The notes beneath the pieces were generated by a model that was not told the origin of the DNA, ran no database searches, and worked only from the letters and a program-made list of their open reading frames with translations. Below are positions 1-64,000 of a stretch of DNA of 64,000 bases, one piece after another (position 1 is the first letter of the stretch; the number at the start of each line of letters is the position of its first letter). Source of the DNA: Vicinamibacterales bacterium (lineage in GTDB: Bacteria > Acidobacteriota > Vicinamibacteria > Vicinamibacterales > UBA8438); contig CBDHGC010000004.1 of the NCBI GenBank assembly GCA_965262925.1, positions 2,385,112-2,449,111 of the forward strand, read 5' to 3'. Made by a program: the position numbers and the translations under genes.

Positions 1-297
1 GTCGCCTTCGACGGCTGCGATTGCCAGCGTTTGCGTGATTTCGCGTGCCGCCTGCTCCTGCGCCCCGTACGAGTCGGTTCCGCAGTCGTCGGCCGGCTCG
101 AAGTACCCGAGCATCAGCGCGTCTCGCACCGTGCTCACGCTCGTTTCGTGCGCTCTCGTCACCACGATTTCGACGTCGTCGATCATGACCTCGTCGGGCG
201 GTCCGTCAAAGACAAAGTCGGTGTCCGGGCGCAACTCCTTGGCCGCGTGGCCCTCGCTCGTTCCGCTTCCGTCGAACGTTCGGTGTCTGTTGACCAT
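1..297 (-). CDS. hypothetical protein, 3' end off the left window edge
   Basis: ATG at 295-297 (minus) opens a frame with no stop down to position 1 (MVNRHRTFDGSGTSEGHAAKELRPDTDFVFDGPPDEVMIDDVEIVV...). Third positions are G/C-rich. It is absent from the ORF track because it has no stop inside the window. Confidence 0.4.
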   Translation of the reverse strand, partial: MVNRHRTFDGSGTSEGHAAKELRPDTDFVFDGPPDEVMIDDVEIVVTRAHETSVSTVRDALMLGYFEPADDCGTDSYGAQEQAAREITQTLAIAAVEGD

Positions 298-356
298 CTG
301 TGTCTTGTCGTTTTCTCGTCGTACTGTTCGGACGCGGCTGCGCCTCGCTTCGCGCC

Positions 357-380
357 GAAACCGCAACGCGTTGCGGTTTC
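357..380. repeat. REP-like palindrome copy 1 (GAAACCGCAACGCGTTGCGGTTTC)
   Basis: Perfect 24-nt palindrome containing the 16-nt core CCGCAACGCGTTGCGG that recurs 9 times in the window. Confidence 0.85.
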
Positions 381-548
381 GGCGGCTCTCCGCACGCTTC
401 GGCGTGTCGTGCGGTTGTCGCGGTCGTGCTGGTGGCCCGACGTCGTGCGGTCGCGTTCGCGCGTTGCGCGTGCCGTTCCTGCGGTTGTCAGGAGCTTGCT
501 GGCCTGCCGGTGTCTTGTTGCGCCGCTCGATGTGCTCGGCGTTCCTCG

Positions 549-1160
549 TCAACCACGTCCAGACGTGTTCGTGCCAGGAGTGCTTGTACTCGCTTCTGGT
601 GGCCCTGCAGTTGATCGTCGGCGGCTTTCGCCGGAGCACCGCGTTGCCTTCGACGGTTTCGCCTTCGTCTTGACGATCATTGGGCAGAACTGGCTCTCGT
701 CCCGGGACCAGTGCATTTGCCCTGCGGCGCGCAGGACCGTCGCCCCGCCACCGAACGTGACCGCGTACACGGTTCCGAACCGTTCGATCAGCGTCTCGTA
801 CGCCGCTTGCGGCGGTCGCTTCTTCGTCACCGCCAGCCACTCGTTGGCGATGCGTTGGCCTCGTGCCGCAACGTCGATGCATCGACCGGCTTCGTGCGAC
901 AGGAGCGCGCGTTCCTCTCGCTGTTCCCAGCTCGACTTGGCGTGTCTCTTCAGCAGCTCCGTGGCGCGCCGGCGCAGCAGCTGCGCGACCAGCTCGGCGC
1001 TGCCGATCATCCCGGACAGCATCGGCATCGCGTCGTCGTCTTCGACGAGTTCTCCGATGATCGCGGTCCGCACCGTTACGGTGTCGTCCGGCCACACGCA
1101 CGCGGAATGGATCGCGTCCGGTGTGCGCCAGTCGTACCGGTTCGTCATTTTCATCTCCAC
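549..1160 (-). CDS. hypothetical protein, apparently frame-broken near 615-632
   Basis: Track ORF (MEMKMTNRYDWRTPDAIHSACVWPDD...). G/C third-position bias is good until about 630. The bias then continues in the adjacent minus frame (KPPTINCRATRSEYKHSWHEHVWTWLTRNAEHIERRNK), which stays open to the window edge. This gene is last in the SSB-clamp gene string. Confidence 0.5.
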   Translation of the reverse strand: MEMKMTNRYDWRTPDAIHSACVWPDDTVTVRTAIIGELVEDDDAMPMLSGMIGSAELVAQLLRRRATELLKRHAKSSWEQREERALLSHEAGRCIDVAARGQRIANEWLAVTKKRPPQAAYETLIERFGTVYAVTFGGGATVLRAAGQMHWSRDESQFCPMIVKTKAKPSKATRCSGESRRRSTAGPPEASTSTPGTNTSGRG

Positions 1161-1200
1161 GTATTCTTCGTTTTCTGTATTTGGGTGTCGCCCGGTCTTC

Positions 1201-2034
1201 TCAGTCGAGGTGCGGGTCTCGTCCGTCCAGCCTCGACGTCATGATCAGGAAGCGCTCGCTCCCTTCGTCGTTTTCCATTCGCAGGGGCATGTCGAATCGC
1301 GCGACCGTCAACACGCTGGTCTCCCCGGTCATCGTGCGCAGCGTGTCCATCAGTAGCGGGTGCCGGATCCCGAAGACGATCGCGTTGTCCGCGTTCTCGT
1401 CTCCTGGCGCCACTCGTCCGCCCTTGTCGTCGCTGTCGCGCAGCTCGCGCTCGAGCGTTCCCCAGATTCGCAGCGCATCCCGGCTGCTCTCCATCCGGCA
1501 TACCCGGTGGTAGTTGTGCACGCCCTTGTAGGGTCCGTTCTTGCGTACCATCTCGAGCGCTTCGCGCCGGTTCATCCGGATTACGTGCGGCGCCAGGATC
1601 GCCTGGTTTCCGCCGTCGATCAGCCGTTCGAACGTGTCGAGCGGGTACGTGGTCGCCGCGGGCCATTCGGCCGCCTCGGTCGTTTCCTCGCCGATGTGCA
1701 CGATGGGTCCGTAGCTGTCCTTCACCGTCCGGCGGCTGATGCGCACGGTTGGCGCTCGCATGGTTCGCGCGAGTCTCTTGATTCCCTCGATTGGGAGTGC
1801 GACGTCGAACAGCTCTTTGTCGCTGTCGCGCGTTGCGCCTTTCAGCACTACCTGGGCCAGGCGTGCTCCCTCGGTCGCCAGCAGCTCCGGCTGCTCGGCC
1901 CCTGGGCGCCATATCAGTCGGCACCCGACCATTCGCGTCGCCACGCGTACGACCGCCTCGGCGATCCGCATGCCTTCCCGCAGCCGTCGGCTGGCCTGGC
2001 CCTGAAACGTCAGCGTCGCTTCGATGTCGCTCAT
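1201..2034 (-). CDS. DnaN-like sliding-clamp paralog 1 (short, about 278 aa)
   Basis: Internal ATG at 2034 overlaps the stop of the upstream gene (ATGA). The N-terminal part has a clamp-like L-L-A-T-E-G-A-R-L segment. The C-terminus (AIVFGIRHPLLMDTLRTMTGETSVLTVARFDMPLRMENDEGSERFLIMTSRL) matches the DnaN domain III ending (...GFNxxYLxDxL...YxxMPMRL). The 452-aa track ORF has an Arg-rich N-terminal extension that I reject. Confidence 0.65.
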   Translation of the reverse strand: MSDIEATLTFQGQASRRLREGMRIAEAVVRVATRMVGCRLIWRPGAEQPELLATEGARLAQVVLKGATRDSDKELFDVALPIEGIKRLARTMRAPTVRISRRTVKDSYGPIVHIGEETTEAAEWPAATTYPLDTFERLIDGGNQAILAPHVIRMNRREALEMVRKNGPYKGVHNYHRVCRMESSRDALRIWGTLERELRDSDDKGGRVAPGDENADNAIVFGIRHPLLMDTLRTMTGETSVLTVARFDMPLRMENDEGSERFLIMTSRLDGRDPHLD

Positions 2035-2774
2035 TCGCTCAGCCTGTACGGCATCAGCACGTAGTGCTCCGAGCCGTCTGTCGACGCGATGTGGACCGAC
2101 CTGTCCGGCCCCTTGAGCGTCATCACTGCTTCGGTTCCGCTGATGCTGCGCAGCGTCTCGACCAGCATCTGGTGGCTCACTCCGATCGTCACCGGCCGCT
2201 TGCACCCGATCACTCCCCTGGAGATCAGTGCGCCCGGGCCGTCGTCGGCCGCGGCGCTGGCGCGTTGGCTCTGCCAGACGTGCACCCCGTCGCGCCTTAC
2301 GAGCAGCCGGCAGGCGCGGTCCGGGTTCACCTCGCCCGGCCGGGGGTGCCATTGCCCGATCTTCCTGATGGCCGCGGCCGTCTCGATTCCTGCAGTCACC
2401 GTTCCCGCTGCTTCCGTCTTCCGCCAGCGCCGGAACGTGCTTCCGATCCAGGTTCGGGCGGGCTCCTGGCGCTGCGTCGTCCTCTCGGTTGCGTACTCGA
2501 TGTCGAGCACGGCGCATTCCCCGTGCTTTCCGATTCGGATGCGGCGTGGCGCCGTGCACGTGGCGATCGTCCGTACGGTCGCCAGCGAGATCGCCAGCTC
2601 GAAGTCCTCCACCGGCGTCGGCTTGCCCAGCGGGAGCCGGACCTCAGCTATCCGTCTGCCGTCACCTGCGGACAGCATCGCGTTCGGTTCGCCCGCGGTC
2701 GCCACCAGCTGGCACGCCGGTCCGGCGCTGCAGCGGCGCTCCTGCGTTTGCAGGATTCGGCGGGCCGCCGTCAT
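2031..2774 (-). CDS. DnaN-like sliding-clamp paralog 2 (short)
   Basis: C-terminus TIGVSHQMLVETLRSISGTEAVMTLKGPDRSVHIASTDGSEHYVLMPYRL resembles the DnaN C-terminal motif. Homology to the N-terminus of paralog 3 (PDGAVVFDDIARLKHAMTAARR) extends upstream of the annotated ATG, where no start codon exists. See the finding on the 2829 junction. Confidence 0.6.
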   Translation of the reverse strand: MTAARRILQTQERRCSAGPACQLVATAGEPNAMLSAGDGRRIAEVRLPLGKPTPVEDFELAISLATVRTIATCTAPRRIRIGKHGECAVLDIEYATERTTQRQEPARTWIGSTFRRWRKTEAAGTVTAGIETAAAIRKIGQWHPRPGEVNPDRACRLLVRRDGVHVWQSQRASAAADDGPGALISRGVIGCKRPVTIGVSHQMLVETLRSISGTEAVMTLKGPDRSVHIASTDGSEHYVLMPYRLSE

Positions 2775-3747
2775 CGCGTGCTTGAGTCTCGCGATGTCGT
2801 CGAATACGACTGCTCCGTCTGGTGCTGCACTCCTTCCACCGCTGGGTCTCGTCGGCGTCCACCGTGTGTGGCTCCACCTTGGTCTTCCCGTCGTCGCTCG
2901 CGGATGTGGTCTCGTGCTTCCCGTTGCCGTTCGGTCGCGGATTGCTGAGCGCGAACGCGCTGATCACGTACCGTTCTCCGCCGCTGGTTGCGCCCATGTG
3001 GATCGGTTTGCGCGGGTCCTCGATCACCATCCAGACGGTTGACCCCGTCATCGTGCGCAGCGTCTCCACGACGTGCCGGTGCCGCATCCCGAAGACCATG
3101 CGTTTGCCGAATCGTGCGACTCTGTCGGCGACCTTTCGTCCCGGCTCGGTCTCTTCCACAGCCGGCTCGTGCGTCGTCGGCCATACCCGCAGTCCGTCCT
3201 GCGCGATCTCGAAGCGGCAGATCCCGTCCGGGTTGTACTCGTCTCCTGTCGGCGCGCTTGCGTGCAGTGTCTTCAGCGCCTCGGTGCGCGGCATCTCGGC
3301 TACTGCCGCGTACGGTGGCTCCTGCTCGATGATCCGGTTGTCTTCGCGTCCGAAGGCGACCACGCACCCGTCGCCGTTGCGGCCGATGCGCACCATCGTG
3401 GTCTGTCGCGCGTTGGCGATCGTCCGTACAGCTTCGAGCGGCATCGCTACGTCGAACTCCTGCTCGATCGACGATTCGCGAATCGGCGTAACGTCGACCA
3501 CGCACAGCCGGTGACCGTCGGTTGCCATGATCTCGGCCGTATGCTGCCCCTTGCGCGAGATCACCCGGCATGCGGCGTCCGCGCGTGCCGACGGCTCGTG
3601 CGTCCGCAGCACCGTTCGTGCTGCCTTCATTGCCTTCTTCAGGCGGGCCACGTTCGCGAAGACCAGCTCGCCGTCCGGGGCTGCCGCCTTCCACGCGCTT
3701 GCGTGTTGCGGCTTTGCGGTCGCCCGTTGTTCTGCTTCTGGATGCAC
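2662..3747 (-). CDS. DnaN-like sliding-clamp paralog 3
   Basis: Contains IMATDGHRLCVVDV (the DnaN ATDGHRLA motif) and a DnaN-like C-terminal block VFGMRHRHVVETLRTMTGSTVWMVIEDPRKPIHMGATSGGERYVISAFAL. The last ~60 codons (below about 2830) lose codon bias and overlap paralog 2, so the real C-terminus is probably earlier or continues in another frame. Confidence 0.65.
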   Translation of the reverse strand: MHPEAEQRATAKPQHASAWKAAAPDGELVFANVARLKKAMKAARTVLRTHEPSARADAACRVISRKGQHTAEIMATDGHRLCVVDVTPIRESSIEQEFDVAMPLEAVRTIANARQTTMVRIGRNGDGCVVAFGREDNRIIEQEPPYAAVAEMPRTEALKTLHASAPTGDEYNPDGICRFEIAQDGLRVWPTTHEPAVEETEPGRKVADRVARFGKRMVFGMRHRHVVETLRTMTGSTVWMVIEDPRKPIHMGATSGGERYVISAFALSNPRPNGNGKHETTSASDDGKTKVEPHTVDADETQRWKECSTRRSSRIRRHRETQARDDGGPPNPANAGAPLQRRTGVPAGGDRGRTERDAVRR

Positions 3748-3951
3748 CTGTAGCTCCCTGGCCGCATCTGCGGCTCGTTCGTGCGACTCTCGGTGTCCGG
3801 CGTCGTCGATTGCGCCCGGGGCGTGTTGCCGCGGTCGCTCGGTGTGAGCGTCTTGTGACGTTGCTCAGGTGGGCCGGTCCGGCGGACGGGGTGCTTGCTT
3901 ATCGCCGTACTCGAGCTGGGTCGGTCCGGCGGACGGGATGCTTGCTTGCAA

Positions 3952-3967
3952 CCGCAACGCGTTGCGC
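3952..3967. repeat. REP-like palindrome copy 2
   Basis: CCGCAACGCGTTGCGC (15/16 match to core) in the SSB-clamp intergenic region. Confidence 0.8.
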
Positions 3968-4011
3968 TTTCTGACCGCGCTGCCGCGCGTCAGAACGTAC
4001 CGTGGTACTCG

Positions 4012-4629
4012 CTAGAACGGAACGTCATCCTCGATGAGGTCGGTCTGCTGTGGTGGTGCAGCGCGCCACGGTTCGCCGAGATCGTCGTCGGCCGGCGGTT
4101 GCGCGTGCTCGTCGAGCGGGGTCTCGTTCCGGTAGTCGGCGGCTTCGTCCACTCGGCTGTGGTCGTAGCCACCGCCGCCCTGGTTGTCCTGCGCCGGCGG
4201 GTTCTCCTGGTCCGCGATCAGCTTGCCGATCTTGGGGAACGGCTTGCGGTCGATCGCGTCGGCGTGCATCTCGTAGCTCTCGCGCAGGTTGCCGTCGCGC
4301 CCTTCCCAGACGTCGATCAGGAGCAGACCCGCCACGTGCACGCGGTCCTTGTTCTGGAACTCGTTGAGGACGTCGGCCAGCTCGTTGAACGCCTTCACGC
4401 GGATGAACGCCGGCGTGTCGCGCTCCATCTTCTGCCGGCCGTCGTACAGCCCGACCAGGAGCGTCGCTTCCGTCCACGGCGTTCCCTGCTGGGAGTACCG
4501 CTTGACGGGTCCGTCCTTGACGATTCGTCCTTCGATGATCGCCGACCCGAGCCGGAACGTTCCCTTTGTCGCCTTCTGGCGCTGGTTTCCGCGTTGTCCG
4601 CGGCCCTGTCCCTGCTGGTTGTCTCTCAT
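4012..4629 (-). CDS. ssb: single-stranded DNA-binding protein
   Basis: N-terminal OB-fold-like region (GRIVKDGPVKRYSQQGTPWTEATLLVGLYD...FIRVKAFNELADV), a Gly/Gln/Pro-rich linker, and the acidic tail ending DLIEDDVPF, which is the canonical SSB C-terminal DDD-I/V-PF tip. Confidence 0.9.
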   Translation of the reverse strand: MRDNQQGQGRGQRGNQRQKATKGTFRLGSAIIEGRIVKDGPVKRYSQQGTPWTEATLLVGLYDGRQKMERDTPAFIRVKAFNELADVLNEFQNKDRVHVAGLLLIDVWEGRDGNLRESYEMHADAIDRKPFPKIGKLIADQENPPAQDNQGGGGYDHSRVDEAADYRNETPLDEHAQPPADDDLGEPWRAAPPQQTDLIEDDVPF

Positions 4630-5268
4630 CCTTCAGTCTCCTGGGTAGCCCGAAGCGTAGCGGACGAAACTTACGCGCAAGGCCGCCTCGGCGCCTCCTT
4701 GCGTTGCTTTGTTCCGGCGCCTGTGGCGCCCTCTCGTTGTTCGGTGCGCGCGTAGCGCGGTTGGCGTGGAAAATCGTTCGCGCAGCGAACCTGGCTCGGC
4801 CGGCGGTCCCGGTCGGATGCAGCCGTTCACTTGTTCCATTCTCTCATTCTCCGCTCCCCTCCCGTGGTCCGTCTTCTGTTGCCGGGCCGCGTCTGCGTGG
4901 CCCGGCTGGTCCGCAGGACCGTCGCTTTTCTCCTGTTTCGCGCGGTTCCACCGTGCGTTGTCGTTTGGTCGGGGTCCCCGCTACCCGTCTTCGGGGGCTC
5001 TCGTACGTAGACTCTGCCGACCGGCGCAGCCGGTTCCGTCTCTTGCGGAACGCTCGTGCCGCCCTGGAGGTCCCCGTCGTGTCTGCCCAAGCCGAAGCGA
5101 AAGCGGAAGCCCGTGAGTTTTCCGACGTCTGGGGTGAGTTCATCCACTCGGGTCGCTGGTACCGCGGGATCACCTTGTTTCTGACCCTTGCAACCTCGTT
5201 CAGCTCGTCATCATCGCTATCGTGGTCACTCGTCCGGACTCTCTTCCTCTCGTCGTGCGCGTCGATGA

Positions 5269-5757
5269 GGTCGGCCGCGCCGAGGTGGTGGATTATCAGC
5301 TCGACCGGGCGAGCTGGATCAGAACAGCCCCGTCGTCGGCTTCTTTCTGAATCAGTTCGTCGTCGATCACTACTCGCGCCGGCATGCGCTGCGCGCCGAG
5401 CGGTGGGAGCGTTCGCTGCTCTTTCTGACTCCGGATCTGCAGCAGTCCGCGTACGATCGCGACGTCGAGTCCCTCAGCGCGTTTCTTGCGTCGACCGAGG
5501 CGTCCGAGCTGTTGATTCAGGACATCGTCGTCCGCGTGATTCCGCAGCCGCAGCCGCCGTACCGTGCGGAGGTGCTGTTCGATCGGGTCGAGATTTACGG
5601 CACCTCCGAGATCTCGCGTGAACAGATGACGCTGTCGGTTCAGTTCCTCTTCGCCGAGGACATTCCGTCGGAAGCGTTGCTGATCAATCCCCTCGGTCTC
5701 GTGGTCATCTTCATGGACGTGCAGCGCCAGCTCATCGGCGTCGGAGACCTCCGCTAG
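5269..5757 (+). CDS. hypothetical protein; frame open from 5269 but first canonical start is TTG at 5512
   Basis: Strong G/C third-position bias in this plus frame (…FFLNQFVVDHYSRRHALRAERWERSLLFLTPDLQQSAYDRDVESLSAFLASTEASELLIQDIVVRVIPQPQ…). The antisense 164-aa track ORF is a shadow. The stop TAG (5755-5757) lies inside the CTAG target of the adjacent IS. Confidence 0.35.
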   Translation, partial: GRPRRGGGLSARPGELDQNSPVVGFFLNQFVVDHYSRRHALRAERWERSLLFLTPDLQQSAYDRDVESLSAFLASTEASELLIQDIVVRVIPQPQPPYRAEVLFDRVEIYGTSEISREQMTLSVQFLFAEDIPSEALLINPLGLVVIFMDVQRQLIGVGDLR

Positions 5758-7359
5758 GAGTCTGCGCCGCAGGAGATTTGCGGCACGCAACGGGTCGCCG
5801 GCACACGACCTGAGTCACGTGTCGGGGCGACTTCGCCGGTCGGCAGGGCGGGGTGGATTTTCGGTAGTTGGCGAACAGATGACAAAATTCGGTCCTCGCG
5901 GGCCGTATGGCCCGCCAGAGACCGCGATGCGCGTCGATTTGTCGCCGTTGTGAGCCTCAGATCCCGCCTTCTACGCCGCCATCAGCGGCTGCAGGCGCTT
6001 GACGTTCAACGCCAGGCACACCAGGTCCCACTCGCACCGCACCTTCGCCAGCCCACGCAGGCTGAAGCGCCGAAACCCCAGCACGTGCTTGATCCAGCCG
6101 TTGGGAGCCTCCGACAACCACTTGCGCTCCGCATACGCCGTCCGGCCCGCCGGCGTCGCCAGCTTCTCCACCATGCGACCCGTCGCCGGATGGGCCTTCA
6201 GATCGCGGGTAGCCGTCTGCTTGCCCTCCCGGCCCGGCGCCACATACCCGTCAATGCTCCGCTTTTCCAGGTCCGTCAGGTCCCGCTCGTTGCAGTACCC
6301 CGCATCGGCCAGCACCGTCTCCGGCTGCGCGGCGAACGTCTCCTTTACCGCGTCGAGCAACACCGGCAACTCACCCTGGTCGCTCGCGTTCGCCGTCAGG
6401 TCCGTCGCCACCACCAACTGGTGCTCCGCGTCCACCGTCACCTGCGCGTTGTAGCACTGCTGGAATCCCTCGTTGCTCGTCTTCATGATCGAGCTTTCCG
6501 GGTCCGTGAAGTTGCTCTGCGCTTTCTCGTCCGGCTCGCCATACGCCCGCTTGTACGGCTGACCGCCCTTCGGGTTCCGATCCTGCCCCGGCTGCCGACC
6601 CCGCGCGGCGTCCGCCGACCGAGCCGCCGCTTCCAGACGCGCCTTCGCTTCCCGGATCGCCGCCAGACGCTCTTCTCGCCGACGCAACTCCGCCGGCAGA
6701 TCATCGCCCCGAACCTCCGCGCCCAAGCGCGCGTCCTCGGCCTCGTCAACCGCATCCGCCTGACGCAACAGCGCCTCGATCTCGCTTTCCAGGCGCTGTT
6801 CCTCTTCCTGCATCCGGTCGTAGCTCATCGCCTTGCGCTTGCTCGCGTTCGCGCGCACCTTCGTCCCGTCGATCGACAGCTTCCCCAAGCGCGCCAGACC
6901 CAACTCCTGCGCCAGACGGACCACCTCCACGAACAGCGCCTGGAAATCCTCCAGGTGCCGACGCCGAAACTCGCACAGCGTCCGGTGTTGCGGAAAGTTG
7001 CCCGCCGCCAGCACCCGGAAACCAACGTCCTCTTCCAGCTTCCGAGCGACCCGGCGCGACGAGAACACCCCCGTCGCGTAGGCATAGAGCAGCACCTTCA
7101 CCATCATCCGAGGCTCGTACGGCGCGTTGCGACGGCCGTCCCCCTCGTACAGAGCGTAGAACGCCGTCAAATCCAGACCGTCCACCAGATCGCTGACATG
7201 GTGCGCCAAGTGGCCCTCCGGCAGCCACTCCCGAACGTCGGGCGGCAACAGCAGCGACTGGTCAGGCACATAGGGGCGGAATGTGGTCGACATCGAGTCC
7301 TTCCGTCGTCGGCTCGCCTACAATTGTCGCATCTGTTTTTCTGCGGCGCAGACTCCTAG
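5753..7359 (-). mobile_element. IS5/IS1182-superfamily insertion sequence (about 1.6 kb) flanked by CTAG
   Basis: Terminal inverted repeats: CTAGGAGTCTGCGCCGCAG at 5753-5771 and its exact reverse complement CTGCGGCGCAGACTCCTAG at 7341-7359. The outer CTAG on each side is consistent with a 4-bp target duplication. The element encloses one transposase ORF. Confidence 0.85.
5971..7293 (-). CDS. DDE transposase, IS5/IS1182-like
   Basis: N-terminal InsH-type motif (FRPYVPDQSLLLPPDVREWLPEGHLAHHVSDLVDGLDL), a coiled-coil middle, and a C-terminal DDE_Tnp_1-like region (VLADAGYCNE...WIKHVLGFRRFSLRGLAKVRCEWDLVCLALNVKRL). Confidence 0.9.
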   Translation of the reverse strand: MSTTFRPYVPDQSLLLPPDVREWLPEGHLAHHVSDLVDGLDLTAFYALYEGDGRRNAPYEPRMMVKVLLYAYATGVFSSRRVARKLEEDVGFRVLAAGNFPQHRTLCEFRRRHLEDFQALFVEVVRLAQELGLARLGKLSIDGTKVRANASKRKAMSYDRMQEEEQRLESEIEALLRQADAVDEAEDARLGAEVRGDDLPAELRRREERLAAIREAKARLEAAARSADAARGRQPGQDRNPKGGQPYKRAYGEPDEKAQSNFTDPESSIMKTSNEGFQQCYNAQVTVDAEHQLVVATDLTANASDQGELPVLLDAVKETFAAQPETVLADAGYCNERDLTDLEKRSIDGYVAPGREGKQTATRDLKAHPATGRMVEKLATPAGRTAYAERKWLSEAPNGWIKHVLGFRRFSLRGLAKVRCEWDLVCLALNVKRLQPLMAA

Positions 7360-7366
7360 GACCTCG

Positions 7367-8023
7367 ATGCCAGTGGCAGCGACCGCGGACTACCTCGACC
7401 CGGCGCGCCGGCCTCAGCCGGTTGCGCCGGGGTCGGTCGCCGGGTTGCTCGCGCTCTGCGATAACGGCATCTCGACGTCTCAAGCCCAGTTCGCTGCCTT
7501 CGTCATGTCCACCGGTGGCGTCTTCACCGGCCCGCAGGCCGAGGTCTGGCTCGATGCGTGTGTTCCTGGGTGGAGTCCGGATTCGGCGGCGAACGTTCGT
7601 CGGGATTACCGTACCAAGTTCCTTCGTCCGCTCTTCCATCCCCGTTTTCGGGGTGGCAAGTGGAGCGCGCTTACCTCGGCGCAGGTATCGCGGTCATCGA
7701 TGTCGAGCTGGCCGCGGCTGCCGGTCTCGGGCTTTTGTGCCTGCACGGCGAGTGGCTTGAGAACGAGATCTTTCTCGCTGAGTGTTATCCCCAGGACCGC
7801 TTCGACGTCTTCCGCGCTCGTGCCCCTCACCTGTTCGAGGGTGTCAATCCGGTCCTGGTCGACTCCGACGCGGAGCCTCGCTGATTTCCCTCTTCACTGT
7901 GCGTGTTCTCGACGGTCCCCGTTGGCCCTCGCTCGTCTGATTCTCTGTTCGCGTCCTTGTGGGCCTTCGCGGTCCCTCCCTCCTCGCACTCGGTCCGCGA
8001 TCGCGCTCTTCCTTGCTGATTGA
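7367..8023 (+). CDS. hypothetical protein (extent uncertain)
   Basis: ATG at 7367, immediately after the IS end. Codon bias is good only to about 7690 (MPVAATADYLDPARRPQPVAPGSVAGLLALCDNGISTSQAQFAAFVMSTGGVFTGPQAEVWLDACVPGWSPD...). A convergent minus ORF (7606-7830) competes for the remainder. Confidence 0.3.
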   Translation: MPVAATADYLDPARRPQPVAPGSVAGLLALCDNGISTSQAQFAAFVMSTGGVFTGPQAEVWLDACVPGWSPDSAANVRRDYRTKFLRPLFHPRFRGGKWSALTSAQVSRSSMSSWPRLPVSGFCACTASGLRTRSFSLSVIPRTASTSSALVPLTCSRVSIRSWSTPTRSLADFPLHCACSRRSPLALARLILCSRPCGPSRSLPPRTRSAIALFLAD

Positions 8024-8074
8024 AGCGCTCCCTTCAGATCTGTCGCGTCGTGCTGCGGCTCGGTCCTCGCTCGC

Positions 8075-8710
8075 TTGGCGACGTGGCTCGAGTTCTTCGT
8101 TCGTGTTCTCGTCAAGACCGTTACGCTTGGTCCACCGCTCGCTCTAGCGTTGACTGTTGTGCCCTCTCCTTGGAGTGCCTCTCATGCCCTCGTTGCCTCC
8201 TGGCGAGCCCTCTTCTCTCCTGGTGCTGCGGCTGCGACTCCTCCTGCCGTAGGTGCCGCTCGTTCCGACGAGTACGAGCGTGCCGGTGTTCACGTTCATT
8301 GTGATGCGTTCGTCGACCCGGCCGCGGTGCTCGAATCCGGAGTCACCGTTGGGTCTCGCGCGGTTGTGTGTGCCGGCGTGACGTTGCGCCAGAACTCGCG
8401 AGTTTCTGCGCACGCCGTTCTCGAGCCGGACGTCGTTGTCGGCTCCGACGCTCGCGTCGGTCATGGTGCTCGGCTTGCGCCAGGTGCCGTTGTCGAACGT
8501 GCCGCCGTCGTCGGTCCTCGTACCGTTCTCGGTGCTGGTGCAGTTGTTCGCGCGGATGCGCGTCTCGGTCGCACCGTCACCGTGGGTGACGGTGCGCAGG
8601 TTGGTCGTGGAGCCTTGGTCTCTTCTGGTTCTGCTCTCGGCGACGGCTCATTTGTCGGTCACGGTGCTGTCCTTCGGGAAGGTGTTGATCTCGCCAGCGG
8701 CGTTCAGGTG
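8075..8710 (+). pseudogene. hexapeptide-repeat (left-handed beta-helix) protein, 3' truncated by IS21
   Basis: Repeating [LIV]-G-x-x-x-x periodicity (VGSRAVVCAGVTLRQNSRVSAHAVLEPDVVVGSDARVGHGARLAPGAVVERAAVVGPRTVLGAGAVVRADARLGRTVTVGDGAQVGRGALV...). The frame runs straight into the IS21 terminal repeats at about 8710. Confidence 0.5.
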
Positions 8711-8853
8711 TGGGTATTCCGGAGGAAGTGGAACACGGAATCCGGAGGAAGTGGAACATCGATTCCGGAGGAAGTGGAACAGCGGTTCCGGAGGTCGTGA
8801 ACGCTCGTCGGTAGCTTGACCCGGCATGCTCTTGCCCTTTCGACAGGAGGGGC

Positions 8854-10422
8854 GTGGCGATGCCGGCACGGAGGCTGCTGATGAGGAAGATCCGCGAGGT
8901 TTTACGACTCAAGCACGAGCAAGGACTGTCCCACCAGGCGGTGGCGCAGGCGTGCGCCGTCGGCGTGGGGACGGTCAATCGCTATCTGCAGAGGGCGGCG
9001 CAACGTGGGCTCGGCTGGCCGTTGCCGGCCGATTTGGACGACGCGGCGCTCGAGGCTCGATTGTTTCCACGCGCCGCGCCGGTGCACGACCGGATCCGGC
9101 CCGACTGCGCGTACATCCACCGCGAGCTCAAGCGCGACAGCGTCACGCTGCAGTTGCTGTGGGAGGAGTACGCGCAAATCCATCCGGACGGCTACGGCCG
9201 CACCCAGTTCTGCGAGATCTACCGGCAATGGACGCGGCGGCTGCGGCCGTCGATGCGGCAGGTGCACCGCGCCGGCGAGAAGACGTTCATCGACTATTCC
9301 GGCAAGCGGCCGAGCCTGGTCGACCGGCGCACGGGTGAGCTCCGACGCGTCGAGCTGTTCGTCGCCGTGCTCGGCGCCAGCAGCCTCACCTACGCCGCGG
9401 CGACCGAGACCCAGCAGTTGCCGGACTGGATCGACGCGCATATCCGCATGGTGGAGTACTTCGGCGGCGCTACCACGTTGTGGGTCCCCGACCAGCTCAA
9501 GAGCGCCATCACCCGCCCCTGCCGCTACGAGCCCGGCGTCAACCGCACCTACGAGGACCTGGCCACCCACTACGGCGCCGTCGTCGTTCCGGCGCGACCG
9601 AGGAAACCTCGGGATAAGGCTGCTGTGGAGAATTGTGTACTCATCGCACAGCGGTGGATACTCGCCCGCCTCCGCGACCAGACCTTCTTCGAGCTCGGCC
9701 CGTTGAACGCCGCGATCCGCGTCCTGCTCGACGAGCTCAACGACCGGCCGATGAAGAAGCTGGGCGTCAGCCGCCGCGCCCTCTACGAGCAGGTCGACCG
9801 GCCGGCGCTCCGGTCCCTGCCGACCGCGCGCTACGTCCTGGCGCACTGGAAGCTGTGCCGCGCCAACATCGACTACCACGTCGAGGTCGAGCGCCACGTC
9901 TATAGCGTGCCGTTCCAGCTGGTCCGCGAGCAGGTCGAGGTCCGCTACACCACGAACACGGTCGAGATCTTCTATCGCGGCAAGCGACTGACGTCGCACC
10001 GGCGGCGCTACGACGGGCAGCCGTCCACCCATCGCGAGCACATGCCGAGCGCCCACCGCGCGCATGCCGAGTGGACGCCGTCGCGGCTGATCCGTTGGGC
10101 CGAGCAGGCCGGACCGGCGACCGGACAGCTCGTCGCCCAGATCATCGAGCGTCGCCCGCACCCGGAGCAAGGGTATCGAGCCTGCCTGGGGATCATGCGC
10201 CTGGGACAGCAGTACGGGAACGACCGGCTCGACGCGGCGAGCGCTCGCGCGATGGCACTCGGCTCCTACCGCTATCGCACCGTCAAGAACATTCTCGCCG
10301 CCGGCCAGGACCGTCTGCCTCTGGAGCCGGCGGCCGAGACGACCCCGACGCCCACGCACACCAACATCCGCGGCGCCGACTACTACGCCGCGGCCACGAC
10401 CGAGGAGGAGGACCGATGCTGA
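8854..10422 (+). CDS. istA: IS21-family transposase IstA
   Basis: N-terminal HTH (IREVLRLKHEQGLSHQAVAQACAVGVGTVNRYL), a DDE core (FIDYSGKRP...WVPDQLKSAI...) and a characteristic C-terminal region. The stop overlaps the istB start. Confidence 0.9.
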   Translation: MAMPARRLLMRKIREVLRLKHEQGLSHQAVAQACAVGVGTVNRYLQRAAQRGLGWPLPADLDDAALEARLFPRAAPVHDRIRPDCAYIHRELKRDSVTLQLLWEEYAQIHPDGYGRTQFCEIYRQWTRRLRPSMRQVHRAGEKTFIDYSGKRPSLVDRRTGELRRVELFVAVLGASSLTYAAATETQQLPDWIDAHIRMVEYFGGATTLWVPDQLKSAITRPCRYEPGVNRTYEDLATHYGAVVVPARPRKPRDKAAVENCVLIAQRWILARLRDQTFFELGPLNAAIRVLLDELNDRPMKKLGVSRRALYEQVDRPALRSLPTARYVLAHWKLCRANIDYHVEVERHVYSVPFQLVREQVEVRYTTNTVEIFYRGKRLTSHRRRYDGQPSTHREHMPSAHRAHAEWTPSRLIRWAEQAGPATGQLVAQIIERRPHPEQGYRACLGIMRLGQQYGNDRLDAASARAMALGSYRYRTVKNILAAGQDRLPLEPAAETTPTPTHTNIRGADYYAAATTEEEDRC

Positions 10423-11174
10423 TCGAACAGACCGTCGACAAACTCAACGCCATGAAGCTGGGCGCGATGGCCGACGCCGTCCAGCAACAACTGCAGAGCG
10501 GCGAGGCCGCCACGCTCGGCTTCGAGGAGCGTTTCGGCCTGCTGGTCGACGCCGAGTGGACGGCCCGCGAACAGCGCAAGCTGCAACGGCGCCTGCAGAC
10601 GGCCAAGCTGCGTCATCCGGCGACGCTCGAGGCCGTCGACTTCACGCCTGCCCGACGGCTCAACCGCCAGCAGGTCCTGACGCTGGGAACCTGCGCGTGG
10701 CTCGCCGAGCGCCACAACTTGATCGTCACCGGGCCGTGTGGAATCGGGAAGAGTTTTCTCTGTTGCGCCTTCGTCGAACGGGCGTGTCGCCGCGGCTTCA
10801 CCGCCCGCTACGTCCGCATGCCGCGCCTGTTGCACGAGGTGGCCGTCGGCCGCGGAGACGGTTCCTACACGCGGCTGATGGCGCGGCTGGCAAAGCTCGA
10901 CCTGCTCGCCATCGACGACTGGATGCTCGCGCCGTTGCGTGACGCCGAGCGCCGCGACCTGACCGAGGTGATCGAGGACCGCGCCGAACGCGCCTCCACG
11001 CTGATCGCCAGCCAGTTGCCGGTGACCGACTGGCACGCCGTCATCGGTGACCCCAACCAGGCCGACGCCATCTGCGACCGCCTGCTCCACGACGCGCACC
11101 GCATCGAGCTGAAGGGCCGCTCGATGCGACGTACGCACGACGCGCCGAACAACCGCCCGAAGGAGACGACATGA
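10416..11174 (+). CDS. istB: IS21-family ATP-binding helper IstB
   Basis: ATG at 10416 overlaps the istA stop. Walker A GPCGIGKSFL, Walker B LLAIDDW, and a TLIASQLPVTDWH motif. The upstream part of the 367-aa track ORF is rejected. Confidence 0.9.
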   Translation: MLIEQTVDKLNAMKLGAMADAVQQQLQSGEAATLGFEERFGLLVDAEWTAREQRKLQRRLQTAKLRHPATLEAVDFTPARRLNRQQVLTLGTCAWLAERHNLIVTGPCGIGKSFLCCAFVERACRRGFTARYVRMPRLLHEVAVGRGDGSYTRLMARLAKLDLLAIDDWMLAPLRDAERRDLTEVIEDRAERASTLIASQLPVTDWHAVIGDPNQADAICDRLLHDAHRIELKGRSMRRTHDAPNNRPKETT

Positions 11175-11578
11175 GCACCAGAACGGCAACGCCATTACCG
11201 CGGCGAAGCGAAGCCCAGAACCATCGCGCCGCCGACACGCGTGACCGGGGCACGTCGGGTCCGACCGGCCTGTGGATCCTGCCGGTGATGTGGAAAACGC
11301 GCGCGATGCGTTCGGCGCAACTGAGCGGTCGCCGAAGGCGCGTTTCCCACAACACCTTGGACGCCGCAGACGGCGCCCACAGGCTCCACAGGCATCTTCG
11401 TCCATGCTCTCGAACACCACGTCACGAGTAGAATCTTGAAGGTCTGCTGCGACACCGAGGGGAGGGAACTGACCGACGAACGTCGCTACGCTCCGACGAG
11501 CGTTCCACTTCGCCGGAAACCGTGTTCCAGATCCCCGGAAACGCTGTTCCACTTCACCGGAATACCCACGCACCTCAA

Positions 11579-11822
11579 CTACTTCCTGAAGAACCGTCAT
11601 CGTTTCGCCTACACCACAATGGTCGGGCTCGGGCTTCCGCGGGGCAGCGGCGCCGTCGAAAGCGCCATCCGTCGCGTCATCAATCTCCGCATCAAGGGCG
11701 CATCCATCTATTGGCTACCGGAGAGCGTCGACGCGATTCTTCTCCTGCGGTCTTTCTATAAGTCCGGCAGATGGAACTGTTTGCAGCGGATGGCCATGAC
11801 GCCGGTGGGTGTGAGCGCGTGA
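11579..11822 (+). pseudogene. transposase C-terminal fragment (ISKra4-like)
   Basis: ...GSGAVESAIRRVINLRIKGASIYWLPESVDAILLLRSFYKSGRWNCL resembles the conserved C-terminus of ISKra4-type transposases (GSGxVExxxKxVIxxRxKxSGMxWxxxGAxAIxxLR). It begins abruptly at the IS21 right end. Confidence 0.45.
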
Positions 11823-12699
11823 CCGGGAAATCGGGAATGCGCCCCCCCGCGGCCCGGCCGGCACCCACCCAGACCGCCTGCGGGCCGTACCGTAACTGCA
11901 CGGCGCTCAGGCGCGATCACCCCAACGGTGTACGTCGTGGGCACTGTGCGTACCAACGGCGCATGGACCGTGACAACGACGGTTGGGCTTACGAACGGTA
12001 GTCCGAGCGCCCGTTTCTCGGGATCCGGCCGGGGAGACGAGTCCGCCCCCGGCTCGCCGACGCTCGCTCAAGCCCCGGCTGGTTCCGGAACGCACGCTCG
12101 TTCCGTGTCAGTGCCCGCTCTGGATCGAGCGGTGGCAACGCCCCGAAGACCGTCTGTTCCCCGGCAAGCTACTCGCACGCGTGCCCATCGTTGTCGCGGT
12201 CTCTCGCAGTGTTGAGGTTGTAGGTGCGCATCTCGGCACCATTCCAGGAGTCTCGGTACGTCCCGCCCTTCCGCCTCGCGACCGCCTTGGCGGCCTTCTT
12301 CCTGCCGCGCCCAGCGACCGGCGGCGCGGCCCCTTAGATCGCCTCGATGGCACGCTGCACAGCAGGCAGACTGACTCCGGAGTGACTGCTCTTCGTGCCG
12401 CAATGCCTCTACCCGAGGTCGTCGGCACCGTCGAGCCGTGCGCACGAGCCGCATATGGAGTACCGGACGGCACGGCGGCCTGCATCCTCTCCACAACTGT
12501 GAACCGCTACGCGTAGCGGCCGCGCCGCAGGGACACTGCCTGTCCAGTCAGGCAGCGGTTTCCCCTGCATGCGCGCCACGGCGTTCCGCGTTGCGGGCAG
12601 GGAGGCGGACGCCGCGCGGCCCGTGTCACCCGCCGCGGCTCAGGCCACGATACGCCGGGGTACACGCAACAGCCACACCACCTGGACGCCGGGGCGCGC

Positions 12700-12830
12700 C
12701 GCAACGCCAGACCCAGCAGTTCGTCGACCCGCGTCACGGAGTCGACAGTCACCGCGCGCCGGAGGCCATCGCCGAGTTCCTCGTGGACCCAGCTCTGGTT
12801 CTCCCGCGGCGGATGACAAGGGCCAGCCCG
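12700..12830 (-). pseudogene. Lon protease C-terminal fragment
   Basis: Nucleotide and peptide similarity to the 3' end of the Lon locus at 60660-60790 (…VTVDSVTRVDELLGLAL versus …AIDYVTRIDELLDLAM). It is isolated, with no upstream Lon sequence. Confidence 0.45.
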
Positions 12831-13365
12831 TAGCGGTGCGTTGGAGCGCCCGTTCGTCCAAATCGGCGGCGCGGGAACCGTTGGTGGTGAGCGACCCGGA
12901 ACGGGCGCGATGTGTCTGGTTGGGAAGGTCGAGCAAAAAAAAGACGAAACCGATACCAGTATCGGTCATCGACCGATCCATCAAGGTTGGTACCGCGCAC
13001 TCGGCGGACCCCAGGGACCACCGGGAGCCCCGGCGGCAACGGCGATCACCTCGGGTACGGGGCCGCCCACGTTGTCGCGGCGCTTGGGGCAGCATTCGCG
13101 GCCGCCCCGGACCGCGCGGCCATCGATCCGGAAGCGGCCGCAGCCGGCCGAACACTTCGACCTCCGGCGCTCTCCGAGATCGACGGGTTCGTAGCCAGCC
13201 TGGATGGCACCGGCCGGGGTCCCCGCGGCCAGCCACCGACCCCGACTCGCTATACCTGCGGAAGGATGCGGCCAAGGCCGCCGTTTTCGGAATCCGCCGC
13301 GGAGAGTCCCGGCGGAGCCGGTGGTTCAGCGTTGTCGGGCGCGCGGGCGCCCTTGCGAGGTCGAG

Positions 13366-15273
13366 ATGGTAATCGCACCGTTTCCGTGGGACGCGGAAGA
13401 GCGCTACGTAGTGGACGGCAAGACGTACACCGTTCACCCCCTTGCGCAGCTGTTTCCGCTGATGCGCGGCGAGGAGTTTGACCGCCTCGTCGAGGATGTA
13501 AAGACGCACGGCCTGCGCCGGCCGATCCTGGTCACAGGGCCGGGCGCCAACCTGATTGTGGACGGCAGAAACCGTTTGCGCGCCGCGATAGAGGCGGGTG
13601 TTACTCCCGTCTTCGAACAACTCGCCGACAACGCGAACCTGCCCGCGGTGATCTACACGGAGAATCTTCGCCGGCGCCATATGACGCAAGGGCAGCTCGC
13701 CATTCTCGGCGCCCTGATACGGCGGGCGCTGCGGCAGATGGATCCAACCGCCGGCAACCGCGACCAGGTCCGGTCACCGTTCGGCGACCCTTTGCTGGCG
13801 GATTTACTGGCGGCCGTCGCGGTGGAGGGCGGCAGCGACGAAGTCGACGTCCGGGGGACCGGCGCGAAGGGGCGGCGACCGACACAGGAGGACGTTGCCG
13901 CACACCTCTCCATCTCGGCTCCCTACCTGCGACGGGCCGAGCGCGTGCTGGAGGTCGCAGCGGACCTGGCCAAGCAGGTCTGGAACGGAGCTCTCCAGCT
14001 CAACGACGCCTACCGCAGGTGCATGGAGCATGCGCGGGAAACCGGCGACGTGCACCGGGGATCGGCGAAGGCCACCGGCAAGGGAACTGCACAGCGCACC
14101 GGCCAGCGCCGGGAATCGAAAGAGCCGAGCGCCAGCGGGAACTCGACGGCCATCGAATCGATGTCCGGGGCCGAGGACCAGCAGGTCACCGAGACTGTAT
14201 CGACGGATGGAAAGGACGCTTCCCACCGGATGCCGACCCCGTCCGGCGACGGGTCGTCCCAACCGGTGCCCACCTCGGCGGCGGCCGACACGGCGATGCG
14301 AGGAGACGAGGCTGAGTGGTCGCCGGAGTCGACGACTCCGCCTCTCGTCCTGGACGGTTTGCGGCTGACCCTGGGCAACATCGACCTGGATCCATGCTCG
14401 AGCGAGGCGGCACAGGAGCAGATCGCGGCAAGGGAGTGGTACTCAGCGGCGCAGGACGGCCTGAGCCTGCCCTGGCACGGTACGGTCCACGTCTTCCCGC
14501 CGACCGAGCGCATCGACGAGTTCGCAGAGAAACTCGTTACCGAACTGGACTCGGGCCGCGTCCGGCGGGCCGCCTTGCTCGGGCCCGCTGACCTGCGCTC
14601 TGACTGGGCCGTGCACTTGCTGGAGCAGGCTGCGTTCGACGCGCTCGTGATCGAGCGCGGCCCGCGGAGTTCCGAGGCCGCCGGCAACCGCAATCATGGA
14701 ATGGGGCGTCTGGCGCTCTTCTTGCTGGGCGTAGACTCGGACCGTTTGACCAAGGTATTCGACACCTGGGGTGTCACGTTGCCCTCGCCGCGGTCGAATG
14801 CGAACCACGGCGCCGAGGCGAGCGCCGCACGGACCCTGACCGAGGATCGCATCCCGCAAGCCGACGGCTCCAGGATGTCGCCCGTGAACCCTTCGCCGCC
14901 GCCTGATCCGAAGAGCGGTGGCACGGTCGTTGGTCCCACCACAGGTGGGGACGCCAGATCGACATCTGACCAGACCGGGGACCGCGTGCCACGGGCGGAT
15001 CAGCGCCAGGCGCCGAGCGCGAAGTCGGAAGTGTCTGAGCACGGCATCAGAACCGGAATCGGTGCGCTTGTCGGAATGCATCCCGGCAACATCTTCCTTA
15101 CGGACGCGTGGCTTGAGAAGGCCAAGGAGTCGAAGCTCGGCAAGGGCGCGCGGAGACTGCTGGACCGCGTCCAGAAGACCACGGAGCGCGTCGCGGAGCC
15201 GTTCGAGCCATCCACGCGGACCGACGGCGGGAGCAGCGCACGGACGGGGGCTGCGTCCAAGGACGAGAACTGA
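13366..15273 (+). CDS. ParB-like N-terminal domain protein fused to a Dam-type (phage N6-adenine MTase-like) domain with a non-canonical catalytic motif
   Basis: ATG at 13366. ParB/Srx-type motif LIVDGRNRLRAAIEAG plus an HTH-like segment (TQEDVAAHLSISAPYLRRAERV). A Dam-family block follows: LGNIDLDPCSSEAAQEQIAAREWYSAAQDGLSLPWHGTVHVFPPTERIDEF, where the expected (D/N)PPY reads FPPT. There is a long low-complexity linker and tail. Confidence 0.7.
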   Translation: MVIAPFPWDAEERYVVDGKTYTVHPLAQLFPLMRGEEFDRLVEDVKTHGLRRPILVTGPGANLIVDGRNRLRAAIEAGVTPVFEQLADNANLPAVIYTENLRRRHMTQGQLAILGALIRRALRQMDPTAGNRDQVRSPFGDPLLADLLAAVAVEGGSDEVDVRGTGAKGRRPTQEDVAAHLSISAPYLRRAERVLEVAADLAKQVWNGALQLNDAYRRCMEHARETGDVHRGSAKATGKGTAQRTGQRRESKEPSASGNSTAIESMSGAEDQQVTETVSTDGKDASHRMPTPSGDGSSQPVPTSAAADTAMRGDEAEWSPESTTPPLVLDGLRLTLGNIDLDPCSSEAAQEQIAAREWYSAAQDGLSLPWHGTVHVFPPTERIDEFAEKLVTELDSGRVRRAALLGPADLRSDWAVHLLEQAAFDALVIERGPRSSEAAGNRNHGMGRLALFLLGVDSDRLTKVFDTWGVTLPSPRSNANHGAEASAARTLTEDRIPQADGSRMSPVNPSPPPDPKSGGTVVGPTTGGDARSTSDQTGDRVPRADQRQAPSAKSEVSEHGIRTGIGALVGMHPGNIFLTDAWLEKAKESKLGKGARRLLDRVQKTTERVAEPFEPSTRTDGGSSARTGAASKDEN

Positions 15274-15775
15274 TACGCGGACTTGTGCGCCCGCTCAGGC
15301 GGTTGGGTGTCGCTACCGCTGCTCGATCCGGATGAACGCCGAGCCCATCCGCTGTTCGAGCGGCCGGCATCGTGCCGCGTCGAAGTCGAGCAGGTGTTCG
15401 GGGTCGATGCCCATTGCTACCGCGCTGGGGCGCGACCACTCTGATCGCGTCGCTCTGCCTGACCATCGTCGTTGCCTGCGCCGCCGCGGTCGGCGGCATC
15501 GCCCCTTCCTGCGCCGGGTCGGGTCTTGCCGGACGGCGTCCGCCGACGATTGCCCTTCCAAACGCGTTGCGCCGCGGCTTCCGGTCCCGGAGCCCGCTAC
15601 CGCCTGGCGTCGGGGACCTTGAGCGCCGGAGTTCCTACAGGGCCGAGACCGAAGTTGACGGAACGTCCGCTATCAGACCCACCGGACACCGAGGCCCTCC
15701 GCGACCTCTGGGAAACCGACCTCGTGATCGAGGACGCGATCGCAAAGGCTTCGCACCGTTGCCCTGGTTTTAATT

Positions 15776-15940
15776 GAGGCTGAGTTTACCCAGCCGGTCG
15801 AGACGCCGCTCTACCAGTCGATCGCGACGCGGGTCGCGGCGATGCGCGACCGCGGCGACAGTGTCAGCGCGATCGCGAAGGATTTCGCGGTAGACCACCA
15901 TACGGTCGACAAGGCTCTGCGCTGGTTCCGGTCGCGGTGA
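15776..15940 (+). pseudogene. resolvase-type HTH domain fragment (copy 1)
   Basis: EAEFTQPVETPLYQSIATRVAAMRDRGDSVSAIAKDFAVDHHTVDKALRWFRSR*. This is a helix-turn-helix tail with no N-terminal catalytic part. It is convergent with the autotransporter stop and part of the repeat shared with 23376-23540. Confidence 0.4.
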
Positions 15941-15971
15941 CCGCGGGTTGGTTCGTTGGTGAGGGTGTCGA

Positions 15972-15987
15972 CCGCAACGCGTTGCGC
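15972..15987. repeat. REP-like palindrome copy 3
   Basis: CCGCAACGCGTTGCGC, lying between the convergent HTH fragment and the autotransporter stop. This is a plausible bidirectional terminator position. Confidence 0.8.
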
Positions 15988-16068
15988 TCCCGTCGGACCG
16001 GGCCCCGGCTGTCCGGTTTGCCGAGGCCCGGTCCTGGTTTGCTCAGTGGTCAACGTCGTGGCCGTCGG

Positions 16069-19000
16069 CTACCACTGCACGGTGGCGCGCCCGAGCACGC
16101 GCTGGTCGGTGCTTCCGCCCTGCTCCTGCATTTGGAACAGCGGGCTCTCGCGCCGTTCGGCGTCTACGCCGAGCTGCAGGTTCAGCTTGCCCTGCTCGAG
16201 CACCTGCATGCCGTAGCCGATCCGGTAGTCGCGGCCGTACTCGGATGTGCGGACGCCGGCCCGCGGCGTCCCGACGAATCTGCTGCCGATCGGCATCCCG
16301 TAGCCGACTTCAGTGTCGAGACGCTGGCCACCGCCGTTCATCAAGGGGTCGTTGCCCATGCCGGCCATGCTCTTGCGGCCCCACAGCGCTTCGGCGCCGC
16401 TCATTGCGTCGCCGCCCCAGGCGGGGGAGACGCGTGCCGTGAAGCCGAGCGGCGTGCTCGGCGTCGGGTTGTAGCTGACCGAGATTGACATCCCGCTCTC
16501 GGCGAATCCTTCGGCCTGGTGGACGAGGAGTCTCCGCACGCGGATGTCGACCGCAAGCCCCGTCACGCCGTCGGCGAGTACGAGGCCGGCCCCGAGGTCC
16601 ATGCCGCGCCCGGTTTCGGCGTCACCGCCGTCCTGGCGGATGCCGATCTCGATGCTCGGCGTCAGCGCCATCCGGCTGGCGATCGTCATGCTCTGCGAGC
16701 CCTCGAGCGCGGTGCGCAGCCGGCTCACCGCCGCGGTGGTCGAGTCGAGGTTGCCGCCCGGCCCGCTTACGGCCTTCGTTCGCATTCCGACCCATAGCGT
16801 GTCCGCCTTGAACGCGAGGCCGAAGCCTTTGCCGCCGCCGAGGATCTGGCCGCGGCCGCCCCCGGCCGCCATCGCCATCGACAGCCCGGTCTCGATCGGT
16901 GCTCCAGCGCCCGGGTTGAGCATCAGGCCGCCAGCGCCGTAGCCGGCGACGGTCCAGACGGTGACCCGCTCGCTGGCCTTGTATCCGATCCAGGGGTAAA
17001 GGCCGGTCACCGCCGAGTTGACCTGTCCGCTGTCGACGCCGGCGTACCTTCCGAGCCCCCGGCTGTGGGACAGTGACACGCCGGTGACCATCCGGCCCTT
17101 GGCGTAGTCGGCGCCGAACATCGAGGTCCGGACGTCGCCGTTGAGCGCGAGGGCGCCGTCCTGGCCGTAGAAGCTGGACTGTGCGCTGCGGCTCCAGAAG
17201 GAGAGGATCCCGCCGCTCGACGTCGCGCGGTTGAGCGCGAAGCTCGAGCCCTGCAGCAGGCGGTCGCCGCCGAGGCCCATCCCCATCCCGTGGTTGTAGG
17301 ATTCGCTTGGGTGCAACCCCTGCATGCTCGCGCTCGGGTTCATCGCGTCGCCGATGCCGTTCTGCGATCCGAGGCTCGATGTCATGCCGCTGTTGCCGAA
17401 CCGCGGGTCGTTCCCTCCTGCGGCCGTCATCTGCCGGCCCGGTTGGCCCTGCTGCTGCCCGTATCCACCGCCGAGCTGCTGCAGGAAGTCGAGCGCGAAC
17501 TGCTGCCCCATGTCGCTGTTGATCTCCCGGCCGGCGACCCGGCCGTCGAATCCTGGTGCTCGGGGCGCGTTCACGCGCTCCTCGACCTGCTCGACGATGT
17601 GCACCGCCGCGGTGCGGCCGAACCGGGCGATCAGCGCGCTGGGCAACGCGTCGTGGTTCGTGATGGTCCCGGTGGCGCTCGAGTTGGTCAGGTCGCCGCT
17701 TGAGGCGTTCGACAGCGTGAGCGTGAACGCTTCGCTGCCCTCGTTGTGTTCGTCGTCGAGTACGGCTACCTCGATGGTTGCCGATGAGCTTCCCGCGTCG
17801 ATCGTCAGCGTGTCGCTGGTCGACGTGTAGTCAGCGCCAGCCGTCGCGGTTCCGTCGCTTGTTGCGTAGTCGACCGTTATCTGGCTGCTGGCCGCGCGGC
17901 TGAGCGCGACTGCGAACACCAGCACCGCGTTGGCGCCCTCTTCCACCTCGGCGTCGGTAATCGAGATCCCGACTGGTCCGAGGATTGTGTCCGACGTCGA
18001 GTGGCTCAGCTTGCGTCCGTCGTCCGTGCAGATGGCGCCTGAGTTGCCGCAGTTGGTCGTTTCCGGCAGCGTGATGGTGATCGCGCCGTTGTCGTCTGGA
18101 TCGACCGTCACGGTCCAGTACTGGTTGCTGCCTTGGGTCTTCCGTTCGGCCTTTCGGATGTCCGCCCCGGTCTCGTCGAACGCGTGGTCACGGATCCGTG
18201 CGTAGCCGGCGCTGACGTTCTCGCTGAAGCTCAGATCGAAGGTGAACTCGCTGCCGTTGTGCTCGGCGGGCATGTTGCTGAAGCTCGCCGTCACTGGGAC
18301 GGTCGATACGTCCGGCGGTCCGGCGACCGTGGTAGAGGGGCTGTTGCTCAGCTGTACCGGGTCCTCCTCCTTGCTGCAGATTGCGCCCGTCGTTCCGCAA
18401 TCGCGGTTGCCCGGGAGCGTGACCGTGACGGCGTCGTTTCCCGACGGCGTGACGGTGATTTCCCAGCTGTCGTTCTGCCCGTTGTTGCGGCGGGCGCGGG
18501 TCACGTCGCCGTTCGTGACCGTGAATGCGTGGTCGCGCATCGCCGCGTAGCCGATTGCGATCTCGCTGTTGAAGACGGCGTCGAAGCTGAACGCCGTGCT
18601 GCCGTCGTGCTCGGCCGGTACGTTCTCGAAGCTGCCGGTCAGGACCTCTGTGTTGAGGATGGTGCCCGTTGCGGTGTCGTCGCCCAGGTCGGCGCCAATA
18701 GCCTCGTACAGCAATACGTCGAATGTCTCGCCGCTGTCGTTCACGGTGTCGTCGATGATCGGAACGGAGATGATCTTGCTGGTCTCCCCGGGCTGGAACA
18801 CCAGGGTTCCCGCTTGGTGTTGGTAGTCCACCCCGGGTGTTGCCGATACGGTGAACAGCGTGAGGTAGTCGACGGTTATCGTCCTGCTCCAGCTTCTGCT
18901 CAGCGAGACGACGAAGTCCGCCGTCGCGTCGGTGCCCTCGGTCGCCGTGGCGTCGCTGATCGAGATCAGCACTTCGGGGTTGCTGGTCCCCTCGACCTTG

Positions 19001-19713
19001 ATCCTTGCTGCAGCGTAGGTTTCCGTGTACGCGCTGGCCGTCGTTCCGTCCGGGTGGACGAACCCTGAGTCTCCGATCGACCACCCTGCCGCCCGGCCGG
19101 CGTCTTCGTTGAGTCCGGTGTGTGCCAATATTGCCCTGGACGTTGCGGACCCTGCCCATATGTAGACCCAATACTGGGTCCCCGGGTTCAGATGAACGGG
19201 CGCGGGCCTCGGACAACAGTGATTGTTCGCCCTCGCCGTCAAGTACTTGTTGACCCCGGTCGTAGGGGGCGCGAAGTTGACTCCAGCCTTCGTCAGAACG
19301 GCGACTTGCCTGCTGTGATTGGGTAGACCGTTGTTGTCCTCATAGAGGTACACGTACACCGGATCGCCTGGGCTTGTGGTGCGTGATCCATGCTGAAAGT
19401 CGATGGAGATCGATTCCAGGATGTACCCGGTGCCGTTGGTTCCTGTCGTGAACGGCATCGCGTAGCTCTGTCCAGCCAAACTCTCGTCAATACCCGTGCG
19501 TATTTGCCCAAGGTTGCTTACCAACACGTCGGCCGTGGCCGGTGCCGCCATCCCCATGACCACGACGAACATTGCGATCGCCGTCATCAGCCTTGCGGTA
19601 CACCCTGCCTGCTGGGTGCCCGTCGGCCTCCGCTTGCCGATCCATCCGCTTCTGCGTTCCGCTCTGTCCCCGTCGCGGCTCGTGCCGCGTAGTTGGGTTT
19701 TTTCTGCTTCCAT
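16069..19713 (-). CDS. type Va autotransporter with Calx-beta passenger (paralog A, 1214 aa)
   Basis: ATG at 19713 is preceded by GGAGG. Signal-like segment LMTAIAMFVVVMGMAAPATA. Two Calx-beta-like units (…VDYxTxxGTATAGxDY…) flank two ~110-aa FENVPAEHDG modules. The C-terminal ~280 aa is a beta-barrel pattern ending RVLGRATVQW. The 1522-aa track ORF overlaps the LysR gene in another frame and is trimmed. Confidence 0.85.
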   Translation of the reverse strand: MEAEKTQLRGTSRDGDRAERRSGWIGKRRPTGTQQAGCTARLMTAIAMFVVVMGMAAPATADVLVSNLGQIRTGIDESLAGQSYAMPFTTGTNGTGYILESISIDFQHGSRTTSPGDPVYVYLYEDNNGLPNHSRQVAVLTKAGVNFAPPTTGVNKYLTARANNHCCPRPAPVHLNPGTQYWVYIWAGSATSRAILAHTGLNEDAGRAAGWSIGDSGFVHPDGTTASAYTETYAAARIKVEGTSNPEVLISISDATATEGTDATADFVVSLSRSWSRTITVDYLTLFTVSATPGVDYQHQAGTLVFQPGETSKIISVPIIDDTVNDSGETFDVLLYEAIGADLGDDTATGTILNTEVLTGSFENVPAEHDGSTAFSFDAVFNSEIAIGYAAMRDHAFTVTNGDVTRARRNNGQNDSWEITVTPSGNDAVTVTLPGNRDCGTTGAICSKEEDPVQLSNSPSTTVAGPPDVSTVPVTASFSNMPAEHNGSEFTFDLSFSENVSAGYARIRDHAFDETGADIRKAERKTQGSNQYWTVTVDPDDNGAITITLPETTNCGNSGAICTDDGRKLSHSTSDTILGPVGISITDAEVEEGANAVLVFAVALSRAASSQITVDYATSDGTATAGADYTSTSDTLTIDAGSSSATIEVAVLDDEHNEGSEAFTLTLSNASSGDLTNSSATGTITNHDALPSALIARFGRTAAVHIVEQVEERVNAPRAPGFDGRVAGREINSDMGQQFALDFLQQLGGGYGQQQGQPGRQMTAAGGNDPRFGNSGMTSSLGSQNGIGDAMNPSASMQGLHPSESYNHGMGMGLGGDRLLQGSSFALNRATSSGGILSFWSRSAQSSFYGQDGALALNGDVRTSMFGADYAKGRMVTGVSLSHSRGLGRYAGVDSGQVNSAVTGLYPWIGYKASERVTVWTVAGYGAGGLMLNPGAGAPIETGLSMAMAAGGGRGQILGGGKGFGLAFKADTLWVGMRTKAVSGPGGNLDSTTAAVSRLRTALEGSQSMTIASRMALTPSIEIGIRQDGGDAETGRGMDLGAGLVLADGVTGLAVDIRVRRLLVHQAEGFAESGMSISVSYNPTPSTPLGFTARVSPAWGGDAMSGAEALWGRKSMAGMGNDPLMNGGGQRLDTEVGYGMPIGSRFVGTPRAGVRTSEYGRDYRIGYGMQVLEQGKLNLQLGVDAERRESPLFQMQEQGGSTDQRVLGRATVQW

Positions 19714-19964
19714 GCTGTGCCTCCGTCTTGCCTCTGGTTGTTTCCACGTCTGGCGTTTGTAGCTTCGCCCCTCGTGGTTGGTTTCCTCTTTCCCGGCCCT
19801 GCGGTCGGGCTCGGTTTCGTGCTCTCTGCTGGGTCCCCCTCGTGTTTTTGGTTTCCTCCAGGTTCGGCGCCCTTTAGATGCGCCCCTCGTAGTTGCTCCT
19901 GTGTTCGACGGTCTTGTGCTCCGAAACCGTGTCGTGTCCTTTGCGCGGTGGGCGGATCGCTCCC

Positions 19965-20954
19965 TCATTCGGCTGTCTTTGCGTCGTTTTGGTCCCTGCG
20001 ATCCCCGCTTGGTCTTCTGTTTCCACTGGGCGGCATGCCGCTCGTCCTCCCGATTTGTTCCTGGGCGGATTCCCCTTTGGCTTGGTGTAGGACCCAGTCC
20101 CGGAACGCTCGCACCTGGGGTTTCCGTATGGCTGCCGGCGCCGTGACCAGCACGTACCGGGCCGGCGCGGTGACGCGGGCGTCGAACAGTGAGACCAGCG
20201 TTCCTTGCTCGAGCTCCCGGGCGATCATCAGTGAGTGGCCGAGGGCGACGCCCATCCCGTCGACCGCGGCTTGAACCATCATGCTGTAGAGCCGGAACCC
20301 CGACGCCTGCGACAGGTCCGCGTCCTTCGCGCCCTGGTGCGCGAACCAGTGCGACCAATAGGTTTTCCAGTGCAGGTCGTACAGCAGCGGCCAGCCGTGC
20401 AGGTCCGCCGGCTCCCGGGGCTGTCCCTGCACCTTCAGGAACGCCGGGCTGCACACCGGGAGCAGCGTCTCCTCGAACAGCGTCTCGACGTGCAGTGTCT
20501 CGGCGACCCGGTCGGTGAAGGCGATCCAGACGTCGAAGTCCCGCCGCTTCGGGTCGACCTCGCGGTGGTCGGTCTCGAACTCTATGGAGATGTCCGGGTG
20601 GGCGGCCCTGAAGTCGGCGAGCCGCGGCATCAGCCACTTCTCGGCCACGACCTCGACCGCGACGAGTTTCAGATGCGTCGCGTTGGCGTGCTCGCGGTGC
20701 CGTTTGGTCGCGGTGCTCAGCTCCGCAAAGATCCGTTGGATCTCCCCGGCGTACTCTCGGCCGCGCACGTTCAGCCGCACGCCGCGGGCGTGGCGCGAGA
20801 AGAGCTGGGTGCCGATGTACGTCTCCAGCGCTTGGACGCGGTGCGAGATTGTCGCGCCCCTCACACCAAGCTCTTTTCCGGCCCGGACGAAGCTGTCGTG
20901 TCGGGCGGCCGCCTCGAAGGCACGTATGGATTCAAGGGGAGGCAGGTCGGGCAT
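19965..20954 (-). CDS. LysR-family transcriptional regulator (copy 1)
   Basis: ATG at 20954 (MPDLPPLESIRAFEAAARHDSFVRAGKELGVRGATISHRVQALE…) is the classic LysR wHTH, followed by a substrate-binding domain. It sits directly upstream of and co-directional with autotransporter A. Confidence 0.85.
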   Translation of the reverse strand: MPDLPPLESIRAFEAAARHDSFVRAGKELGVRGATISHRVQALETYIGTQLFSRHARGVRLNVRGREYAGEIQRIFAELSTATKRHREHANATHLKLVAVEVVAEKWLMPRLADFRAAHPDISIEFETDHREVDPKRRDFDVWIAFTDRVAETLHVETLFEETLLPVCSPAFLKVQGQPREPADLHGWPLLYDLHWKTYWSHWFAHQGAKDADLSQASGFRLYSMMVQAAVDGMGVALGHSLMIARELEQGTLVSLFDARVTAPARYVLVTAPAAIRKPQVRAFRDWVLHQAKGESAQEQIGRTSGMPPSGNRRPSGDRRDQNDAKTAE

Positions 20955-21391
20955 CCGTTCTCCTCGCTGAACAGCGTTGTCGGGTTCCGGCCGTGAGGGG
21001 TGGCGCCGCTGGCGCCAGACGCTTGGCGGTTCTCGGACGTGTTTCTGCTGACATGCCGCCGAACGTGTGCGTGCCGCTGGCAGGCCATCGTGAACGTCTG
21101 AAGCTGTGGGGGCATTATCCGAGTGACCCGCGTCCTCTCGCAACCACATATTCTCGTAGTCTCAGACCACAAACGTTCGTGGGCTGCTGCGTTCTACTTG
21201 TTACTTCGAAGCTAATCTCGTCTCGGGATCGGGCACACCGGGAGCTTCCTGCTGCGCTGAGTTCGTTGGGTCCGACGAAGTGGTGGCAGGCGAGTTTCGA
21301 CTTCCGCCTGCGTTGGTCCGGGCGTTCTCGCGCGGGCGCGTCGGCGCTGCTGGTCTGTTTAGGCGTTCAGGCGTCGCCCGCGTTCGAGCAC

Positions 21392-21853
21392 TCAGGTCAG
21401 GCTCGCCGGCACGTAGTCGGTGTGCTCGACGGACACGTTGAACTGGCGCTCGCTCGGCGCTTTGCCAGCGTGGATGTGCCCGTGGACGTTGACTGCCGTC
21501 GGCGGCACTCTCTGGAGCGGCAGATGGCTCAGAGCCAGCGGCGGATCGCTGGCGTACAGGGCCGCGACGCACATCGTCTCGAAGGCGGCGTCGTGCAGCC
21601 CTTCGGTGTCGTGCTCGTGGTTGCCCAGGACCAGGATTCGCTTGCCTGGGCAGTTCCGCACGTCGAGCACCAGCCGCCGGTTGCGCCACGCGTCGGGGTG
21701 GGCGACGTTGCCCAGGCAGATGATCGTGTCGTTGGCGTGTATGCGCCGGCTCCATTCCCTTAGCAGGTGGTGGTTCATCTCCTCGATGTTCCGGAACGGG
21801 CGGTTCCAGGCCGCCACCACCGAGCGGTCCGCTAGGCGCAGGTCAGACCACAT
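21392..21853 (-). CDS. calcineurin-like metallophosphoesterase-like protein with degenerate N-terminal metal motifs
   Basis: GNHEHD and HGHIH motifs are present. Motif I reads SDLRL (expected DxH) and motif II reads LGNVAHPD (expected GDxxD). Confidence 0.55.
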   Translation of the reverse strand: MWSDLRLADRSVVAAWNRPFRNIEEMNHHLLREWSRRIHANDTIICLGNVAHPDAWRNRRLVLDVRNCPGKRILVLGNHEHDTEGLHDAAFETMCVAALYASDPPLALSHLPLQRVPPTAVNVHGHIHAGKAPSERQFNVSVEHTDYVPASLT

Positions 21854-22350
21854 CTAGGTCCGTTCCGGCGGACTCCTAATGATCGCGATCGGCCCCTCTT
21901 GCATCAGCGTCGCTAGGCGAGCTTTCTCGGACGTGTGCGTCGGCGCTGGGCCTTCCGGCTCGAGTTCGGCTTTCCCAATGTTGCGGACGGCTTCGGCGTT
22001 GGGTTGGTCTGGTCCCGGCCGTTCGGTCAACTCGAATGCCTCCCTGTCGCCTCGACCCGCCTGTTCTGCTTGCGCTGACCGCTTGTTGAGGCTCTCGAGC
22101 GCAGCGCGTTCCGACTATTTTTGGACCACACCGTGCGTGTAGAATGTGGTCGCGCGCGGCCGGACTCTTGACCGGTCGCACGATGACGGTGAAGTGCTTA
22201 GGACTTTATGCTGACTCTGTTGGATCGCTGGATGATCGACCGCAACGTGCGGGTAGCCCGCGTGGATGTTGTCTACGCATGGGCGCATCTAGCAACGGCG
22301 CAAACCCGGGTCGTCGCTCGACCGGCGCTCGAGTTCCATTGAGGAGAAAC

Positions 22351-23148
22351 ATGTCTTTGCATACACGGACCACGGCTGCCGGAGTCGGCATCGGCGTTGC
22401 CTTCATGCTCTTCGGTTGTTCCGACCCCACGGAACCTACCAGTCAACAGAGTGCACCCACGCCTTCACCGTCGGTTGTCCTGGGTGAGGTTGTGGTGGCC
22501 ACAACGATGACCACAGCGGATCTCGTGAACGAACGCGTCTGTCTCGATCAAGAAGGCGCTCACGTGCTTGAGGCGGAAGCGGCGGCTGAGAACGCGGCAA
22601 CGGGCTTTCTGACCCTTGATGATGGGAGCGCAGAAGGTGAGTACGTCACCTCAGCGATCCGGTTCGCCGGCCAGTCTCGACGGATTCGTAGCGAGCAAGT
22701 CGTGCTGCACGCCGGCGAACCGTGCTATCTGGTCAGCGCACAAACCGGAATCACGGGAGAACGTGCGACGACACGCTTAATCAGGCTTGATGCCTCACCG
22801 GAGTCCCTTCAGGGATCAGAGTCAAGTGTGGACTCGGAAGGATCCCCCGGGTTCTCACCGCACACCGAGCAGCTTTTGACGTTGTACCAGGAACTCCACT
22901 CGTTCAAGGACGATGTAACGTTCCACGAGGTGGGATTCGGCAGATGCTGTCGTTTTTACGACTGGCAGTCACGAGTTGAGGCGCTTCAGTCGCAAGCGGG
23001 GATCGAGACCCTAGCGGACGTTGGCGTCGTGCCTGGAGATCTTTTGACCCTTGGCATGGCGTATATGCGGAGCAAGGGTCGTTCGACCGAGTACACGGCC
23101 ACAATGGAACCGTATTACCAATCGGGTTTGGCCGCGCTTGCGCCCTAG
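22351..23148 (+). CDS. putative lipoprotein
   Basis: ATG at 22351 preceded by GAGGAG. Signal plus lipobox-like MSLHTRTTAAGVGIGVAFMLFGCSD. The local GC content is visibly lower than the surroundings. Confidence 0.6.
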   Translation: MSLHTRTTAAGVGIGVAFMLFGCSDPTEPTSQQSAPTPSPSVVLGEVVVATTMTTADLVNERVCLDQEGAHVLEAEAAAENAATGFLTLDDGSAEGEYVTSAIRFAGQSRRIRSEQVVLHAGEPCYLVSAQTGITGERATTRLIRLDASPESLQGSESSVDSEGSPGFSPHTEQLLTLYQELHSFKDDVTFHEVGFGRCCRFYDWQSRVEALQSQAGIETLADVGVVPGDLLTLGMAYMRSKGRSTEYTATMEPYYQSGLAALAP

Positions 23149-23375
23149 AGCGTCCCGCTACTGTGCTCACCTTGTCTCCCGAGCAACCGTGCCGGAGGCT
23201 GCGTAGAGCGTGCGAACCAGCTTGGGCACGTTGCACGCCTTCACTCCCAAGTGCTGACGTTCTGCACGATTTGGCTGTTTCCTTCGCGCCTGCGTGCGCG
23301 CTTGTTCACCCCTAGACCGTCTAGGAATGGTGGACGCGATCGCAAAGGCTTCGCACCGTTGCCCTGGTTTTGATT

Positions 23376-23540
23376 GAGGCTAAGTTCATCCAGCCGCTCG
23401 AGACGCCGCTCTACCAGTCGATCGCGACGCGGGTCGCTGCGATGCGCGACCGCGGCGACAGTGTCAGCGCGATCGCGAAGGACTTCGCGGTAGACCACCA
23501 TACGGTCGACAAGGCTCTGCGCTGGTTCCGGTCGCGGTGA
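23376..23540 (+). pseudogene. resolvase-type HTH domain fragment (copy 2)
   Basis: Near-identical to 15776-15940 at a constant offset of 7600 nt (EAKFIQPLETPLYQSIATRVAAMRDRGDSVSAIAKDFAVDHHTVDKALRWFRSR*). Confidence 0.4.
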
Positions 23541-23571
23541 CCGCGGGTTGGCTCGTTGGTGAGGCTGTCGA

Positions 23572-23587
23572 CCGCAACGCGTTGCGG
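23572..23587. repeat. REP-like palindrome copy 4
   Basis: CCGCAACGCGTTGCGG, in the same position relative to the autotransporter B stop as copy 3 is to A. Confidence 0.85.
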
Positions 23588-26500
23588 TGCCGTTGGACCG
23601 GGCCCCGGCTGTTTGGTTTGCCGAGGCCCGGTCCTGGTTTGCTCAGTGGTGAACGTCGTGGCCGTCTGCTACCACTGCACGGTGGCGCGCCCGAGCACGC
23701 GCTGGTCGGTGCCTCCGTTCTGCTCCTGCATTTGGAACAGCGGGCTCTCGCGCCGTTCGGCGTCGACGCCGAGCTGCAGGTTCAGCTTTCCCTGCTCGAG
23801 CACCTGCATGCCGTAGCCGATCCGGTAGTCGCGGCCGTACTCGGATGTGCGGACGCCGGCCCGCGGCGTCCCGACGAATCTGCTGCCGATCGGCATCCCG
23901 TAGCCGACTTCAGTGTCGAGACGCTGGCCACCGCCGTTCATCAAGGGGTCGTTGCCCATGCCGGCCATGCTCTCGCGGCCCCACAGCGCCTCGGCGCCGC
24001 TCATCGAATCGCCGCCCCAGGCGGGGGAGACGCGCGCGGTGAAGCCCAGCGGGGTAGACGGCGTCGGGTTGTAGCTGACCGAGATTGACATCCCGCTCTC
24101 GGCGAATCCTTCGGCCTGGTGGACCAGGAGCCTGCGCACGCGGATGTCGACCGCGAGCCCCGTCACGCCGTCGGCGAGTACGAGGCCGGCCCCGAGGTCC
24201 ACGCCGCGGCCGGTTTCCGCGTCACCGCCGTCCTGGCGGATGCCGATCTCGATGCTCGGCGTCAGGGCCATCCGGCTGGCGATCGTCATGCTCTGCGAGC
24301 CCTCGAGCGCGGTGCGCACTCGGCTGACGCCGGCTCGTGTTGCATCCAGGTTTCCGGACGGTCCGCTTGCAGCGTCTGTCCGTGTGCCGACCCACAGCGC
24401 GTCGGCCTTGAACGCCAGCTCGAAACCGGCGTCGTTCGCCACCAACTCGCCGCGGCCACCGCCGGCAGCCATCGCCATCGACAACCCGGTCTCGATCGGA
24501 GTGCCGGCCCCGGGACTGAGCAGCAGACCCCCGGCACCGTAGCCGGCGACCGTCCATACGGTCACTCGTTCGGACGCCTTGTACCCGACCCAGGGGTACA
24601 GGCCCGTGACGGCCGACGTCATCCGTCCCGAGTCGATGCCGGCGTAGCTGCCGAGGCCGCGGCTGTGCCCCAGGGATACGCCCGTGATCATCCGCCCCCG
24701 GTTGTAGTCGATCCCCACCATCGTGCTGCGGACGTCGCCGTTGAGCGTGACCGTGCCGTCATTGCCGTAGAATCTGGATTGCGCCGAACGGCTCCAGATC
24801 GAAAGAACCCCGCCGCTCTTCGTTTCGCGGTTCATTGCGAAGCTCGATCCGGTGAGCCCTTGTCCCTGGCTGAATCCGAGGCCGGTCATGCCGTTTTGTT
24901 GCGGACTGGTTCCGGCTCTCATCTGTCCTGCGCCCATAGGCCTCCGGTTCGCCGTTGGCATTCCCCCCGCACCGTGTGGTTGCATCGGGTGCGTTGCGCT
25001 TGTCGCCTGGCTCGCTCGTCCTGGTATTCCCTGGCGCCCCCGGCTCATTCCGCCGTAGCCGGCGCGGCCGCCGAGCTGCTGCAGGAATCGCAGCGCGAAG
25101 TCACGGCCGATGTTGCGGTCGACGTTCCGGCCGGCGATCCGGCCGTCGAAGCCGGCTCTGCGCGGCGCCTTGATGCGCTCTTCGATCTGGTTGATGACGT
25201 GGACCGCTGCGGTTCGTCCGAAGCGCGCCATCAGCGCCCGCGGCATTGCGTCGTTGTTGTCGATCGTACCTGTGGCGGTGGCGTCGTCGAGTACCGCGTT
25301 GGTCGGGTTCGACAGCGTCAGCGTCAGCGTCTCGTCGTCGTCGCCGTGCGTATCGTCGAGCACGGGCACGTCGATGCTTTCCGATCGGCTTCCGGCCCCG
25401 ATCGTGAGCGTCCCGCTGGTGGCCGTGTAGTCGGCGCCGGCCGTGGCCGTGCCGTCGGACGTGGCGTAGTTGACGGTGACGTTGCTGCTGGCGCTGCGGC
25501 TGAGCGACACCGTGAAGGCGAGGACCGCGCCGGCGGCCTCGGTGATCGTTGCGTCGGCGACCGAGATCGACGGGGGTCCGGCGACCGTCGCCGCGGTCGA
25601 GTGGCTCAGCTTCCGGCCGTCGTCGGTGCAGATCGACTTGTCGTCGGCGCAGCTGACCGCGGCGGGCAGCGTGATGCTGATCTGCCCCATGCCGAGGGGC
25701 TCGACGGTGATCGTCCAGCTCTGGTTCTTGTTGGTGCCCTGCGGGTTCTCGCGCTTGGCCCCGATGACGTCCGCCTGGACGAGCGTGAACGAGCGGTCGC
25801 GCAAGCGTCGGTAGGGCAACTCGGGGTTCTCGCTGAAGTGGAGCTCGAAGGTGAACTCGCTGTCGTCGTGCTCGGACGGCATGTTCTCGAAGCGGGCCGT
25901 CAGCGGGGCCACGTAGCGGTTCTTGATCGTTCCTGCGGCCGAGCTCGTACCGAGGTCGGCGCCCGAGGGGTTCGCCAGCGCGACGGTGAACGTCTCGTCG
26001 CTCTCGTTCTCGATGTCGTCCTCGATCGCGATGGAGATCGTCTTGCTGGTTTCCCCGGCGGAGAAGCTCAGCGTGCCGCTCATGGCGGTGTAGTCGTCGC
26101 CGGCATCGGCGCTGCCGTCCGACGTCGCGTAGTCGACGGTCACCGTTTCGCCGGCTGCTTCGTCGAGCGTGACGGTGAACGTGATTGAGCTGTCGTCGCC
26201 CTCGGTGCCGCTTCCTCCGGCGATGCTCACGGTAGGTGTCGATGTCACCACCGTCCCCGTCGGCCCGGCGACGGTCGCCGACGGGCTGTTGCTCATCTGT
26301 ACCGGGTCGTCGCCCTTCGAGCAGATTGCTCCTGTGGTTGTGCAAGCCCGGTTGGCCGCGAGCGTGATTGCAATGTCCTCGTTCCCGTCCGGCTCGACTG
26401 TGATTTCCCACCGGTCGCTCCGCCCGTCGATCCGGCGCGCATGCGTCACGTCGCCCTCTGTGACGGTGAAGGCGTCGTCGCGCATCGAGGCGTAGCCGAT

Positions 26501-26668
26501 CGCCACTTCGGTGGTGAAGGCGACGTTGAAGCTGAACGACGTTTCGCCGTCGTGCTCGGCCGGCACGTTCTCGAAGGTTGCGGTCAGCGCCGTGCTCGAC
26601 GCGTCGTCGTCTTCGATCGTTCCCGTCGCGCCGTTGTCCTCGATTTCGGCATTGGCGGCGTTGCTTAG

Positions 26669-28578
26669 GGTCCGCGCAAAAATAATTTCCTAGAAGCGTC
26701 TGTAGTCTCGCAGTAGAGCACACCGGTGCCGCAACTCTCGTGCCCGGCGACCAGTCCCACCAGGACGGATATTTTCTGGATTCTGAGGGGTGCAGCCCGC
26801 CCGAATTATGGCATCATTGCGGAAACATAGAGCCGCAATGGTGCCATAATGAGACCAACCGAATTCTCCGCCGACACGATCATCGCCCTGCTCCGCAAGC
26901 AGACCATCGCCTCGCTGTCCGAGGTGATGGCGGCGCTCGGCGCCCGCGCCAGCAGGCGCACCGCGTTCCGCAAGCTCAAGGACATCGACGCCCGCACCAG
27001 CTACTCGCATCGCGGCGGCTTCTACACCCTCGATGAACTCGCCCACTTCGACGAGCGCGGCCTGTGGTCGTTCGCCGGGGTCCGCTTCTCCCGCGCCGGC
27101 ACCCTGATCGCAACCGCCAACGCGTTCGTCAACCATGCCGAGGCCGGACACTTCGTCGAGGAATTGGACAACCTGCTCGGTGTCGGCACCCAGGACGCGC
27201 TGCGCAAGCTCGTCGGCGACCGGCGGCTGACGCGGCACAAACTCGCCGGCCAGTTCCTCTACTGCGTGGCCGACCGCACGCACCAGACGCACCAAGTGCG
27301 CGCGCGACGCCTGCTGATGGCCACGCCCGGACTCGTACGGCCCCTGCCCGACGCCGACCTGATGCCGGAGGAGTTGCGCGCCGCCATCGTATTGTTCGCC
27401 AGCCTGCTCGACGAGCGGCAGCGGCGGCTGTTCGCCGGCCTCGAAGCGCTCAAGTGCGGGTGGGGCGGCGACCGGCGCATCGCCCGACTGCTCGGCATCG
27501 ACCCGTCGACGGTCGCCGCCGGACGGCGGCAACTGGTCGAGCGCGACGTCGAGGTCGACCGGGTGCGGCGCGCGGGCGGCGGACGGCGACCGACGGAAAA
27601 AAAACGCCGGAAGTCATCGCCTGCATCAAAGCCTTGATGGACCACGAGACGGCCGGCGACCCGGTCAGCGGCCTGAAGTGGACACGCCGTACGACCGCCA
27701 AGGTCGCCGACCAACTGTGCGCGCTCGGCATCGACGTCTGCCCCCAGACAGTCGCTCGATTGCTCAAGGCGATGGGCTATTCGTTGCGCGTCAACCACAA
27801 GAAGCTCGCCGGCGCTTCCCATCCGAGGCGCGACGACCAGTTCCGGCACATCACCGAACTGCGCGAGCGTTGCGCCGCCGACAACGTCCCGGTCATCAGC
27901 GTCGATACGAAGAAGAAGGAACTCGTCGGCGCGTTCCGCAATCCCGGCACCAAATGGGATCGCAGCCCCGAACGGGTCAAGGACCACGACTTCCGCTCCG
28001 AGGCCGAAGGCCTCGCCATCCCCTACGGTATCTACGACCCGCGGGCCAATGCCGGCACCGTCTTCGTCGGCCAAACCGCCGACACCCCGGCGTTCGCCGT
28101 CGACTGCATCGAGAAATGGTGGCGCACCGAGGGCTGCAAGCACTATCCCGAGGCCAAAGCGTTGCAGATCCTGGCCGACGGCGGCGGCAGCAATAGTTCC
28201 ACGGCGCGCGCCTGGAAGTACAACCTGCAACACCGCCTCTGCAACCGGCATGGCTTGCGCGTGACCGTGGCCCACTACCCGCCGGCCACGTCGAAGTGGA
28301 ATCCCATCGAACACCGCCTGTTCTGCGAGGTCAGCAAGAACTGGGCGGGCCGCCCCCTGGACAGCTACGAGACCATCCTGAAATACCTGCGCACCACACG
28401 CACCGCCACCGGACTGCGCGTGCGCGCGCATCTGGCGCGCAAGACCTACAAGACCGGCATCAAGGTCACCAACGCGCAAATGGGGGAGCTACGCATCACA
28501 CCGAACAGCTCCCTGCCCAAATGGAACTACACCATCGAACCCATGTAACGAAAAACGGAAGTTATTTTTGCGCCGGCC
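26669..28578 (+). mobile_element. ISAzo13-like insertion sequence (1.9 kb)
   Basis: Inverted repeats GGTCCGCGCAAAAATAATTTCC (26669-26690) and GGAAGTTATTTTTGCGCCGGCC (28557-28578), 19/22 complementary. Flanking direct repeat CTTAG at 26664-26668 and 28579-28583. Confidence 0.8.
26849..28548 (+). pseudogene. ISAzo13-family (Rhodopirellula-type DDE) transposase split across two frames at an A8 run
   Basis: Frame 1 ends …VRRAGGGRRPTEKK. Frame 2 continues …TPEVIACIKALMDHETAGDPVSGLKWTRRTTAKVADQL…ISVDTKKKELVG…ADGGGSN…KWNPIEHRLF. The junction is the A8 run at 27597-27604. Related transposases, such as the copy at 47687, read through this region in one frame. Confidence 0.8.
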
Positions 28579-30484
28579 CTTAGCGTGAGCGCCAGCGTCT
28601 CGTCGCTCTCGTCCTCATCGTCGTCGAGGATTGCGACCGAGACGGTCTTGCTCGTCTCGTTGGCGTTGAATGTCAGCGTGCCGCTCTTGGCCGTGTAGTC
28701 GCTGCCGCCGGTCGCAGTCCCGTTCGACGTCGCGTAGTCGACGGTCACTGTCTCGTCGCTTGCAGGGTCGAGCGTGACGACGAAGTCGATCGTTGCGTCG
28801 TCTTCCGAAGCCGTTGCGTCGTTCACCGCGAGTTCGCTGGTTGTTTCTCCGGGTCCGGGAATCGTTCTTGTTGCCGGCACCTCGGTCAGCTGGGTTCCCC
28901 CCGCGGTGCATATTCCGCCTGCGTCGCACGCGGCGTCGGCTGCGAGCGTGAACGTCACGTCGGCGTTGCCTGCCGGTGTCACCCGGAAGATGTAGGCGTG
29001 ATCGAGGCCCGTCTCGGTGTGCTCCTGCACATTCGAGATCGTTCCCCCGGTGAGCGTCGCCGACGGCGTGCTCTTGGTGAAGGAGGCGACGGCCTCGCTG
29101 AACTCCACGATCACCTGCGGCCGATCGTCCGATCCGGTGTGCCTGCTTGACGCGAACCGGCTGGACGGAAACGTCGCCGACAGGGTAGTTGCGGTCGGCG
29201 CGGCGGCGATTGCGGCCGTTGCCGCGCTGGTGAGCGTTTCGCTCGTGCCTTTGTCGTCCGTGAAGCTGACCTTGACCTTGATGCTCTTTCCGACCTCGGC
29301 GCTGGTGAGCGTGTAGCTCGATCCGGTTCCGTTCTCGATGTCCGCGTCGTTCGTTCCGTCGTCCGCGATCCACTGGTACCGGAAGGTCGCCCGGCTGGTG
29401 CCGTCGGCGTCGGCGATCCCGCTGGTGTCGGCGGTCAGCGTCTCCCCGGATTGCGGCGTTCCGGATATCGTTGGTGCGCCGGTTGGTGCGTTGTTCGCCT
29501 CGTTTGTCGGCCAGCTCACGCCCGGGTCCGTCAGTACCCGCACGCCGGCCGGCAGGTCGAGGACGCTGCGCGGGAGCGTTTCGAGCAGCGGGTTCTCCCG
29601 CATGTCGATCTCCTCGACACCGGTCAGCCCTTCGAAGAAGCAGTCGTCGATGGGCTCTGCACCGAGCGCGTTGTACCCGATGTCGAGTTTCCTGACGCGG
29701 CCGAGGCCCTCGAAGATTCCGCAGCCGAGCGCCTGGGAGCCGAACCCGTAGGGGTGGTACTCGTACCACATGTCGTACATGTCGAGTTCTTCGAGCTTGG
29801 TCAGGTGGCGGAAGAGCCCGCGCGGCAGCGTCAGGATGCGGTTGCTGCCGATCCACAGGTAGCGCAGGTTCGGCAGGTGCTTCCACGCCTCGGGGTTGAT
29901 GCGCCGGCCGACGGCTGTCCCCTCGGGGCGGTCGGCCTTGCCGGGCAGCTCGTAGACCATGTTGTTGGTGCCGATCCACAGCGTCTCGAGCCTGCTCAGC
30001 CCGCGGAAGAAGTCCGCGCTCTCGATCTTCCAGATGTCCGAGTCTTGCAGCACCAGCTTCTTCAGCTGTCCGAGGAAGCTCGGCGGCGCCCCGCCGGCGT
30101 GGAGCCCGTTGAGTGTGAACGACGCTTGGTTCGTCATGTCGAGTTCGTCGACCCCGGTCAGGCCGTTGAAGTCGCCGCTCTTGAACCTCTCGATGTACTC
30201 CCAGTTGTAGCCGTCGGCGCTGATCCACAGCACCAGCTTTTTGATCCCTGCCAGCTGGCTCGCCGTTAGGTTCGTCTCGTGCCTCTCGGCGATTGGCGGC
30301 GATGCTGTCGGCTTGGCTTCGGTGCATGTTGCTGTTGACCCTCTTACTGCTTCGAGGATCCCGCTGCGCACCTTCTGCGTGCGGTTACAGAACTGCGTTG
30401 CGTCGATTGTCGTCTGCGCCTCGGCCTCGTTTGCCGCTGCGGCGGCCAGCATCGTGATTGCGAGAAGCACTCGTTTGATCATCG

Positions 30485-30901
30485 TTGGTTCGTCCTTTTT
30501 CGTGGCTCGCGCCTTGGGTCCTCGTTTTGCTTTCGTTGCCCTCGTACCCGGGTCGATGGTCGGTGGAGTCGCGGCTGCGTGACCAGTTCGGTGTCTTCGG
30601 TGCGATTCATCATCGCACCGACGTTCCTCGGCGCACCGACCTGGGCGAGGTGCCGAACTACCGGACGCACAAGCACACGCTGTTCGGACTGCAGGAAGCT
30701 GCGTACGGTGGATGCCGAATGGTGTTCCCGTTCCGGAACTTCGAGGTCGACCACGTGATCCCGCGCGCGAGGGGCGGGCAGGATAACCTCGACAATCTGC
30801 AGCTGTTGTGCGGGGCTTGCAACTACGCGAAGGGGACGGGAACGCAGGCCGATCTGGTTGCGAAGCTCAGGGAGCGGGGGGTGTTGCGCGACGCGGCTTA
30901 G
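30485..30901 (+). CDS. HNH endonuclease domain protein (probably an N-terminally truncated remnant)
   Basis: …YRTHKHTLFGLQEAAYGGCRMVFPFRNFEVDHVIPRARGGQDNLDNLQLLCGACNYAKGTGTQADLVAKL is an HNH core of the type found at C-termini of restriction/methylase-associated proteins. The first CxxC pair is degenerate and the N-terminal 40 codons look non-coding. Confidence 0.55.
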   Translation: MVRPFSWLAPWVLVLLSLPSYPGRWSVESRLRDQFGVFGAIHHRTDVPRRTDLGEVPNYRTHKHTLFGLQEAAYGGCRMVFPFRNFEVDHVIPRARGGQDNLDNLQLLCGACNYAKGTGTQADLVAKLRERGVLRDAA

Positions 30902-30995
30902 CGCGCCGTAGCGCTTGGATGTTCTTTCCTCTCTTCGTGGCGTTCGTCGGTCTCGTGTACGTGAAGGTCTGCCCCAGCCACTTCACCTCGAGGAT

Positions 30996-31193
30996 CCCGG
31001 CCCGCGGCGTTCCGACGAACCGCTCGCCGATTGGCAGCCCGTAGCCCACCTCGCTGTCGAGCCGGGCTCCGCCGGCGAGCAGCGGATCGTTCATGCCGCT
31101 CATGCCTCCCATCGTCTCCTGCGTCCAGAGTGCCTCGGCGCCGCTCATGGAGTCCCCGCCCCATGCGGGGGAGACGCGGGCCGTGAGACCCAA
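30996..31193 (-). pseudogene. autotransporter beta-barrel fragment
   Basis: GLTARVSPAWGGDSMSGAEALWTQETMGGMSGMNDPLLAGGARLDSEVGYGLPIGERFVGTPRAGI aligns with the penultimate barrel segment of paralogs A, B and C (LGFTARVSPAWGGD.MSGAEALWGR.SMAGMGNDPLMNGGGQRLDTEVGYGMPIGSRFVGTPRAGV), then diverges. Confidence 0.6.
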
Positions 31194-31334
31194 CGGGGTG
31201 TCCGGAAGCTGGCCCGCATGGCATGTGGGCCGTCTGAGGCCACTGCCGAGAATGGCACGTGGAGGCCCCCGTCCTGCTCGATCATGCGTAGGGTCCGGGG
31301 GTCGGGGTCGTCGATTTCTGACGTAACCCCGGGG

Positions 31335-32276
31335 TTACTGGTTGCCCCGCCCCGGTCTTCCGAATCTTCGCGTCCAGCTTAGCGTGTAGATCCGGTACGC
31401 TGCCGTGTTCCGTCCGAAGGTGACCTTGCCTGCGCTGAGGGCGAATCCCCCGAACCGCTTGGCGTCGACGTGCAGCGTGACCGCGATCGCGTGCAGGTCT
31501 TCGTGGAGTGCTGGCCACTGGTCGGGTCGCCAGCCCTCGAGACCGATGTCGAGTCCCCGTTCACCATTCACCGTCGAGTACTCCACTCCGATTTGCAGCT
31601 GGTCGTTGAGCTGTCCGTACGCCCCGGCGAACGCGAACGCCTCGTTCGGCACGTCGACCTTCTCGTAGTGGTCGTTTGGCTCTCCGATGCCTGCCGGGTT
31701 CACGTTGGCGTGTGTCCGGCGCCGGTAGCCGAATTCGGTCGACCACCGGAGCCGGTTCTCGAAGTTCTCGAGTACCACCGATCCCTGCAGTTCGCTCGCT
31801 CCGTCCCCCAGCGAGTTTGTGTAGCCCGGGTCGTACGGGCCGGGGATCCGGCCGCCGATCTTCACGGCCGCGCTCGGTCCGTCCGGCGGCGTCTGTCCGT
31901 GCACTCGCCACGTCAAGCCGAGCGTCGTGTCGTGGCGCCCGTCGTGCTTGTCCCGGGCTCCGCTGGGGCTTCCGCCTGATGAGGCGAAGAACTCCGCCCA
32001 CCCGGTTCCGAGGTGAAGCGCTAGGCTATCGGCCACCGCCAAGGTGGCGTTCCAGTTGACGCTGATCTTCCGCTCGAACGGGCCGTCGACGGTGAAGCCT
32101 TGCCGGTGAAAGCGTGACGCCTCGACGAGGCGTCCCTGGACTGTGATTTCTCCTGTTCCCGGTGCGCCTATCGTCGTCCGGCTTTGGCCTGCGGCGGTCC
32201 CGGTGATCAGCGTGGTGATTGCGGCGATGCTCATTGCGATCTGCAGTTGCCGCTTCTGGCGTTTTTCCATCGACAT
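31335..32276 (-). CDS. outer-membrane beta-barrel protein (porin-like)
   Basis: Signal peptide MSIAAITTLITGTAAGQ. Alternating-hydrophobic strands with aromatic girdles. C-terminal …YRIYTLSWTRRF-type strand close to the end. Confidence 0.6.
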   Translation of the reverse strand: MSMEKRQKRQLQIAMSIAAITTLITGTAAGQSRTTIGAPGTGEITVQGRLVEASRFHRQGFTVDGPFERKISVNWNATLAVADSLALHLGTGWAEFFASSGGSPSGARDKHDGRHDTTLGLTWRVHGQTPPDGPSAAVKIGGRIPGPYDPGYTNSLGDGASELQGSVVLENFENRLRWSTEFGYRRRTHANVNPAGIGEPNDHYEKVDVPNEAFAFAGAYGQLNDQLQIGVEYSTVNGERGLDIGLEGWRPDQWPALHEDLHAIAVTLHVDAKRFGGFALSAGKVTFGRNTAAYRIYTLSWTRRFGRPGRGNQ

Positions 32277-32596
32277 GGCTCCTGCTGGTCGTCCGGTTCT
32301 CGGATCGACCGTTTCCGTTCGACCGGAAGGCTATTTGGGTGCGGCCTCTGGCCGGGCGCCCCGTTTTCGGGCGGGTTCTTCCCGTCGGTACCCTGTCCGA
32401 CGGACGGTTCGATGCCACCGGGGCGAGACCGCTGGATGCACACCTCCAGAGGACCGCGTCAACGGGCGGACGAACCCCCGCATCGGCGCACCGGCCGAAA
32501 GTGTAAGGACGCGGTGCCGGAGGAACTATGCTGAGAAACGGCCGCGAAGGCGCTGCGCTGTTTTCGCTCGCGCTGACTGCGCGCTGGCGCTCTCGA

Positions 32597-32612
32597 CCGC
32601 AACGCGTTGCGG
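32597..32612. repeat. REP-like palindrome copy 5
   Basis: CCGCAACGCGTTGCGG. It is embedded in a ~100-nt repeat shared with 43125-43225. Confidence 0.85.
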
Positions 32613-32691
32613 TTTCTGTCGCGCCTTGCGCTGGCTCGGCTTCCTCCGGCGCCCGGTCGTGGTGGGTTACTCGTGGTAGCGGGCGCGTCCT

Positions 32692-32748
32692 TTACCACTG
32701 CACGGTTGCGCGCTCGAGGACGCGCTGGTCCGTCCCTGGCCCCTGCTC
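32692..32748 (-). pseudogene. autotransporter 3'-terminal fragment
   Basis: …EQGPGTDQRVLERATVQW* matches the last 18 codons of paralogs A, B and C (EQGGSTDQRVLGRATVQW*). The upstream sequence is unrelated. Confidence 0.5.
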
Positions 32749-32777
32749 GTGCACAGGTCGACGCTCGTGCGCGGAAA

Positions 32778-32793
32778 CCGCAACGCGTTGCGG
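32778..32793. repeat. REP-like palindrome copy 6
   Basis: GAAACCGCAACGCGTTGCGGTTTC (32774-32797), identical to copy 1. Confidence 0.85.
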
Positions 32794-33152
32794 TTTCGCT
32801 CGTTCTGCCTGCCGTTGAGCGGTCGTGTGACACCTCGGATCCGGGCGCCCAGTCGCCGGCGCCGTGGGCGGGTTCGTTGGCCAACCGGTGAGGTGAATGG
32901 GGACACACGATTCGCGATCGTGGTCGGCGCAAGGCGTACGACGAATGGCGCGCGAACACGCTGGCTCGGTACAACGGTCGTGGTTAGAGTTGGTGTCGGG
33001 GCCAGGCCCTGACCGGCCCCTCTGGGAGCACGGCCGCGGCGCTGTCGCGCGCGGAGGCGGCTGGCGGTGTCGTGTCCGGCGGTGGTGCACCTGGTGCGGT
33101 CGGCCAGGGTTTTGGGGGTCGACGAGTCGGACCGGACCTATATCCTGGAGCA

Positions 33153-33506
33153 ATGACCGTTGTGACCACTGACACGATCCAGGGCAAGGTCGTTATCCAA
33201 ACGCTATGCCTGTGCACGGGAAGCAGCGTGAACGAACGCTTCGCATCTCGCGAGGATGTGGCCCAAGGTGTGAGTTCTGGGAAGACGCTCGACCGTTCGC
33301 GGGATGAGGCGCTCGACGACATGGTGGCGATGGCCGTCCGTCTTGGGGCCAACGCGGTCATCGGCGTACGGCTCGAATCGTCGCTGCTGGTGGATGACGT
33401 GGTGGGCGAGACCGCGCATCTACTGGCGTACGGGACGGCGGTCGTGGTGCGTAACGAGTGGGAAAATGAACGTCTGTCTGACGTTCCCCCGTCTTCGCGG
33501 GGATGA
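33153..33506 (+). CDS. YbjQ/UPF0145-family protein
   Basis: ATG at 33153. MTVVTTDTIQGKVVIQTL…EALDDMVAMAVRLGANAVIGVRLESS…LAYGTAVVV matches the YbjQ_1 pattern (TT…G…ANAVIGV…AYGTAV). Confidence 0.75.
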   Translation: MTVVTTDTIQGKVVIQTLCLCTGSSVNERFASREDVAQGVSSGKTLDRSRDEALDDMVAMAVRLGANAVIGVRLESSLLVDDVVGETAHLLAYGTAVVVRNEWENERLSDVPPSSRG

Positions 33507-34062
33507 ATTGGATGCCGGCGCTCGTCGGTCCACTTCTCGGTGGACTGCTCGGGTGATTCGGTGCCCGTGAGCGGACGATCGCCTGCGACACGCGGCCCTC
33601 GGCGTTGATGCACGCCGACGAGCGCGAGAACCAGCTGCCGGAGCCGGCTGCGGACTGCTCGGCCTCGCCTGCGGCCCGCGGCGTCGTTTAGCCGCTTCAC
33701 CGCCACGCGTTCTGCCACCTCTCTTCCCGATCGGTCAACGTGTCTTGTCGTTGTCGATGCTCTACCTTCGGGCTTTCCTGAGCTTGTTGTACGCGCACCT
33801 CGTGCACAGAGTCTCTTCGAAGTACCGGATGATGGCGTTATTAACCTGGAAATAAGTATCCTGACCTCGTAGCATGCCGAAATATGAGGAAATCAGGCCG
33901 GCAATCACCTGTCTGCTGTCAGGCAACCAATGACCCTGTTAATAACTGCGTTTAGGAGACAGCCTTCGTCCTGGTCCGGTTCGCTCGCCGCCTCCACCCC
34001 TACTTGGAGGTCGTGCAGGAGGCTGTTCAGCTCGTCTTTGCCCGCGTCCGACCCGTAGCTAG

Positions 34063-35846
34063 TGTTCGGCGGAAAACCCGCAAGTCATTGATGCTATAGG
34101 GTGTACCGCCTATTTTTAGTGGCGAAGATCGTCCAGATATCGTATTCTTTGCAGGTGATCTCCCAAGGATCGACCCATTTCGGGACCATCTTCGCGACAT
34201 TGCCATCATGAGAGAAGTTCACAGATCGCAGTTCCAGCTCGGGCAGGTGGCCGTCGAGAAGGTCTGGATCAACCCGAAGTCGCGGGATGACATCCCGGCG
34301 GTGTTGAAGGGGCTTCAGCACATCTGGTGCGACGAGGCGTTGCGTGCGCGGCTGTTTGTGCTGCTGGACGAGCACATCCTGCCGGAGGCCGACCGCACAG
34401 TCGGGCGTCCGGGGATGGACCTGTGGCAGATTCTGGTACTGGGAGTACTGAAGCAGGGACTGGGCTGCGACTTCGACCGTCTTCACGACCTGACGAACCA
34501 TCATCAGACGATACGTGCGTTCCTGGGACACGGCGATTTCGATGACAAGACGCGTTACGAGTACCAAACGGTGGTCGACAACGTGTCCTTGTTGACGCCG
34601 GAGCTGTTGTCGGCGGTCGGGCGGCTGGTGGTGGAGAGCGGACACAAGGTAGCAAAAAAAAAGCTTGGCGAGCCATTACGCGGGCGGTGTGACTCGTTCG
34701 TCGTCGAGACGGACGTGCACTATCCGACGGATGTCAGCCTGCTGTGGGACGCCGTGCGTTGCCTGCTGCGGGAGACGGGGCTGACGGCTGAGCAATACGC
34801 GGTGCGCGGCTGGCGTCAGTGGCGCCATCTGTCACGGGAGGTCAAGAAACTGTTCAACAAGGTGCGCTCGACGAGGCGGGCGCAGCGGCATCCGGAGCGG
34901 GTGGCGGCGTATGTGGAGCGCTGCCGGGCGCTGGTGGAGCGCGCAGAGGCAACGCTCGACGGGTTGCGGGGCCAGGGCGTGGGGGAATTGCGCTGTCGCT
35001 CCATCACAGGCCTCGTGGCTCACGCCCGGCGGCAGATTGACCAAGTGGAGCGGCGTCTTCTGCGTGGCGAGACGATTCCTCACGAGGAGAAGGTCTTTTC
35101 CATTTTCGAGGAACACACGCGTTGGGTTTCCAAAGGCAAGGCGGGCACGCCGGTCGAACTCGGGGTTCCTGTCGCCATTATCGAAGACCAGTATGGATTC
35201 ATCCTTCACCACGAGGTCCTGTGGGAGGGTGAGGATGTGGACGTGGCAGTGTCGATGGTGCAGGAAGCGCAGGCACTGTATCCGGCGTTGCGGGCGTGCA
35301 GTTTCGACCGGGGCTTTCATAGCCGCGACAATCGGGTCCGCCTCGATGCGCTGCTCGACGTCAATGCGTTGCCGGGGAGAGGGTATCTTTCAAGAGCCGA
35401 CCGGGAACGGGAAGAGGAGGAGTCGTTTGTTGCCGCGCGGCGTGCGCATCCGGCGATCGAGTCTGCCATCAATGGGTTGGAGCATCGGGGACTCGACCGA
35501 GTTCGCAGCCATGGTGCGGACGGCTTCGCGCGTACGGTTGCCTTGTCGGTGCTGGCGGCCAACCTGCATCGCATCGGGTTGATCCTGCAGAAGCGGGAAC
35601 GCAAACGACAACGACTCGTCGCCTGACCAACCAACCGGCCCTGATAACCAAGCTGGATTCCGAGCCGGCAAGAGACGGCACGGTCCTCCTGTCCTTGGAA
35701 ACAGGACATTCGGGCTGATTTGCTGCCCTTCGCTATCCCGCAGCTCGTCAGGCGCCTCCGTCGCCGCCGGTTCGTGCCGAAATCACGCCCAGGATGCCAC
35801 GAATTGGCGCAAATCTCAGCCCGAAACGAGGGTTTTCTGGCTGACA
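34063..35846 (+). mobile_element. ISNCY/IS5-like insertion sequence flanked by CTAG
   Basis: Ends TGTTCGGCGGAAAACCC (34063-) and GGGTTTTCTGGCTGACA (-35846) are imperfect inverted repeats. CTAG lies immediately outside both ends (34059-34062 and 35847-35850). Confidence 0.7.
34208..35626 (+). CDS. DDE transposase (ISNCY-type)
   Basis: MREVHRSQFQLGQVAVEKVWINPKSRDDIPAVLKGLQHIWCDEALR…GRPGMDLWQILVLGVLKQGL…VETDVHYPTD…AGTPVELGVPVAIIEDQYGFILHH…CSFDRGFHS…SAINGLEHRGLDRV. This motif order is typical of ISNCY-family transposases, judged from memory of the family. Confidence 0.8.
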   Translation: MREVHRSQFQLGQVAVEKVWINPKSRDDIPAVLKGLQHIWCDEALRARLFVLLDEHILPEADRTVGRPGMDLWQILVLGVLKQGLGCDFDRLHDLTNHHQTIRAFLGHGDFDDKTRYEYQTVVDNVSLLTPELLSAVGRLVVESGHKVAKKKLGEPLRGRCDSFVVETDVHYPTDVSLLWDAVRCLLRETGLTAEQYAVRGWRQWRHLSREVKKLFNKVRSTRRAQRHPERVAAYVERCRALVERAEATLDGLRGQGVGELRCRSITGLVAHARRQIDQVERRLLRGETIPHEEKVFSIFEEHTRWVSKGKAGTPVELGVPVAIIEDQYGFILHHEVLWEGEDVDVAVSMVQEAQALYPALRACSFDRGFHSRDNRVRLDALLDVNALPGRGYLSRADREREEEESFVAARRAHPAIESAINGLEHRGLDRVRSHGADGFARTVALSVLAANLHRIGLILQKRERKRQRLVA

Positions 35847-36083
35847 CTAGCTATCGACTAGCTCGATGCACGCGTTGGTTAGCGTGAGGTTCGGGTGCCG
35901 CTCCTCATCGTCCTGCTCTATTAGCTCCTCGATCTGTTCGAGCGCTCGGCTGGTCCTTGCGCCGATCCCTTCGTTCGTAGCCATGTTGTAGACCGCGAAC
36001 GCCAGCACTGGAAATTCCCCCTTGCGCCGGTCACGATCGCAGTGATCGCACCGTCCTGTGCTTTGCGTACGTTTTAATTTCAC
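35847..36083 (-). CDS. hypothetical small protein
   Basis: Track ORF only (MKLKRTQSTGRCDHCDRDRRKGEFPVLAFAVYNMATNEGIGARTSRALEQIEELIEQDDEERH…). Lower GC content. The stop abuts the IS target CTAG. Confidence 0.3.
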   Translation of the reverse strand: MKLKRTQSTGRCDHCDRDRRKGEFPVLAFAVYNMATNEGIGARTSRALEQIEELIEQDDEERHPNLTLTNACIELVDS

Positions 36084-36183
36084 CTTGCCTCAATGATGCC
36101 CTGTTGCGTTCTGCGTACGCGGGGTGCGTTGTTCTAGTTGGTCCAGCGTCGTCAGAAAGTTGGCCTACTGGTGAGGCTGTCGA

Positions 36184-36199
36184 CCGCAACGCGTTGCGG
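36184..36199. repeat. REP-like palindrome copy 7
   Basis: CCGCAACGCGTTGCGG, downstream of the autotransporter C stop. Confidence 0.85.
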
Positions 36200-36279
36200 T
36201 CCCGTCGGACCGGGCCCCGGCTGTCTGGTTTGCCGAGGCCCGGTCGTCGTTCGGTTGGCGCTGGGAGCGGGTGCCTCCC

Positions 36280-39200
36280 TTACCACTGCACGGTTGCGCG
36301 CCCGAGGACGCGCTGGTCGGTGCTTCCGCCCTGCTCCTGCATCTGGAACAGCGGGCTCTCGCGCCGTTCGGCGTCGACCCCGAGCTGCAGGTTCAGCTTC
36401 CCCTGCTCGAGCACTTGCATGCCGTAGCCGATCCGGTAGTCGCGGCCGTACTCGGACGTGCGCACGCCGGCCCGCGGCGTCCCGACGAATCGGCTGCCGA
36501 TCGGCATCCCGTAGCCGACTTCGGTGTCGAGACGCTGGCCACCGCCGTTCATCAAGGGGTCGTGGCTGATGCCGGCCATGCTCTCCCGGCCCCACAGCGC
36601 TTCGGCGCCGCTCATCGACTCGCCGCCCCAGGCGGGGGACACCCGTGCCGTGAAGCCGAGCGGGGTAGACGGCGTCGGGTTGTAGCTGACCGAGATCGAC
36701 ATGCCGCTCTCGGCGAACCCTTCGGCCTGGTGGACCAGGAGCCTGCGCACGCGGATGTCGACCGCAAGCCCCGTCACGCCGTCCGCGAGAACGAGGCCGG
36801 CCCCGAGGTCCATCCCGCGGCCGGTTTCGGCGTCACCGCCGTCCTGGCGTATCCCGATCTCGATGCTCGGCGTCAGCGCCATCCGGCTGGCGATCGTCAT
36901 GCTCTGCGAGCCCTCGAGCGCGGTGCGCAGCCGGCTCACTGCCGCGGTGGTCGAGTCGAGGTTGCCGCCCGGTCCGCTCGCGGCCTTCGTCCGTATTCCG
37001 ACCCATAGCGTGTCCGCCTTGAATGCGAGGCCGAAGCCTTCGCCGCCGCCGAGGATCTGGCCCCGGCCCCCGCCGGCCGCCATCGCCATCGACAGCCCGG
37101 TCTCGATCGGTGCTCCAGCGCCCGGGTTGAGCATCAGCCCGCCGGCGCCGTAGCCGGCAACCGTCCAGACGGTGATGCGGTCGCTGGCCTTGTACCCGAT
37201 CCAGGGGTAAAGGCCGGTCACCGCGGAGTTGACCTGTCCGCTGTCGACGCCGGCGTACCTTCCGAGCCCCCGGCTGTGCGACAGCGACACGCCGGTGACC
37301 ATCCGGCCCTTGGAGTAGTCCGCGCCGAACATCGAGGTTCGGACGTCGCCGTTGAGCGCGAGGGCGCCGTCCTGGCCGTAGAACTGGGATTGCGCGCTCC
37401 GGCTCCAGAAGGAGAGGATCCCGCCGCTCGACGTCGCGCGGTTGAGCGCGAAGCTCGAGCCTTGCAACAGCCGGTTGCTGTCGAGGCCCATGCTCATGCC
37501 CTGGTCGTAGGACTGGCCTGGGTGCAACCCCTGCATGCTCCCGCTCGGGTTCACTCCACCGCCGATGCCGTTCTGCGGTCCGAGGCTCGATGTCATGCCG
37601 CTGTTGCCGAACCGCGGGTCGTTCCCTCCTGCGGCCGTCATCTGCCGGCCCGGTTGGCCCTGCTGCTGCCCGTATCCACCGCCGAGCTGCTGCAGGAAGT
37701 CGAGCGCGAACTGCTGTCCCATCTCGCTGTTGATCTCGCGGCCGGCGACCCGGCCGTCGAATCCTGGTGCTCGTGGCGCGTTCACGCGCTCCTCGACCTG
37801 CTCGACGATGTGCACCGCGGCGGTGCGGCCGAACCGCGCGATCAGCGCCTTGGGCAATGCGTCGTGGTTCGTGATGGTGCCCGTGGCGCTTGAGTCGGTT
37901 AGGTCGCCGCTCGACGCGTTCGACAGCGTGAGCGTGAACGTCTCGCTGCCCTCGTTGTGCTCGTCGTCGATGACGCCGACCTCGATGCTGCCTGATGAGC
38001 TTCCTGCGTCGATCGTCAGCGTGTCGCTGCTCGACGTGTAGTCAGCGCCAGCCGTCGCGGTTCCGTCGCTCGTCGCGTAGTCGACCGTTATCTGGCTGCT
38101 GGCAGCGCGGCTGAGCGCCACTGCGAACACCAGCACCGCGTTGGCGCCCTCTTCCACCTCGGCGTCGGTAATCGAGATCCCGACTGGTCCGAGGATCGTG
38201 TCCGACGTCGAGTGGCTCAGCTTGCGTCCGTCGTCTGTGCAGATGGCGCCTGAGTTGCTGCAGTTGGTCGTTTCCGGCAGCGTGATGGTGACCGCGCCGT
38301 TGTCGTCCGGATCGACCGTTACGGTCCAGTACTGGTTGCTGCCTTGGGTCTTCCGCTCGGCCTTTCGGATGTCTGCCCCGTTCTCGTCGAACGCTTGGTC
38401 ACGGATCCGTGCGTAGCCGGCGCTGACGTTCTCGCTGAAGCTCAGATCGAAGGTGAACTCGCTGCCGTCGTGCTCGGCGGGTATGTTGCTGAAGCTCGCC
38501 GTCACTGGGACGGTCGATACGTCCGGCGGCCCGGCGACCGTGGTAGAGGGGCTGTTGCTCAGCTGTACCGGGTCCTCCTCCTTGCTGCAGATTGCGCCCG
38601 TCGTTCCGCAATCGCGGTTGCCCGGGAGCGTGACCGTGACGGCGTCGTTTCCCGACGGCGTGACGGTGATTTCCCAGCTGTCGTTCTGCCCGTTGTTGCG
38701 GCGGGCGCGGGTCACGTCGCCGTTCGTGACCGTGAATGCGTGGTCCCGCATCGCCGCGTAGCCGATTGCGATCTCGCTGTTGAAGACGGCGTCGAAGCTG
38801 AATGCCGTGCTGCCGTCGTGCTCGGGCGGCACGTTCTCGAAGCTGCCGGTCAGGACCTCTGTGTTGAGGATGGTGCCCGTTGCGGTTTCGTCGCCGAGGT
38901 CGGCGCCAATAGCGTCGTACAGCAATACGTCGAATGTCTCGCCGCTGTCGTTCGCGGTGTCGTCGATGATCGGAACGGAGATGATCTTGCTGGTCTCCCC
39001 GGGCTGGAACGTCAGGGTTCCGCCTTGGTCTTGGTAGTCCACGCCGGGTGTTGCCGATACGGTGAAGAGCGTGAGGTATTTGACGGTTATCGGCCTGCTC
39101 CAGCTCCTGCTCAGCGAGACGACGAAGTCCGCCGTCGCGTCGGTGCCCTCGGTCGCCGTGGCGTCGCTGATCGAGATCAGCACCTCGGGGTTGGCGTAGC

Positions 39201-39915
39201 CCTCGACCTGCATGCGCATCGAGGTGATCGAGTCGGTGTAATTGCTGTAGGCCGACCCTTCCGGCTTGGCCAGTCCCCCGTCGCCGATTGACCAGCCTGT
39301 CGCTCCGGTTTCGCTATGCCCGGTGGCGTCCACTCTCACTTGCGTTTTGCTCTCGCCTGCCCAGAGAAACACCCAGTACTGCGTGTTTGCGTCCAGGTGC
39401 ACCGAGTCTGCGTTGAACGGCGCAGGGCGCCCGTATTTCCTCACCGTGTACTTGTTCACCCCGATGTCGGGACCTTCGAAGGTGGCCCCGTTAATCGTCG
39501 GCGTTGCGATCTGGTCCCTGTGGTTGGGGCGTCCGTTTCCGTTGTCCCCATACACGTACACGTACACCGGCTCGTGCTCGCGGCTCCTCCCTGTCAGGAA
39601 GTTGATGGAGATCGATTCGAGCTGGTACCCGCTGGCGTTCGTCCCCGTCGTGAACGGCTGAGCGAAGTCGATCTCACCCAGCCTGTAACCACTGGTGAGA
39701 CTCGGGTCACTAAGGTTGGTCACCAGGACATCGGCCGCCGCCGGTCCGGCCCCGCCGATCAACGGGACGATCACGGCGATCGTCCTGATCAGCCTTGCGG
39801 TCCCTTCTGCCCGCTGGGTGGTCGTCGACCTCAGCTTCCCAATCCATCTGCGCCTGCGGTTCGCTGTGTGTCGCTCGCGGCTCGTGCCGCCCCGTTCGGT
39901 CATTCGTGCTTCCAT
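36280..39915 (-). CDS. type Va autotransporter with Calx-beta passenger (paralog C, 1211 aa)
   Basis: Same architecture as paralog A and near-identical from about residue 250 onward. The N-terminal ~190-aa head domain is clearly diverged (DVLVTNLSDPSLTSGYRLGEIDFAQPFTTGTNASGYQLESISINF… versus DVLVSNLGQIRTGIDESLAGQSYAMPFTTGTNGTGYILESISIDF…). Confidence 0.85.
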   Translation of the reverse strand: MEARMTERGGTSRERHTANRRRRWIGKLRSTTTQRAEGTARLIRTIAVIVPLIGGAGPAAADVLVTNLSDPSLTSGYRLGEIDFAQPFTTGTNASGYQLESISINFLTGRSREHEPVYVYVYGDNGNGRPNHRDQIATPTINGATFEGPDIGVNKYTVRKYGRPAPFNADSVHLDANTQYWVFLWAGESKTQVRVDATGHSETGATGWSIGDGGLAKPEGSAYSNYTDSITSMRMQVEGYANPEVLISISDATATEGTDATADFVVSLSRSWSRPITVKYLTLFTVSATPGVDYQDQGGTLTFQPGETSKIISVPIIDDTANDSGETFDVLLYDAIGADLGDETATGTILNTEVLTGSFENVPPEHDGSTAFSFDAVFNSEIAIGYAAMRDHAFTVTNGDVTRARRNNGQNDSWEITVTPSGNDAVTVTLPGNRDCGTTGAICSKEEDPVQLSNSPSTTVAGPPDVSTVPVTASFSNIPAEHDGSEFTFDLSFSENVSAGYARIRDQAFDENGADIRKAERKTQGSNQYWTVTVDPDDNGAVTITLPETTNCSNSGAICTDDGRKLSHSTSDTILGPVGISITDAEVEEGANAVLVFAVALSRAASSQITVDYATSDGTATAGADYTSSSDTLTIDAGSSSGSIEVGVIDDEHNEGSETFTLTLSNASSGDLTDSSATGTITNHDALPKALIARFGRTAAVHIVEQVEERVNAPRAPGFDGRVAGREINSEMGQQFALDFLQQLGGGYGQQQGQPGRQMTAAGGNDPRFGNSGMTSSLGPQNGIGGGVNPSGSMQGLHPGQSYDQGMSMGLDSNRLLQGSSFALNRATSSGGILSFWSRSAQSQFYGQDGALALNGDVRTSMFGADYSKGRMVTGVSLSHSRGLGRYAGVDSGQVNSAVTGLYPWIGYKASDRITVWTVAGYGAGGLMLNPGAGAPIETGLSMAMAAGGGRGQILGGGEGFGLAFKADTLWVGIRTKAASGPGGNLDSTTAAVSRLRTALEGSQSMTIASRMALTPSIEIGIRQDGGDAETGRGMDLGAGLVLADGVTGLAVDIRVRRLLVHQAEGFAESGMSISVSYNPTPSTPLGFTARVSPAWGGESMSGAEALWGRESMAGISHDPLMNGGGQRLDTEVGYGMPIGSRFVGTPRAGVRTSEYGRDYRIGYGMQVLEQGKLNLQLGVDAERRESPLFQMQEQGGSTDQRVLGRATVQW

Positions 39916-40167
39916 GTTGTTTCCTCCGTCCTGCGTCTGGTTGTTTCGACGGCCGGCGCGTGTAGCTTCGCCCCTCGTGGTTGGTTTCCTCTTTCCCGGC
40001 CCTGCGGTCGGGCTCGGTTTCGTGCTCTCTGCTGGGTCCCCCTCGTGTTTTTGGTTTCCTCCAGGTTCGGCGCCCTTTAGATGCGCCCCTCGTAGTTGCT
40101 CCTGTGTTCGACGGTCTTGTGCTCCGAAACCGTGTCGTGTCCTTTGCGCGGTGGGCGGATCGCTCCC

Positions 40168-41157
40168 TCATTCGGCTGTCTTTGCGTCGTTTTGGTCCCT
40201 GCGATCCCCGCTTGGTCTTCTGTTTCCACTGGGCGGCATGCCGCTCGTCGTCCCGATTTGTTCCTGGGCGGATTGCCCTTTGGCTTGGTGTAGGACCCAG
40301 TCCCGGAACGCTCGCACCTGGGGTTTCCGTATGGCTGCCGGCGCCGTGACCAGCACGTACCGGGCCGGCGCGGTGACCCGGGCGTCGAACAGTGAGACCA
40401 GCGTTCGTTGTTCGAGCTCCCGGGCGATCATCAGTGAGTGGCCGAGGGCGACGCCCATCCCGTCGACCGCGGCTTGAACCATCATGCTGTAGAGCCGGAA
40501 ACCCGACGCCTGCGACAGGTCCGCGTCCTTGGCGCCCTGGTGCGCGAACCAGTGTGACCAATAGGTTTTCCAGTGCAGGTCGTACAGCAGCGGCCAGCCG
40601 TGCAGGTCCGCCGGCTCCCGGGGCTGTCCCTGCACCTTCAGGAACGCCGGGCTGCACACCGGGAGCAGCGTCTCCTCGAACAGCGTCTCGACGTGCAGTG
40701 TCTCGGCGACCCGGTCGGTGAAGGCGATCCAGACGTCGAAGTCCCGCCGCTCCGGGTCGACCTCGCGGTGGTCGGTCTCGAACTCTATGGAGATGTCCGG
40801 GTGGGCGGCCCTGAAGTCGGCGAGCCGCGGCATCAGCCACTTCTCGGCCACGACCTCGACCGCGACGAGTTTCAGATGCGTCGCGTTGGCGTGCTCGCGG
40901 TGCTGTTCGGTCGCGGTGCTCAGCTCCGCAAAGATCCGTTGGATCTCCCCGGCGTACTCTCGGCCGCGTACGTTCAGCCGCACGCCGCGGGCGTGGCGCG
41001 AGAACAGCTGGGCGCCGATGTGCGTCTCCAGCGCCTGGACGCGGTGCGAGATTGTCGCCGCCGTCACGCCAAGCTCTTCTCCGGCCCGGACGAAGCTGTC
41101 GTGTCGGGCGGCCGCCTCGAAGGCACGTATGGATTCAAGGGGAGGCAGCTCGGGCAT
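40168..41157 (-). CDS. LysR-family transcriptional regulator (copy 2)
   Basis: Differs from copy 1 at only a few residues (for example GEELGVTAATISHRVQALETHIGAQLF). ATG at 41157. The longer track ORF is trimmed as for copy 1. Confidence 0.85.
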   Translation of the reverse strand: MPELPPLESIRAFEAAARHDSFVRAGEELGVTAATISHRVQALETHIGAQLFSRHARGVRLNVRGREYAGEIQRIFAELSTATEQHREHANATHLKLVAVEVVAEKWLMPRLADFRAAHPDISIEFETDHREVDPERRDFDVWIAFTDRVAETLHVETLFEETLLPVCSPAFLKVQGQPREPADLHGWPLLYDLHWKTYWSHWFAHQGAKDADLSQASGFRLYSMMVQAAVDGMGVALGHSLMIARELEQRTLVSLFDARVTAPARYVLVTAPAAIRKPQVRAFRDWVLHQAKGQSAQEQIGTTSGMPPSGNRRPSGDRRDQNDAKTAE

Positions 41158-41696
41158 CCGTTCTCCTCGCTGAACAGCGTTGTCGGGTTCCGGCCGTGAG
41201 GGGTGGCGCCGTTGGCGCCAGACGCTTGGCGGTTCTCGGACGTGTTTCTGCTGACATGCCGCTGAACGTGTGCGTGCCGCTGGCAGGCCATCGTGAACGT
41301 CTGAAGCTGTGGGGGCATTATCCGAGTGACCCGCGTCCTCTCGCAACCACATATATTCGTAGTCTCAGACCACAAACGTCCGTGGGCTGCTGCGTTCTAC
41401 TTGTTACTTCGAAGCTACTCTCGTCTCGGGATCGGGCACACCGGGAGCTTCCTGCTGCGCTGAGTTCGTTGGGTCCGACGAAGTGGTGGCAGGCGAGTTT
41501 CGTCTTCCGCCTGCGTTGGCTTGGGTGTTCCGGGGCTGGCGGTGTTGGCGATGTCGACCGCGTCCAGGGTTCTCGTGATCCGCGACCGCGGATTCTCTCT
41601 CAACGGCGTTGCGTTGTACGTCGGCGTTGACGACCACACGGCCGCGAAGGCGCTGCGCTGGTTTCGCTCGCGCTGACCGCGGGCTGGCGCTGTCGA

Positions 41697-41712
41697 TCGC
41701 AACGCGTTGCGG
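41697..41712. repeat. REP-like palindrome copy 8
   Basis: TCGCAACGCGTTGCGG (15/16), preceded by a diverged copy of the HTH-fragment tail (…VGVDDHTAAKALRWFRSR*, 41560-41675). Confidence 0.75.
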
Positions 41713-42094
41713 TGATCCTGGAAGGGGCCCTGGCTGTGCCTTGGTCCGCAGGCACTTGGTGCTCGTTGCGCTAGTCCTGGGTGCCGATACCCACGCTCAG
41801 TTCTCGCATGTTGCTGGCTTGTACGGCCGCAGCTTTGGTAGCACGCGCCGGGTGGCGTCGCACGCGTTGGTCCACTGTTGGAGCCCGTTGCCGAGCACCG
41901 CCGCTAGGACTGCCAGGATCAGGTGCATCGGTTGTCGCCTTTCGGGCGTCCTTTCCGCCTTGTTCCCGTTGGGGACTCGGGCGGACCACCCGCGGCCTCG
42001 CGTGGGCCTGCAATGTGCCGCGCAGGTGTGTTCGAGGTTGCGCGCGTGGCCCGCTCCTGTGCCGGTTCTGCGGCTCGTGTCGGCGTCTCGTGCG

Positions 42095-42778
42095 CTACTT
42101 CGTCCAGCTGTCGATGATCGCCTGGCCTTCGGCGAATGCGGCCAATACTAGATCCCTTCGAACCGTTCGTTGCTCGGCGTGGTGCTCGAACTCCTCGGCG
42201 GCCGACAGTCTCTGTTCCTCGAACCGCCTTGGCGTGATGTACTGCGTTCGCATCGATCGCACGTTTACGCGGTTCAGTGCCGCCCAGGCGTCTTCGGTCG
42301 TGTCGGCGTTGTCGAGGATCTCCGTGAGCGCTTGTTCGTCGACGGACGCGAGTCGTGTCCGCAGGTCCATCGCTGTGGCGTCGAACGCCTCCGGCGTGAG
42401 CATTCCTGCCGTTTCGACGATTTGCGCGTGGATTGCCCGCATGCTTCTGTTGTCGCTTTCGCAGGCTTGTGCGAGGTTTCCAACATCTGCACTTGGTCCT
42501 CGCATTTCGACGAACTGTTCGTGTGTCCGCAGTGCTTCGGTCTCTCGTGTCACACCGGGCCAGAACCAGATCTTGTTCTCGAAGGGTTTGCAGTCCACGC
42601 CTTCGAGTCGTCCTTCGTACTCCTCGGCGATCGCGAGCGTTTGCTCGTGCATGTCCTCGTACCACCCCTCGGCGGTGTCGATGACGTCCCCGGCCCGGTC
42701 GTGCGCGGATCCGCCGCACGCGGTCATGACGCTGAGCGCCACCATCGTCAGAATCGTCAGCAGTGTCTTCGTTCTCAT
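42095..42778 (-). CDS. putative lipoprotein
   Basis: Internal ATG at 42778. MRTKTLLTILTMVALSVMTACGGSAHD is a signal peptide plus lipobox-like Cys. The rest is an acidic helical protein. The upstream part of the 381-aa track ORF is rejected. Confidence 0.6.
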   Translation of the reverse strand: MRTKTLLTILTMVALSVMTACGGSAHDRAGDVIDTAEGWYEDMHEQTLAIAEEYEGRLEGVDCKPFENKIWFWPGVTRETEALRTHEQFVEMRGPSADVGNLAQACESDNRSMRAIHAQIVETAGMLTPEAFDATAMDLRTRLASVDEQALTEILDNADTTEDAWAALNRVNVRSMRTQYITPRRFEEQRLSAAEEFEHHAEQRTVRRDLVLAAFAEGQAIIDSWTK

Positions 42779-43132
42779 CTTTCGCGTCTCCCTTGGCCGC
42801 CGTACGCGGCCCGTCTCGTGCCCCGTCTTCTCTGCTCCGACGCGGGTCGGTGCCCCCAGCTCCGCTCCAGGTACTCGTCGTGATTCGCTGGCTTCCTGGG
42901 ATACGCCATGTCCTGGCGCAAAATGGTGGCCCGAGCACGCCTCTGTGGTTGGGTCGGCCATCATCCTCTTGAGCTGATGGGGCTTGAGCCCCCCGTCCAG
43001 CGTCTCCGGCATTATCTGCACCCGGCCTGTGGGGTCGCAACGCCATATATCTGTGGCCTCAGACATCATTCCTCTGGGGCCACGCAACTTGGTCCAGTTG
43101 ATCGCGGGTTGGCTTGTTGCTGACGCTCTCGA

Positions 43133-43148
43133 CCGCAACGCGTTGCGG
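43133..43148. repeat. REP-like palindrome copy 9
   Basis: CCGCAACGCGTTGCGG within the ~100-nt repeat shared with 32588-32690. Confidence 0.85.
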
Positions 43149-43256
43149 TTTTTGTCGCGCCTTGCGCTGGCCCGACTTCCTCCGGCGCCCGGTCGTGGTG
43201 GGTTACTCGTGGCAGCCCGCGTGTCCCGCTCCTGCTGCATGGCGGCCTGGGTGTCG

Positions 43257-44615
43257 CTACCGCTCGACGCCGGCGGCGTCGAGAATCGCGTTGCAGGCGT
43301 CCTTGACGGCGTTACCGAACCGCCGCGTCCGCCCGGAGTAGAGGACGACGGCGGGCTGTCCCTCCATCATTGTGTACACCGTCACTTGGTTCCTCGCTCG
43401 TGCGCCCAGGACGATCATTTCACCGATCGTTTGCCAGGCGTCCGTTTCCGGGTCATTCGACTGCGGGAGTCTCCGCGCAGGCTGCACGCCAATGTAAACG
43501 CCGACCTGGGCCAAGTGGGGGTCCGCCACTACCTGTAGGTGGCCCGTCGTGCATTCGCGCCGGTCGTACGCGTCCGCCAGCGTGTTGCCCGAATGGGGGC
43601 CGGGTTCGATGAAGACGCGGATTGGGAACCGTATCGCCGAGTCCTCCGCAGGCAGGCTTGCGGAGGGGAGAACGCGGAGGTCACCCTCGATGTACGCACC
43701 TCGTACGTACGATCCCGCCCACACCGTGTAGTTGCCCGGTTCCGGGTTATTGAGGAGGATCATCGGGTCCGTGCCGTCGCCACTGTCGTCGTCGCAGAAC
43801 CAGCGCCCGTCCGGTGTTCGGACGGTGAGCGTCGTGTCGTTGGTGTTTGCGCCGGTCTCGGTGGCTGTGAACCCGAATCCGAGAGACCCCGCGCCCCCTG
43901 TCCATCGGATGCGGTAGTCGGGCCTCCTGGAGACCCATCCTCGGCATCCGTCGATCACGTCCGCGACGTCGATCGGTCCCCCGGCGATTCCGACCGCCGT
44001 CTGGCCTTCCGGTCTGCGGCCCGCTTCGACGACCAGCGTTCCGTAATTCGCTTCGGCGAATGTGTCTAGGAACGAGGGGTCGGTGCTTCGGAGATCCGTT
44101 TCGAGTCCCCCGTCGATGGCTTTTACCAGCGCGTCCAGCGTGATTATCACCGCGAGACGGCCGCCGGTGGTCTCGGTCGCGGCCGCCGAGGGGATTCCCA
44201 CCATCTCCCCGTTGTTGTTCACGGCCAGTCCGCCGCTATTGCCGGGCGCGATTTCGGCGTCCGTCTGGTAAGCGACCGACGCCGTCTCGCCGCCTAGCGA
44301 TCCCCGGCGGACGGTGGTTATGCCGCCCTCGGTGAACGTCAGGAATCCGCCGCCGATCCCCGGGTACCCCAGTAGGCCCACGTAGTCGCCCCGTCGGAGA
44401 GGTGACTCCGCCCACACCGCGTGTGGCAGGTCCAGGTTCTCGGCGACTAGCGGTTCTCCGTCCGCCCATCGATCGATTGCAAGGAAGGCGATGTCGACCT
44501 CCTGCGAAAATCCGCCCAGGCGTGCGCGGTACTCCGGCACCGGGCGTTCGTTGATGTCTTGGAGCACCGCGATCCGCCAATCGTCGGAGTTCTCAACGAC
44601 ATGCCTGTTTGTCAC
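43257..44615 (-). CDS. trypsin-like (S1) serine protease, N-terminally truncated, with large C-terminal extension
   Basis: Begins directly at the catalytic-His motif (M)TNRHVV with stops (TAA TAG TGA) just upstream. Asp region DIAFLAI. Ser motif GNSGGLAVNNNGEMVGI. No signal peptide, so the 5' end is probably lost. Confidence 0.65.
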   Translation of the reverse strand: MTNRHVVENSDDWRIAVLQDINERPVPEYRARLGGFSQEVDIAFLAIDRWADGEPLVAENLDLPHAVWAESPLRRGDYVGLLGYPGIGGGFLTFTEGGITTVRRGSLGGETASVAYQTDAEIAPGNSGGLAVNNNGEMVGIPSAAATETTGGRLAVIITLDALVKAIDGGLETDLRSTDPSFLDTFAEANYGTLVVEAGRRPEGQTAVGIAGGPIDVADVIDGCRGWVSRRPDYRIRWTGGAGSLGFGFTATETGANTNDTTLTVRTPDGRWFCDDDSGDGTDPMILLNNPEPGNYTVWAGSYVRGAYIEGDLRVLPSASLPAEDSAIRFPIRVFIEPGPHSGNTLADAYDRRECTTGHLQVVADPHLAQVGVYIGVQPARRLPQSNDPETDAWQTIGEMIVLGARARNQVTVYTMMEGQPAVVLYSGRTRRFGNAVKDACNAILDAAGVER

Positions 44616-44626
44616 TATTAGGCCGG

Positions 44627-44658
44627 TGGGCGAGGTGCCGGGAGTTGAACCCGTGTCC
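44627..44658 (-). tRNA. tRNA 3'-end fragment (T-arm plus acceptor plus CCA), putative relic att site
   Basis: The minus strand reads GGACACGGGTTCAACTCCCGGCACCTCGCCCA. This has a GGTTCAAxTCC T-loop with flanking stem, a 7-nt acceptor 3' strand, a discriminator base and CCA. No complementary 5' acceptor strand exists upstream, so it is not a complete gene. Confidence 0.5.
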
Positions 44659-44669
44659 AGTAGCGGCTT

Positions 44670-45080
44670 TCACTCGTCCACGATCACCGACGACTCCTCC
44701 TCGCCGCCGCGGACCCGCACCAGGTCGAAGGTCGCCGCCGCGCTGTGCGGCTCGGACGGCTGCGGGAGGATGCGCACCGAGACGTCCTTGACCTGCAGCT
44801 CCTCGTCCCGCAACCCGACCGCCGTGGCCGCCACGTCATCGGCCTGCTCAGTGTAGGTGGCGTTCGCCACCTGCGGCGTCAGGAACCCGCGAGACCGCTC
44901 CCAGTACTCGCGGACCGTGCCCCGCCGCCGCGAGTAGTGGTCGACGACGAACCCCGTGGTCGGGTCGAGCGGGTCGGCCTGAGCCTCCATCGCCTCGTAG
45001 GCCACCGCCTCGGCGCGGCCGACCTCGTCGACGCGCACGACCAGGGGCTTCGGTTGCGGCGCCGACGCGAGGCGGACCAC
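44670..45080 (-). pseudogene. TrbF/VirB8-like conjugal transfer protein remnant
   Basis: …PQPKPLVVRVDEVGRAEAVAYEA… resembles the TrbF PYVVEVDxLGxA core, and the C-terminal NTF2-like strands resemble …VSVRILPQPS…FDLVRVRGGEE. The predicted TM segment (VSLVILVLG) lies in a different frame (about 45080), indicating a frameshift. Confidence 0.4.
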
Positions 45081-45207
45081 CGCAATCCCAGGACCAGGAT
45101 CACCAGCGACACAGCGCCCCGGTCACGCGCGTAGATGCCGCGCCGCGTGCATCTGCTCTTCCCAGATCACGGCGGACTCCCGCGCCGCCGACGTGACACT
45201 CCTCCCG

Positions 45208-45667
45208 TTACTGCCACGCACGCCACCGCCGCCGACTGCACCGCGCGGGTCGACGCCCCGAGCCGACGTTACCGCCGCCCGAGACGAGCATCTGCGTCAG
45301 CTCGCCGACCTTGAGCGGCGCCAGACCGGTCGTCGTGATGGTGACCAGCGACCGCCGCCACGCGGTCATGATCCCGGTCGGCCCCGACCTCTCCACGCCG
45401 GCCGCCATGTCGCCCGTCCACCCCTGGACGACGAACACGCCCAGCTCGGTGATGATGCCGAAAGATCGCGTCGGCCACCGCACCGTAGAGCGAGTAGACG
45501 AGCACGGTCCGGAACCAGTCCCAGAAGAGGAACGAGAGCTGCGAGAAGACCATCCAGGGATGAAGGCCGATCCGCCAACCGTCCCCAGTCGGCTCAGATA
45601 GTCCTGCAGAGTGTGATTGAGTCCAGATCAAAATTAGGAACGGAATGGGCAATGAAAATTCTACCAT
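45208..45667 (-). pseudogene. possible TrbL/VirB6-like remnant (frameshifted)
   Basis: Hydrophobic segments are split over two minus frames (…WMVFSQLSFLFWDWFRTVLVYSLYGAVADAIF / GIITELGVFVVQGWTGDMAAG…). Its position immediately upstream of the TrbF-like ORF matches trbL-trbF order. This is a weak call. Confidence 0.3.
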
Positions 45668-46116
45668 GCTTGTAAATTATTCATTATGCAGGGGTTACAT
45701 CTACAGCGCGGAGTTCGGTGCGGAAGCCACCGCGCGTTGCATGAACCCCGGCAATTCTTGGCGCACAGCATCGGCCAGGGGGATGGTCGTACCGTATTTC
45801 ATGCACAATTGGCGCGCGGATTCCCGTGGACTTCCCCGGATGACCTATGCTGACACGCTCCAGATGCTTTCCGGCGTCACGCAGCCGGCCGGCACCTGCA
45901 GCAGCGCCACGTGCGTCAGCAGCGGCGCGATCGCCGGCCGCGGCCAGCGACACCGGAGTCTGGACCATTCGAGCGGCCGCACTTTGTTCACCGGGTCCAG
46001 GTCGCTGCCCGCGTTGGAGTTCCTCGTCGGATCGGTCCCGGCGGCCGCCGCCGGTCACCGGCACCGTCAGTTCTGGTCGGCCGGCGCGCCAATCGGCTAG
46101 CAGGTCGATCGAGGCG

Positions 46117-46308
46117 TCAGGTCACATCGACGCGTAGCGGCGTGTACCGTCCGAGGGCGTCGAAGTCGCCATCGCAGTGCAGGACCGGCAGGTCGGCGCG
46201 GACGGCCAACGCGCCGATGGGACAGTCCATGAGAACGCGAACGGTCTCGCCCCGACGGCGGCACTGCCGATACAGCACCGCGGCCCGATCGAAGTCGCCG
46301 GGCTGCAT
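46117..46308 (-). pseudogene. PIN-domain (VapC-like) toxin C-terminal fragment
   Basis: …AAVLYRQCRRRGETVRVLMDCPIGALAVRADLPVLHCDGDFDAL… matches the C-terminal half of PIN toxins (xxGxxIxxxDxxIAAxAxxxxxxLxTxDxDF). The N-terminal half is missing. Confidence 0.5.
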
Positions 46309-46374
46309 CGGCCGCGCGGGGCTCCGGCACCGTCGAAGAGCGACGTTCGCCTTGCGGAGCTACGTCCGCCGTCC

Positions 46375-46947
46375 TCAGTTCGCCGCTGCGCTTTCGACCG
46401 GCTCGATTCTCAGCACCGCCCCTGCCTCGTGGTCCGTCGTCACGTACAGCAGGCCATCCGGTCCCTGCTTCACGTCGCGGATCCGCTGGTTGAGCTCGGT
46501 CAGCAGCGGGATGTGACGCACCGGCAGTCCCCGCTGGTTGAGGACGATGCGTTGCAGTTGGGTGGTGGACATCCCGCCGATGAACAGGCTCCCCTTCCAC
46601 GCCGGAAACGCGTCGCCCGTATAGAGGGCCATGCCGCCGGGAGAGATGACGGGGTACCAGTAGAGCAACGGCTGCTCCATGCCGGACGCGCAGGGCTCGG
46701 CCAATTCCGGGCCCGTCCCGCCGGTGCCGACCGTGGCTTCCCCGGTGTACGCGCGGCCGTACGAGACGACCGGCCAGCCGTAGTTCCGGCCCGGCCTGAC
46801 GATGTTGAGCTCGTCGCCGCCCTGCGGGCCGTGCTCCACCTCCCAGAGCTCGCCCGTCTCGGGATGAACGATCAGGCCTAGCGGATCGCGGAACCCCAGG
46901 GCGTAGATCTCCGGCCGATAGGCGGGGTCGCCTGCGAAGGGATTGTC
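46375..46947 (-). pseudogene. PQQ-dependent sugar (sorbosone/glucose) dehydrogenase, C-terminal 190 aa only
   Basis: …EIYALGFRDPLGLIVHPETGELWEVEHGPQGGDELNIVRPGRNYGWPVVSYG… is the hallmark of soluble PQQ sugar dehydrogenases. Upstream it abuts an IstB fragment. Confidence 0.75.
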
Positions 46948-46959
46948 GGACGGCGGTGA

Positions 46960-47188
46960 TCCACGATCAATACGTCCCACTGCTCGCGTTCCCGAGCGAG
47001 CCCACGCCGGCCGAACACCTCGCCCCATTCGCCGACAGAACGGTTCGAGGTGATCAGGATCCCTGGCGCGGATTCCTGTCGCCCCACAACGGCGGTCTTC
47101 GCTGGCGGCGTCCCAAGCGTTGGTGCTGCCGGTGTCTGGCCGACTGGCGCCGTGGCGGCAGGCAGTTGTGGGAGCCTCTGTTGTGGCG
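46960..47188 (-). pseudogene. IstB (IS21 helper) internal/C-terminal fragment, copy 1
   Basis: …ESAPGILITSNRSVGEWGEVFG… matches the IstB xxIITSNxxFxEWxxVFG motif. The segment 47061-47188 is repeated at 49911-50038. Confidence 0.45.
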
Positions 47189-47216
47189 CGTCGCCGCGGT
47201 TCGCCGTTCTCCTGTG

Positions 47217-47597
47217 TCACCGTGGCGGTATGTCGTCTCCCCGCCTCTTGCTGGCTACTGCCGCCGCTGTTCCTGCCGCAGGTTTCGGTGCTTCGGCAGG
47301 TTCGGGTGCTTGCGGATAGGTTGGGTGCTTCCTGTCGCTCGTGATCGTCGGGCTCGGGAATCGTTCCCGCGTTTGCTCCACGAGGCGTTCCGGGCTCGGA
47401 TGATTTCTCAGCCCGTTGGCTAGCCGTTGCGCCGAGCGTCGCAGCTTGCCGCCGCTTCCTTGGGCCATCCGTTCTACTTCGTCGATCGTCTTGTTGATCA
47501 CTTCCCTTGGCGACGCATCGTCGTTCCGCGGCCAGCAGGCGATCAGTCCAGCCTGCAGCCATTTTTCCAGACCCGCCTGGGACCGCGTCCATCCCAT
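47217..47597 (-). CDS. hypothetical protein
   Basis: Track ORF with moderate codon bias (MGWTRSQAGLEKWLQAGLIACWPRNDDASPREVINKTIDEVERMAQGSGGKLRR…). No recognisable motif. Confidence 0.3.
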   Translation of the reverse strand: MGWTRSQAGLEKWLQAGLIACWPRNDDASPREVINKTIDEVERMAQGSGGKLRRSAQRLANGLRNHPSPERLVEQTRERFPSPTITSDRKHPTYPQAPEPAEAPKPAAGTAAAVASKRRGDDIPPR

Positions 47598-47686
47598 TAG
47601 GGTTCCGTCGGCCGGATAGATTACCGGCTTAGGACACTGCCCTAAACTAGTTTTTCACTTGCCGATTTTCTGGTCATACTGGAGGT

Positions 47687-48540
47687 ATGAAGCGAGACAT
47701 CGAGCTGGAAGCGACCCTTGTTGCGAAGTATGCCGCCGTCGAGCCCGTGTTGGACGAGCGCAGTCGCCGCCGGTGGGCGGCGGCCGAGTCGCGCGCTATC
47801 GGCTACGGCGGCGACGCGGTGGTTTCGTCGGCCACCGGTCTGGCTCGGGAGACGATTCGCAAGGGACGCCGGGAGATTTCCCGCGACGAGGCGCCGACGG
47901 ACCGCATCCGACGCCCTGGAGGCGGAAGGCCTCGCATCCAGCAGGATCAACCCGGCATTGAGGCCGCGCTCGAAGCCTTGGTGGATCCGCTGACGCGCGG
48001 AGACCCGACCTCGCCGCTGCGCTGGACGTGCAAGAGTCGCGCAAAGCTGGCGGCGGCGCTGAACGAGCAGGGGTGGCGGGTGAGTTCGACCACTGTGGGC
48101 CGGCTGCTGCACCGCCTGGGCTACCGGCTGCAATCGCCGCGCAAGCGGCAGGAAGGCGCCACGCATCCGGACCGCAACGCGCAGTTCGAGCACATCAACC
48201 AGACCGCGGACGCGCATCTGACCGCTGGCCAGCCGGTGATCTCGGTCGACACGAAGAAGAAAGAGCTGGTCGGGAACTTCAAGAACGGCGGGCGCGAATG
48301 GCAGCCGAAGGGCACGCCGCCGGCGGTGCTGGTGCATGATTTCCCGACCGACGCCGAGGGCAAGGCGATTCCGTACGGCGTCTACGACATGGCGCGCAAC
48401 GAAGCCTGGGTGAGCGTGGGCTGGGACCACGACACACCGGCGTTCGCGGTGGCGTCGATTCGACACTGGTGGCATCAGATGGGTTGCGGCGCCTACCCCG
48501 AGGCCACGACCCTGTTCATCACGGCCGATGCGGGCGGCGT
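47687..48540 (+). pseudogene. ISAzo13-family transposase, 3' truncated
   Basis: …IRRPGGGRPRIQQDQPGIEAALEALVDPLTRGDPTSPLRWTCKSRAKLAAALNEQG…ISVDTKKKELVGNFKNGGREW…ITADAGG follows the family pattern. It then loses similarity at about 48540, where a minus-strand PIN-like fragment abuts. Confidence 0.75.
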
Positions 48541-48735
48541 CTCGCGTTGCAGCAACCGTTCGGCGGTGGTCAGGCCATCGCTCGTTGTTGCCAGCAGCCC
48601 GTGCGGTGCCAACTCGAGTCCGACCGTCGGAGACATCGTCGCCTTGCGACCATCGATCTCCGCCCAAGCCGCGTGCAGCTTTCGCGGCAACGGCCGCAGC
48701 AACTCGCTCGTGTCGAGCAGAATCAGACGCCCCAT
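48493..48735 (-). pseudogene. PIN-like toxin N-terminal fragment
   Basis: MGRLILLDTSELLRPLPRKLHAAWAEIDGRKATMSPTVGLELAPHGL… has an LLDTS start typical of PIN/VapC. It is truncated after ~65 residues, and its start overlaps the stop of the upstream small ORF. Confidence 0.4.
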
Positions 48736-48953
48736 CGGTCCATCATCGCGATCGTTTCTTCGATCTCCCTGTCGTATGCCTTCCGCTCCGCCTCGGTTTC
48801 GTGATACCCGTTGTCCTCCTCGCCCCCGTAGTACACCTCCTCGGCTAGCGCCTTGGCCTCGGCTTCGCTCGCGTCCGGCCCGAGGGCCTCGCGTGCTCTT
48901 GCGCGCAGCCGGTCCTCGAGTTCACGTTCAACTTGGATTACGTTGAGCCCCAT
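48723..48953 (-). CDS. small acidic protein, putative antitoxin partner (copy 1)
   Basis: MGLNVIQVERELEDRLRARAREALGPDASEAEAKALAEEVYYGGEEDNGYHETEAERKAYDREIEETIAMMDRWG. It overlaps the PIN-like ORF start in a typical toxin-antitoxin arrangement. Confidence 0.4.
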   Translation of the reverse strand: MGLNVIQVERELEDRLRARAREALGPDASEAEAKALAEEVYYGGEEDNGYHETEAERKAYDREIEETIAMMDRWGV

Positions 48954-49186
48954 CGTCTCTCTCTCTGTGCTTGGTGGTGTCGCTCTTCGCTTACCAGGTT
49001 CGGTCCAAGCGCCGCCCTCTCATCGCGCCACCCTGTCCGCGAACCCGGTGCGGCATTGACGGTGCCCTGCGCACCGAGCGGGCGAGCTCGAAGGCCACGG
49101 TGGGCGGCTCATCGTCTTCCAGCCATGAAGTGCTGCCCAGGCGCTGTGCAGCTTCCGTTGCGTCGGCCGCAGCAGCTCGCTCGTGT

Positions 49187-49420
49187 CTAGTAGGCACCCT
49201 TCCCCCACCGGTCCATTTCCTCGATGGCCAGTCGCGTTCTTCGCTGGCGCCGTGCACGTTCTCCGTCGGTCTCTGGAGCCATGTCGGTGGCTGCCGGCCC
49301 GTTGTACACCTCGCCGGCAAGTCGCTCGACTTCGCTGTCGGTCGCTTGAGGTCCCAGCGCCTCGCGGGCCGTCTTGCGCAGCGTTTCCTGCAGTTCGCGT
49401 TCCACTTGCACAACTCTCAC
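49187..49420 (-). CDS. small acidic protein, putative antitoxin partner (copy 2)
   Basis: GTG at 49420. VRVVQVERELQETLRKTAREALGPQATDSEVERLAGEVYNGPAATDMAPETDGERARRQRRTRLAIEEMDRWGKGAY is a paralog of 48723-48953. It is followed by a second, shorter LLDTSELLRPTQRKLHSAWAAL fragment. Confidence 0.4.
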   Translation of the reverse strand: MRVVQVERELQETLRKTAREALGPQATDSEVERLAGEVYNGPAATDMAPETDGERARRQRRTRLAIEEMDRWGKGAY

Positions 49421-49910
49421 TGTTATCCGTGATCTCCCTGGCGCGGCCACGGCCGCAGCACCTCGCTGGTCGCGGCGGGCAACCGCCGGTTCCCACGTCG
49501 TGGGTTCTCGCGTGCCCCTTGCGGGTTGTGCTCGTGGTGCCGCCGTTGCTCGGCGGTGTCCTTGAGGATCATTCCGTGTCTCGTCGCAGCCGGCTCCTTG
49601 TGAGCATCGTACCACCCTGCGATCTCCGATTGATGCGTAGTTCGGATTTCCGCGGCACCGGCGGCCGGCAAAGGCAACGGTGCGCGCAGCGGGTCGCGGC
49701 TTCTGTTGCCGGTGCAACCCCCTGCCCCCCCTTGCCGGTTCCTCGGTTCCCGTAGTTGGCGTGGACGCTCGGCACTGTACCCGACGGGGGTTGCTGGCCA
49801 GCTCACATCCGTCGACACGAATGAGTGGTCTCGGACCGTCGGCCCAGGCGCTCGTCGCCGCGTTGACCGGTCTGACCGGGCTTCCGGATCTGTCGCACCT
49901 GACGTTGTTG

Positions 49911-50038
49911 CCCTGGCGCGGATTCCTGTCGCCCCACAACGGCGCTCTTCGCTGGCGGCGTTCCAAGCGTTGGTGCTGCCGGTGTCTGGCCGACTGGCGC
50001 CGTGGCGGCAGGCAGTTGTGAGGTTGCCCCGATCCCGT
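49911..50038 (-). pseudogene. IstB fragment, copy 2
   Basis: 128-nt near-identical repeat of 47061-47188, cut at about 50042 by the IS1634-family element. Confidence 0.4.
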
Positions 50039-50042
50039 GGAC

Positions 50043-52135
50043 GGGTTAACCCAAGTTTACCAACCACAAAACTAAACCAATTTAGAATCAGTGGTTTACG
50101 CCGACAGAAATGCCCGAGTGGCACTACAAACGCGCACAAACCGGGGGGCGGTCGGTCAGACGAGCGTCTTGCGGACGCCGCCGGGGTGTGGGTCGACGCC
50201 GAGCGCGTCGTAGATGGCCCGCTGATCGAGTTCGGCTTGGGTTGCCGTGCGCACATGCAGCGTGCGTCCGTCGGGACGGCGGAAGGTGGCGGTGACGCGC
50301 TGCTGGCCTTCGAGGACGCGGCGTAGCGTGGTCCACCTGGCGTGTTCGCCGTGCGCGCGCAGCCGAGTGCGGATGACCTGCACAAGCTGGTAGGCGATGA
50401 CGGTGATGAACAGGTGGCCGTCGGCCCGCGCCGGCTTGCGGTGGTAGATCGGGCGCAGGCCGAGTTCGGACTTGAGCGAGCGGAAGACGGCCTCGACGTC
50501 GGTGAGCGTGGTGTAGGTGCGCCACAAGGCGTCTTCGTCCCAGTCGGTCTCGCTGCTGCGCAGGCAGTAGACGCCCGGATGGGTAACCATCGAGCCGTCC
50601 TGGGGGCGGCGGGTCCAGGTGACGGCAACGGCCTGGTCGCCGGCCTCGTTGGCGGTGACGCTGATCTGGTAGTGCGCGGCGACGCGGGAATGCTTGGCTT
50701 TCAGCCGTCCGATGCGTTGCCAGACCTGGTCGAGCCGCTTGTGCGCGCGGGGACGCGACAGCCCGTCGTTGAGCTTCGTCAGGGCGGTCTCGAAGCGGGA
50801 GGCGAAACGCTCGACGATGCCCCGCTCCTTCTCGGCCCGCTCCTCGGAGTAGCAGTACAGGCGCACTTCGTCGGGGTCGGTCGAGACCACCTTGTGCATG
50901 TGCACGGTCTGGTCCGACTGCGTCTGGAGCGACACGGCGGCATCGGCATCGAAGCGGCGGTGGCGTTCGCGGCTGACCACCAGATAGCGGTAGCCGTTGT
51001 CGCGCAACCAAGTCACACAGGCGTCGGTGGCGACACCGCGGTCCATCACCACCAGGGCGCCGACCGGCGCCTCCAGTGCTTCGAGCATCCCGGCCAGCGT
51101 CCGGTGTTCGCGGACGTTGCCGGCGAAGACCTTCGAGCGGCGCACGAAGCCGCTGGCATCGAGCATCAGGCCCAGGGTCAGCAGCGGGCAGTCGCTGCGC
51201 TTCTCCTTCGAGTGCCCGCGTTGGGCCTGCGGCTGGTCGCTCGCCTCGCCCTCGAAGTAGGTGTTGGTCAGGTCGTAGAGCGTCACCGTCGGCTGCAGGT
51301 CGAACAGCCCCATCGCGCGGTCGAACAGGTGCTCCTCGATCGCCTCGCGATGCTTCACCAGCACGTCCGAGGCGCGGTAGAGCTGCATCGCCCCGACGGT
51401 CTCGAAGTCGACGCCGAGCAACTCCCCGAGACCGCTGCGCTGCTGCAGCCAGCGGTGCGTCGCGCGCTCCGAGGCGGGCGCGGCCAGACGCCCGACGATG
51501 GCGCCGGTGGCCGCGCTGCGCAGGGCGCCGTTGACGCCCAACCGGGTCAGCAGTGCCGGCAGGTCCAGTTGCTCGAGCGCCCACAGGCCGACCTGCTCCA
51601 CGCCGACGCTGCGGGGGCGGACCAGCCGCAACGAGTCGACGTCGACCGGCTGCACATCGGTCGGTCCGGCGGTCGGCGCAGCCGCGCCGCGGGCGATCAG
51701 CTGCGCCGCGATCCGTTGCGCTTCCTCCTCCACGGCAGGCGGACAATCGGCCACCAGCGGCGCCTGACCGCTCAACGCATCGTTGATGCGGGCGCACAGC
51801 AGTGGCCAGTCCGTCTGGGGAATATCGAAATGGCGACCGAGGTTGAGGAGGGTGCGCTGGCGCACGCTGCTGCCGAGGCGTTCGGCGTGCACGAGGCGAT
51901 GAGAGAAGTAGGGTCTTCCGTCCTCGGTCCGCCGGGTTTGGGTGCGCCGAATGAACATGTCGCCCACCATAGCGGACGCACCCTGCCCCATGCAAGCATT
52001 CTTTTACGATTATGGCACTACATTTATCTCTGACAAAACCCGATCCTTTATAATCAACAAGTTACAGGCCCCGCACTCCCCGAAAACCGCCCAAATCCGC
52101 AAAACGACCGCCAATCTTGGTAAAGATGGGTTAAC
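50043..52135 (-). mobile_element. IS1634-family (IS4-superfamily) insertion sequence (about 2.1 kb)
   Basis: Terminal inverted repeats GGGTTAACCCAAGTTTACCAA (50043-) and TTGGTAAAGATGGGTTAAC (-52135). It encloses a single large transposase gene. Confidence 0.8.
50156..51991 (-). CDS. IS1634-family transposase
   Basis: …MFIRRTQTRRTEDGRPYFSHRLVHAERLGSSVRQRTLLNLG…TLYDLTNTYFEG…GHSKEKRSDCPLLTLGLMLDASGF…VVMDRGVAT…YRYLVVSRE…LGLRPIYHRKPARADGHLFITVIAYQLV. The true start may be the internal MFIRR (51958). Confidence 0.9.
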   Translation of the reverse strand: MGQGASAMVGDMFIRRTQTRRTEDGRPYFSHRLVHAERLGSSVRQRTLLNLGRHFDIPQTDWPLLCARINDALSGQAPLVADCPPAVEEEAQRIAAQLIARGAAAPTAGPTDVQPVDVDSLRLVRPRSVGVEQVGLWALEQLDLPALLTRLGVNGALRSAATGAIVGRLAAPASERATHRWLQQRSGLGELLGVDFETVGAMQLYRASDVLVKHREAIEEHLFDRAMGLFDLQPTVTLYDLTNTYFEGEASDQPQAQRGHSKEKRSDCPLLTLGLMLDASGFVRRSKVFAGNVREHRTLAGMLEALEAPVGALVVMDRGVATDACVTWLRDNGYRYLVVSRERHRRFDADAAVSLQTQSDQTVHMHKVVSTDPDEVRLYCYSEERAEKERGIVERFASRFETALTKLNDGLSRPRAHKRLDQVWQRIGRLKAKHSRVAAHYQISVTANEAGDQAVAVTWTRRPQDGSMVTHPGVYCLRSSETDWDEDALWRTYTTLTDVEAVFRSLKSELGLRPIYHRKPARADGHLFITVIAYQLVQVIRTRLRAHGEHARWTTLRRVLEGQQRVTATFRRPDGRTLHVRTATQAELDQRAIYDALGVDPHPGGVRKTLV

Positions 52136-52179
52136 GCTTGCCGGTTCACATCATGACACGAGGGGGCGGAAGTCCGCGG

Positions 52180-52664
52180 CTATGCGGAGTTCGGGACTAT
52201 GCTGAGTCGCTTGAGGGGTTCACTCTCAAGTGCCTGCTGGAACGAGGGTTGCGTGAGCTGACCGATTCCCGAGACTCCGCATAGTCGGGATGCTCTGTCC
52301 GGGCTGATTGGCCGGAAGGGGTTTTCCATGACCGTTCACGGCTCGTGGACCGTCGACCGTCTGGTCGAGGCGTACACGCACCACCAACGACGTACGCGCG
52401 GCTTGCGTCCTCAGACGTTGCGCAACCGCGCTTGGCTCGTCCGGATGCTCGTCCGGGTCACTCTTGGCCGGACCTGAGGCTGCACTCCGCCGGTGCGTCA
52501 AGGATCCCGCACCTCAGCCACTCCGCTTCACGGCCACCGACCGACTCCTCGACTTCCTGGAAGCCCTTGGAAGCCCCCTGACTATGCGGAGTACCCCTGC
52601 ACGAAATCGTCTGGGTCCACGCGGGTCGCCGAGCCAACTCAGCATAGTCCTGAACTCCGCATAG
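52180..52664. mobile_element. 485-bp element bounded by 27-bp inverted repeats, carrying tyrosine-recombinase N-terminal remnants (non-autonomous or deleted element)
   Basis: CTATGCGGAGTTCGGGACTATGCTGAG at 52180-52206 and its reverse complement (26/27) at 52638-52664. Internal copies of the CTATGCGGAG sub-motif lie near 52276 (inverted) and 52586 (direct). A 49-codon ORF from 52328 (MTVHGSWTVDRLVEAYTHHQRRTRGLRPQTLRNRAWLVRMLV…) looks like an integrase SAM-like N-terminal domain. Confidence 0.4.
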
Positions 52665-52676
52665 ACTCCTTTTTCT

Positions 52677-53051
52677 TCACAGGACGCTCACTCCTTCGCG
52701 TTCGACCACCTGGTGAAAGTCGGCTTTCCACTCACCGAGCTCGGTCCACTCGCTCTCGGTATGGGTCAGCACCACCGGCAGCGAGTCGGGCGCGCCGGGT
52801 AGCTCGTCGCTCAGGGCCTCAATGGCCTCCCCGCTTGCTTTAGCCTCGTCGCTGATGATGACGAGGATGTCGATGTCGCTCTCGGCATGCCAGTCGCCCC
52901 GCGCCTTCGATCCGAAGAGCAGCGCTCTGCGCACCACGTGCGCGTAGTCGCGCCGGATCGCTTCGACGAACGCCTCGAGCCACGCCTTCTCCGGCGTGGG
53001 CCATTCGCTCGACAGCGCTCTGACCTGTGCCGGAATTGTCCTGCCCTTCAA
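52677..53051 (-). CDS. MNT-type (minimal) nucleotidyltransferase domain protein
   Basis: TTG at 53051. …LLFGSKARGDWHAESDIDILVIISDE… is the GSxARGxxxxxSDIDLLV pol-beta NTase signature. No HEPN partner is visible. Confidence 0.6.
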   Translation of the reverse strand: MKGRTIPAQVRALSSEWPTPEKAWLEAFVEAIRRDYAHVVRRALLFGSKARGDWHAESDIDILVIISDEAKASGEAIEALSDELPGAPDSLPVVLTHTESEWTELGEWKADFHQVVEREGVSVL

Positions 53052-53284
53052 ACCCGGACCCCCTCGACCGCAGCGCGCTGGCTGGCGGTCGTCTCCTTGG
53101 TCATCGGTTCCCGCTTCCCCCTGGCTCTGTCCAGAACCCTTCCTGGTGGTTCTGCCCCGATTCGAGTTCGCGCCCGCGGCGTCTCGATCCACCGGGGCTG
53201 AAACGCTGTTCGGTTCCGATGCTACCAGCGTCTGACGCGTGGTGGGAGATGATGCGGGCGCCGACGCCTCGACGTGAGTTCGTC

Positions 53285-53613
53285 GTGTCCGTCCCCGCGC
53301 TCGCGGGGCGCGTGACGCGCTTCCCGCCGCGCGCTCAGACATGACCGGTGGATCCCCGCGTGTGCGGGGAAGCCATCGTCGTCGTCGTCGTGGTGTTCGG
53401 GGGTCCATCCCCGCGCGCGCGGGGCAGCCGGAGGCGGGGACTCTACCCCGCCTTGGTGGTCGGGTCCATCCCCGCGCGCGCGGGGCAGCCCACGGGAAGC
53501 CCTGCCGGTGGCGTGGCACGCGCGGTCGCTCCCCGCTGGCGCGGGGCGGAGGTCGCCGGAGGCGAGGCGCGGCCACAGCGGCTCGGGTCGATCCCCGCTC
53601 TGGCGGGGTCCTC
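53285..53613 (-). CRISPR. degenerate orphan CRISPR array, type I-E-like repeat, 6 repeats
   Basis: 29-nt repeats start at 53285, 53346, 53401, 53462, 53523 and 53585. The period is 61-62 nt except for one 55-nt interval. Two copies are identical (GGGTCCATCCCCGCGCGCGCGGGGCAGCC) and four are decayed. The minus-strand form GGCTGCCCCGCGCGCGCGGGGATGGACCC has the I-E-type CCCCGC-N-GCGGGGA stem. Spacers are 32, 26, 32, 32 and 33 nt and unrelated to each other. There are no cas genes in the window. Confidence 0.75.
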
Positions 53614-53976
53614 GGTGACCCGGGACGGTGCTCGTCTGTCGGCCCATTCCAGCCGTTGCGGGTCACTTCATTGTGGTATCCGCCGGCCGAGCAGGCGTGC
53701 TTCCACTTCCGCGCGCCCGCCCTCCTTGAGGTCGTTCGCGCTTGGCGGCGGCGCTTGGCCCTGCGTGTCGACGACGGCGCGGCCACGGCGGCGCCGTCGG
53801 CCCCGGCGGAACCCCTGGCGCCCCTGGTCTCGCGCAGACTGCCCCGCGCATGCGGGGGTGCGCGGATGACCTCCTCCGGCGGGGCCATTCTGGTCGCACG
53901 TCTTCCCGCCAGGGCGCTTGCCTTTCGCTGTGGCCAGGCGATCGTCGCCCGCCCGCGTCCCCTTCGTTGATTCGGG

Positions 53977-54993
53977 TTACCGATTGCGTTTGCGCGGCGG
54001 CGTCTCGCGCCGCCGGCTCTCGTCGAACGCCTGCTGGGCGCTTCTTGGCCTTGGGGTCGGCGCTGCCATCTGCACCCCTGCTGGCCTCGCTCCCATGTCC
54101 ACGATCGTCACCGTCTCGTTGCGCTCCATGCCGGATCGGACGCTCTCCAGCAATTGTCCGACCGGCTGGCTCTCGGCCTCGAAGAACCCTTTCAGCCCCC
54201 GCTCCTCGAGCACTTTCCCGAGCTCGGCTGTCGAGCCGCACGTCCGTTGCCACTCCCCCAGCCTGCTCTCGGTCGTTATGCTCGCCGTCTTTCCCTTGCA
54301 TCGGATCTGGACCCGCTGGTAGGTGGCGTCGGCGATGGCCTTCTGGCCTGCAGCGGCCGGGTCCTTGACGATGTCGGCGAAGGTCGGTCGGACGTTCCGG
54401 AGTTCCCTGCTTGCTTGGTCCTTGAGTTCGTCTGATATGACGCCGTACATGCGGGTGATTGCGCCCCGGCGTTCGGCGTCCTGGGCGTTGACGGCCGCCT
54501 CCAGAGCGCGCGGTTCGATGCGCGCGCACACGGCCACGTCGAAGACGTCGCGCACCGGCGCGTTCAGTCCGCGGTGGGTCAGCTTCGCCGTCATGATCTG
54601 TGTCGAGGTCAGAACCTCGGCTGGCCGCCCGTTGACGCTGCTGTGTTCGACTCCCTTGGCGGGCGTCGGTTGGCTGAAGCCGACGTCGACGTGCTCTTCC
54701 TGCGGCCGGTCCGGGAACTCGATCCGGTCGAATCCGGGTCCCTGGACCCGGTATCCACCGCTCTGCTCGGCCGCGCGGTCCAGCGCGCTGCGCGCCGCGT
54801 CCGGATTGTCCGTCGGGATCACGACGTCGATGTCGAGGCTCTCGCGGTGGTCCCAGCGCGCTTCGAGCACGCCGCCGCCGCCGACGTGCAGCGGCAGGCC
54901 GGCACGCTGCGTCTCGCCTTCGAGTCCGGCGCGCACGCGGTCGTAGAGCGCCTTTGGCGTTCCGTGCAGCTCCAGTTCCTTGTCCTTGTTCAT
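53977..54993 (-). CDS. AbiEii/DUF1814-like nucleotidyltransferase with extended C-terminal domain
   Basis: ATG at 54993 overlaps the upstream stop (ATGA). …LHVGGGGVLEARWDHRESLDIDVVIP… resembles the GGTAL…R.S.DIDF NTase motif, and …QIMTAKLTHRGLNAPVRDVFDVAV… resembles the EKL.AL..R…RDLYDL helix. The large upstream part of the 707-aa track ORF is rejected. Confidence 0.55.
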   Translation of the reverse strand: MNKDKELELHGTPKALYDRVRAGLEGETQRAGLPLHVGGGGVLEARWDHRESLDIDVVIPTDNPDAARSALDRAAEQSGGYRVQGPGFDRIEFPDRPQEEHVDVGFSQPTPAKGVEHSSVNGRPAEVLTSTQIMTAKLTHRGLNAPVRDVFDVAVCARIEPRALEAAVNAQDAERRGAITRMYGVISDELKDQASRELRNVRPTFADIVKDPAAAGQKAIADATYQRVQIRCKGKTASITTESRLGEWQRTCGSTAELGKVLEERGLKGFFEAESQPVGQLLESVRSGMERNETVTIVDMGARPAGVQMAAPTPRPRSAQQAFDESRRRETPPRKRNR

Positions 54994-55601
54994 ACCTGGC
55001 TCCGCCCGTTCAGTCGGTCGCAGTTCGGGTAGTGCCCCAGCCGTTGGACGTGCACGGCCTTGGCCAGCTGCCGCCATGTGTAGACCCCTTCGAAGATGCC
55101 GTACCACCACTCGAGCAGGGTCGCTTCGCGCAGCCAGGCGGCGATCACGCACGCCCGGCGTGCCGTTCGTCGCTTCGCCCGCACGGCGTCGTAGAACTCG
55201 GCGGCCCTCGGCGGTCGTTTCCACCCTGCGCCAGCCAGTGCCAGCCGGTGCGTGACGGCCTGGCTCTGGCGCCCGGTCTGCGCCTCGGGGACCTCGTATC
55301 TCCACTGGCGCCGCATCGCCGCCGTCACCTCGCGGTCGCTGAATGCGCTTGATGGCCCGAGCCACGCTGGCTCGGCATCGCGGTGCGTCTCGCGCTTGTA
55401 CTCGGTGCGGTATTCCGCCCACTCGTTGAGCGTCATGCGGCGGGTGCGCCGTGCCAGTCGCCGTGCTTCGGCCGCAATCGGGTTCATTGCTCCTTCTTCG
55501 GTCGGTGCTGGCCGCCGCGGCCTGCGGCCGTCTGTTGCGGTTGACGAAACGCAGCTCGTAGTGCCGCGGTCCTCTCCCGCTTCGGCGGCGTTTGTGGTCA
55601 T
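54990..55601 (-). CDS. hypothetical protein, middle gene of the coupled three-gene operon
   Basis: Track ORF. The start ATG overlaps the upstream stop and the stop overlaps the downstream NTase ATG. Trp/Arg-rich helical sequence (…MTLNEWAEYRTEYKRETHRDAEPAWLGP…AAWLREATLLEWWYGIFEGVYTWRQLAKAV…). No motif recognised. Confidence 0.45.
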   Translation of the reverse strand: MTTNAAEAGEDRGTTSCVSSTATDGRRPRRPAPTEEGAMNPIAAEARRLARRTRRMTLNEWAEYRTEYKRETHRDAEPAWLGPSSAFSDREVTAAMRRQWRYEVPEAQTGRQSQAVTHRLALAGAGWKRPPRAAEFYDAVRAKRRTARRACVIAAWLREATLLEWWYGIFEGVYTWRQLAKAVHVQRLGHYPNCDRLNGRSQV

Positions 55602-56011
55602 CCTGATCCCAATGGATTCTTGTCGGTGGGCCCATTCCCGTCAACACGGGGCCGGTGGCACGGTCTGTGTCTTTCGGAGATCGACGGCGGGATGCTGCGG
55701 CTACGGCCCGTGCTGCCGCTCTCTGGATCGCCTTGCGCTGTTGGCGGACGTTCCGGCTTCGCCTCCATCCCCGAGTGCGCGGAGCGGCGCTGACCCTCCG
55801 CGTCCGGGCACGCCCGCAGGTCGAGCACCAGGAAGCGTTCCATGGCTTTTGCGGTGGCCGCCGCCCATTGGAAGCTCGCCAGCGGGACTTCGCCATCCGA
55901 GCTCCGCACGCGGAGCCGCGGCAGCTCGACCTGCCGCCCGCCGAGTGCTCGCACAGGGCCAGGAGCCGCTGAGTCAGGGCGACCGAGGAAAGCTCGCTCA
56001 CGCACGAACAT
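55598..56011 (-). CDS. hypothetical protein, first gene of the coupled three-gene operon
   Basis: ATG at 56011. Good third-position bias (MFVRERAFLGRPDSAAPGPVRALGGRQVELPRLRVRSSDGEVPLASFQWAAATAKAMERFLVLDLRACPDAEG…). The stop overlaps the next ATG. Confidence 0.4.
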   Translation of the reverse strand: MFVRERAFLGRPDSAAPGPVRALGGRQVELPRLRVRSSDGEVPLASFQWAAATAKAMERFLVLDLRACPDAEGQRRSAHSGMEAKPERPPTAQGDPESGSTGRSRSIPPSISERHRPCHRPRVDGNGPTDKNPLGSG

Positions 56012-56177
56012 CGTGCCCCGAAAGTTGGCGGGCGGGCCGGCGACGAATGTGGCTGATGTGGCGCGCGGCCAGCCCGCCCCGCCCGCGTGACGACGATCAA
56101 CCAAGACGCCTTGAGCGGCCAGAGTCTTTACCAGGGGTCCCAGGCCGAGTTGAACGGAATCGCCCAAGTCACGCGGC

Positions 56178-56624
56178 CTACATGTCCACGCGGCCCTGCA
56201 ACTGCGCCCCGTCGGCCATGACCAACCGCGGAGCCGAGACCGCACCTTCGACCGAGCCGGTCTCACCGATGCGCACCCGCTCGCTCGCCTGGATGTTCCC
56301 GCTCACGTCGCCGAGAACCACAACCGACTTCGCCGACAACTGCGCCTTGACCCTGCCGGTTGGTCCGACCGTCAGGGCATGTTGCCGCAGCTCGATCGTC
56401 CCGTCGACCTTGCCGTCGATGACGAGGTCCTCGCTTCCCTCTACGTCGCCCTTGATGACGATCCCTCTCCCTATCGTGGTGATGTCCTCGGGAGCGTTCT
56501 GCACGCCGGCACGCTGCCCGCGCGGCGCAGACCGACGGTTGACCGATGCATCATCGTCAGCAAATTGTGTCTCGACCATTTGAAGTGACCCTCGATTCGT
56601 CTCGCGGTCCGGGAGACCGTTCAT
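56178..56624 (-). CDS. bactofilin (DUF583) family protein
   Basis: …IGRGIVIKGDVEGSEDLVIDGKVDGTIELRQHALTVGPTGRVKAQLSAKSVVVLGDVSGNIQASERVRIGETGSVEGAVSAPRLVMADGAQLQGRVDM is the repeated beta-helical G-x-V/I-x-G pattern of bactofilins. The ATG overlaps the stop of the upstream micro-ORF. Confidence 0.8.
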   Translation of the reverse strand: MNGLPDRETNRGSLQMVETQFADDDASVNRRSAPRGQRAGVQNAPEDITTIGRGIVIKGDVEGSEDLVIDGKVDGTIELRQHALTVGPTGRVKAQLSAKSVVVLGDVSGNIQASERVRIGETGSVEGAVSAPRLVMADGAQLQGRVDM

Positions 56625-56812
56625 GCACCGCCGTCATCCGCTCCCACGTAACGCACCACCTGCCCCGTCGGATACGAAGTCAGCCGCACCAGTCCGCACG
56701 CCTGGCACACGTCGGCCTGGCAATCCGTAGTCGAGCGTTCCCGGTCGAACCGCCACAGGTGCCCGTTCCCGCGGCACGGGCACACCGGAACAACCAGCTT
56801 CTGTTCCGGCAT
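56621..56812 (-). CDS. small Cys-rich (zinc-ribbon-like) protein
   Basis: MPEQKLVVPVCPCRGNGHLWRFDRERSTTDCQADVCQACGLVRLTSYPTGQVVRYV…. TGATG overlap with the upstream ORF and ATGA overlap with bactofilin. Confidence 0.45.
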   Translation of the reverse strand: MPEQKLVVPVCPCRGNGHLWRFDRERSTTDCQADVCQACGLVRLTSYPTGQVVRYVGADDGGA

Positions 56813-57063
56813 CAGTCCTGCCGGCGCGTCTCGATCCCCTCGGCGAGCCGACGGCCCAGGACCGCCTCGAGCCGCCCGTCGCCGCCGACGGCAACCCGCG
56901 TGCCATAGACCCGCCACCGGCCGCCACCGTCGCACGCCGCATAACCGCGCGCCACGTGAGCCGCCAGATCCAACGACGGGAACACTGACCACACCCACTT
57001 CCGCGGCGAGCCCGCCGCCCGCCACCCGACCGCGTACAGCTCGTCCACCACCGCCACCAAGTT
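56812..57063 (-). CDS. hypothetical small protein
   Basis: …VAVVDELYAVGWRAAGSPRKWVWSVFPSLDLAAHVARGYAACDGGGRWRVYGTRVAVGGDGRLEAVLGRRLAEGIE… with good codon bias. Coupled to the downstream micro-ORF. Confidence 0.4.
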   Translation of the reverse strand, partial: NLVAVVDELYAVGWRAAGSPRKWVWSVFPSLDLAAHVARGYAACDGGGRWRVYGTRVAVGGDGRLEAVLGRRLAEGIETRRQD

Positions 57064-57073
57064 CCCCGAGCTG

Positions 57074-57274
57074 TCAACCGGCGTCGATGTCGCCCGCGCG
57101 TTGGGCGGCGTCGACGTGCTGCACCGGGTGTTCCGCCGCGCCGAATAGCTCCCGGTGTCGCAGCGCCGCGTCCCGCTCGGCCGCTGTCGCCGCGCGGAAG
57201 GCGCCGCCGTCGTCCACTTCGATCGCGAACAGCCCGCGGCCGCGACCCATCACACACCGGCGACGTTCAGGCAT
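57074..57274 (-). CDS. hypothetical small protein
   Basis: ATG at 57274 overlaps the upstream stop. MPERRRCVMGRGRGLFAIEVDDGGAFRAATAAERDAALRHRELFGAAEHPVQHVDAAQRAGDIDAG. Confidence 0.35.
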   Translation of the reverse strand: MPERRRCVMGRGRGLFAIEVDDGGAFRAATAAERDAALRHRELFGAAEHPVQHVDAAQRAGDIDAG

Positions 57275-57491
57275 CGTCCTTCCCGAACGGGCAATCGCGG
57301 TCCCGGTCGATCCCACCCGCCGTTCGGCCCGCCGGAGAGTTCCCCGCCAGCGAGGCCCCGGACCAATACCGCGAAACTCTTTCACACCTTCCGTTCGACG
57401 ACGCTGGCGTCGCGACATCGAGCGTGTCGACCAGTTCGGCGTCCGCCTCGTGTTCGGCCAGCCCGATCAACTCCCCCAGGATACGACCCAC
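57267..57491 (-). CDS. hypothetical small protein
   Basis: GTG start. VGRILGELIGLAEHEADAELVDTLDVATPASS… Codon bias is moderate. Confidence 0.3.
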   Translation of the reverse strand: MGRILGELIGLAEHEADAELVDTLDVATPASSNGRCERVSRYWSGASLAGNSPAGRTAGGIDRDRDCPFGKDDA

Positions 57492-57500
57492 GATGAGGCG

Positions 57501-57740
57501 TCAAGTCATCGTTCCGTCCCGGGTCCGCAACGGTCTGAATGGCAGCTGGGGCTGTGCTTCCCAGGTGATGTCTGCGCTGGCGAGCACGTCGGCCCCGCAG
57601 TCCGGACACGTCGCGGGCAGCGGCAGCCGCACGTCGATCGCGAACTGCGTCAGGCAGCCCGGGCACTGCCCCGCCACCGTCTCCCGACGCTCTGGAGACG
57701 CCGCGGGCAGATGCGCTCCCAGCAGCCGGCGTGCGTTCAA
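57501..57740 (-). CDS. small zinc-ribbon protein
   Basis: TTG at 57740 just after GGAGGAG. …VAGQCPGCLTQFAIDVRLPLPATCPDCGADVLASADITWE… contains two CPxC pairs. Confidence 0.4.
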   Translation of the reverse strand: MNARRLLGAHLPAASPERRETVAGQCPGCLTQFAIDVRLPLPATCPDCGADVLASADITWEAQPQLPFRPLRTRDGTMT

Positions 57741-58462
57741 CTCTCCTCCACCGCCAAGCGTACGACGTCGTCCGTCACAGCCGCCGAGCCCAGCCAACCG
57801 AGGATATCGCCGGAATCCGGCGTCCACCGGTCAGCCTCGAGCGGCGCGATGAAGCTCTACTGGAACCGTTGATGGAACCGCTCGGCCGTTGCCTCGTCGG
57901 TCACCGCCAGGATGCCAGCACCATGTGGGTCGGTTCCAACGCGTTGTAGCCCCACGCCGGTCTCGGCGGCGAGCGGCGCCGCACTATCACCACCGACGAC
58001 CGCCAATCAGCGGCGCGCCGTCGACCGTGGTCAGGACCTCGCCCTCGCGTCACTCGCTCCGGATCGTCTTCGAGGGGCAGCGTACCATGGCCCCAGGACT
58101 TGCTCGAAGTCGACCCGGAGCCCGCTCGAGGGGCGACGACATCGTTCAGAGCGGAAGATTCAGGACCCCGGCGACCGCCGATTTGCACGAACGGCCGGTC
58201 ATCTCCAAACGGCTGCCACCGTCAACCCCCGGGTGGGAATTACCGGCAATCGACAACTCGTCGTGAAGAGTCTGGTCCAGCGGACTCCGCACGCCGCAGC
58301 AGCACGGTGAGTCTGCCCTTGGGCCGAGTGTTCAGCGAAAGCACTGCGGCAAACGGCGATTGCGGTTCCGTCGTGATCGGCTTGATCGGCGGCGGCCTCG
58401 TCGGCGACTCGTAGGCTCGTTGTGAACTTCAGCGGAGATCCAACGATCCAGTGCCACCCTAA

Positions 58463-59593
58463 CTAACCGTCGAGGATCTCGTCCATCTTCGCGGCGGCTT
58501 CCCGCTGTAGCACCGGTACAACGTGCGCGTAGGTGTTCAGCGTCAGGCTGATCTGCGAGTGCCCGAGGGTTTCCATGATGGTCCGCGGGTCGACGCCCTG
58601 CGCGAGCAGCAGCGTGGCCGCCGTGTGCCGCAGGTCGTGGTACCGAATGGCCGGCAGCCCGGCCCGCTGCAGGATCGCCTTGAACGATCGGTTGACGTTG
58701 CAGCCATCGAGCGGCGCTCCGGCCTCGCTGGTGAACACGAGTCCGTAGTCGTTCCATCGCTACCCGGCGACGAGCCGCTCCTGGAGCTGGCGCGTTCGAT
58801 GCTTGCGCAGGGCCGCCGTCACGATGCGCGGCAACACAATCGTTCGGCGACCGCGGGCCGACTTCGGTTCTCCGAACCGTGGTTGTTTCCCGCCGCGTTC
58901 CAGCGTCTGGCGCACCGACAGCGTGCCGGCGTCCAGCTTCACCGCATCCCAAGGCAGACCCAGCGCCTCACCGAGGCGCAGACCGAGTCCGACGGCTACG
59001 GTAAACAAGGCTTCGAGCCGATGGTCCGCAACGGCTGCGAGGAACTTCTCGGTCTGCTCCGGTGTCAATGGCGCAATCTCGCGCGCCCGATACCGGGGCG
59101 GTTCGGTCAGGGACGCTACGTTCCGCGAGACGAGTCCCCACTTGAGGGCCTGGTTCAGTGCCGCGCGAAGGACCGCGCGTGCGTAGTGGATCGTGCGGCC
59201 GCCAACCCCCGCCGCACGGCGAGACTCGAGCCACGTGCTCACGTCCAGCGGTGTGAGCTTGGCGAGCCGCACGCGGCCGATCCCCGGTTCCAGATGAATG
59301 CGCACGACCTGCTCGTAGCTCTTGTGAGTACGAGGCCGGAGTTGGCTACGGATGATCTCAAAGCCAACGGCGCAGGAAAGCACCCACCGTCTCCTGTTCG
59401 GGGACTGGCGGTAGCCCCTTCTCGGTCCGATGCAGCGTCTCTCGCAGCTTGTCCTGAACCTCTCGCTTCGTCCGACCGTAGAGCGTCTTGCGGCGACGCT
59501 TGCCGTCCTGCCAGCCGAGATCGACACGGGCCATCCATCGTCCGTCCGCTCGCCTCGTTATGCTGCCTTCACCGCGTCCGCGGCGCGTTGCCA
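58463..59593 (-). pseudogene. int: tyrosine recombinase (phage-type integrase), inactivated
   Basis: N-terminus MATRRGRGEGSITRRADGRWMARVDLGWQDGKRRRKTLYGRTKREVQDKL… A frame change occurs near 59355-59365. Core-binding region …RPRTHKSYEQVVRIHLEPGIG… An in-frame TAG lies at 58757-58759 (…ERLVAG*RWNDYGLVFT…). The catalytic end is …RYHDLRHTAATLLLAQGVDPRTIMETLGHSQISLTLNTYAHV. Confidence 0.8.
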
Positions 59594-60008
59594 TCGTCCG
59601 GTCTCCTCCTGTGGTCGATTCGCCGTGATGCGCTCGATGCCTCTCGATCCAGCACGGCGTGAAGCGACCACCCGGTTCGCCACCAAGTAATTCTCCGAAG
59701 CTCCTGCCGACCTCGTTGCGGACGGCATGCCGAGCTCCTGCCGACCGTCGCGGCAGCGTGCGCCGTGCCGCGTGCGCGCGCCGGCACCACTGCGCTGTGG
59801 GCTGGTCCGTCGTGCACGCGGCGGCGAGCACACATCGTCGAAGCCTGCTGCCCGCGTTCGGACTCCGGTCACCGTCGGGCCCGCTGCCCCTACGGCGTAC
59901 CGCCTCTCGTTCGTTCAACGACCCTCGTCCTTATGAGTTGCCGAAGTGCCTCCACGGGCACGCGGCGGACCTTTCCCACCCGCACCCAGGGGATCGCGCC
60001 CCTGTTCA

Positions 60009-60317
60009 TCAGCTCGTACACCTTGCTGCGGCTGACCCTAAGAGCTCGGCCGCTTCGACTGGCCGATAGAACAGAGGCTCGATTTGCGGGACTCGCGGGT
60101 GACTCTCTCCAGTGAGTTGCCGAAGTGCCTCGACGGGCACGCGGCGAACCCCTCCCAACCGCATCCAGCGGATCTCGCCGCTGTTCATCAGCTCGTGCAA
60201 CTTGCTGGGGCTGACCCTAAGAACCTCGGCCGCTTCGGCTGGCCGATACAGCAAGGGCTCGACTCGCGGGCGACTCTCACCAGATCCAGCCTTCCCGCCT
60301 TGTAGTCCGGGACACAT
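60009..60317 (-). CDS. xis: excisionase-type (HTH_17/MerR-like) DNA-binding protein with partial tandem duplication
   Basis: ATG at 60317 preceded by AAGGAG. …EPLLYRPAEAAEVLRVSPSKLHELMNSGEIRWMRLGGVRRVPVEALRQL is followed by a second unit EPLFYRPVEAAELLG…. The second unit loses frame through a 1-nt deletion near 60036-60047. Its shifted frame still reads …VSRSKVYELMNRGAIPWVRVGKVRRVPVEALRQL. Confidence 0.6.
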   Translation of the reverse strand: MCPGLQGGKAGSGESRPRVEPLLYRPAEAAEVLRVSPSKLHELMNSGEIRWMRLGGVRRVPVEALRQLTGESHPRVPQIEPLFYRPVEAAELLGSAAARCTS

Positions 60318-60592
60318 GTCTCGCTCCTTCGGCGCGTCCAACGTTTCGCGTCCAAACGGAGCGTAGTGACCCGCGGTCGTTCTCCTGCCGCCGCGGGGCA
60401 GTCGACAACAGTCGATGCAGGCTATGGAGCACTGAGGTGCCGGAGGCTCGTCTGCGTCACGCAGGAGCGAACGCGCGCGGGCGTACGGCACTGGAGACCC
60501 TTGGCGAGGACACCGCGTAGCGTGCTCGGTGAGCGAACGCCCTTGGCGGCACAAGCCGTGCCCGGTGTCGCGTGCCGGCCGGCCACCGACGG

Positions 60593-61165
60593 TCAGGACA
60601 TCCGGCCGGCCGGCGTGATCGCACGCCTGGTGTCGCTCGTCGCGGCCGTCGGCCGCATCGCCAGATCCAGCAGCTCGTCGATCCGCGTCACGTAGTCGAT
60701 GGCGACTGCGCACCGGAGGTCGTCACCGAGCTCTTCGACATGCTTCCGGTTCTGCCGCGGGAGGATGACGCGGGCCAAGCCACAACAGTGTGCGGCCAGC
60801 ACCTTCTCGCTGATGCCGCCGACCGGCAGGATCTGCCCGGAGAGGGTGACCTCGCCGGTCATGGCCAGGTCGCCGCGGACCACGCGCCCCGTCAGCGCGG
60901 ACACCATCGCGGCCACCATCGCGACCCCGGCCGAGGCCCCGTCCTTGCGCGCCGCGCGTGACTGCACGTGGACATGAATGTCGGCGCCGCGATGGAAGCG
61001 CGGGTCGATGCCGTACCGCGCCGCGTTGGCCCGCACCCACGACAGCGCCACCCGCGCCGACTCCTGCATCCCCTCTCCGAGCCCGCCGGTCAGGGTCAGC
61101 GCGCCGGTGCCGGGCATGCGGCTGACTTCGACGAACAGGACGTTGCCGCCGACCACCGTGGTTAG
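60593..61165 (-). CDS. Lon (S16) proteolytic domain segment of the multi-AAA+ Lon locus
   Basis: LTTVVGGNVLFVEVSRMPGTGALTLTGGLGEGMQESARVALSWVRANA…RKDGASAGVAMVAAMVSALTG…MTGEVTLSGQILPVGGISEKVLAAHCCG… The catalytic Ser (DGxSAG) and Lys (GGIxEKxLAA) contexts are present. This segment is offset by one nucleotide from the upstream AAA+ segment at about 61163. Confidence 0.8.
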   Translation of the reverse strand, partial: LTTVVGGNVLFVEVSRMPGTGALTLTGGLGEGMQESARVALSWVRANAARYGIDPRFHRGADIHVHVQSRAARKDGASAGVAMVAAMVSALTGRVVRGDLAMTGEVTLSGQILPVGGISEKVLAAHCCGLARVILPRQNRKHVEELGDDLRCAVAIDYVTRIDELLDLAMRPTAATSDTRRAITPAGRMS

Positions 61166-62163
61166 CCTAGGGCGACACCCAGCCGACCGGTGCGGGCGGC
61201 GATCTCCGCCTTGCGATGTGACGGCGGCCCCAGCGTCCCGGCGAGGAGCTCCGGCGTGACATCGACCGGCGCCTCGTCCCCCTCGGCCCGGCGGCGCACC
61301 ACCTTGGCGCAGACCGTGGCCAGCGCATCGGCCAGGTCCCACACCCCCGCTCCCCGCGTGTAGCCGCTGATCACGGCCTCCATTGCTTCCTCGGTAACCT
61401 GGACCTGATCGGCGGTCAGGCCGTGGTGCGCGAGCTGCCAAGGCAGCAGGTACCGTGTCGCGATGACGCCCTTGTCCGCATCGGTGTAGCCGGGCAGCTC
61501 GATCACCGTCATCGTTTCCCGCAGCACCGCCGGCACCGAACCGAGGCTGTTGGCCGTGGCCACGAAGAGCGCCTCGGCCAAGTCGAACGGCAGGTCGACA
61601 TAGCGGTCACGGAACGCCGCACCCGGCGCCGGGGCGATGGCCTCGAGCAGCGCCGCCGCCGCGCCGCTCCCTCCGTCGAGACGGTCGACCTCGTCGAGGA
61701 CGAACATCGGATTGCGGACGCCGACACGCCGCAACTCGTCGACGATCCGCCCCGGCGGGCCCGAAGGGATGCCGTGCACCGCCGCCGCACCGTTGAGCTC
61801 GCCGCAGGCCACCCATGCGCGGGCGCGCCCGAGGGCCACGGCAAGCAGCCGCGCCAGCGACGTCTTGCCCACTCCCCCCGGCCCCACCAGGCAGAGCAGC
61901 GGCGCCGTCGCATGCGGCTTCGTCAAGCGCACGGCGATGTAGTCGACGAGGCGCTCCTTCACCGCTTCGTGTCCGGCATGCCCCGCGTCGAGGACCGTCC
62001 TGGCGCGCGCGAGATCGAGCGGCGCGGCGGAGTGCTTGGTCCACGGCAGGCTCGCCAGGCACCGCAGGTACTCGCGCGCCCGCGCACGTTCGGGATCGGT
62101 CCGCGGCCACGTGGCCAGCCGCTCGAGGACCTCCCGCCCCCGCTCCCGCACGACGTCCGGCAT
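61162..62163 (-). CDS. Lon-type AAA+ module 3
   Basis: …YLRCLASLPWTKHS…LDAGHAGHEAVKERLVDYIAV…LLCLVGPGGVGKTSLA…NPMFVLDEVDRL…ALLEAIAP…FRDRYVDLPFDLAEALFVATAN…ELPGYTDADKGVIA… is the complete Lon A-domain pattern. The frame stays open upstream to about 62215, where it meets module 2 in another frame. Confidence 0.8.
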   Translation of the reverse strand: MPDVVRERGREVLERLATWPRTDPERARAREYLRCLASLPWTKHSAAPLDLARARTVLDAGHAGHEAVKERLVDYIAVRLTKPHATAPLLCLVGPGGVGKTSLARLLAVALGRARAWVACGELNGAAAVHGIPSGPPGRIVDELRRVGVRNPMFVLDEVDRLDGGSGAAAALLEAIAPAPGAAFRDRYVDLPFDLAEALFVATANSLGSVPAVLRETMTVIELPGYTDADKGVIATRYLLPWQLAHHGLTADQVQVTEEAMEAVISGYTRGAGVWDLADALATVCAKVVRRRAEGDEAPVDVTPELLAGTLGPPSHRKAEIAARTGRLGVALG

Positions 62164-62209
62164 CCCGGGCGCGTCGACCTGTTCGCGGAGACGGTCGAGA
62201 CTGCGCCGC

Positions 62210-64000
<1,791 letters not shown>

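What the first reader, a model, noticed from the sequence alone, without database searches (positions are those of the whole stretch)
1201..4629. SSB followed by three tandem, divergent, short DnaN-like clamp genes: candidate heteromeric sliding clamp
**Seen:** Three consecutive minus-strand genes of about 250-280 codons each carry DnaN hallmarks. These include ATDGHRL in paralog 3 and the C-terminal GF/VxxxxLxxxLRxxxG…Y-hydrophobic-hydrophobic-M-P/T-x-R-L block in all three. The three are only distantly similar to one another, so this is an old divergence and not a recent duplication. They sit directly downstream of a canonical SSB (…DDVPF tail). Paralogs 2 and 1 are linked by an ATGA stop-start overlap.

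**Established:** Bacterial DnaN is about 366 aa with three domains and forms a homodimeric six-domain ring. Two-domain clamps (PCNA, gp45) form trimers. Heterotrimeric rings are known in Crenarchaeota (PCNA1/2/3) and in the eukaryotic 9-1-1 complex.

**Inference:** Three different roughly two-domain DnaN derivatives encoded together could build a heterotrimeric six-domain ring for a mobile-element replisome or a repair or defence function. I know of no described bacterial system of this kind, but I cannot search.
Basis: partly seen in the sequence, partly recalled or inferred. Interest (0 to 1): 0.8.

Follow-up and report, generated by a model that had tools for sequence, protein, structure and literature searches.

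The report
Two-domain DnaN-like clamps on a decayed conjugative element
Next to a single-strand-binding gene sit three copies of a shortened bacterial sliding-clamp protein, two of them normally fused into one gene; together they have exactly enough domains for one DNA-encircling ring, a layout not described in bacteria, but ring formation is untested and this copy is damaged.

Summary
Downstream of a canonical SSB (4012-4629, minus strand) lie three diverged units (23-33% identical). Each is homologous to DnaN domains II+III. An AlphaFold2 model of unit 1 is confident (pLDDT 90.8), and its best matches among solved structures are all beta clamps, covering two of their three domains.

The gene model is wrong. 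In relatives, units 3 and 2 are one 576-588 aa protein. Here a 1-nt indel near 2829-2835 splits it. Unit 3 also carries an 18-aa deletion. The conserved downstream gene is frameshifted, and the adjacent type IV secretion genes are cut by insertion sequences. This copy is therefore probably non-functional.

The units belong to a small unannotated family: about 40 clusters of roughly 270-aa single-unit proteins in 1.8 billion representatives. Three family members were traced to Vicinamibacterales genomes, and several lie in mobile-element contexts.

A four-domain chain plus a two-domain chain gives six domains, one ring's worth. That favours a pseudo-heterotrimeric clamp serving the element's DNA processing. 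Ring assembly could not be tested: no multimer prediction was available, and the fused-chain model was too weak (pTM 0.45).

Verdict: a new variant of a known kind; interest 0.55.

The parts
4012..4629 (-). SSB gene (205 aa) with a Q/R/G-rich N-terminus, an OB fold and the acidic tip ...DDVPF
   Evidence: Pfam PF00436 E=4.6e-10 and TIGR00621 E=1.6e-9. phrog_44 E=6.7e-13. 85% identical to the SSB of L002, dN/dS 0.23.
3870..3970 (.). SSB-clamp intergenic elements: a conserved palindrome AAAGCGCAACGCGTTGCGGTT (3950-3970), then two copies of AAGCAAGCAyCCCGTCCGCCGGACCGrCCCA (3917-3947 and 3870-3900)
   Evidence: Read. The palindrome and the GCAAGCAAGCATCC..GTCCGCCGGACCGGCCC block are conserved in L002 and L005. 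Its role as terminator or operator is inferred only.
2947..3747 (-). Clamp unit 3, the N-terminal unit of the natively fused clamp gene. GTG start at 3747. Contains ATDGHRL. Carries an 18-aa in-frame deletion at about 3340 relative to P0007, P0008 and P0010.
   Evidence: phrog_947 E=2.8e-10 over profile 131-359/368. TIGR00663 E=3.4e-4, residues 68-116 against profile 163-209.
2829..2946 (-). Low-complexity inter-unit linker, with a frame disruption (one extra base relative to L002) at about 2829-2835. After it the unit-3 frame runs out of frame to the stop at 2662.
   Evidence: Three-frame translation. DNA alignment with L002. The same state is seen in L003, L004 and L015.
2031..2828 (-). Clamp unit 2, the C-terminal unit of the fused gene, shifted by one base (+1) relative to unit 3. 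The first possible start (ATG 2774) lies inside helix 1. Ends ...HYVLMPYRLSE.
   Evidence: 66% identical to the C-half of P0008. TIGR00663 residues 194-245 against profile 315-367.
1201..2034 (-). Clamp unit 1 (277 aa, intact). Its ATG overlaps the unit-2 stop (ATGA).
   Evidence: Identical to P0001. AF2 pLDDT 90.8, pTM 0.89. Foldseek against PDB gives DnaN clamps at E about 3e-12, TMq 0.70-0.74.
517..1160 (-). Conserved downstream partner gene of unknown function (200-250 aa in relatives). Frameshifted here near 665: the C-terminal SWHEHVWTW segment lies in another frame at 517-663.
   Evidence: Homologues follow the clamp genes in L001, L002, L005 and L015. Frameshift shown. No hit in Pfam, NCBIfam or PHROGs.
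1..255 (-). Fragment of a protein related to GHKL-type ATPases (matches residues 398-482 of the 626-aa protein of L002). It runs off the window.
   Evidence: tblastn, 71% identity. L002's 626-aa protein clusters by BLAST with proteins in L012 and L013. Those relatives give weak HATPase_c hits; the L002 protein itself gives none.
5079..5754 (+). VirB8-like type IV secretion gene, divergent from SSB, read in three frames in this assembly
   Evidence: tblastn with L002 VirB8 (PF04335) gives three pieces at 81-97% identity. L004 and L015 each have an extra base at 5311 and 5192, so these two shifts may be assembly errors.
5971..7293 (-). Insertion-sequence transposase (440 aa) interrupting the secretion-gene operon
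   Evidence: ORF. The same gene in L003 carries DUF772, DDE_Tnp_1 and DDE_Tnp_1_6.
7367..7693 (+). Fragment (first 108 aa) of the next gene of the secretion operon (357 aa in L002)
   Evidence: tblastn, 85% identity.

Best explanation
The locus is the DNA-processing module of an integrated conjugative element (type IV secretion type). Three family members were traced to Vicinamibacterales (Acidobacteriota) genomes; the organism of this window was not identified. The module encodes an SSB, a set of DnaN-derived clamp proteins and a conserved partner of unknown function.

**Shown**
- Each clamp unit has lost DnaN domain I and keeps domains II+III, so it has PCNA-like size and two clamp domains.
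- Natively there are two genes: a tandem fusion of two units (about 580 aa, four domains) and a single unit (277 aa, two domains) whose start overlaps the fusion's stop.

**Inferred**
- One fused chain plus one single chain close a six-domain ring, a pseudo-heterotrimer.
- The positively charged helices of the ring face DNA.
- The ring acts as the element's own processivity or tool-belt clamp, together with SSB, on transferred or replicating element DNA.
- Three non-identical faces would allow different partners, as in archaeal PCNA1/2/3.

**State of this copy**
This window's copy is degraded: the fusion is frameshifted, unit 3 has an 18-aa deletion, the partner gene is frameshifted, and the secretion genes are cut by insertion sequences. 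It is probably no longer functional.
For: - **Homology to DnaN II+III:**
- **Two-domain clamp fold:**
- **Fusion in relatives:** P0007 is 588 aa. P0008 is 576 aa and is recorded on a contig of the same length (8,544,143 bases) as the one carrying the window's own ORFs.
- **Coupling:** a single unit follows with a 4-nt overlap in the window, L002 and L005/L015.
- **Selection:** dN/dS is 0.18-0.33 for all units, SSB and the partner gene.
- **Family:** it is monophyletic against DnaN II+III. Units 3 and 2 are sisters, and unit 1 groups with P0004.
- **Charge:** the four predicted channel helices carry a mean net +8 per unit in all 32 members scored, against -2 for the rest of the protein.
- **Element context:** VirB8, TraG/VirD4 and a VirB11-like ATPase sit beside SSB in L002 and L015. 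A relaxase is present in L013.
- **Damage in this copy:**
Against: - No oligomer prediction or experiment was possible.
- The fused-chain model has pTM 0.45 and a disordered 40-aa linker. It superposes badly on the single-chain PCNA ring 3k4x (rmsd 15 A) and on DnaN across the unit junction (rmsd about 12 A). The ring test is therefore inconclusive.
- Most family members are solitary single-unit genes, including P0004 and P0010, so heteromeric assembly is not obligatory for the fold.
- No locus sampled has all components intact. Unit 1 is split by an IS in L002 and truncated by an integrase insertion in L005/L015.
- No clamp loader or polymerase gene was seen within 10 kb.
- Curated DnaN thresholds are not reached (19.7 bits against 137.65; no Pfam hit).
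Confidence: 0.45

Rival explanations
1. Separate homo-oligomeric clamps. Each unit type forms its own homotrimeric ring, as the solitary family members presumably do. The fused protein would then build two linked rings or a ring with pendant units. The paralogues would serve different clients, not one mixed ring.
For: - Solitary single-unit genes are the rule in the family (about 40 clusters).
- The closest relatives of unit 1 (P0004) and of units 2/3 (P0010) occur alone within 10 kb on either side.
- The 40-aa flexible linker does not force the two fused units to be neighbours in one ring.
Against: - Exactly three units per locus, with 4+2 = 6 domains.
- The single unit is translationally coupled to the fusion in all three lineages.
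- Fusing two diverged units is easier to explain if they are neighbours in one assembly.
Confidence: 0.2
2. A clamp-fold adaptor or decoy, not a sliding ring. The proteins keep the DnaN partner-binding cleft motifs. They would bind host proteins carrying clamp-binding motifs, or host DnaN or clamp loader. This would help establishment of the element (anti-repair or anti-defence), like other early-expressed genes found next to ssb on conjugative plasmids.
For: - The best conserved motifs are ATDGxR and the C-terminal hydrophobic-MPxRL. From my memory of E. coli beta-clamp structures, these line the peptide-binding cleft.
- The genes sit next to ssb and divergent from the secretion genes.
- No element-encoded polymerase or loader was seen.
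- Components are repeatedly inactivated in chromosomal copies.
Against: - The positive charge concentrated on the four channel-type helices in every member is what a DNA-encircling ring needs and a decoy does not.
- No hit to known defence or anti-defence models (PADLOC).
- Whether this region is the leading region is unknown, because no oriT or relaxase was located in this element.
Confidence: 0.2
3. Fragments of one ordinary three-domain dnaN gene broken by frameshifts.
For: There is a real frame disruption between units 3 and 2.
Against: - All three units align with one another end to end, and each aligns to the same DnaN region, domains II+III.
- None corresponds to domain I.
- Intact relatives are two-unit fusions and 245-300-aa single units under purifying selection.
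Confidence: 0.01

Closest known systems
Bacterial beta sliding clamp DnaN (Pfam DNA_pol3_beta, _2, _3; TIGR00663)
   Same: Clear sequence and fold homology. The units are collinear with DnaN domains II and III. They share the ATDGHRL-type motif and the C-terminal ...MPxRL. Basic helices sit at the positions of the channel helices.
   Different: Domain I is missing: two domains per unit (245-300 aa) against three (about 366 aa). A homodimer would give only four domains. The units score far below curated family thresholds. They are encoded on a mobile element, in one to three diverged units, two of them fused.
PCNA and phage T4 gp45 (two-domain clamps that trimerise)
   Same: Two clamp domains per chain and similar length. 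Three units would make a six-domain ring. [quoted passage not shown]
   Different: The sequence and the best structural matches are bacterial and phage DnaN, not PCNA. Trimerisation is not shown.
Heterotrimeric PCNA1/2/3 of Crenarchaeota and the eukaryotic 9-1-1 clamp
   Same: Three diverged two-domain paralogues encoded together could give an asymmetric ring with distinct partner-binding faces.
   Different: Bacterial and DnaN-derived. Two of the three units are covalently fused (4+2 domains). No dedicated loader was identified, and assembly is not demonstrated.
Engineered single-chain PCNA (PDB 3k4x)
   Same: The fused protein is collinear with it over four domains (611 aligned columns, E=4e-17). 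A natural covalent linkage of clamp units would be analogous.
   Different: Only two of the three units are linked. The model does not reproduce ring geometry (rmsd 15 A, pTM 0.45).
ssb genes of conjugative plasmids and integrative conjugative elements
   Same: An element-encoded SSB sits beside type IV secretion genes.
   Different: I know of no described element that pairs ssb with its own clamp homologues. The literature searches found none.

Membership tests
DnaN beta sliding clamp | Detectable sequence homology to DnaN | tested here: met
   Unit profile against PDB DnaN gives E=1.7e-5. Genuine DnaN is recovered at 7e-6 to 3e-4 in the exhaustive search. phrog_947 gives 2.8e-10 for unit 3 and 1.7e-13 for P0008.
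DnaN beta sliding clamp | Three clamp domains per chain (about 366 aa) | tested here: not met
   Units are 245-300 aa and align only to domains II+III. The AF2 model covers two of the three DnaN domains (TMq about 0.72, TMt about 0.56).
DnaN beta sliding clamp | Reaches curated family thresholds (TIGR00663 137.65 bits; Pfam gathering scores) | tested here: not met
   Best TIGR00663 score is 19.7 bits. No Pfam hit for the window units. Only sub-threshold DNA_pol3_beta_2/_3 hits (E>=0.011) in 7 of 33 family members.
DnaN beta sliding clamp | Head-to-tail homodimer forming a six-domain ring | not testable with these tools
   No multimer prediction was available. A dimer of two-domain units would give only four domains.
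Two-domain trimeric clamps (PCNA, gp45) | Two clamp-fold domains per chain | tested here: met
   The AF2 secondary structure shows two repeats of the clamp domain. Foldseek also hits viral PCNAs at TMq 0.55-0.63.
Two-domain trimeric clamps (PCNA, gp45) | Closed ring of three units around DNA | tested here: inconclusive
   The only proxy was the fused two-unit chain: pTM 0.45, linker pLDDT below 50, and 15 A rmsd to the single-chain PCNA ring. Basic channel helices are consistent with a ring.
Heteromeric clamps (PCNA1/2/3, 9-1-1) | Distinct paralogous subunits encoded together and co-inherited | tested here: inconclusive
   Three units occur together in the window, L002 and L005/L015. Relatives of unit 1 (P0004) and of units 2/3 (P0010) occur alone.
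Heteromeric clamps (PCNA1/2/3, 9-1-1) | Physical hetero-oligomer | not testable with these tools
   Needs multimer prediction or biochemistry.
Bacterial SSB | OB-fold SSB domain plus an acidic C-terminal tip | tested here: met
   PF00436 at 39.9 bits, above the gathering score of 26. Ends ...IEDDVPF.
Integrative conjugative element (type IV secretion) | Mating-pore and coupling proteins (VirB8, VirD4/TraG, VirB11-type ATPase) adjacent | tested here: met
   All are present beside SSB in L002, L005 and L015. In the window only VirB8 (frame-disrupted) and a fragment of the next gene remain.
Integrative conjugative element (type IV secretion) | Relaxase, oriT and integrase of this element | not tested
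   None was located for this element. A relaxase is seen in the related single-unit locus L013.

The most novel reading that the evidence does not exclude
Bacteria (here, an acidobacterial conjugative element) have evolved a DnaN-derived, PCNA-like sliding clamp lacking domain I. It would assemble as an asymmetric six-domain ring from one four-domain fusion chain plus one two-domain chain. This would be the first heteromeric bacterial sliding clamp, and a natural example of the beta-clamp to PCNA architectural transition.
Probability: 0.35. Interest if true: 0.8.

Novelty: new variant of a known kind. Interest (0 to 1): 0.55.

Why it matters
All described bacterial sliding clamps are homodimers of a three-domain protein. 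Two-domain trimeric clamps, and heterotrimeric ones, are known only from archaea, eukaryotes and some viruses.

A bacterial family that keeps only DnaN domains II+III would show that the switch between the two architectures can happen within one lineage. These are the same two domains that align with PCNA (PMC8357120). That makes the question of the ancestral clamp architecture directly testable.

A 4+2 fused arrangement would give an intrinsically asymmetric ring, useful for studying how clamp faces are allotted to different partners.

It would also be the first case I know of in which a conjugative element brings its own clamp alongside its SSB. That bears on how transferred single-stranded DNA is converted and replicated in a new host.

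Tried and rejected
- **Near-identical DNA in plasmid and phage collections:** none. Protein-level search with P0008: none.
- **Pfam on the raw ORFs:** no hit.
- **PADLOC defence models:** none for the clamps.
- **Fused-chain AF2:** MAFFT places every single-unit homologue on the N-half, so the C-half had only four sequences. The result (pTM 0.45) is too weak to judge ring geometry.
  - Narrower queries found nothing in the genome collection for the unit-1 group.
  - A query built from four single-unit family members found three Vicinamibacterales MAGs.
  - Nothing was found in JGI metagenomes or IMG/VR.
- **Programmed frameshift at the unit 3/2 junction:** considered and rejected. The required +1 shift at AAG GAG T GCA has no slippery or re-pairing codon, and no alternative start lies within reach. 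This follows.
- **Sequencing error at the junction:** not excluded. However, the same state is seen in four assemblies including a paralogous copy, whereas the two VirB8 shifts differ between assemblies.
- **Literature:** no description of two-domain bacterial DnaN homologues or of clamp genes on conjugative elements.


Full report
**1. What is in the sequence**

The left 6 kb of the window is about 65-67% G+C. On the minus strand it carries the following features.
- An SSB gene at 4012-4629 (Pfam SSB E=4.6e-10; C-terminus ...IEDDVPF).
- A 265-nt spacer.
- Three stretches that resemble one another and DnaN.
- A 203-aa ORF at 549-1160.

The three units are only 23-33% identical to each other.
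- ATDGHRL is in unit 3.
- The block VFG(I/M)RH..L..TLRTMTG, or its variant, is in all three.
- ...LMPYRL and ...IMTSRL end units 2 and 1. Unit 3 ends ...YVISAFAL.
- Unit 2's stop and unit 1's start overlap as ATGA at 2031-2034.

**2. The gene model needs correcting**

The reading frame of unit 3 (GTG 3747) has no stop after the clamp domain and runs on to 2662, giving a 361-aa ORF. The frame of unit 2 has no ATG, GTG or TTG between a stop at 2966 and the ATG at 2774. Yet the peptide before that ATG (AAPDGAVVFDDIARLKHA) aligns with the N-terminus of unit 3 (AAPDGELVFANVARLKKA).

In a related element the two units are one 588-aa ORF (P0007). That element is L002, on a 7.15-Mb circular metagenome contig, 78-88% identical in DNA. 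The window has 7 nt where L002 has 6, at about 2829-2835. A second intact fusion, P0008 (576 aa, 64% identical to P0007), is recorded on a contig of the same length (8,544,143 bases) as the one that carries the window's own ORFs P0005 and P0006. It is not encoded in this window, so I infer a second locus in the same genome.

The native layout is therefore a two-unit fusion, joined by a low-complexity linker of about 40 aa, followed by a single unit with a 4-nt overlap.

The frame disruption is shared by three other assemblies of the element (L003, L004, L015), including a paralogous copy. By contrast, two apparent frameshifts in the neighbouring VirB8 gene differ between assemblies and may be errors. 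I found no slippery sequence that would support programmed frameshifting.

**3. What the units are**

Sequence evidence:
- A profile of the units hits beta clamps in the PDB at E=1.7e-5. It aligns unit positions 49-117 to E. coli DnaN 161-229 (domain II) and 185-275 to 281-366 (domain III).
- NCBIfam TIGR00663 gives the same registers at sub-threshold scores.
- The phage DnaN family phrog_947 matches unit 3 at 2.8e-10 over profile positions 131-359 of 368.
- In an exhaustive HMMER search of 1.84 billion representatives the profile finds 59 proteins. About 40 are single-unit proteins of 245-300 aa. Two are the fusions. Four are ordinary 368-393-aa DnaN proteins, matched over their last two domains at 7e-6 to 3e-4.

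Structure evidence:
- AlphaFold2 on unit 1 with a 33-sequence alignment gives pLDDT 90.8 and pTM 0.89, with two clamp-type domain repeats.
- Foldseek against the PDB returns 445 matches at E<=0.001. The 50 best listed are all beta clamps (E about 3e-12, TMq 0.70-0.74, TMt about 0.55), meaning two of their three domains are covered.
- Against viral models, phage DnaN comes first and viral PCNAs follow at lower TM.

The 'one dnaN gene shattered by frameshifts' alternative is excluded. All units cover the same II+III region and none corresponds to domain I.

**4. Evolution and selection**

- dN/dS between the window, L002 and P0008 is 0.18-0.33 for every unit, for SSB and for the downstream gene.
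- In a neighbour-joining tree the two-domain family is monophyletic against DnaN II+III. Units 3 and 2 are sister clades next to the solitary P0010. Unit 1 groups with the solitary P0004.
- The four helices at the positions of clamp channel helices carry a mean net charge of +8 per unit (range +5 to +13 in 32 members). The rest of the protein averages -2. This fits a DNA-facing channel.

**5. Context**

- In L002, L005 and L015, SSB is divergent from type IV secretion genes: VirB8, TraG/VirD4 and a VirB11-like ATPase.
- In the window only VirB8 (5079-5754) and the first 108 codons of the next gene (7367-7693) remain. They are separated by an IS transposase at 5971-7293.
- A 200-250-aa protein of unknown function follows the clamp genes in the window, L001, L002, L005 and L015.
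- Solitary family members lie in regions with transposases, a relaxase, AbiEii, HNH, ParB-like and methyltransferase genes. Three such loci are in Vicinamibacterales MAGs.
- The family was not found in JGI metagenomes, IMG/VR, PLSDB plasmids or GenBank phages. It has no name in any source.

**6. State of this copy**

Besides the junction frameshift:
- Unit 3 lacks 18 residues that are present in P0007, P0008 and P0010, at the end of the first domain.
- The downstream gene is frameshifted near 665, with its conserved C-terminus in another frame at 517-663.
- The gene related to GHKL-type ATPases, which lies 5 kb further on in L002, is reduced to a fragment at 1-255.

None of the three fused loci is fully intact. 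Unit 1 is split by an IS in L002 and cut after about 40 codons by an integrase-bearing insertion in L005/L015. The module was under selection for most of its history. The sampled copies sit in decaying, IS-rich elements.

**7. How it most likely works**

Shown:
- A two-domain clamp fold derived from DnaN.
- A fusion plus a single unit, with translational coupling.
- Basic channel-type helices.
- Linkage to SSB and to conjugation genes.

Inferred: one four-domain chain and one two-domain chain close a six-domain ring around DNA and serve the element's DNA processing. The candidate processes are complementary-strand synthesis after transfer and rolling-circle replication. The ring would offer three different partner faces.

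The count of exactly three units per locus is the main argument for a mixed ring. I could not test it. The fused-chain model has pTM 0.45, and its inter-unit geometry superposes poorly on ring structures.

Rivals are separate homotrimeric rings and a non-ring adaptor or decoy that exploits the conserved partner-binding cleft motifs. My confidence in the mixed ring is about 0.45.

**8. Comparison with what is known**

The closest family is DnaN. Membership in the strict sense fails on domain number and on curated thresholds. The architecture is that of PCNA or gp45. The multiplicity recalls crenarchaeal PCNA1/2/3 and 9-1-1. The covalent linkage recalls the engineered single-chain PCNA.

[quoted passage not shown] This family shows such a loss within the bacterial DnaN lineage. 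Literature searches found no description of such proteins.

**9. Verdict**

This is a new variant of a known kind. Interest is 0.55: a real and unusual clamp family with an intriguing 4+2 arrangement, but ring assembly is unproven, the family is tiny, and this particular copy is broken.

Noticed in passing
window 3870-3970: The SSB-clamp spacer holds a palindrome (AAAGCGCAACGCGTTGCGGTT) conserved in L002 and L005. It also holds two copies of a roughly 31-nt repeat containing the palindrome GTCCGCCGGAC. These could be a terminator for ssb, operator sites or structured single-strand signals.
   Followed up: partly
window 517-1160 (minus strand): A conserved 200-250-aa protein of unknown function always follows the clamp genes, also next to the solitary P0004 in L001. 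It has no hit in Pfam, NCBIfam or PHROGs. It contains an invariant F-C-P and, in relatives, a SWHEH(I/V)WTW motif. It is frameshifted in this window.
   Followed up: partly
window 1-255; L002:18304-20184; L012:4333-6036 and 7187-8896; L013:8062-9792: A family of 570-626-aa proteins recurs in these elements. The L012 and L013 members give weak GHKL-type (HATPase_c) hits; the L002 member gives none. One lies directly upstream of the solitary clamp gene in L013, and one lies a single gene away in L012. Only a fragment remains at the window edge. They may be functional partners of the clamps.
   Followed up: partly
window 5079-5754: The VirB8-like gene reads in three frames although it is 81-97% identical in protein to L002. 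Other assemblies carry an extra base at 5192 (L015) and 5311 (L004). Some indels in this assembly may therefore be errors.
   Followed up: partly
window 44691-45185 (minus strand): A second, diverged VirB8-like ORF (38% identical to L002 VirB8) lies next to a trypsin-like peptidase gene at 43260-44669. It may be the remnant of another secretion or conjugation element.
   Followed up: no
window 15732-21316, 23332-24847 and 36169-41519: A segmental duplication (92-94% identical over about 5 kb) carries a LysR regulator and giant Calx-beta repeat proteins. A third partial copy (86-89% identical) lies at 23.3-24.8 kb.
   Followed up: partly
window 5971-7293, 8854-11174, 27037-28548, 47651-48946, 50156-52003: Transposase density is very high across the window. 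Families seen are DDE_Tnp_1/DUF772, IS21 (by the similarity of the 8854-10422 ORF to the IS21-type genes annotated in L003 and L010; the 8854-11174 ORFs were not scanned directly), two DDE_Tnp_ISAZ013 and another DDE_Tnp_1.
   Followed up: partly
family members P0012-P0041: Many solitary family members begin with a conserved M-(Q/E)-T-x-T N-terminus, followed by about 20 low-complexity residues before the first strand. The window's units lack it. Its meaning is unknown.
   Followed up: no
L005 and L015, about 5900-11731: A composite locus: a near-identical copy of the window's SSB, unit 3, unit 2 and the first 58 codons of unit 1 is joined to a VirB8 remnant, an SSB-tail remnant and the intact P0008 fusion. 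This points to recombination between two related elements.
   Followed up: partly
window 1-6000: Strong AT skew (about -0.32 to -0.37; T exceeds A on the plus strand) where the genes lie on the minus strand. The coding strands are markedly A-rich over T.
   Followed up: no

What the first reader, a model, noticed from the sequence alone, without database searches (positions are those of the whole stretch)
53977..56011. Three-gene translationally coupled operon ending in an AbiEii-like nucleotidyltransferase with unrecognised partners
Genes 55598-56011, 54990-55601 and 53977-54993 overlap by ATGA at both junctions.

The last protein has the pol-beta NTase signature of the AbiEii/DUF1814 toxin family (GGGG.LEARWDHRESLDIDVV, …TAKL…RDVFDV). 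It also has a C-terminal extension of about 130 residues. The two upstream proteins (137 and 203 aa; the second is Trp/Arg-rich) do not look like the AbiEi wHTH antitoxin.

The operon lies between a bactofilin operon and an orphan CRISPR plus MNT nucleotidyltransferase, within an integrase-marked islet. That is typical defence-island context. I infer a variant three-component toxin-antitoxin or abortive-infection module.
Basis: partly seen in the sequence, partly recalled or inferred. Interest (0 to 1): 0.65.

Follow-up and report, generated by a model that had tools for sequence, protein, structure and literature searches.

The report
Two-gene MenT/AbiEii-like toxin module, new partner
The reported three-gene operon is really a conserved two-gene cassette: an AbiEii/MenT-type nucleotidyltransferase (a predicted growth-arresting toxin) preceded by a small basic protein from an undescribed family with no known fold, and in several bacteria the cassette sits between CRISPR-type repeats.

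Summary
The nucleotidyltransferase call holds. Gene C (53977-54993, minus strand, 338 aa) passes Pfam's own cut-off for AbiEii and keeps the DUF1814/MenT catalytic residues.

The operon has two genes, not three. Gene B starts at ATG 55487 (165 aa), not at 55601. "Gene A" (55598-56011) is not a gene. It has no homologue and was not called by the gene predictor. It crosses a homology breakpoint at 55670, and it overlies a promoter-like site, a degenerate CRISPR-type repeat and a 31-nt scrap of a phosphoesterase gene.

B lies directly upstream of C in all 15 independent loci examined, and the two proteins diverge together (r = 0.99). B belongs to a family of about 200 cluster representatives with no Pfam, NCBIfam, PADLOC or PHROG match. 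Its confident model (pLDDT 93.6) has no Foldseek match in PDB or BFVD, so it is not AbiEi.

Best reading: a MenAT/AbiE-like toxin-antitoxin pair with a new antitoxin family. Neutralisation would be by binding, possibly by inducing Ser52 auto-phosphorylation. This mechanism is inferred, not shown.

Unexpected extra: in four or five lineages the cassette is bracketed by type I-E-like CRISPR repeats in the same orientation.

The parts
53977..54993 (-). Gene C: 338-aa DUF1814/AbiEii/MenT-like nucleotidyltransferase, the predicted toxin. Domains: NTase lobe 1-128, helical lobe 130-223, extra alpha/beta domain 227-301, disordered basic tail 307-338. Key residues: S52, D54, D103, K137, R148, D149, D152.
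   Evidence: Pfam PF08843 at 27.7 bits, above the 22.5 cut-off. 38 of 44 family members hit PF08843. K137, R148 and D152 are invariant; S52, D54 and D103 are at least 90% conserved. AF2 model pLDDT 89.2. Foldseek matches ANT(2'')-Ia, JHP933 and MenT1. S52/D54 align with MenT1 T39/D41.
54990..55487 (-). Gene B: 165-aa, very basic (pI 10.8), all-alpha protein of an undescribed family. It is the predicted cognate antitoxin or regulator. Its stop overlaps C's start by 4 nt.
   Evidence: The start is fixed by homologues and by the exact-sequence look-up. 199 cluster representatives match at E<=1e-3. No family match. AF2 pLDDT 93.6. No Foldseek match in PDB or BFVD. Always directly upstream of C.
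55488..55670 (-). Leader of the cassette. It is 100% identical to L010/L011 up to 55670 and contains the only sigma-70-like promoter match in 53700-56300, at 55644-55616 (TTGACG-17-AAGAAT).
   Evidence: The leader folds unusually well (z = -3.4), but leaders of homologous loci do not, so no conserved RNA element is inferred.
55598..56011 (-). The ORF overlies the promoter-like site, a degenerate CRISPR-type repeat and a phosphoesterase-gene scrap.
55764..55790 (-). Degenerate CRISPR-type repeat upstream of the cassette (about 18 of 21 core positions match the array repeat).
   Evidence: Weak nhmmer hit, E = 0.6, plus reading of the sequence. A well-preserved repeat lies at the equivalent side in L010 (9255), L007 (5371) and L026 (4340, 4400).
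55801..55831 (-). 31-nt remnant (30/31 identical) of the Metallophos phosphoesterase gene that lies upstream of B-C in L010/L011. In ORF A's frame it reads LVLDLRACP.
53837..53865 (-). Solitary CRISPR-type palindromic repeat (core 53842-53857) 120 nt downstream of C's stop. Its 3' handle is degenerate.
53285..53613 (-). Degenerate type I-E-like CRISPR array: 6 repeats of 29 nt with a period of about 61 nt, in the same orientation as B-C. No cas genes were detected in the window.
   Evidence: Spurious long ORFs overlie it.
52677..53051 (-). Context: MNT-type minimal nucleotidyltransferase (PF01909/PF18765) with no HEPN partner detected, lying after the array. In L007 an MNT-HEPN pair lies between repeats just after B-C.

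Best explanation
The unit is a 1.7-kb, two-gene, translationally coupled cassette (B then C) with its own promoter-like leader. It is a toxin-antitoxin-type module of the DUF1814 (AbiEii/MenT) kind.

**C, the predicted toxin.** C is a pol-beta-fold nucleotidyltransferase. By analogy with MenT1, MenT3 and AbiEii, it would add nucleotides to tRNA 3' acceptor ends and so stop translation.

**B, the predicted antitoxin.** B is encoded first and overlaps C by ATGA. It belongs to a previously undescribed all-alpha, strongly basic family unrelated to AbiEi. The most likely mode of neutralisation is direct binding to C. That binding may push the conserved active-site-loop Ser52 towards bound NTP so that C phosphorylates and inactivates itself, as shown for the structurally unrelated antitoxins MenA1, MenA3 and AbiEi. 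B's positive charge makes DNA or RNA binding, and hence autoregulation, plausible as well.

**Shown here:** gene structure, family membership of C, conservation of its catalytic and phospho-acceptor residues, strict B-C linkage and co-divergence, and lack of any known family or fold for B.

**Inferred:** toxicity, tRNA as target, B as neutraliser, and the phosphorylation step.
For: **C is a DUF1814-type NTase**
- It passes Pfam's AbiEii gathering score, and so do most relatives.
- Invariant or near-invariant residues in the 44-sequence family are G38-G40, S52, D54, D103, K137, R148, D149 and D152.
- These correspond to MenT1 T39/D41/K137/D152 and MenT3 S78/D80/K189/D211 (PMC11375011, PMC7450476). 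The profile alignment to MenT1 places S52 on T39 and D54 on D41.
- The predicted structure matches JHP933 and MenT1.

**B and C form one unit**
- B is immediately upstream of C in all 15 independent locus groups, including those fetched through B alone.
- Only B and C are shared between locus groups.
- Pairwise identities of B and of C correlate at r = 0.99.
- The cassette occurs at 99.5% identity in different flanking contexts, and as several variants in single genomes.

**The gene order fits**
- Antitoxin-first order with an overlap is the AbiE/MenAT layout (PMC7450476).
- Unrelated antitoxins acting on DUF1814 toxins by induced auto-phosphorylation are documented (PMC11375011; bioRxiv 10.64898/2026.01.19.700257).
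Against: - No experiment exists: toxicity, neutralisation and B-C binding are all untested, and no complex model could be run.
- The charge pattern is unusual for a toxin-antitoxin pair. The presumed antitoxin is very basic (pI 10.8), while the folded part of the presumed toxin is acidic (pI 5.7).
- The best structural matches of C are antibiotic nucleotidyltransferases, ANT(2'')-Ia, with only moderate TM-scores of 0.54-0.59.
- PADLOC's models do not recognise C.
- Between the window and L009, C shows many amino-acid changes (34 non-synonymous against 18 synonymous codon differences). L009's copy also has D56N. Some copies may therefore be decaying.
Confidence: 0.6

Rival explanations
1. The roles are reversed, as in MntA-HepT. 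Here the acidic nucleotidyltransferase C would be the antitoxin, neutralising the basic all-alpha protein B (the toxin) by nucleotidylating it.
For: The charge pattern fits: B has pI 10.8 and the C core pI 5.7. B has an R-x6-H spacing (R139...H146) in a helix, loosely like the HEPN Rx4-6H motif. MNT and HEPN genes sit next to the module in L007. Polyadenylylation of HepT by MntA is established (PMC7641770).
Against: C matches the DUF1814 toxin family, not the MNT family PF01909. Neither R139 nor H146 is among the at-least-90%-conserved columns of the 81-sequence B alignment. B's confident model finds no HEPN or any other structure by Foldseek. In HEPN-MNT modules the NTase gene comes first; here it comes second.
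Confidence: 0.1
2. The pair is not a toxin-antitoxin system. It would be a two-subunit enzyme or an enzyme-plus-regulator pair, for example a small-molecule (antibiotic-type) or RNA-end nucleotidyltransferase with a specificity or DNA-binding partner, carried on mobile DNA.
For: The top Foldseek matches are ANT(2'')-Ia and LnuA. C carries an extra conserved alpha/beta domain (227-301) that MenT1, JHP933 and ANT lack. DUF1814 proteins are not always toxins (PMC7450476 notes that some are not linked to antitoxins).
Against: At sequence level the motifs are those of DUF1814, including the motif IV (RDxxD) described as unique to that family (PMC7450476). No Pfam aminoglycoside or lincosamide NTase family is matched. 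The tight two-gene overlap, the multiple copies per genome and the transposase-rich contexts are typical of addiction modules.
Confidence: 0.15
3. One reading: a three-component operon A-B-C in which A (55598-56011) is a real third protein.
For: ATGA is present at 55598-55601. ORF A's frame has a mildly coding-like GC3 in 55680-55950.
Against: No homologue of A exists in any other locus. A is not called by the gene predictor and is not in the protein collection. Identity to the near-identical copies ends inside it at 55670. The promoter-like site for B-C lies inside its 3' end. The coding-like composition is explained by a Metallophos gene scrap in the same frame. B's true start is 114 nt downstream of the supposed junction.
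Confidence: 0.03

Closest known systems
MenAT1 (MenA1-MenT1, Rv0078B-Rv0078A) of Mycobacterium tuberculosis
   Same: Both have a minimal DUF1814 NTase toxin and an antitoxin unrelated to AbiEi, encoded upstream. The catalytic and phospho-acceptor residues correspond: C S52/D54/K137/D152 against MenT1 T39/D41/K137/D152 (PMC11375011). MenT1 is among the best structural matches.
   Different: B is 165 aa with about nine helices and is strongly basic. MenA1 is described only as a much shorter, unrelated antitoxin that binds MenT1 through a single extended helix (PMC7450476, PMC11375011). B's model finds nothing in PDB, which holds the MenAT1 complex. C has an extra alpha/beta domain and a basic tail. 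Sequence similarity to MenT1 is marginal (E = 0.089).
AbiE (AbiEi-AbiEii) and MenAT3/MenAT4 (COG5340-DUF1814 modules)
   Same: Both have a PF08843 NTase, an antitoxin-first bicistronic layout with overlapping genes, and a conserved Ser two residues before the first catalytic Asp.
   Different: The partner is not an AbiEi/COG5340 wHTH protein. PADLOC's models match nothing here. MenT3 and MenT4 are not among the listed structural matches.
JHP933 (jhp0932/jhp0933) of Helicobacter pylori
   Same: A DUF1814-like NTase with a small overlapping upstream gene in a toxin-antitoxin-like arrangement (PMC7450476). It is a structural match at E = 2.6e-4.
   Different: No sequence-level relationship was detected here. 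The partner was not compared because no sequence was at hand.
CreTA (CRISPR-repressed toxin-antitoxin) and ectopic CRISPR repeats
   Same: Degenerate CRISPR-type repeats lie next to a toxin module, away from cas genes.
   Different: CreT toxins are mostly small RNAs, and CreA's pseudo-spacer matches the toxin promoter. Here the module encodes two proteins with its own antitoxin candidate, and no spacer matches the module beyond 12 nt.

Membership tests
DUF1814 / AbiEii / MenT nucleotidyltransferase toxins (Pfam PF08843) | Match to the family profile above the curated cut-off | tested here: met
   27.7 bits against a cut-off of 22.5, E = 3e-6. 38 of 44 relatives match, best E = 1.9e-8.
DUF1814 / AbiEii / MenT nucleotidyltransferase toxins (Pfam PF08843) | Four motifs: pol-beta motifs I and II (GG...[S/T]xDxD plus a downstream Asp), motif III Lys, and the family-specific motif IV RDxxD (PMC7450476) | tested here: met
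   G38-G40, S52, D54 and D103 are at least 90% conserved; K137, R148 and D152 are invariant. The alignment to MenT1 places S52/D54 on T39/D41.
DUF1814 / AbiEii / MenT nucleotidyltransferase toxins (Pfam PF08843) | NTase fold resembling solved members (MenT1, JHP933) | tested here: met
   Foldseek: JHP933 E = 2.6e-4, MenT1 8an5 E = 5.6e-4, probability 1.00, but TM-scores are only 0.43-0.51 normalised by target.
DUF1814 / AbiEii / MenT nucleotidyltransferase toxins (Pfam PF08843) | Growth inhibition through nucleotide addition to tRNA acceptor stems | not testable with these tools
   Needs toxicity assays and tRNA sequencing.
AbiE type IV/VII toxin-antitoxin system (AbiEi + AbiEii) | Upstream AbiEi/COG5340 antitoxin with an N-terminal winged helix-turn-helix | tested here: not met
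   B and 53 relatives give no AbiEi family hit in Pfam. Nothing in NCBIfam. No structural match.
AbiE type IV/VII toxin-antitoxin system (AbiEi + AbiEii) | Recognition by defence-system models | tested here: not met
   No PADLOC hit for A, B or C at E<=1.
AbiE type IV/VII toxin-antitoxin system (AbiEi + AbiEii) | Abortive-infection phenotype against phage | not testable with these tools
   Needs phage challenge.
MenAT-type regulation (antitoxin-induced toxin auto-phosphorylation) | Ser or Thr two residues before the first catalytic Asp in the active-site loop | tested here: met
   S52-x-D54 is at least 90% conserved and aligns with MenT1 T39-x-D41 (PMC11375011).
MenAT-type regulation (antitoxin-induced toxin auto-phosphorylation) | Phosphorylated toxin formed only in the presence of the antitoxin | not testable with these tools
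   Needs co-expression and intact-mass measurement.
HEPN-MNT (HepT-MntA) modules | Minimal MNT NTase (PF01909) paired with a HEPN protein carrying Rx4-6H | tested here: not met
   C hits PF08843, not PF01909. B has no HEPN hit or fold. Neither R139 nor H146 reaches 90% conservation in the 81-sequence alignment.
   Only B and C are shared among locus groups. A is not called and is absent elsewhere.
CreTA-like CRISPR-regulated toxin modules | A repeat-flanked pseudo-spacer partly complementary to the toxin promoter, plus cas genes nearby | tested here: not met
   The longest spacer-to-module match is 12 nt, with no pattern. No cas domains were found among the window proteins scanned (not exhaustive).
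Type I-E-like CRISPR array (for the flanking repeats) | 29-nt partly palindromic repeats with a period of about 61 nt and unique spacers | tested here: met
   Rfam CRISPR-DR hits are only below threshold. The resemblance to the E. coli I-E repeat is from memory.

The most novel reading that the evidence does not exclude
The B-C cassette, and the MNT-HEPN pair in L007, may be carried as oversized 'spacers' inside type I-E-type CRISPR arrays. Each would be bracketed by repeats in the same orientation.

Three functional readings follow:
- The toxin modules are co-transcribed with the array and cut out at the repeats by Cas6e-type processing.
- They act as addiction modules that protect arrays from repeat-repeat deletion.
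- They move between arrays by repeat-mediated recombination.

A further speculation concerns the Metallophos phosphoesterases seen near some cassettes. They could be the phosphatases that re-activate the phosphorylated toxin.
Probability: 0.15. Interest if true: 0.8.

Novelty: new variant of a known kind. Interest (0 to 1): 0.5.

Why it matters
DUF1814 toxins (AbiEii, MenT) are a widespread family of translation-blocking nucleotidyltransferases. Recent work argues that structurally unrelated antitoxins all act by making the toxin phosphorylate itself.

This module adds a third, unrelated partner family: about 200 cluster representatives, a confident model, and no known fold. It is strictly linked to a distinct NTase subclade that keeps the phospho-acceptor serine. 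It is therefore a clean test of whether induced auto-phosphorylation is general. It could also yield a new toxin-binding fold.

The nesting of protein toxin-antitoxin cassettes between CRISPR repeats was not found described in the papers searched. If it proves functional, it would link the biology of CRISPR arrays with that of addiction modules.

Tried and rejected
- **Gene A as a real gene: rejected.**
- **B starting at 55601 (203 aa): rejected.**
- **Family searches for B and C.** PADLOC, NCBIfam and PHROGs gave nothing useful. Single-sequence PDB searches gave nothing either.
- **A conserved structured RNA in the leader: rejected.** The window leader folds well (z = -3.4). Leaders of eight homologous loci do not, with z between -2.2 and +1.3. 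Rfam finds nothing.
- **Operator-like inverted repeats in the leader.** Only short, weak ones were found.
- **CreTA-like self-targeting by neighbouring spacers: not supported.**
- **Metallophos phosphoesterase as a conserved third component: not supported.** It lies within 4 kb in only three locus groups (L002, L004-6, L010/11), at varying positions, plus a 31-nt scrap in the window.
- **B as a divergent HEPN domain: rejected.**
- **A conserved 218-nt element upstream of B-C in L004/L007 as a CRISPR leader: rejected.** It encodes the C-terminal helix-turn-helix of a recombinase-like ORF on the other strand.
- **Wider sampling through public collections.**
  - The genome collection gave one locus, a Vicinamibacterales MAG.
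  - The metagenome collection gave two loci.
  - Viral contigs gave none.
- **Source organism: not identified.** Rhodopirellula-type transposase and PSD/PSCyt neighbours hint at Planctomycetota for some loci.
Full report
**1. What is in the sequence**

The window is 66.6% G+C, so long ORFs occur in many frames and ORF length alone means little.

Three minus-strand ORFs match the finding's coordinates.
- C (53977-54993) has a clear coding signature: GC at codon positions 1/2/3 is 0.71/0.49/0.85.
- B is coding-like mainly from about 55440 downwards.
- ORF A (55598-56011) is weak, at 0.72/0.61/0.73.

The ATGA at the B/C junction (54990-54993) is real. The ATGA at 55598-55601 is also present in the letters, but neither reading frame at that junction stands up, as shown below.

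**2. Gene C is an AbiEii/MenT-type nucleotidyltransferase**

*Family membership*
- C scores 27.7 bits against Pfam PF08843 (AbiEii), above the curated cut-off of 22.5.
- 38 of 44 relatives hit the same model.
- C is not recognised by PADLOC, NCBIfam or PHROGs.
- Relatives are few and unnamed: 17 were found with the single sequence and 60 with a profile.

*Conserved residues*
- In a 44-sequence alignment K137, R148 and D152 are invariant.
- G38-G40, S52, D54, D103 and D149 are at least 90% conserved.
- These are the four DUF1814 motifs described by Cai et al. (PMC7450476).
- They correspond to MenT1 T39/D41/K137/D152 and MenT3 S78/D80/K189/D211 (PMC11375011, PMC7450476).
- A profile search of PDB sequences gives MenT1 as the best match, though only marginally (E = 0.089). 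It aligns 'RlSrDiD' of the family with 'RFTRDVD' of MenT1, placing S52 on the phospho-acceptor T39.

*Predicted structure*
- The AlphaFold model is confident (pLDDT 89.2, pTM 0.85).
- It shows an NTase lobe (1-128), a helical lobe (130-223), an additional alpha/beta domain (227-301) and a disordered basic tail (307-338).
- Foldseek against PDB returns ANT(2'')-Ia (E = 7e-6), JHP933 (2.6e-4), MenT1 (5.6e-4) and LnuA.
- Each match covers at most 229 columns, so none accounts for the extra domain.
- That domain is conserved in homologues, including distant ones that are also linked to B.

**3. Gene B is 165 aa and belongs to an undescribed family**

*Start codon*
- Homologous loci encode a 161-165-aa protein directly upstream of the NTase.
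- The L002 homologue (50% identity) aligns from the same Met.
- The exact 165-aa sequence is in the public collection on 14 contigs. The 203-aa version is absent.
- L009 is 95% identical in DNA and loses similarity 78 nt upstream of ATG 55487.
- AAGGAG lies just upstream of this ATG.

*Family and fold*
- An exhaustive HMMER search of 1.84 billion cluster representatives found 199 relatives at E<=1e-3, mostly 140-200 aa.
- Neither B nor 53 relatives match any Pfam family consistently. A profile search finds nothing in PDB sequences.
- The model built from 81 sequences is very confident (pLDDT 93.6, pTM 0.88) and all-alpha.
- Foldseek finds nothing with E below 2 in PDB or BFVD.
- B is strongly basic (pI 10.8; 27 Arg, 8 Trp), while C's folded part is acidic (pI 5.7).

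**4. 'Gene A' is not a gene**

- Its exact product, in either length, is not in the 15-billion-protein collection.
- The gene caller left a 690-nt gap there in contig L012, which has the same context.
- No other locus has a homologue. Only its last 23 codons match elsewhere, because they lie inside the shared cassette.
- Identity to the 99.5%-identical copies in L010/L011 runs from 53972 to 55670 and stops there, in the middle of ORF A.
- The only sigma-70-like promoter match in 53700-56300 (TTGACG-17-AAGAAT, 55644-55616; 0.0 expected) lies inside ORF A's 3' end and inside the conserved cassette.
- ORF A also overlies two scraps:
  - a 31-nt fragment (55801-55831, 30/31 identical) of the Metallophos phosphoesterase gene that precedes B-C in L010/L011. 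In A's frame it reads LVLDLRACP, which explains the mildly coding-like composition;
  - a degenerate CRISPR-type repeat at 55764-55790.

**5. B and C form a strict pair**

- In 15 independent locus groups B is immediately followed by C. The groups are the window/L012, L010-11, L009, L001, L002-3, L004-6, L007, L008, L013-15, L016, L017, L018-25, L026, L027 and L028.
- This includes the loci fetched through B alone.
- In L008 the two are fused by an apparent frameshift in a 3x-coverage contig.
- An all-against-all comparison shows that only B and C are shared across groups.
- Pairwise identities of B and of C correlate at r = 0.99.
- The cassette is found in different flanks at 99.5% identity. 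Several sequence variants occur within single large genomes of 8.5 and 11.4 Mb.
- Named or recognisable hosts include a Vicinamibacterales MAG and a locus with Planctomycete-type PSD/PSCyt genes. No relative was found in viral contigs.

**6. Mechanism**

What the families are known to do:
- MenT1 and MenT3 add pyrimidines to tRNA 3' ends (PMC11375011, citing the earlier MenT studies).
- MenT1, MenT3 and AbiEii are switched off when their antitoxins induce auto-phosphorylation of the loop Ser/Thr. Those antitoxins are structurally unrelated to one another (PMC11375011; bioRxiv 10.64898/2026.01.19.700257).

C keeps that serine and all catalytic residues. B sits in the antitoxin position. I therefore read B-C as a MenAT/AbiE-like module with a new antitoxin family. 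B would bind C and perhaps trigger S52 phosphorylation. Its charge suggests nucleic-acid binding, possibly for autoregulation. None of these steps is shown here.

Rivals considered:
- Reversed roles, as in MntA-HepT, suggested by the charge pattern.
- A non-toxic enzyme-partner pair, suggested by the ANT(2'') matches and the extra domain.
- The three-gene model, which the evidence contradicts.

**7. Unexpected context: CRISPR-type repeats bracket the cassette**

- The pattern CCCCGC-N4-GCGGGG occurs 7 times in the window, all within 53293-53857, against 0.07 expected.
- Six of these form a 29-nt repeat array with a period of about 61 nt. One is solitary, 120 nt after C's stop.
- The same repeat type, always oriented like B-C, flanks the cassette elsewhere:
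  - L026: two repeats, then B-C, then an array of at least seven repeats.
  - L007: a repeat, B-C, two repeats, MNT-HEPN, then further repeats and an array.
  - L010: a repeat, B-C, two inserted IS elements, then repeats.
  - L004/L008: repeats upstream only.
- Ten locus groups have no such repeats.
- The repeat-bearing loci are not each other's closest relatives. Either the association is old and was lost several times, or cassettes have landed in arrays repeatedly.
- No spacer matches the module beyond 12 nt, so a CreTA-type circuit is not supported.
- No cas domains were seen among the window proteins scanned.
- Rfam gives only sub-threshold CRISPR-DR hits, on the B-C strand.
- Searches of the held literature found elements that target CRISPR arrays, but no description of protein toxin-antitoxin cassettes between repeats.

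**8. Verdict**

- The module is a new variant of a known kind. Interest is moderate and would rise if the CRISPR-repeat nesting proves functional.

Noticed in passing
window 53285-53865 and 55764-55790; L026:4340-6740; L007:5371-9500; L010:9255 and 14854-15186; L004:3930-5066: Type I-E-like CRISPR repeats, all oriented like B-C, bracket the B-C cassette in several divergent loci. In L007 they also bracket an MNT-HEPN pair. The arrays are degenerate, and no cas genes were seen nearby.
   Followed up: partly
L010:7568-8898; L002:7488-8198; L004:986-1645; window 55801-55831 and 21392-21853: Related Metallophos (calcineurin-like) phosphoesterase genes of 200-240 aa lie near B-C in three locus groups. 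A 31-nt scrap of one lies just upstream of the window's cassette, and an intact homologue sits 32 kb away. This could be shared island content, or speculatively a phosphatase acting on the phosphorylated toxin.
   Followed up: partly
window 58463-59527 and 60593-63934: A tyrosine integrase and a Lon-type protease are each split into two or three ORFs. L012 shows the same split. They are either pseudogenes or assembly frameshifts.
   Followed up: no
window 15957-21316 and 36169-41519; also 23332-24847: A segmental duplication of about 5.4 kb at 92-94% identity carries a 1170-aa Calx-beta protein and a LysR regulator. There is a third partial copy at 86-89% identity.
   Followed up: no
window 50156-51991, 5971-7293, 8854-11174, 27634-28548: The window holds many insertion-sequence transposases (DDE_Tnp_1, IS21-type with IstB, Rhodopirellula-type ISAZ013). 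In L010 two IS elements sit exactly after C's stop, with a 5-bp overlap of the flanks (53972-53976) consistent with a target-site duplication.
   Followed up: partly
L009:8001-9017 (protein P0002): This 90%-identical copy of C has D56N in the DxD motif. It shows more non-synonymous than synonymous codon differences from the window's C (34 against 18), which suggests relaxed or diversifying selection.
   Followed up: no
L007:5065-5282 and 8518-8735; L004:5110-5379: A roughly 220-nt element is duplicated in L007 and conserved upstream of B-C in L004. It encodes the C-terminal helix-turn-helix of a recombinase-like ORF on the opposite strand.
   Followed up: partly
window 52677-53051: An MNT-type nucleotidyltransferase with no detectable HEPN partner. 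The 91-aa ORF downstream has no Pfam match, and an IS follows.
   Followed up: partly
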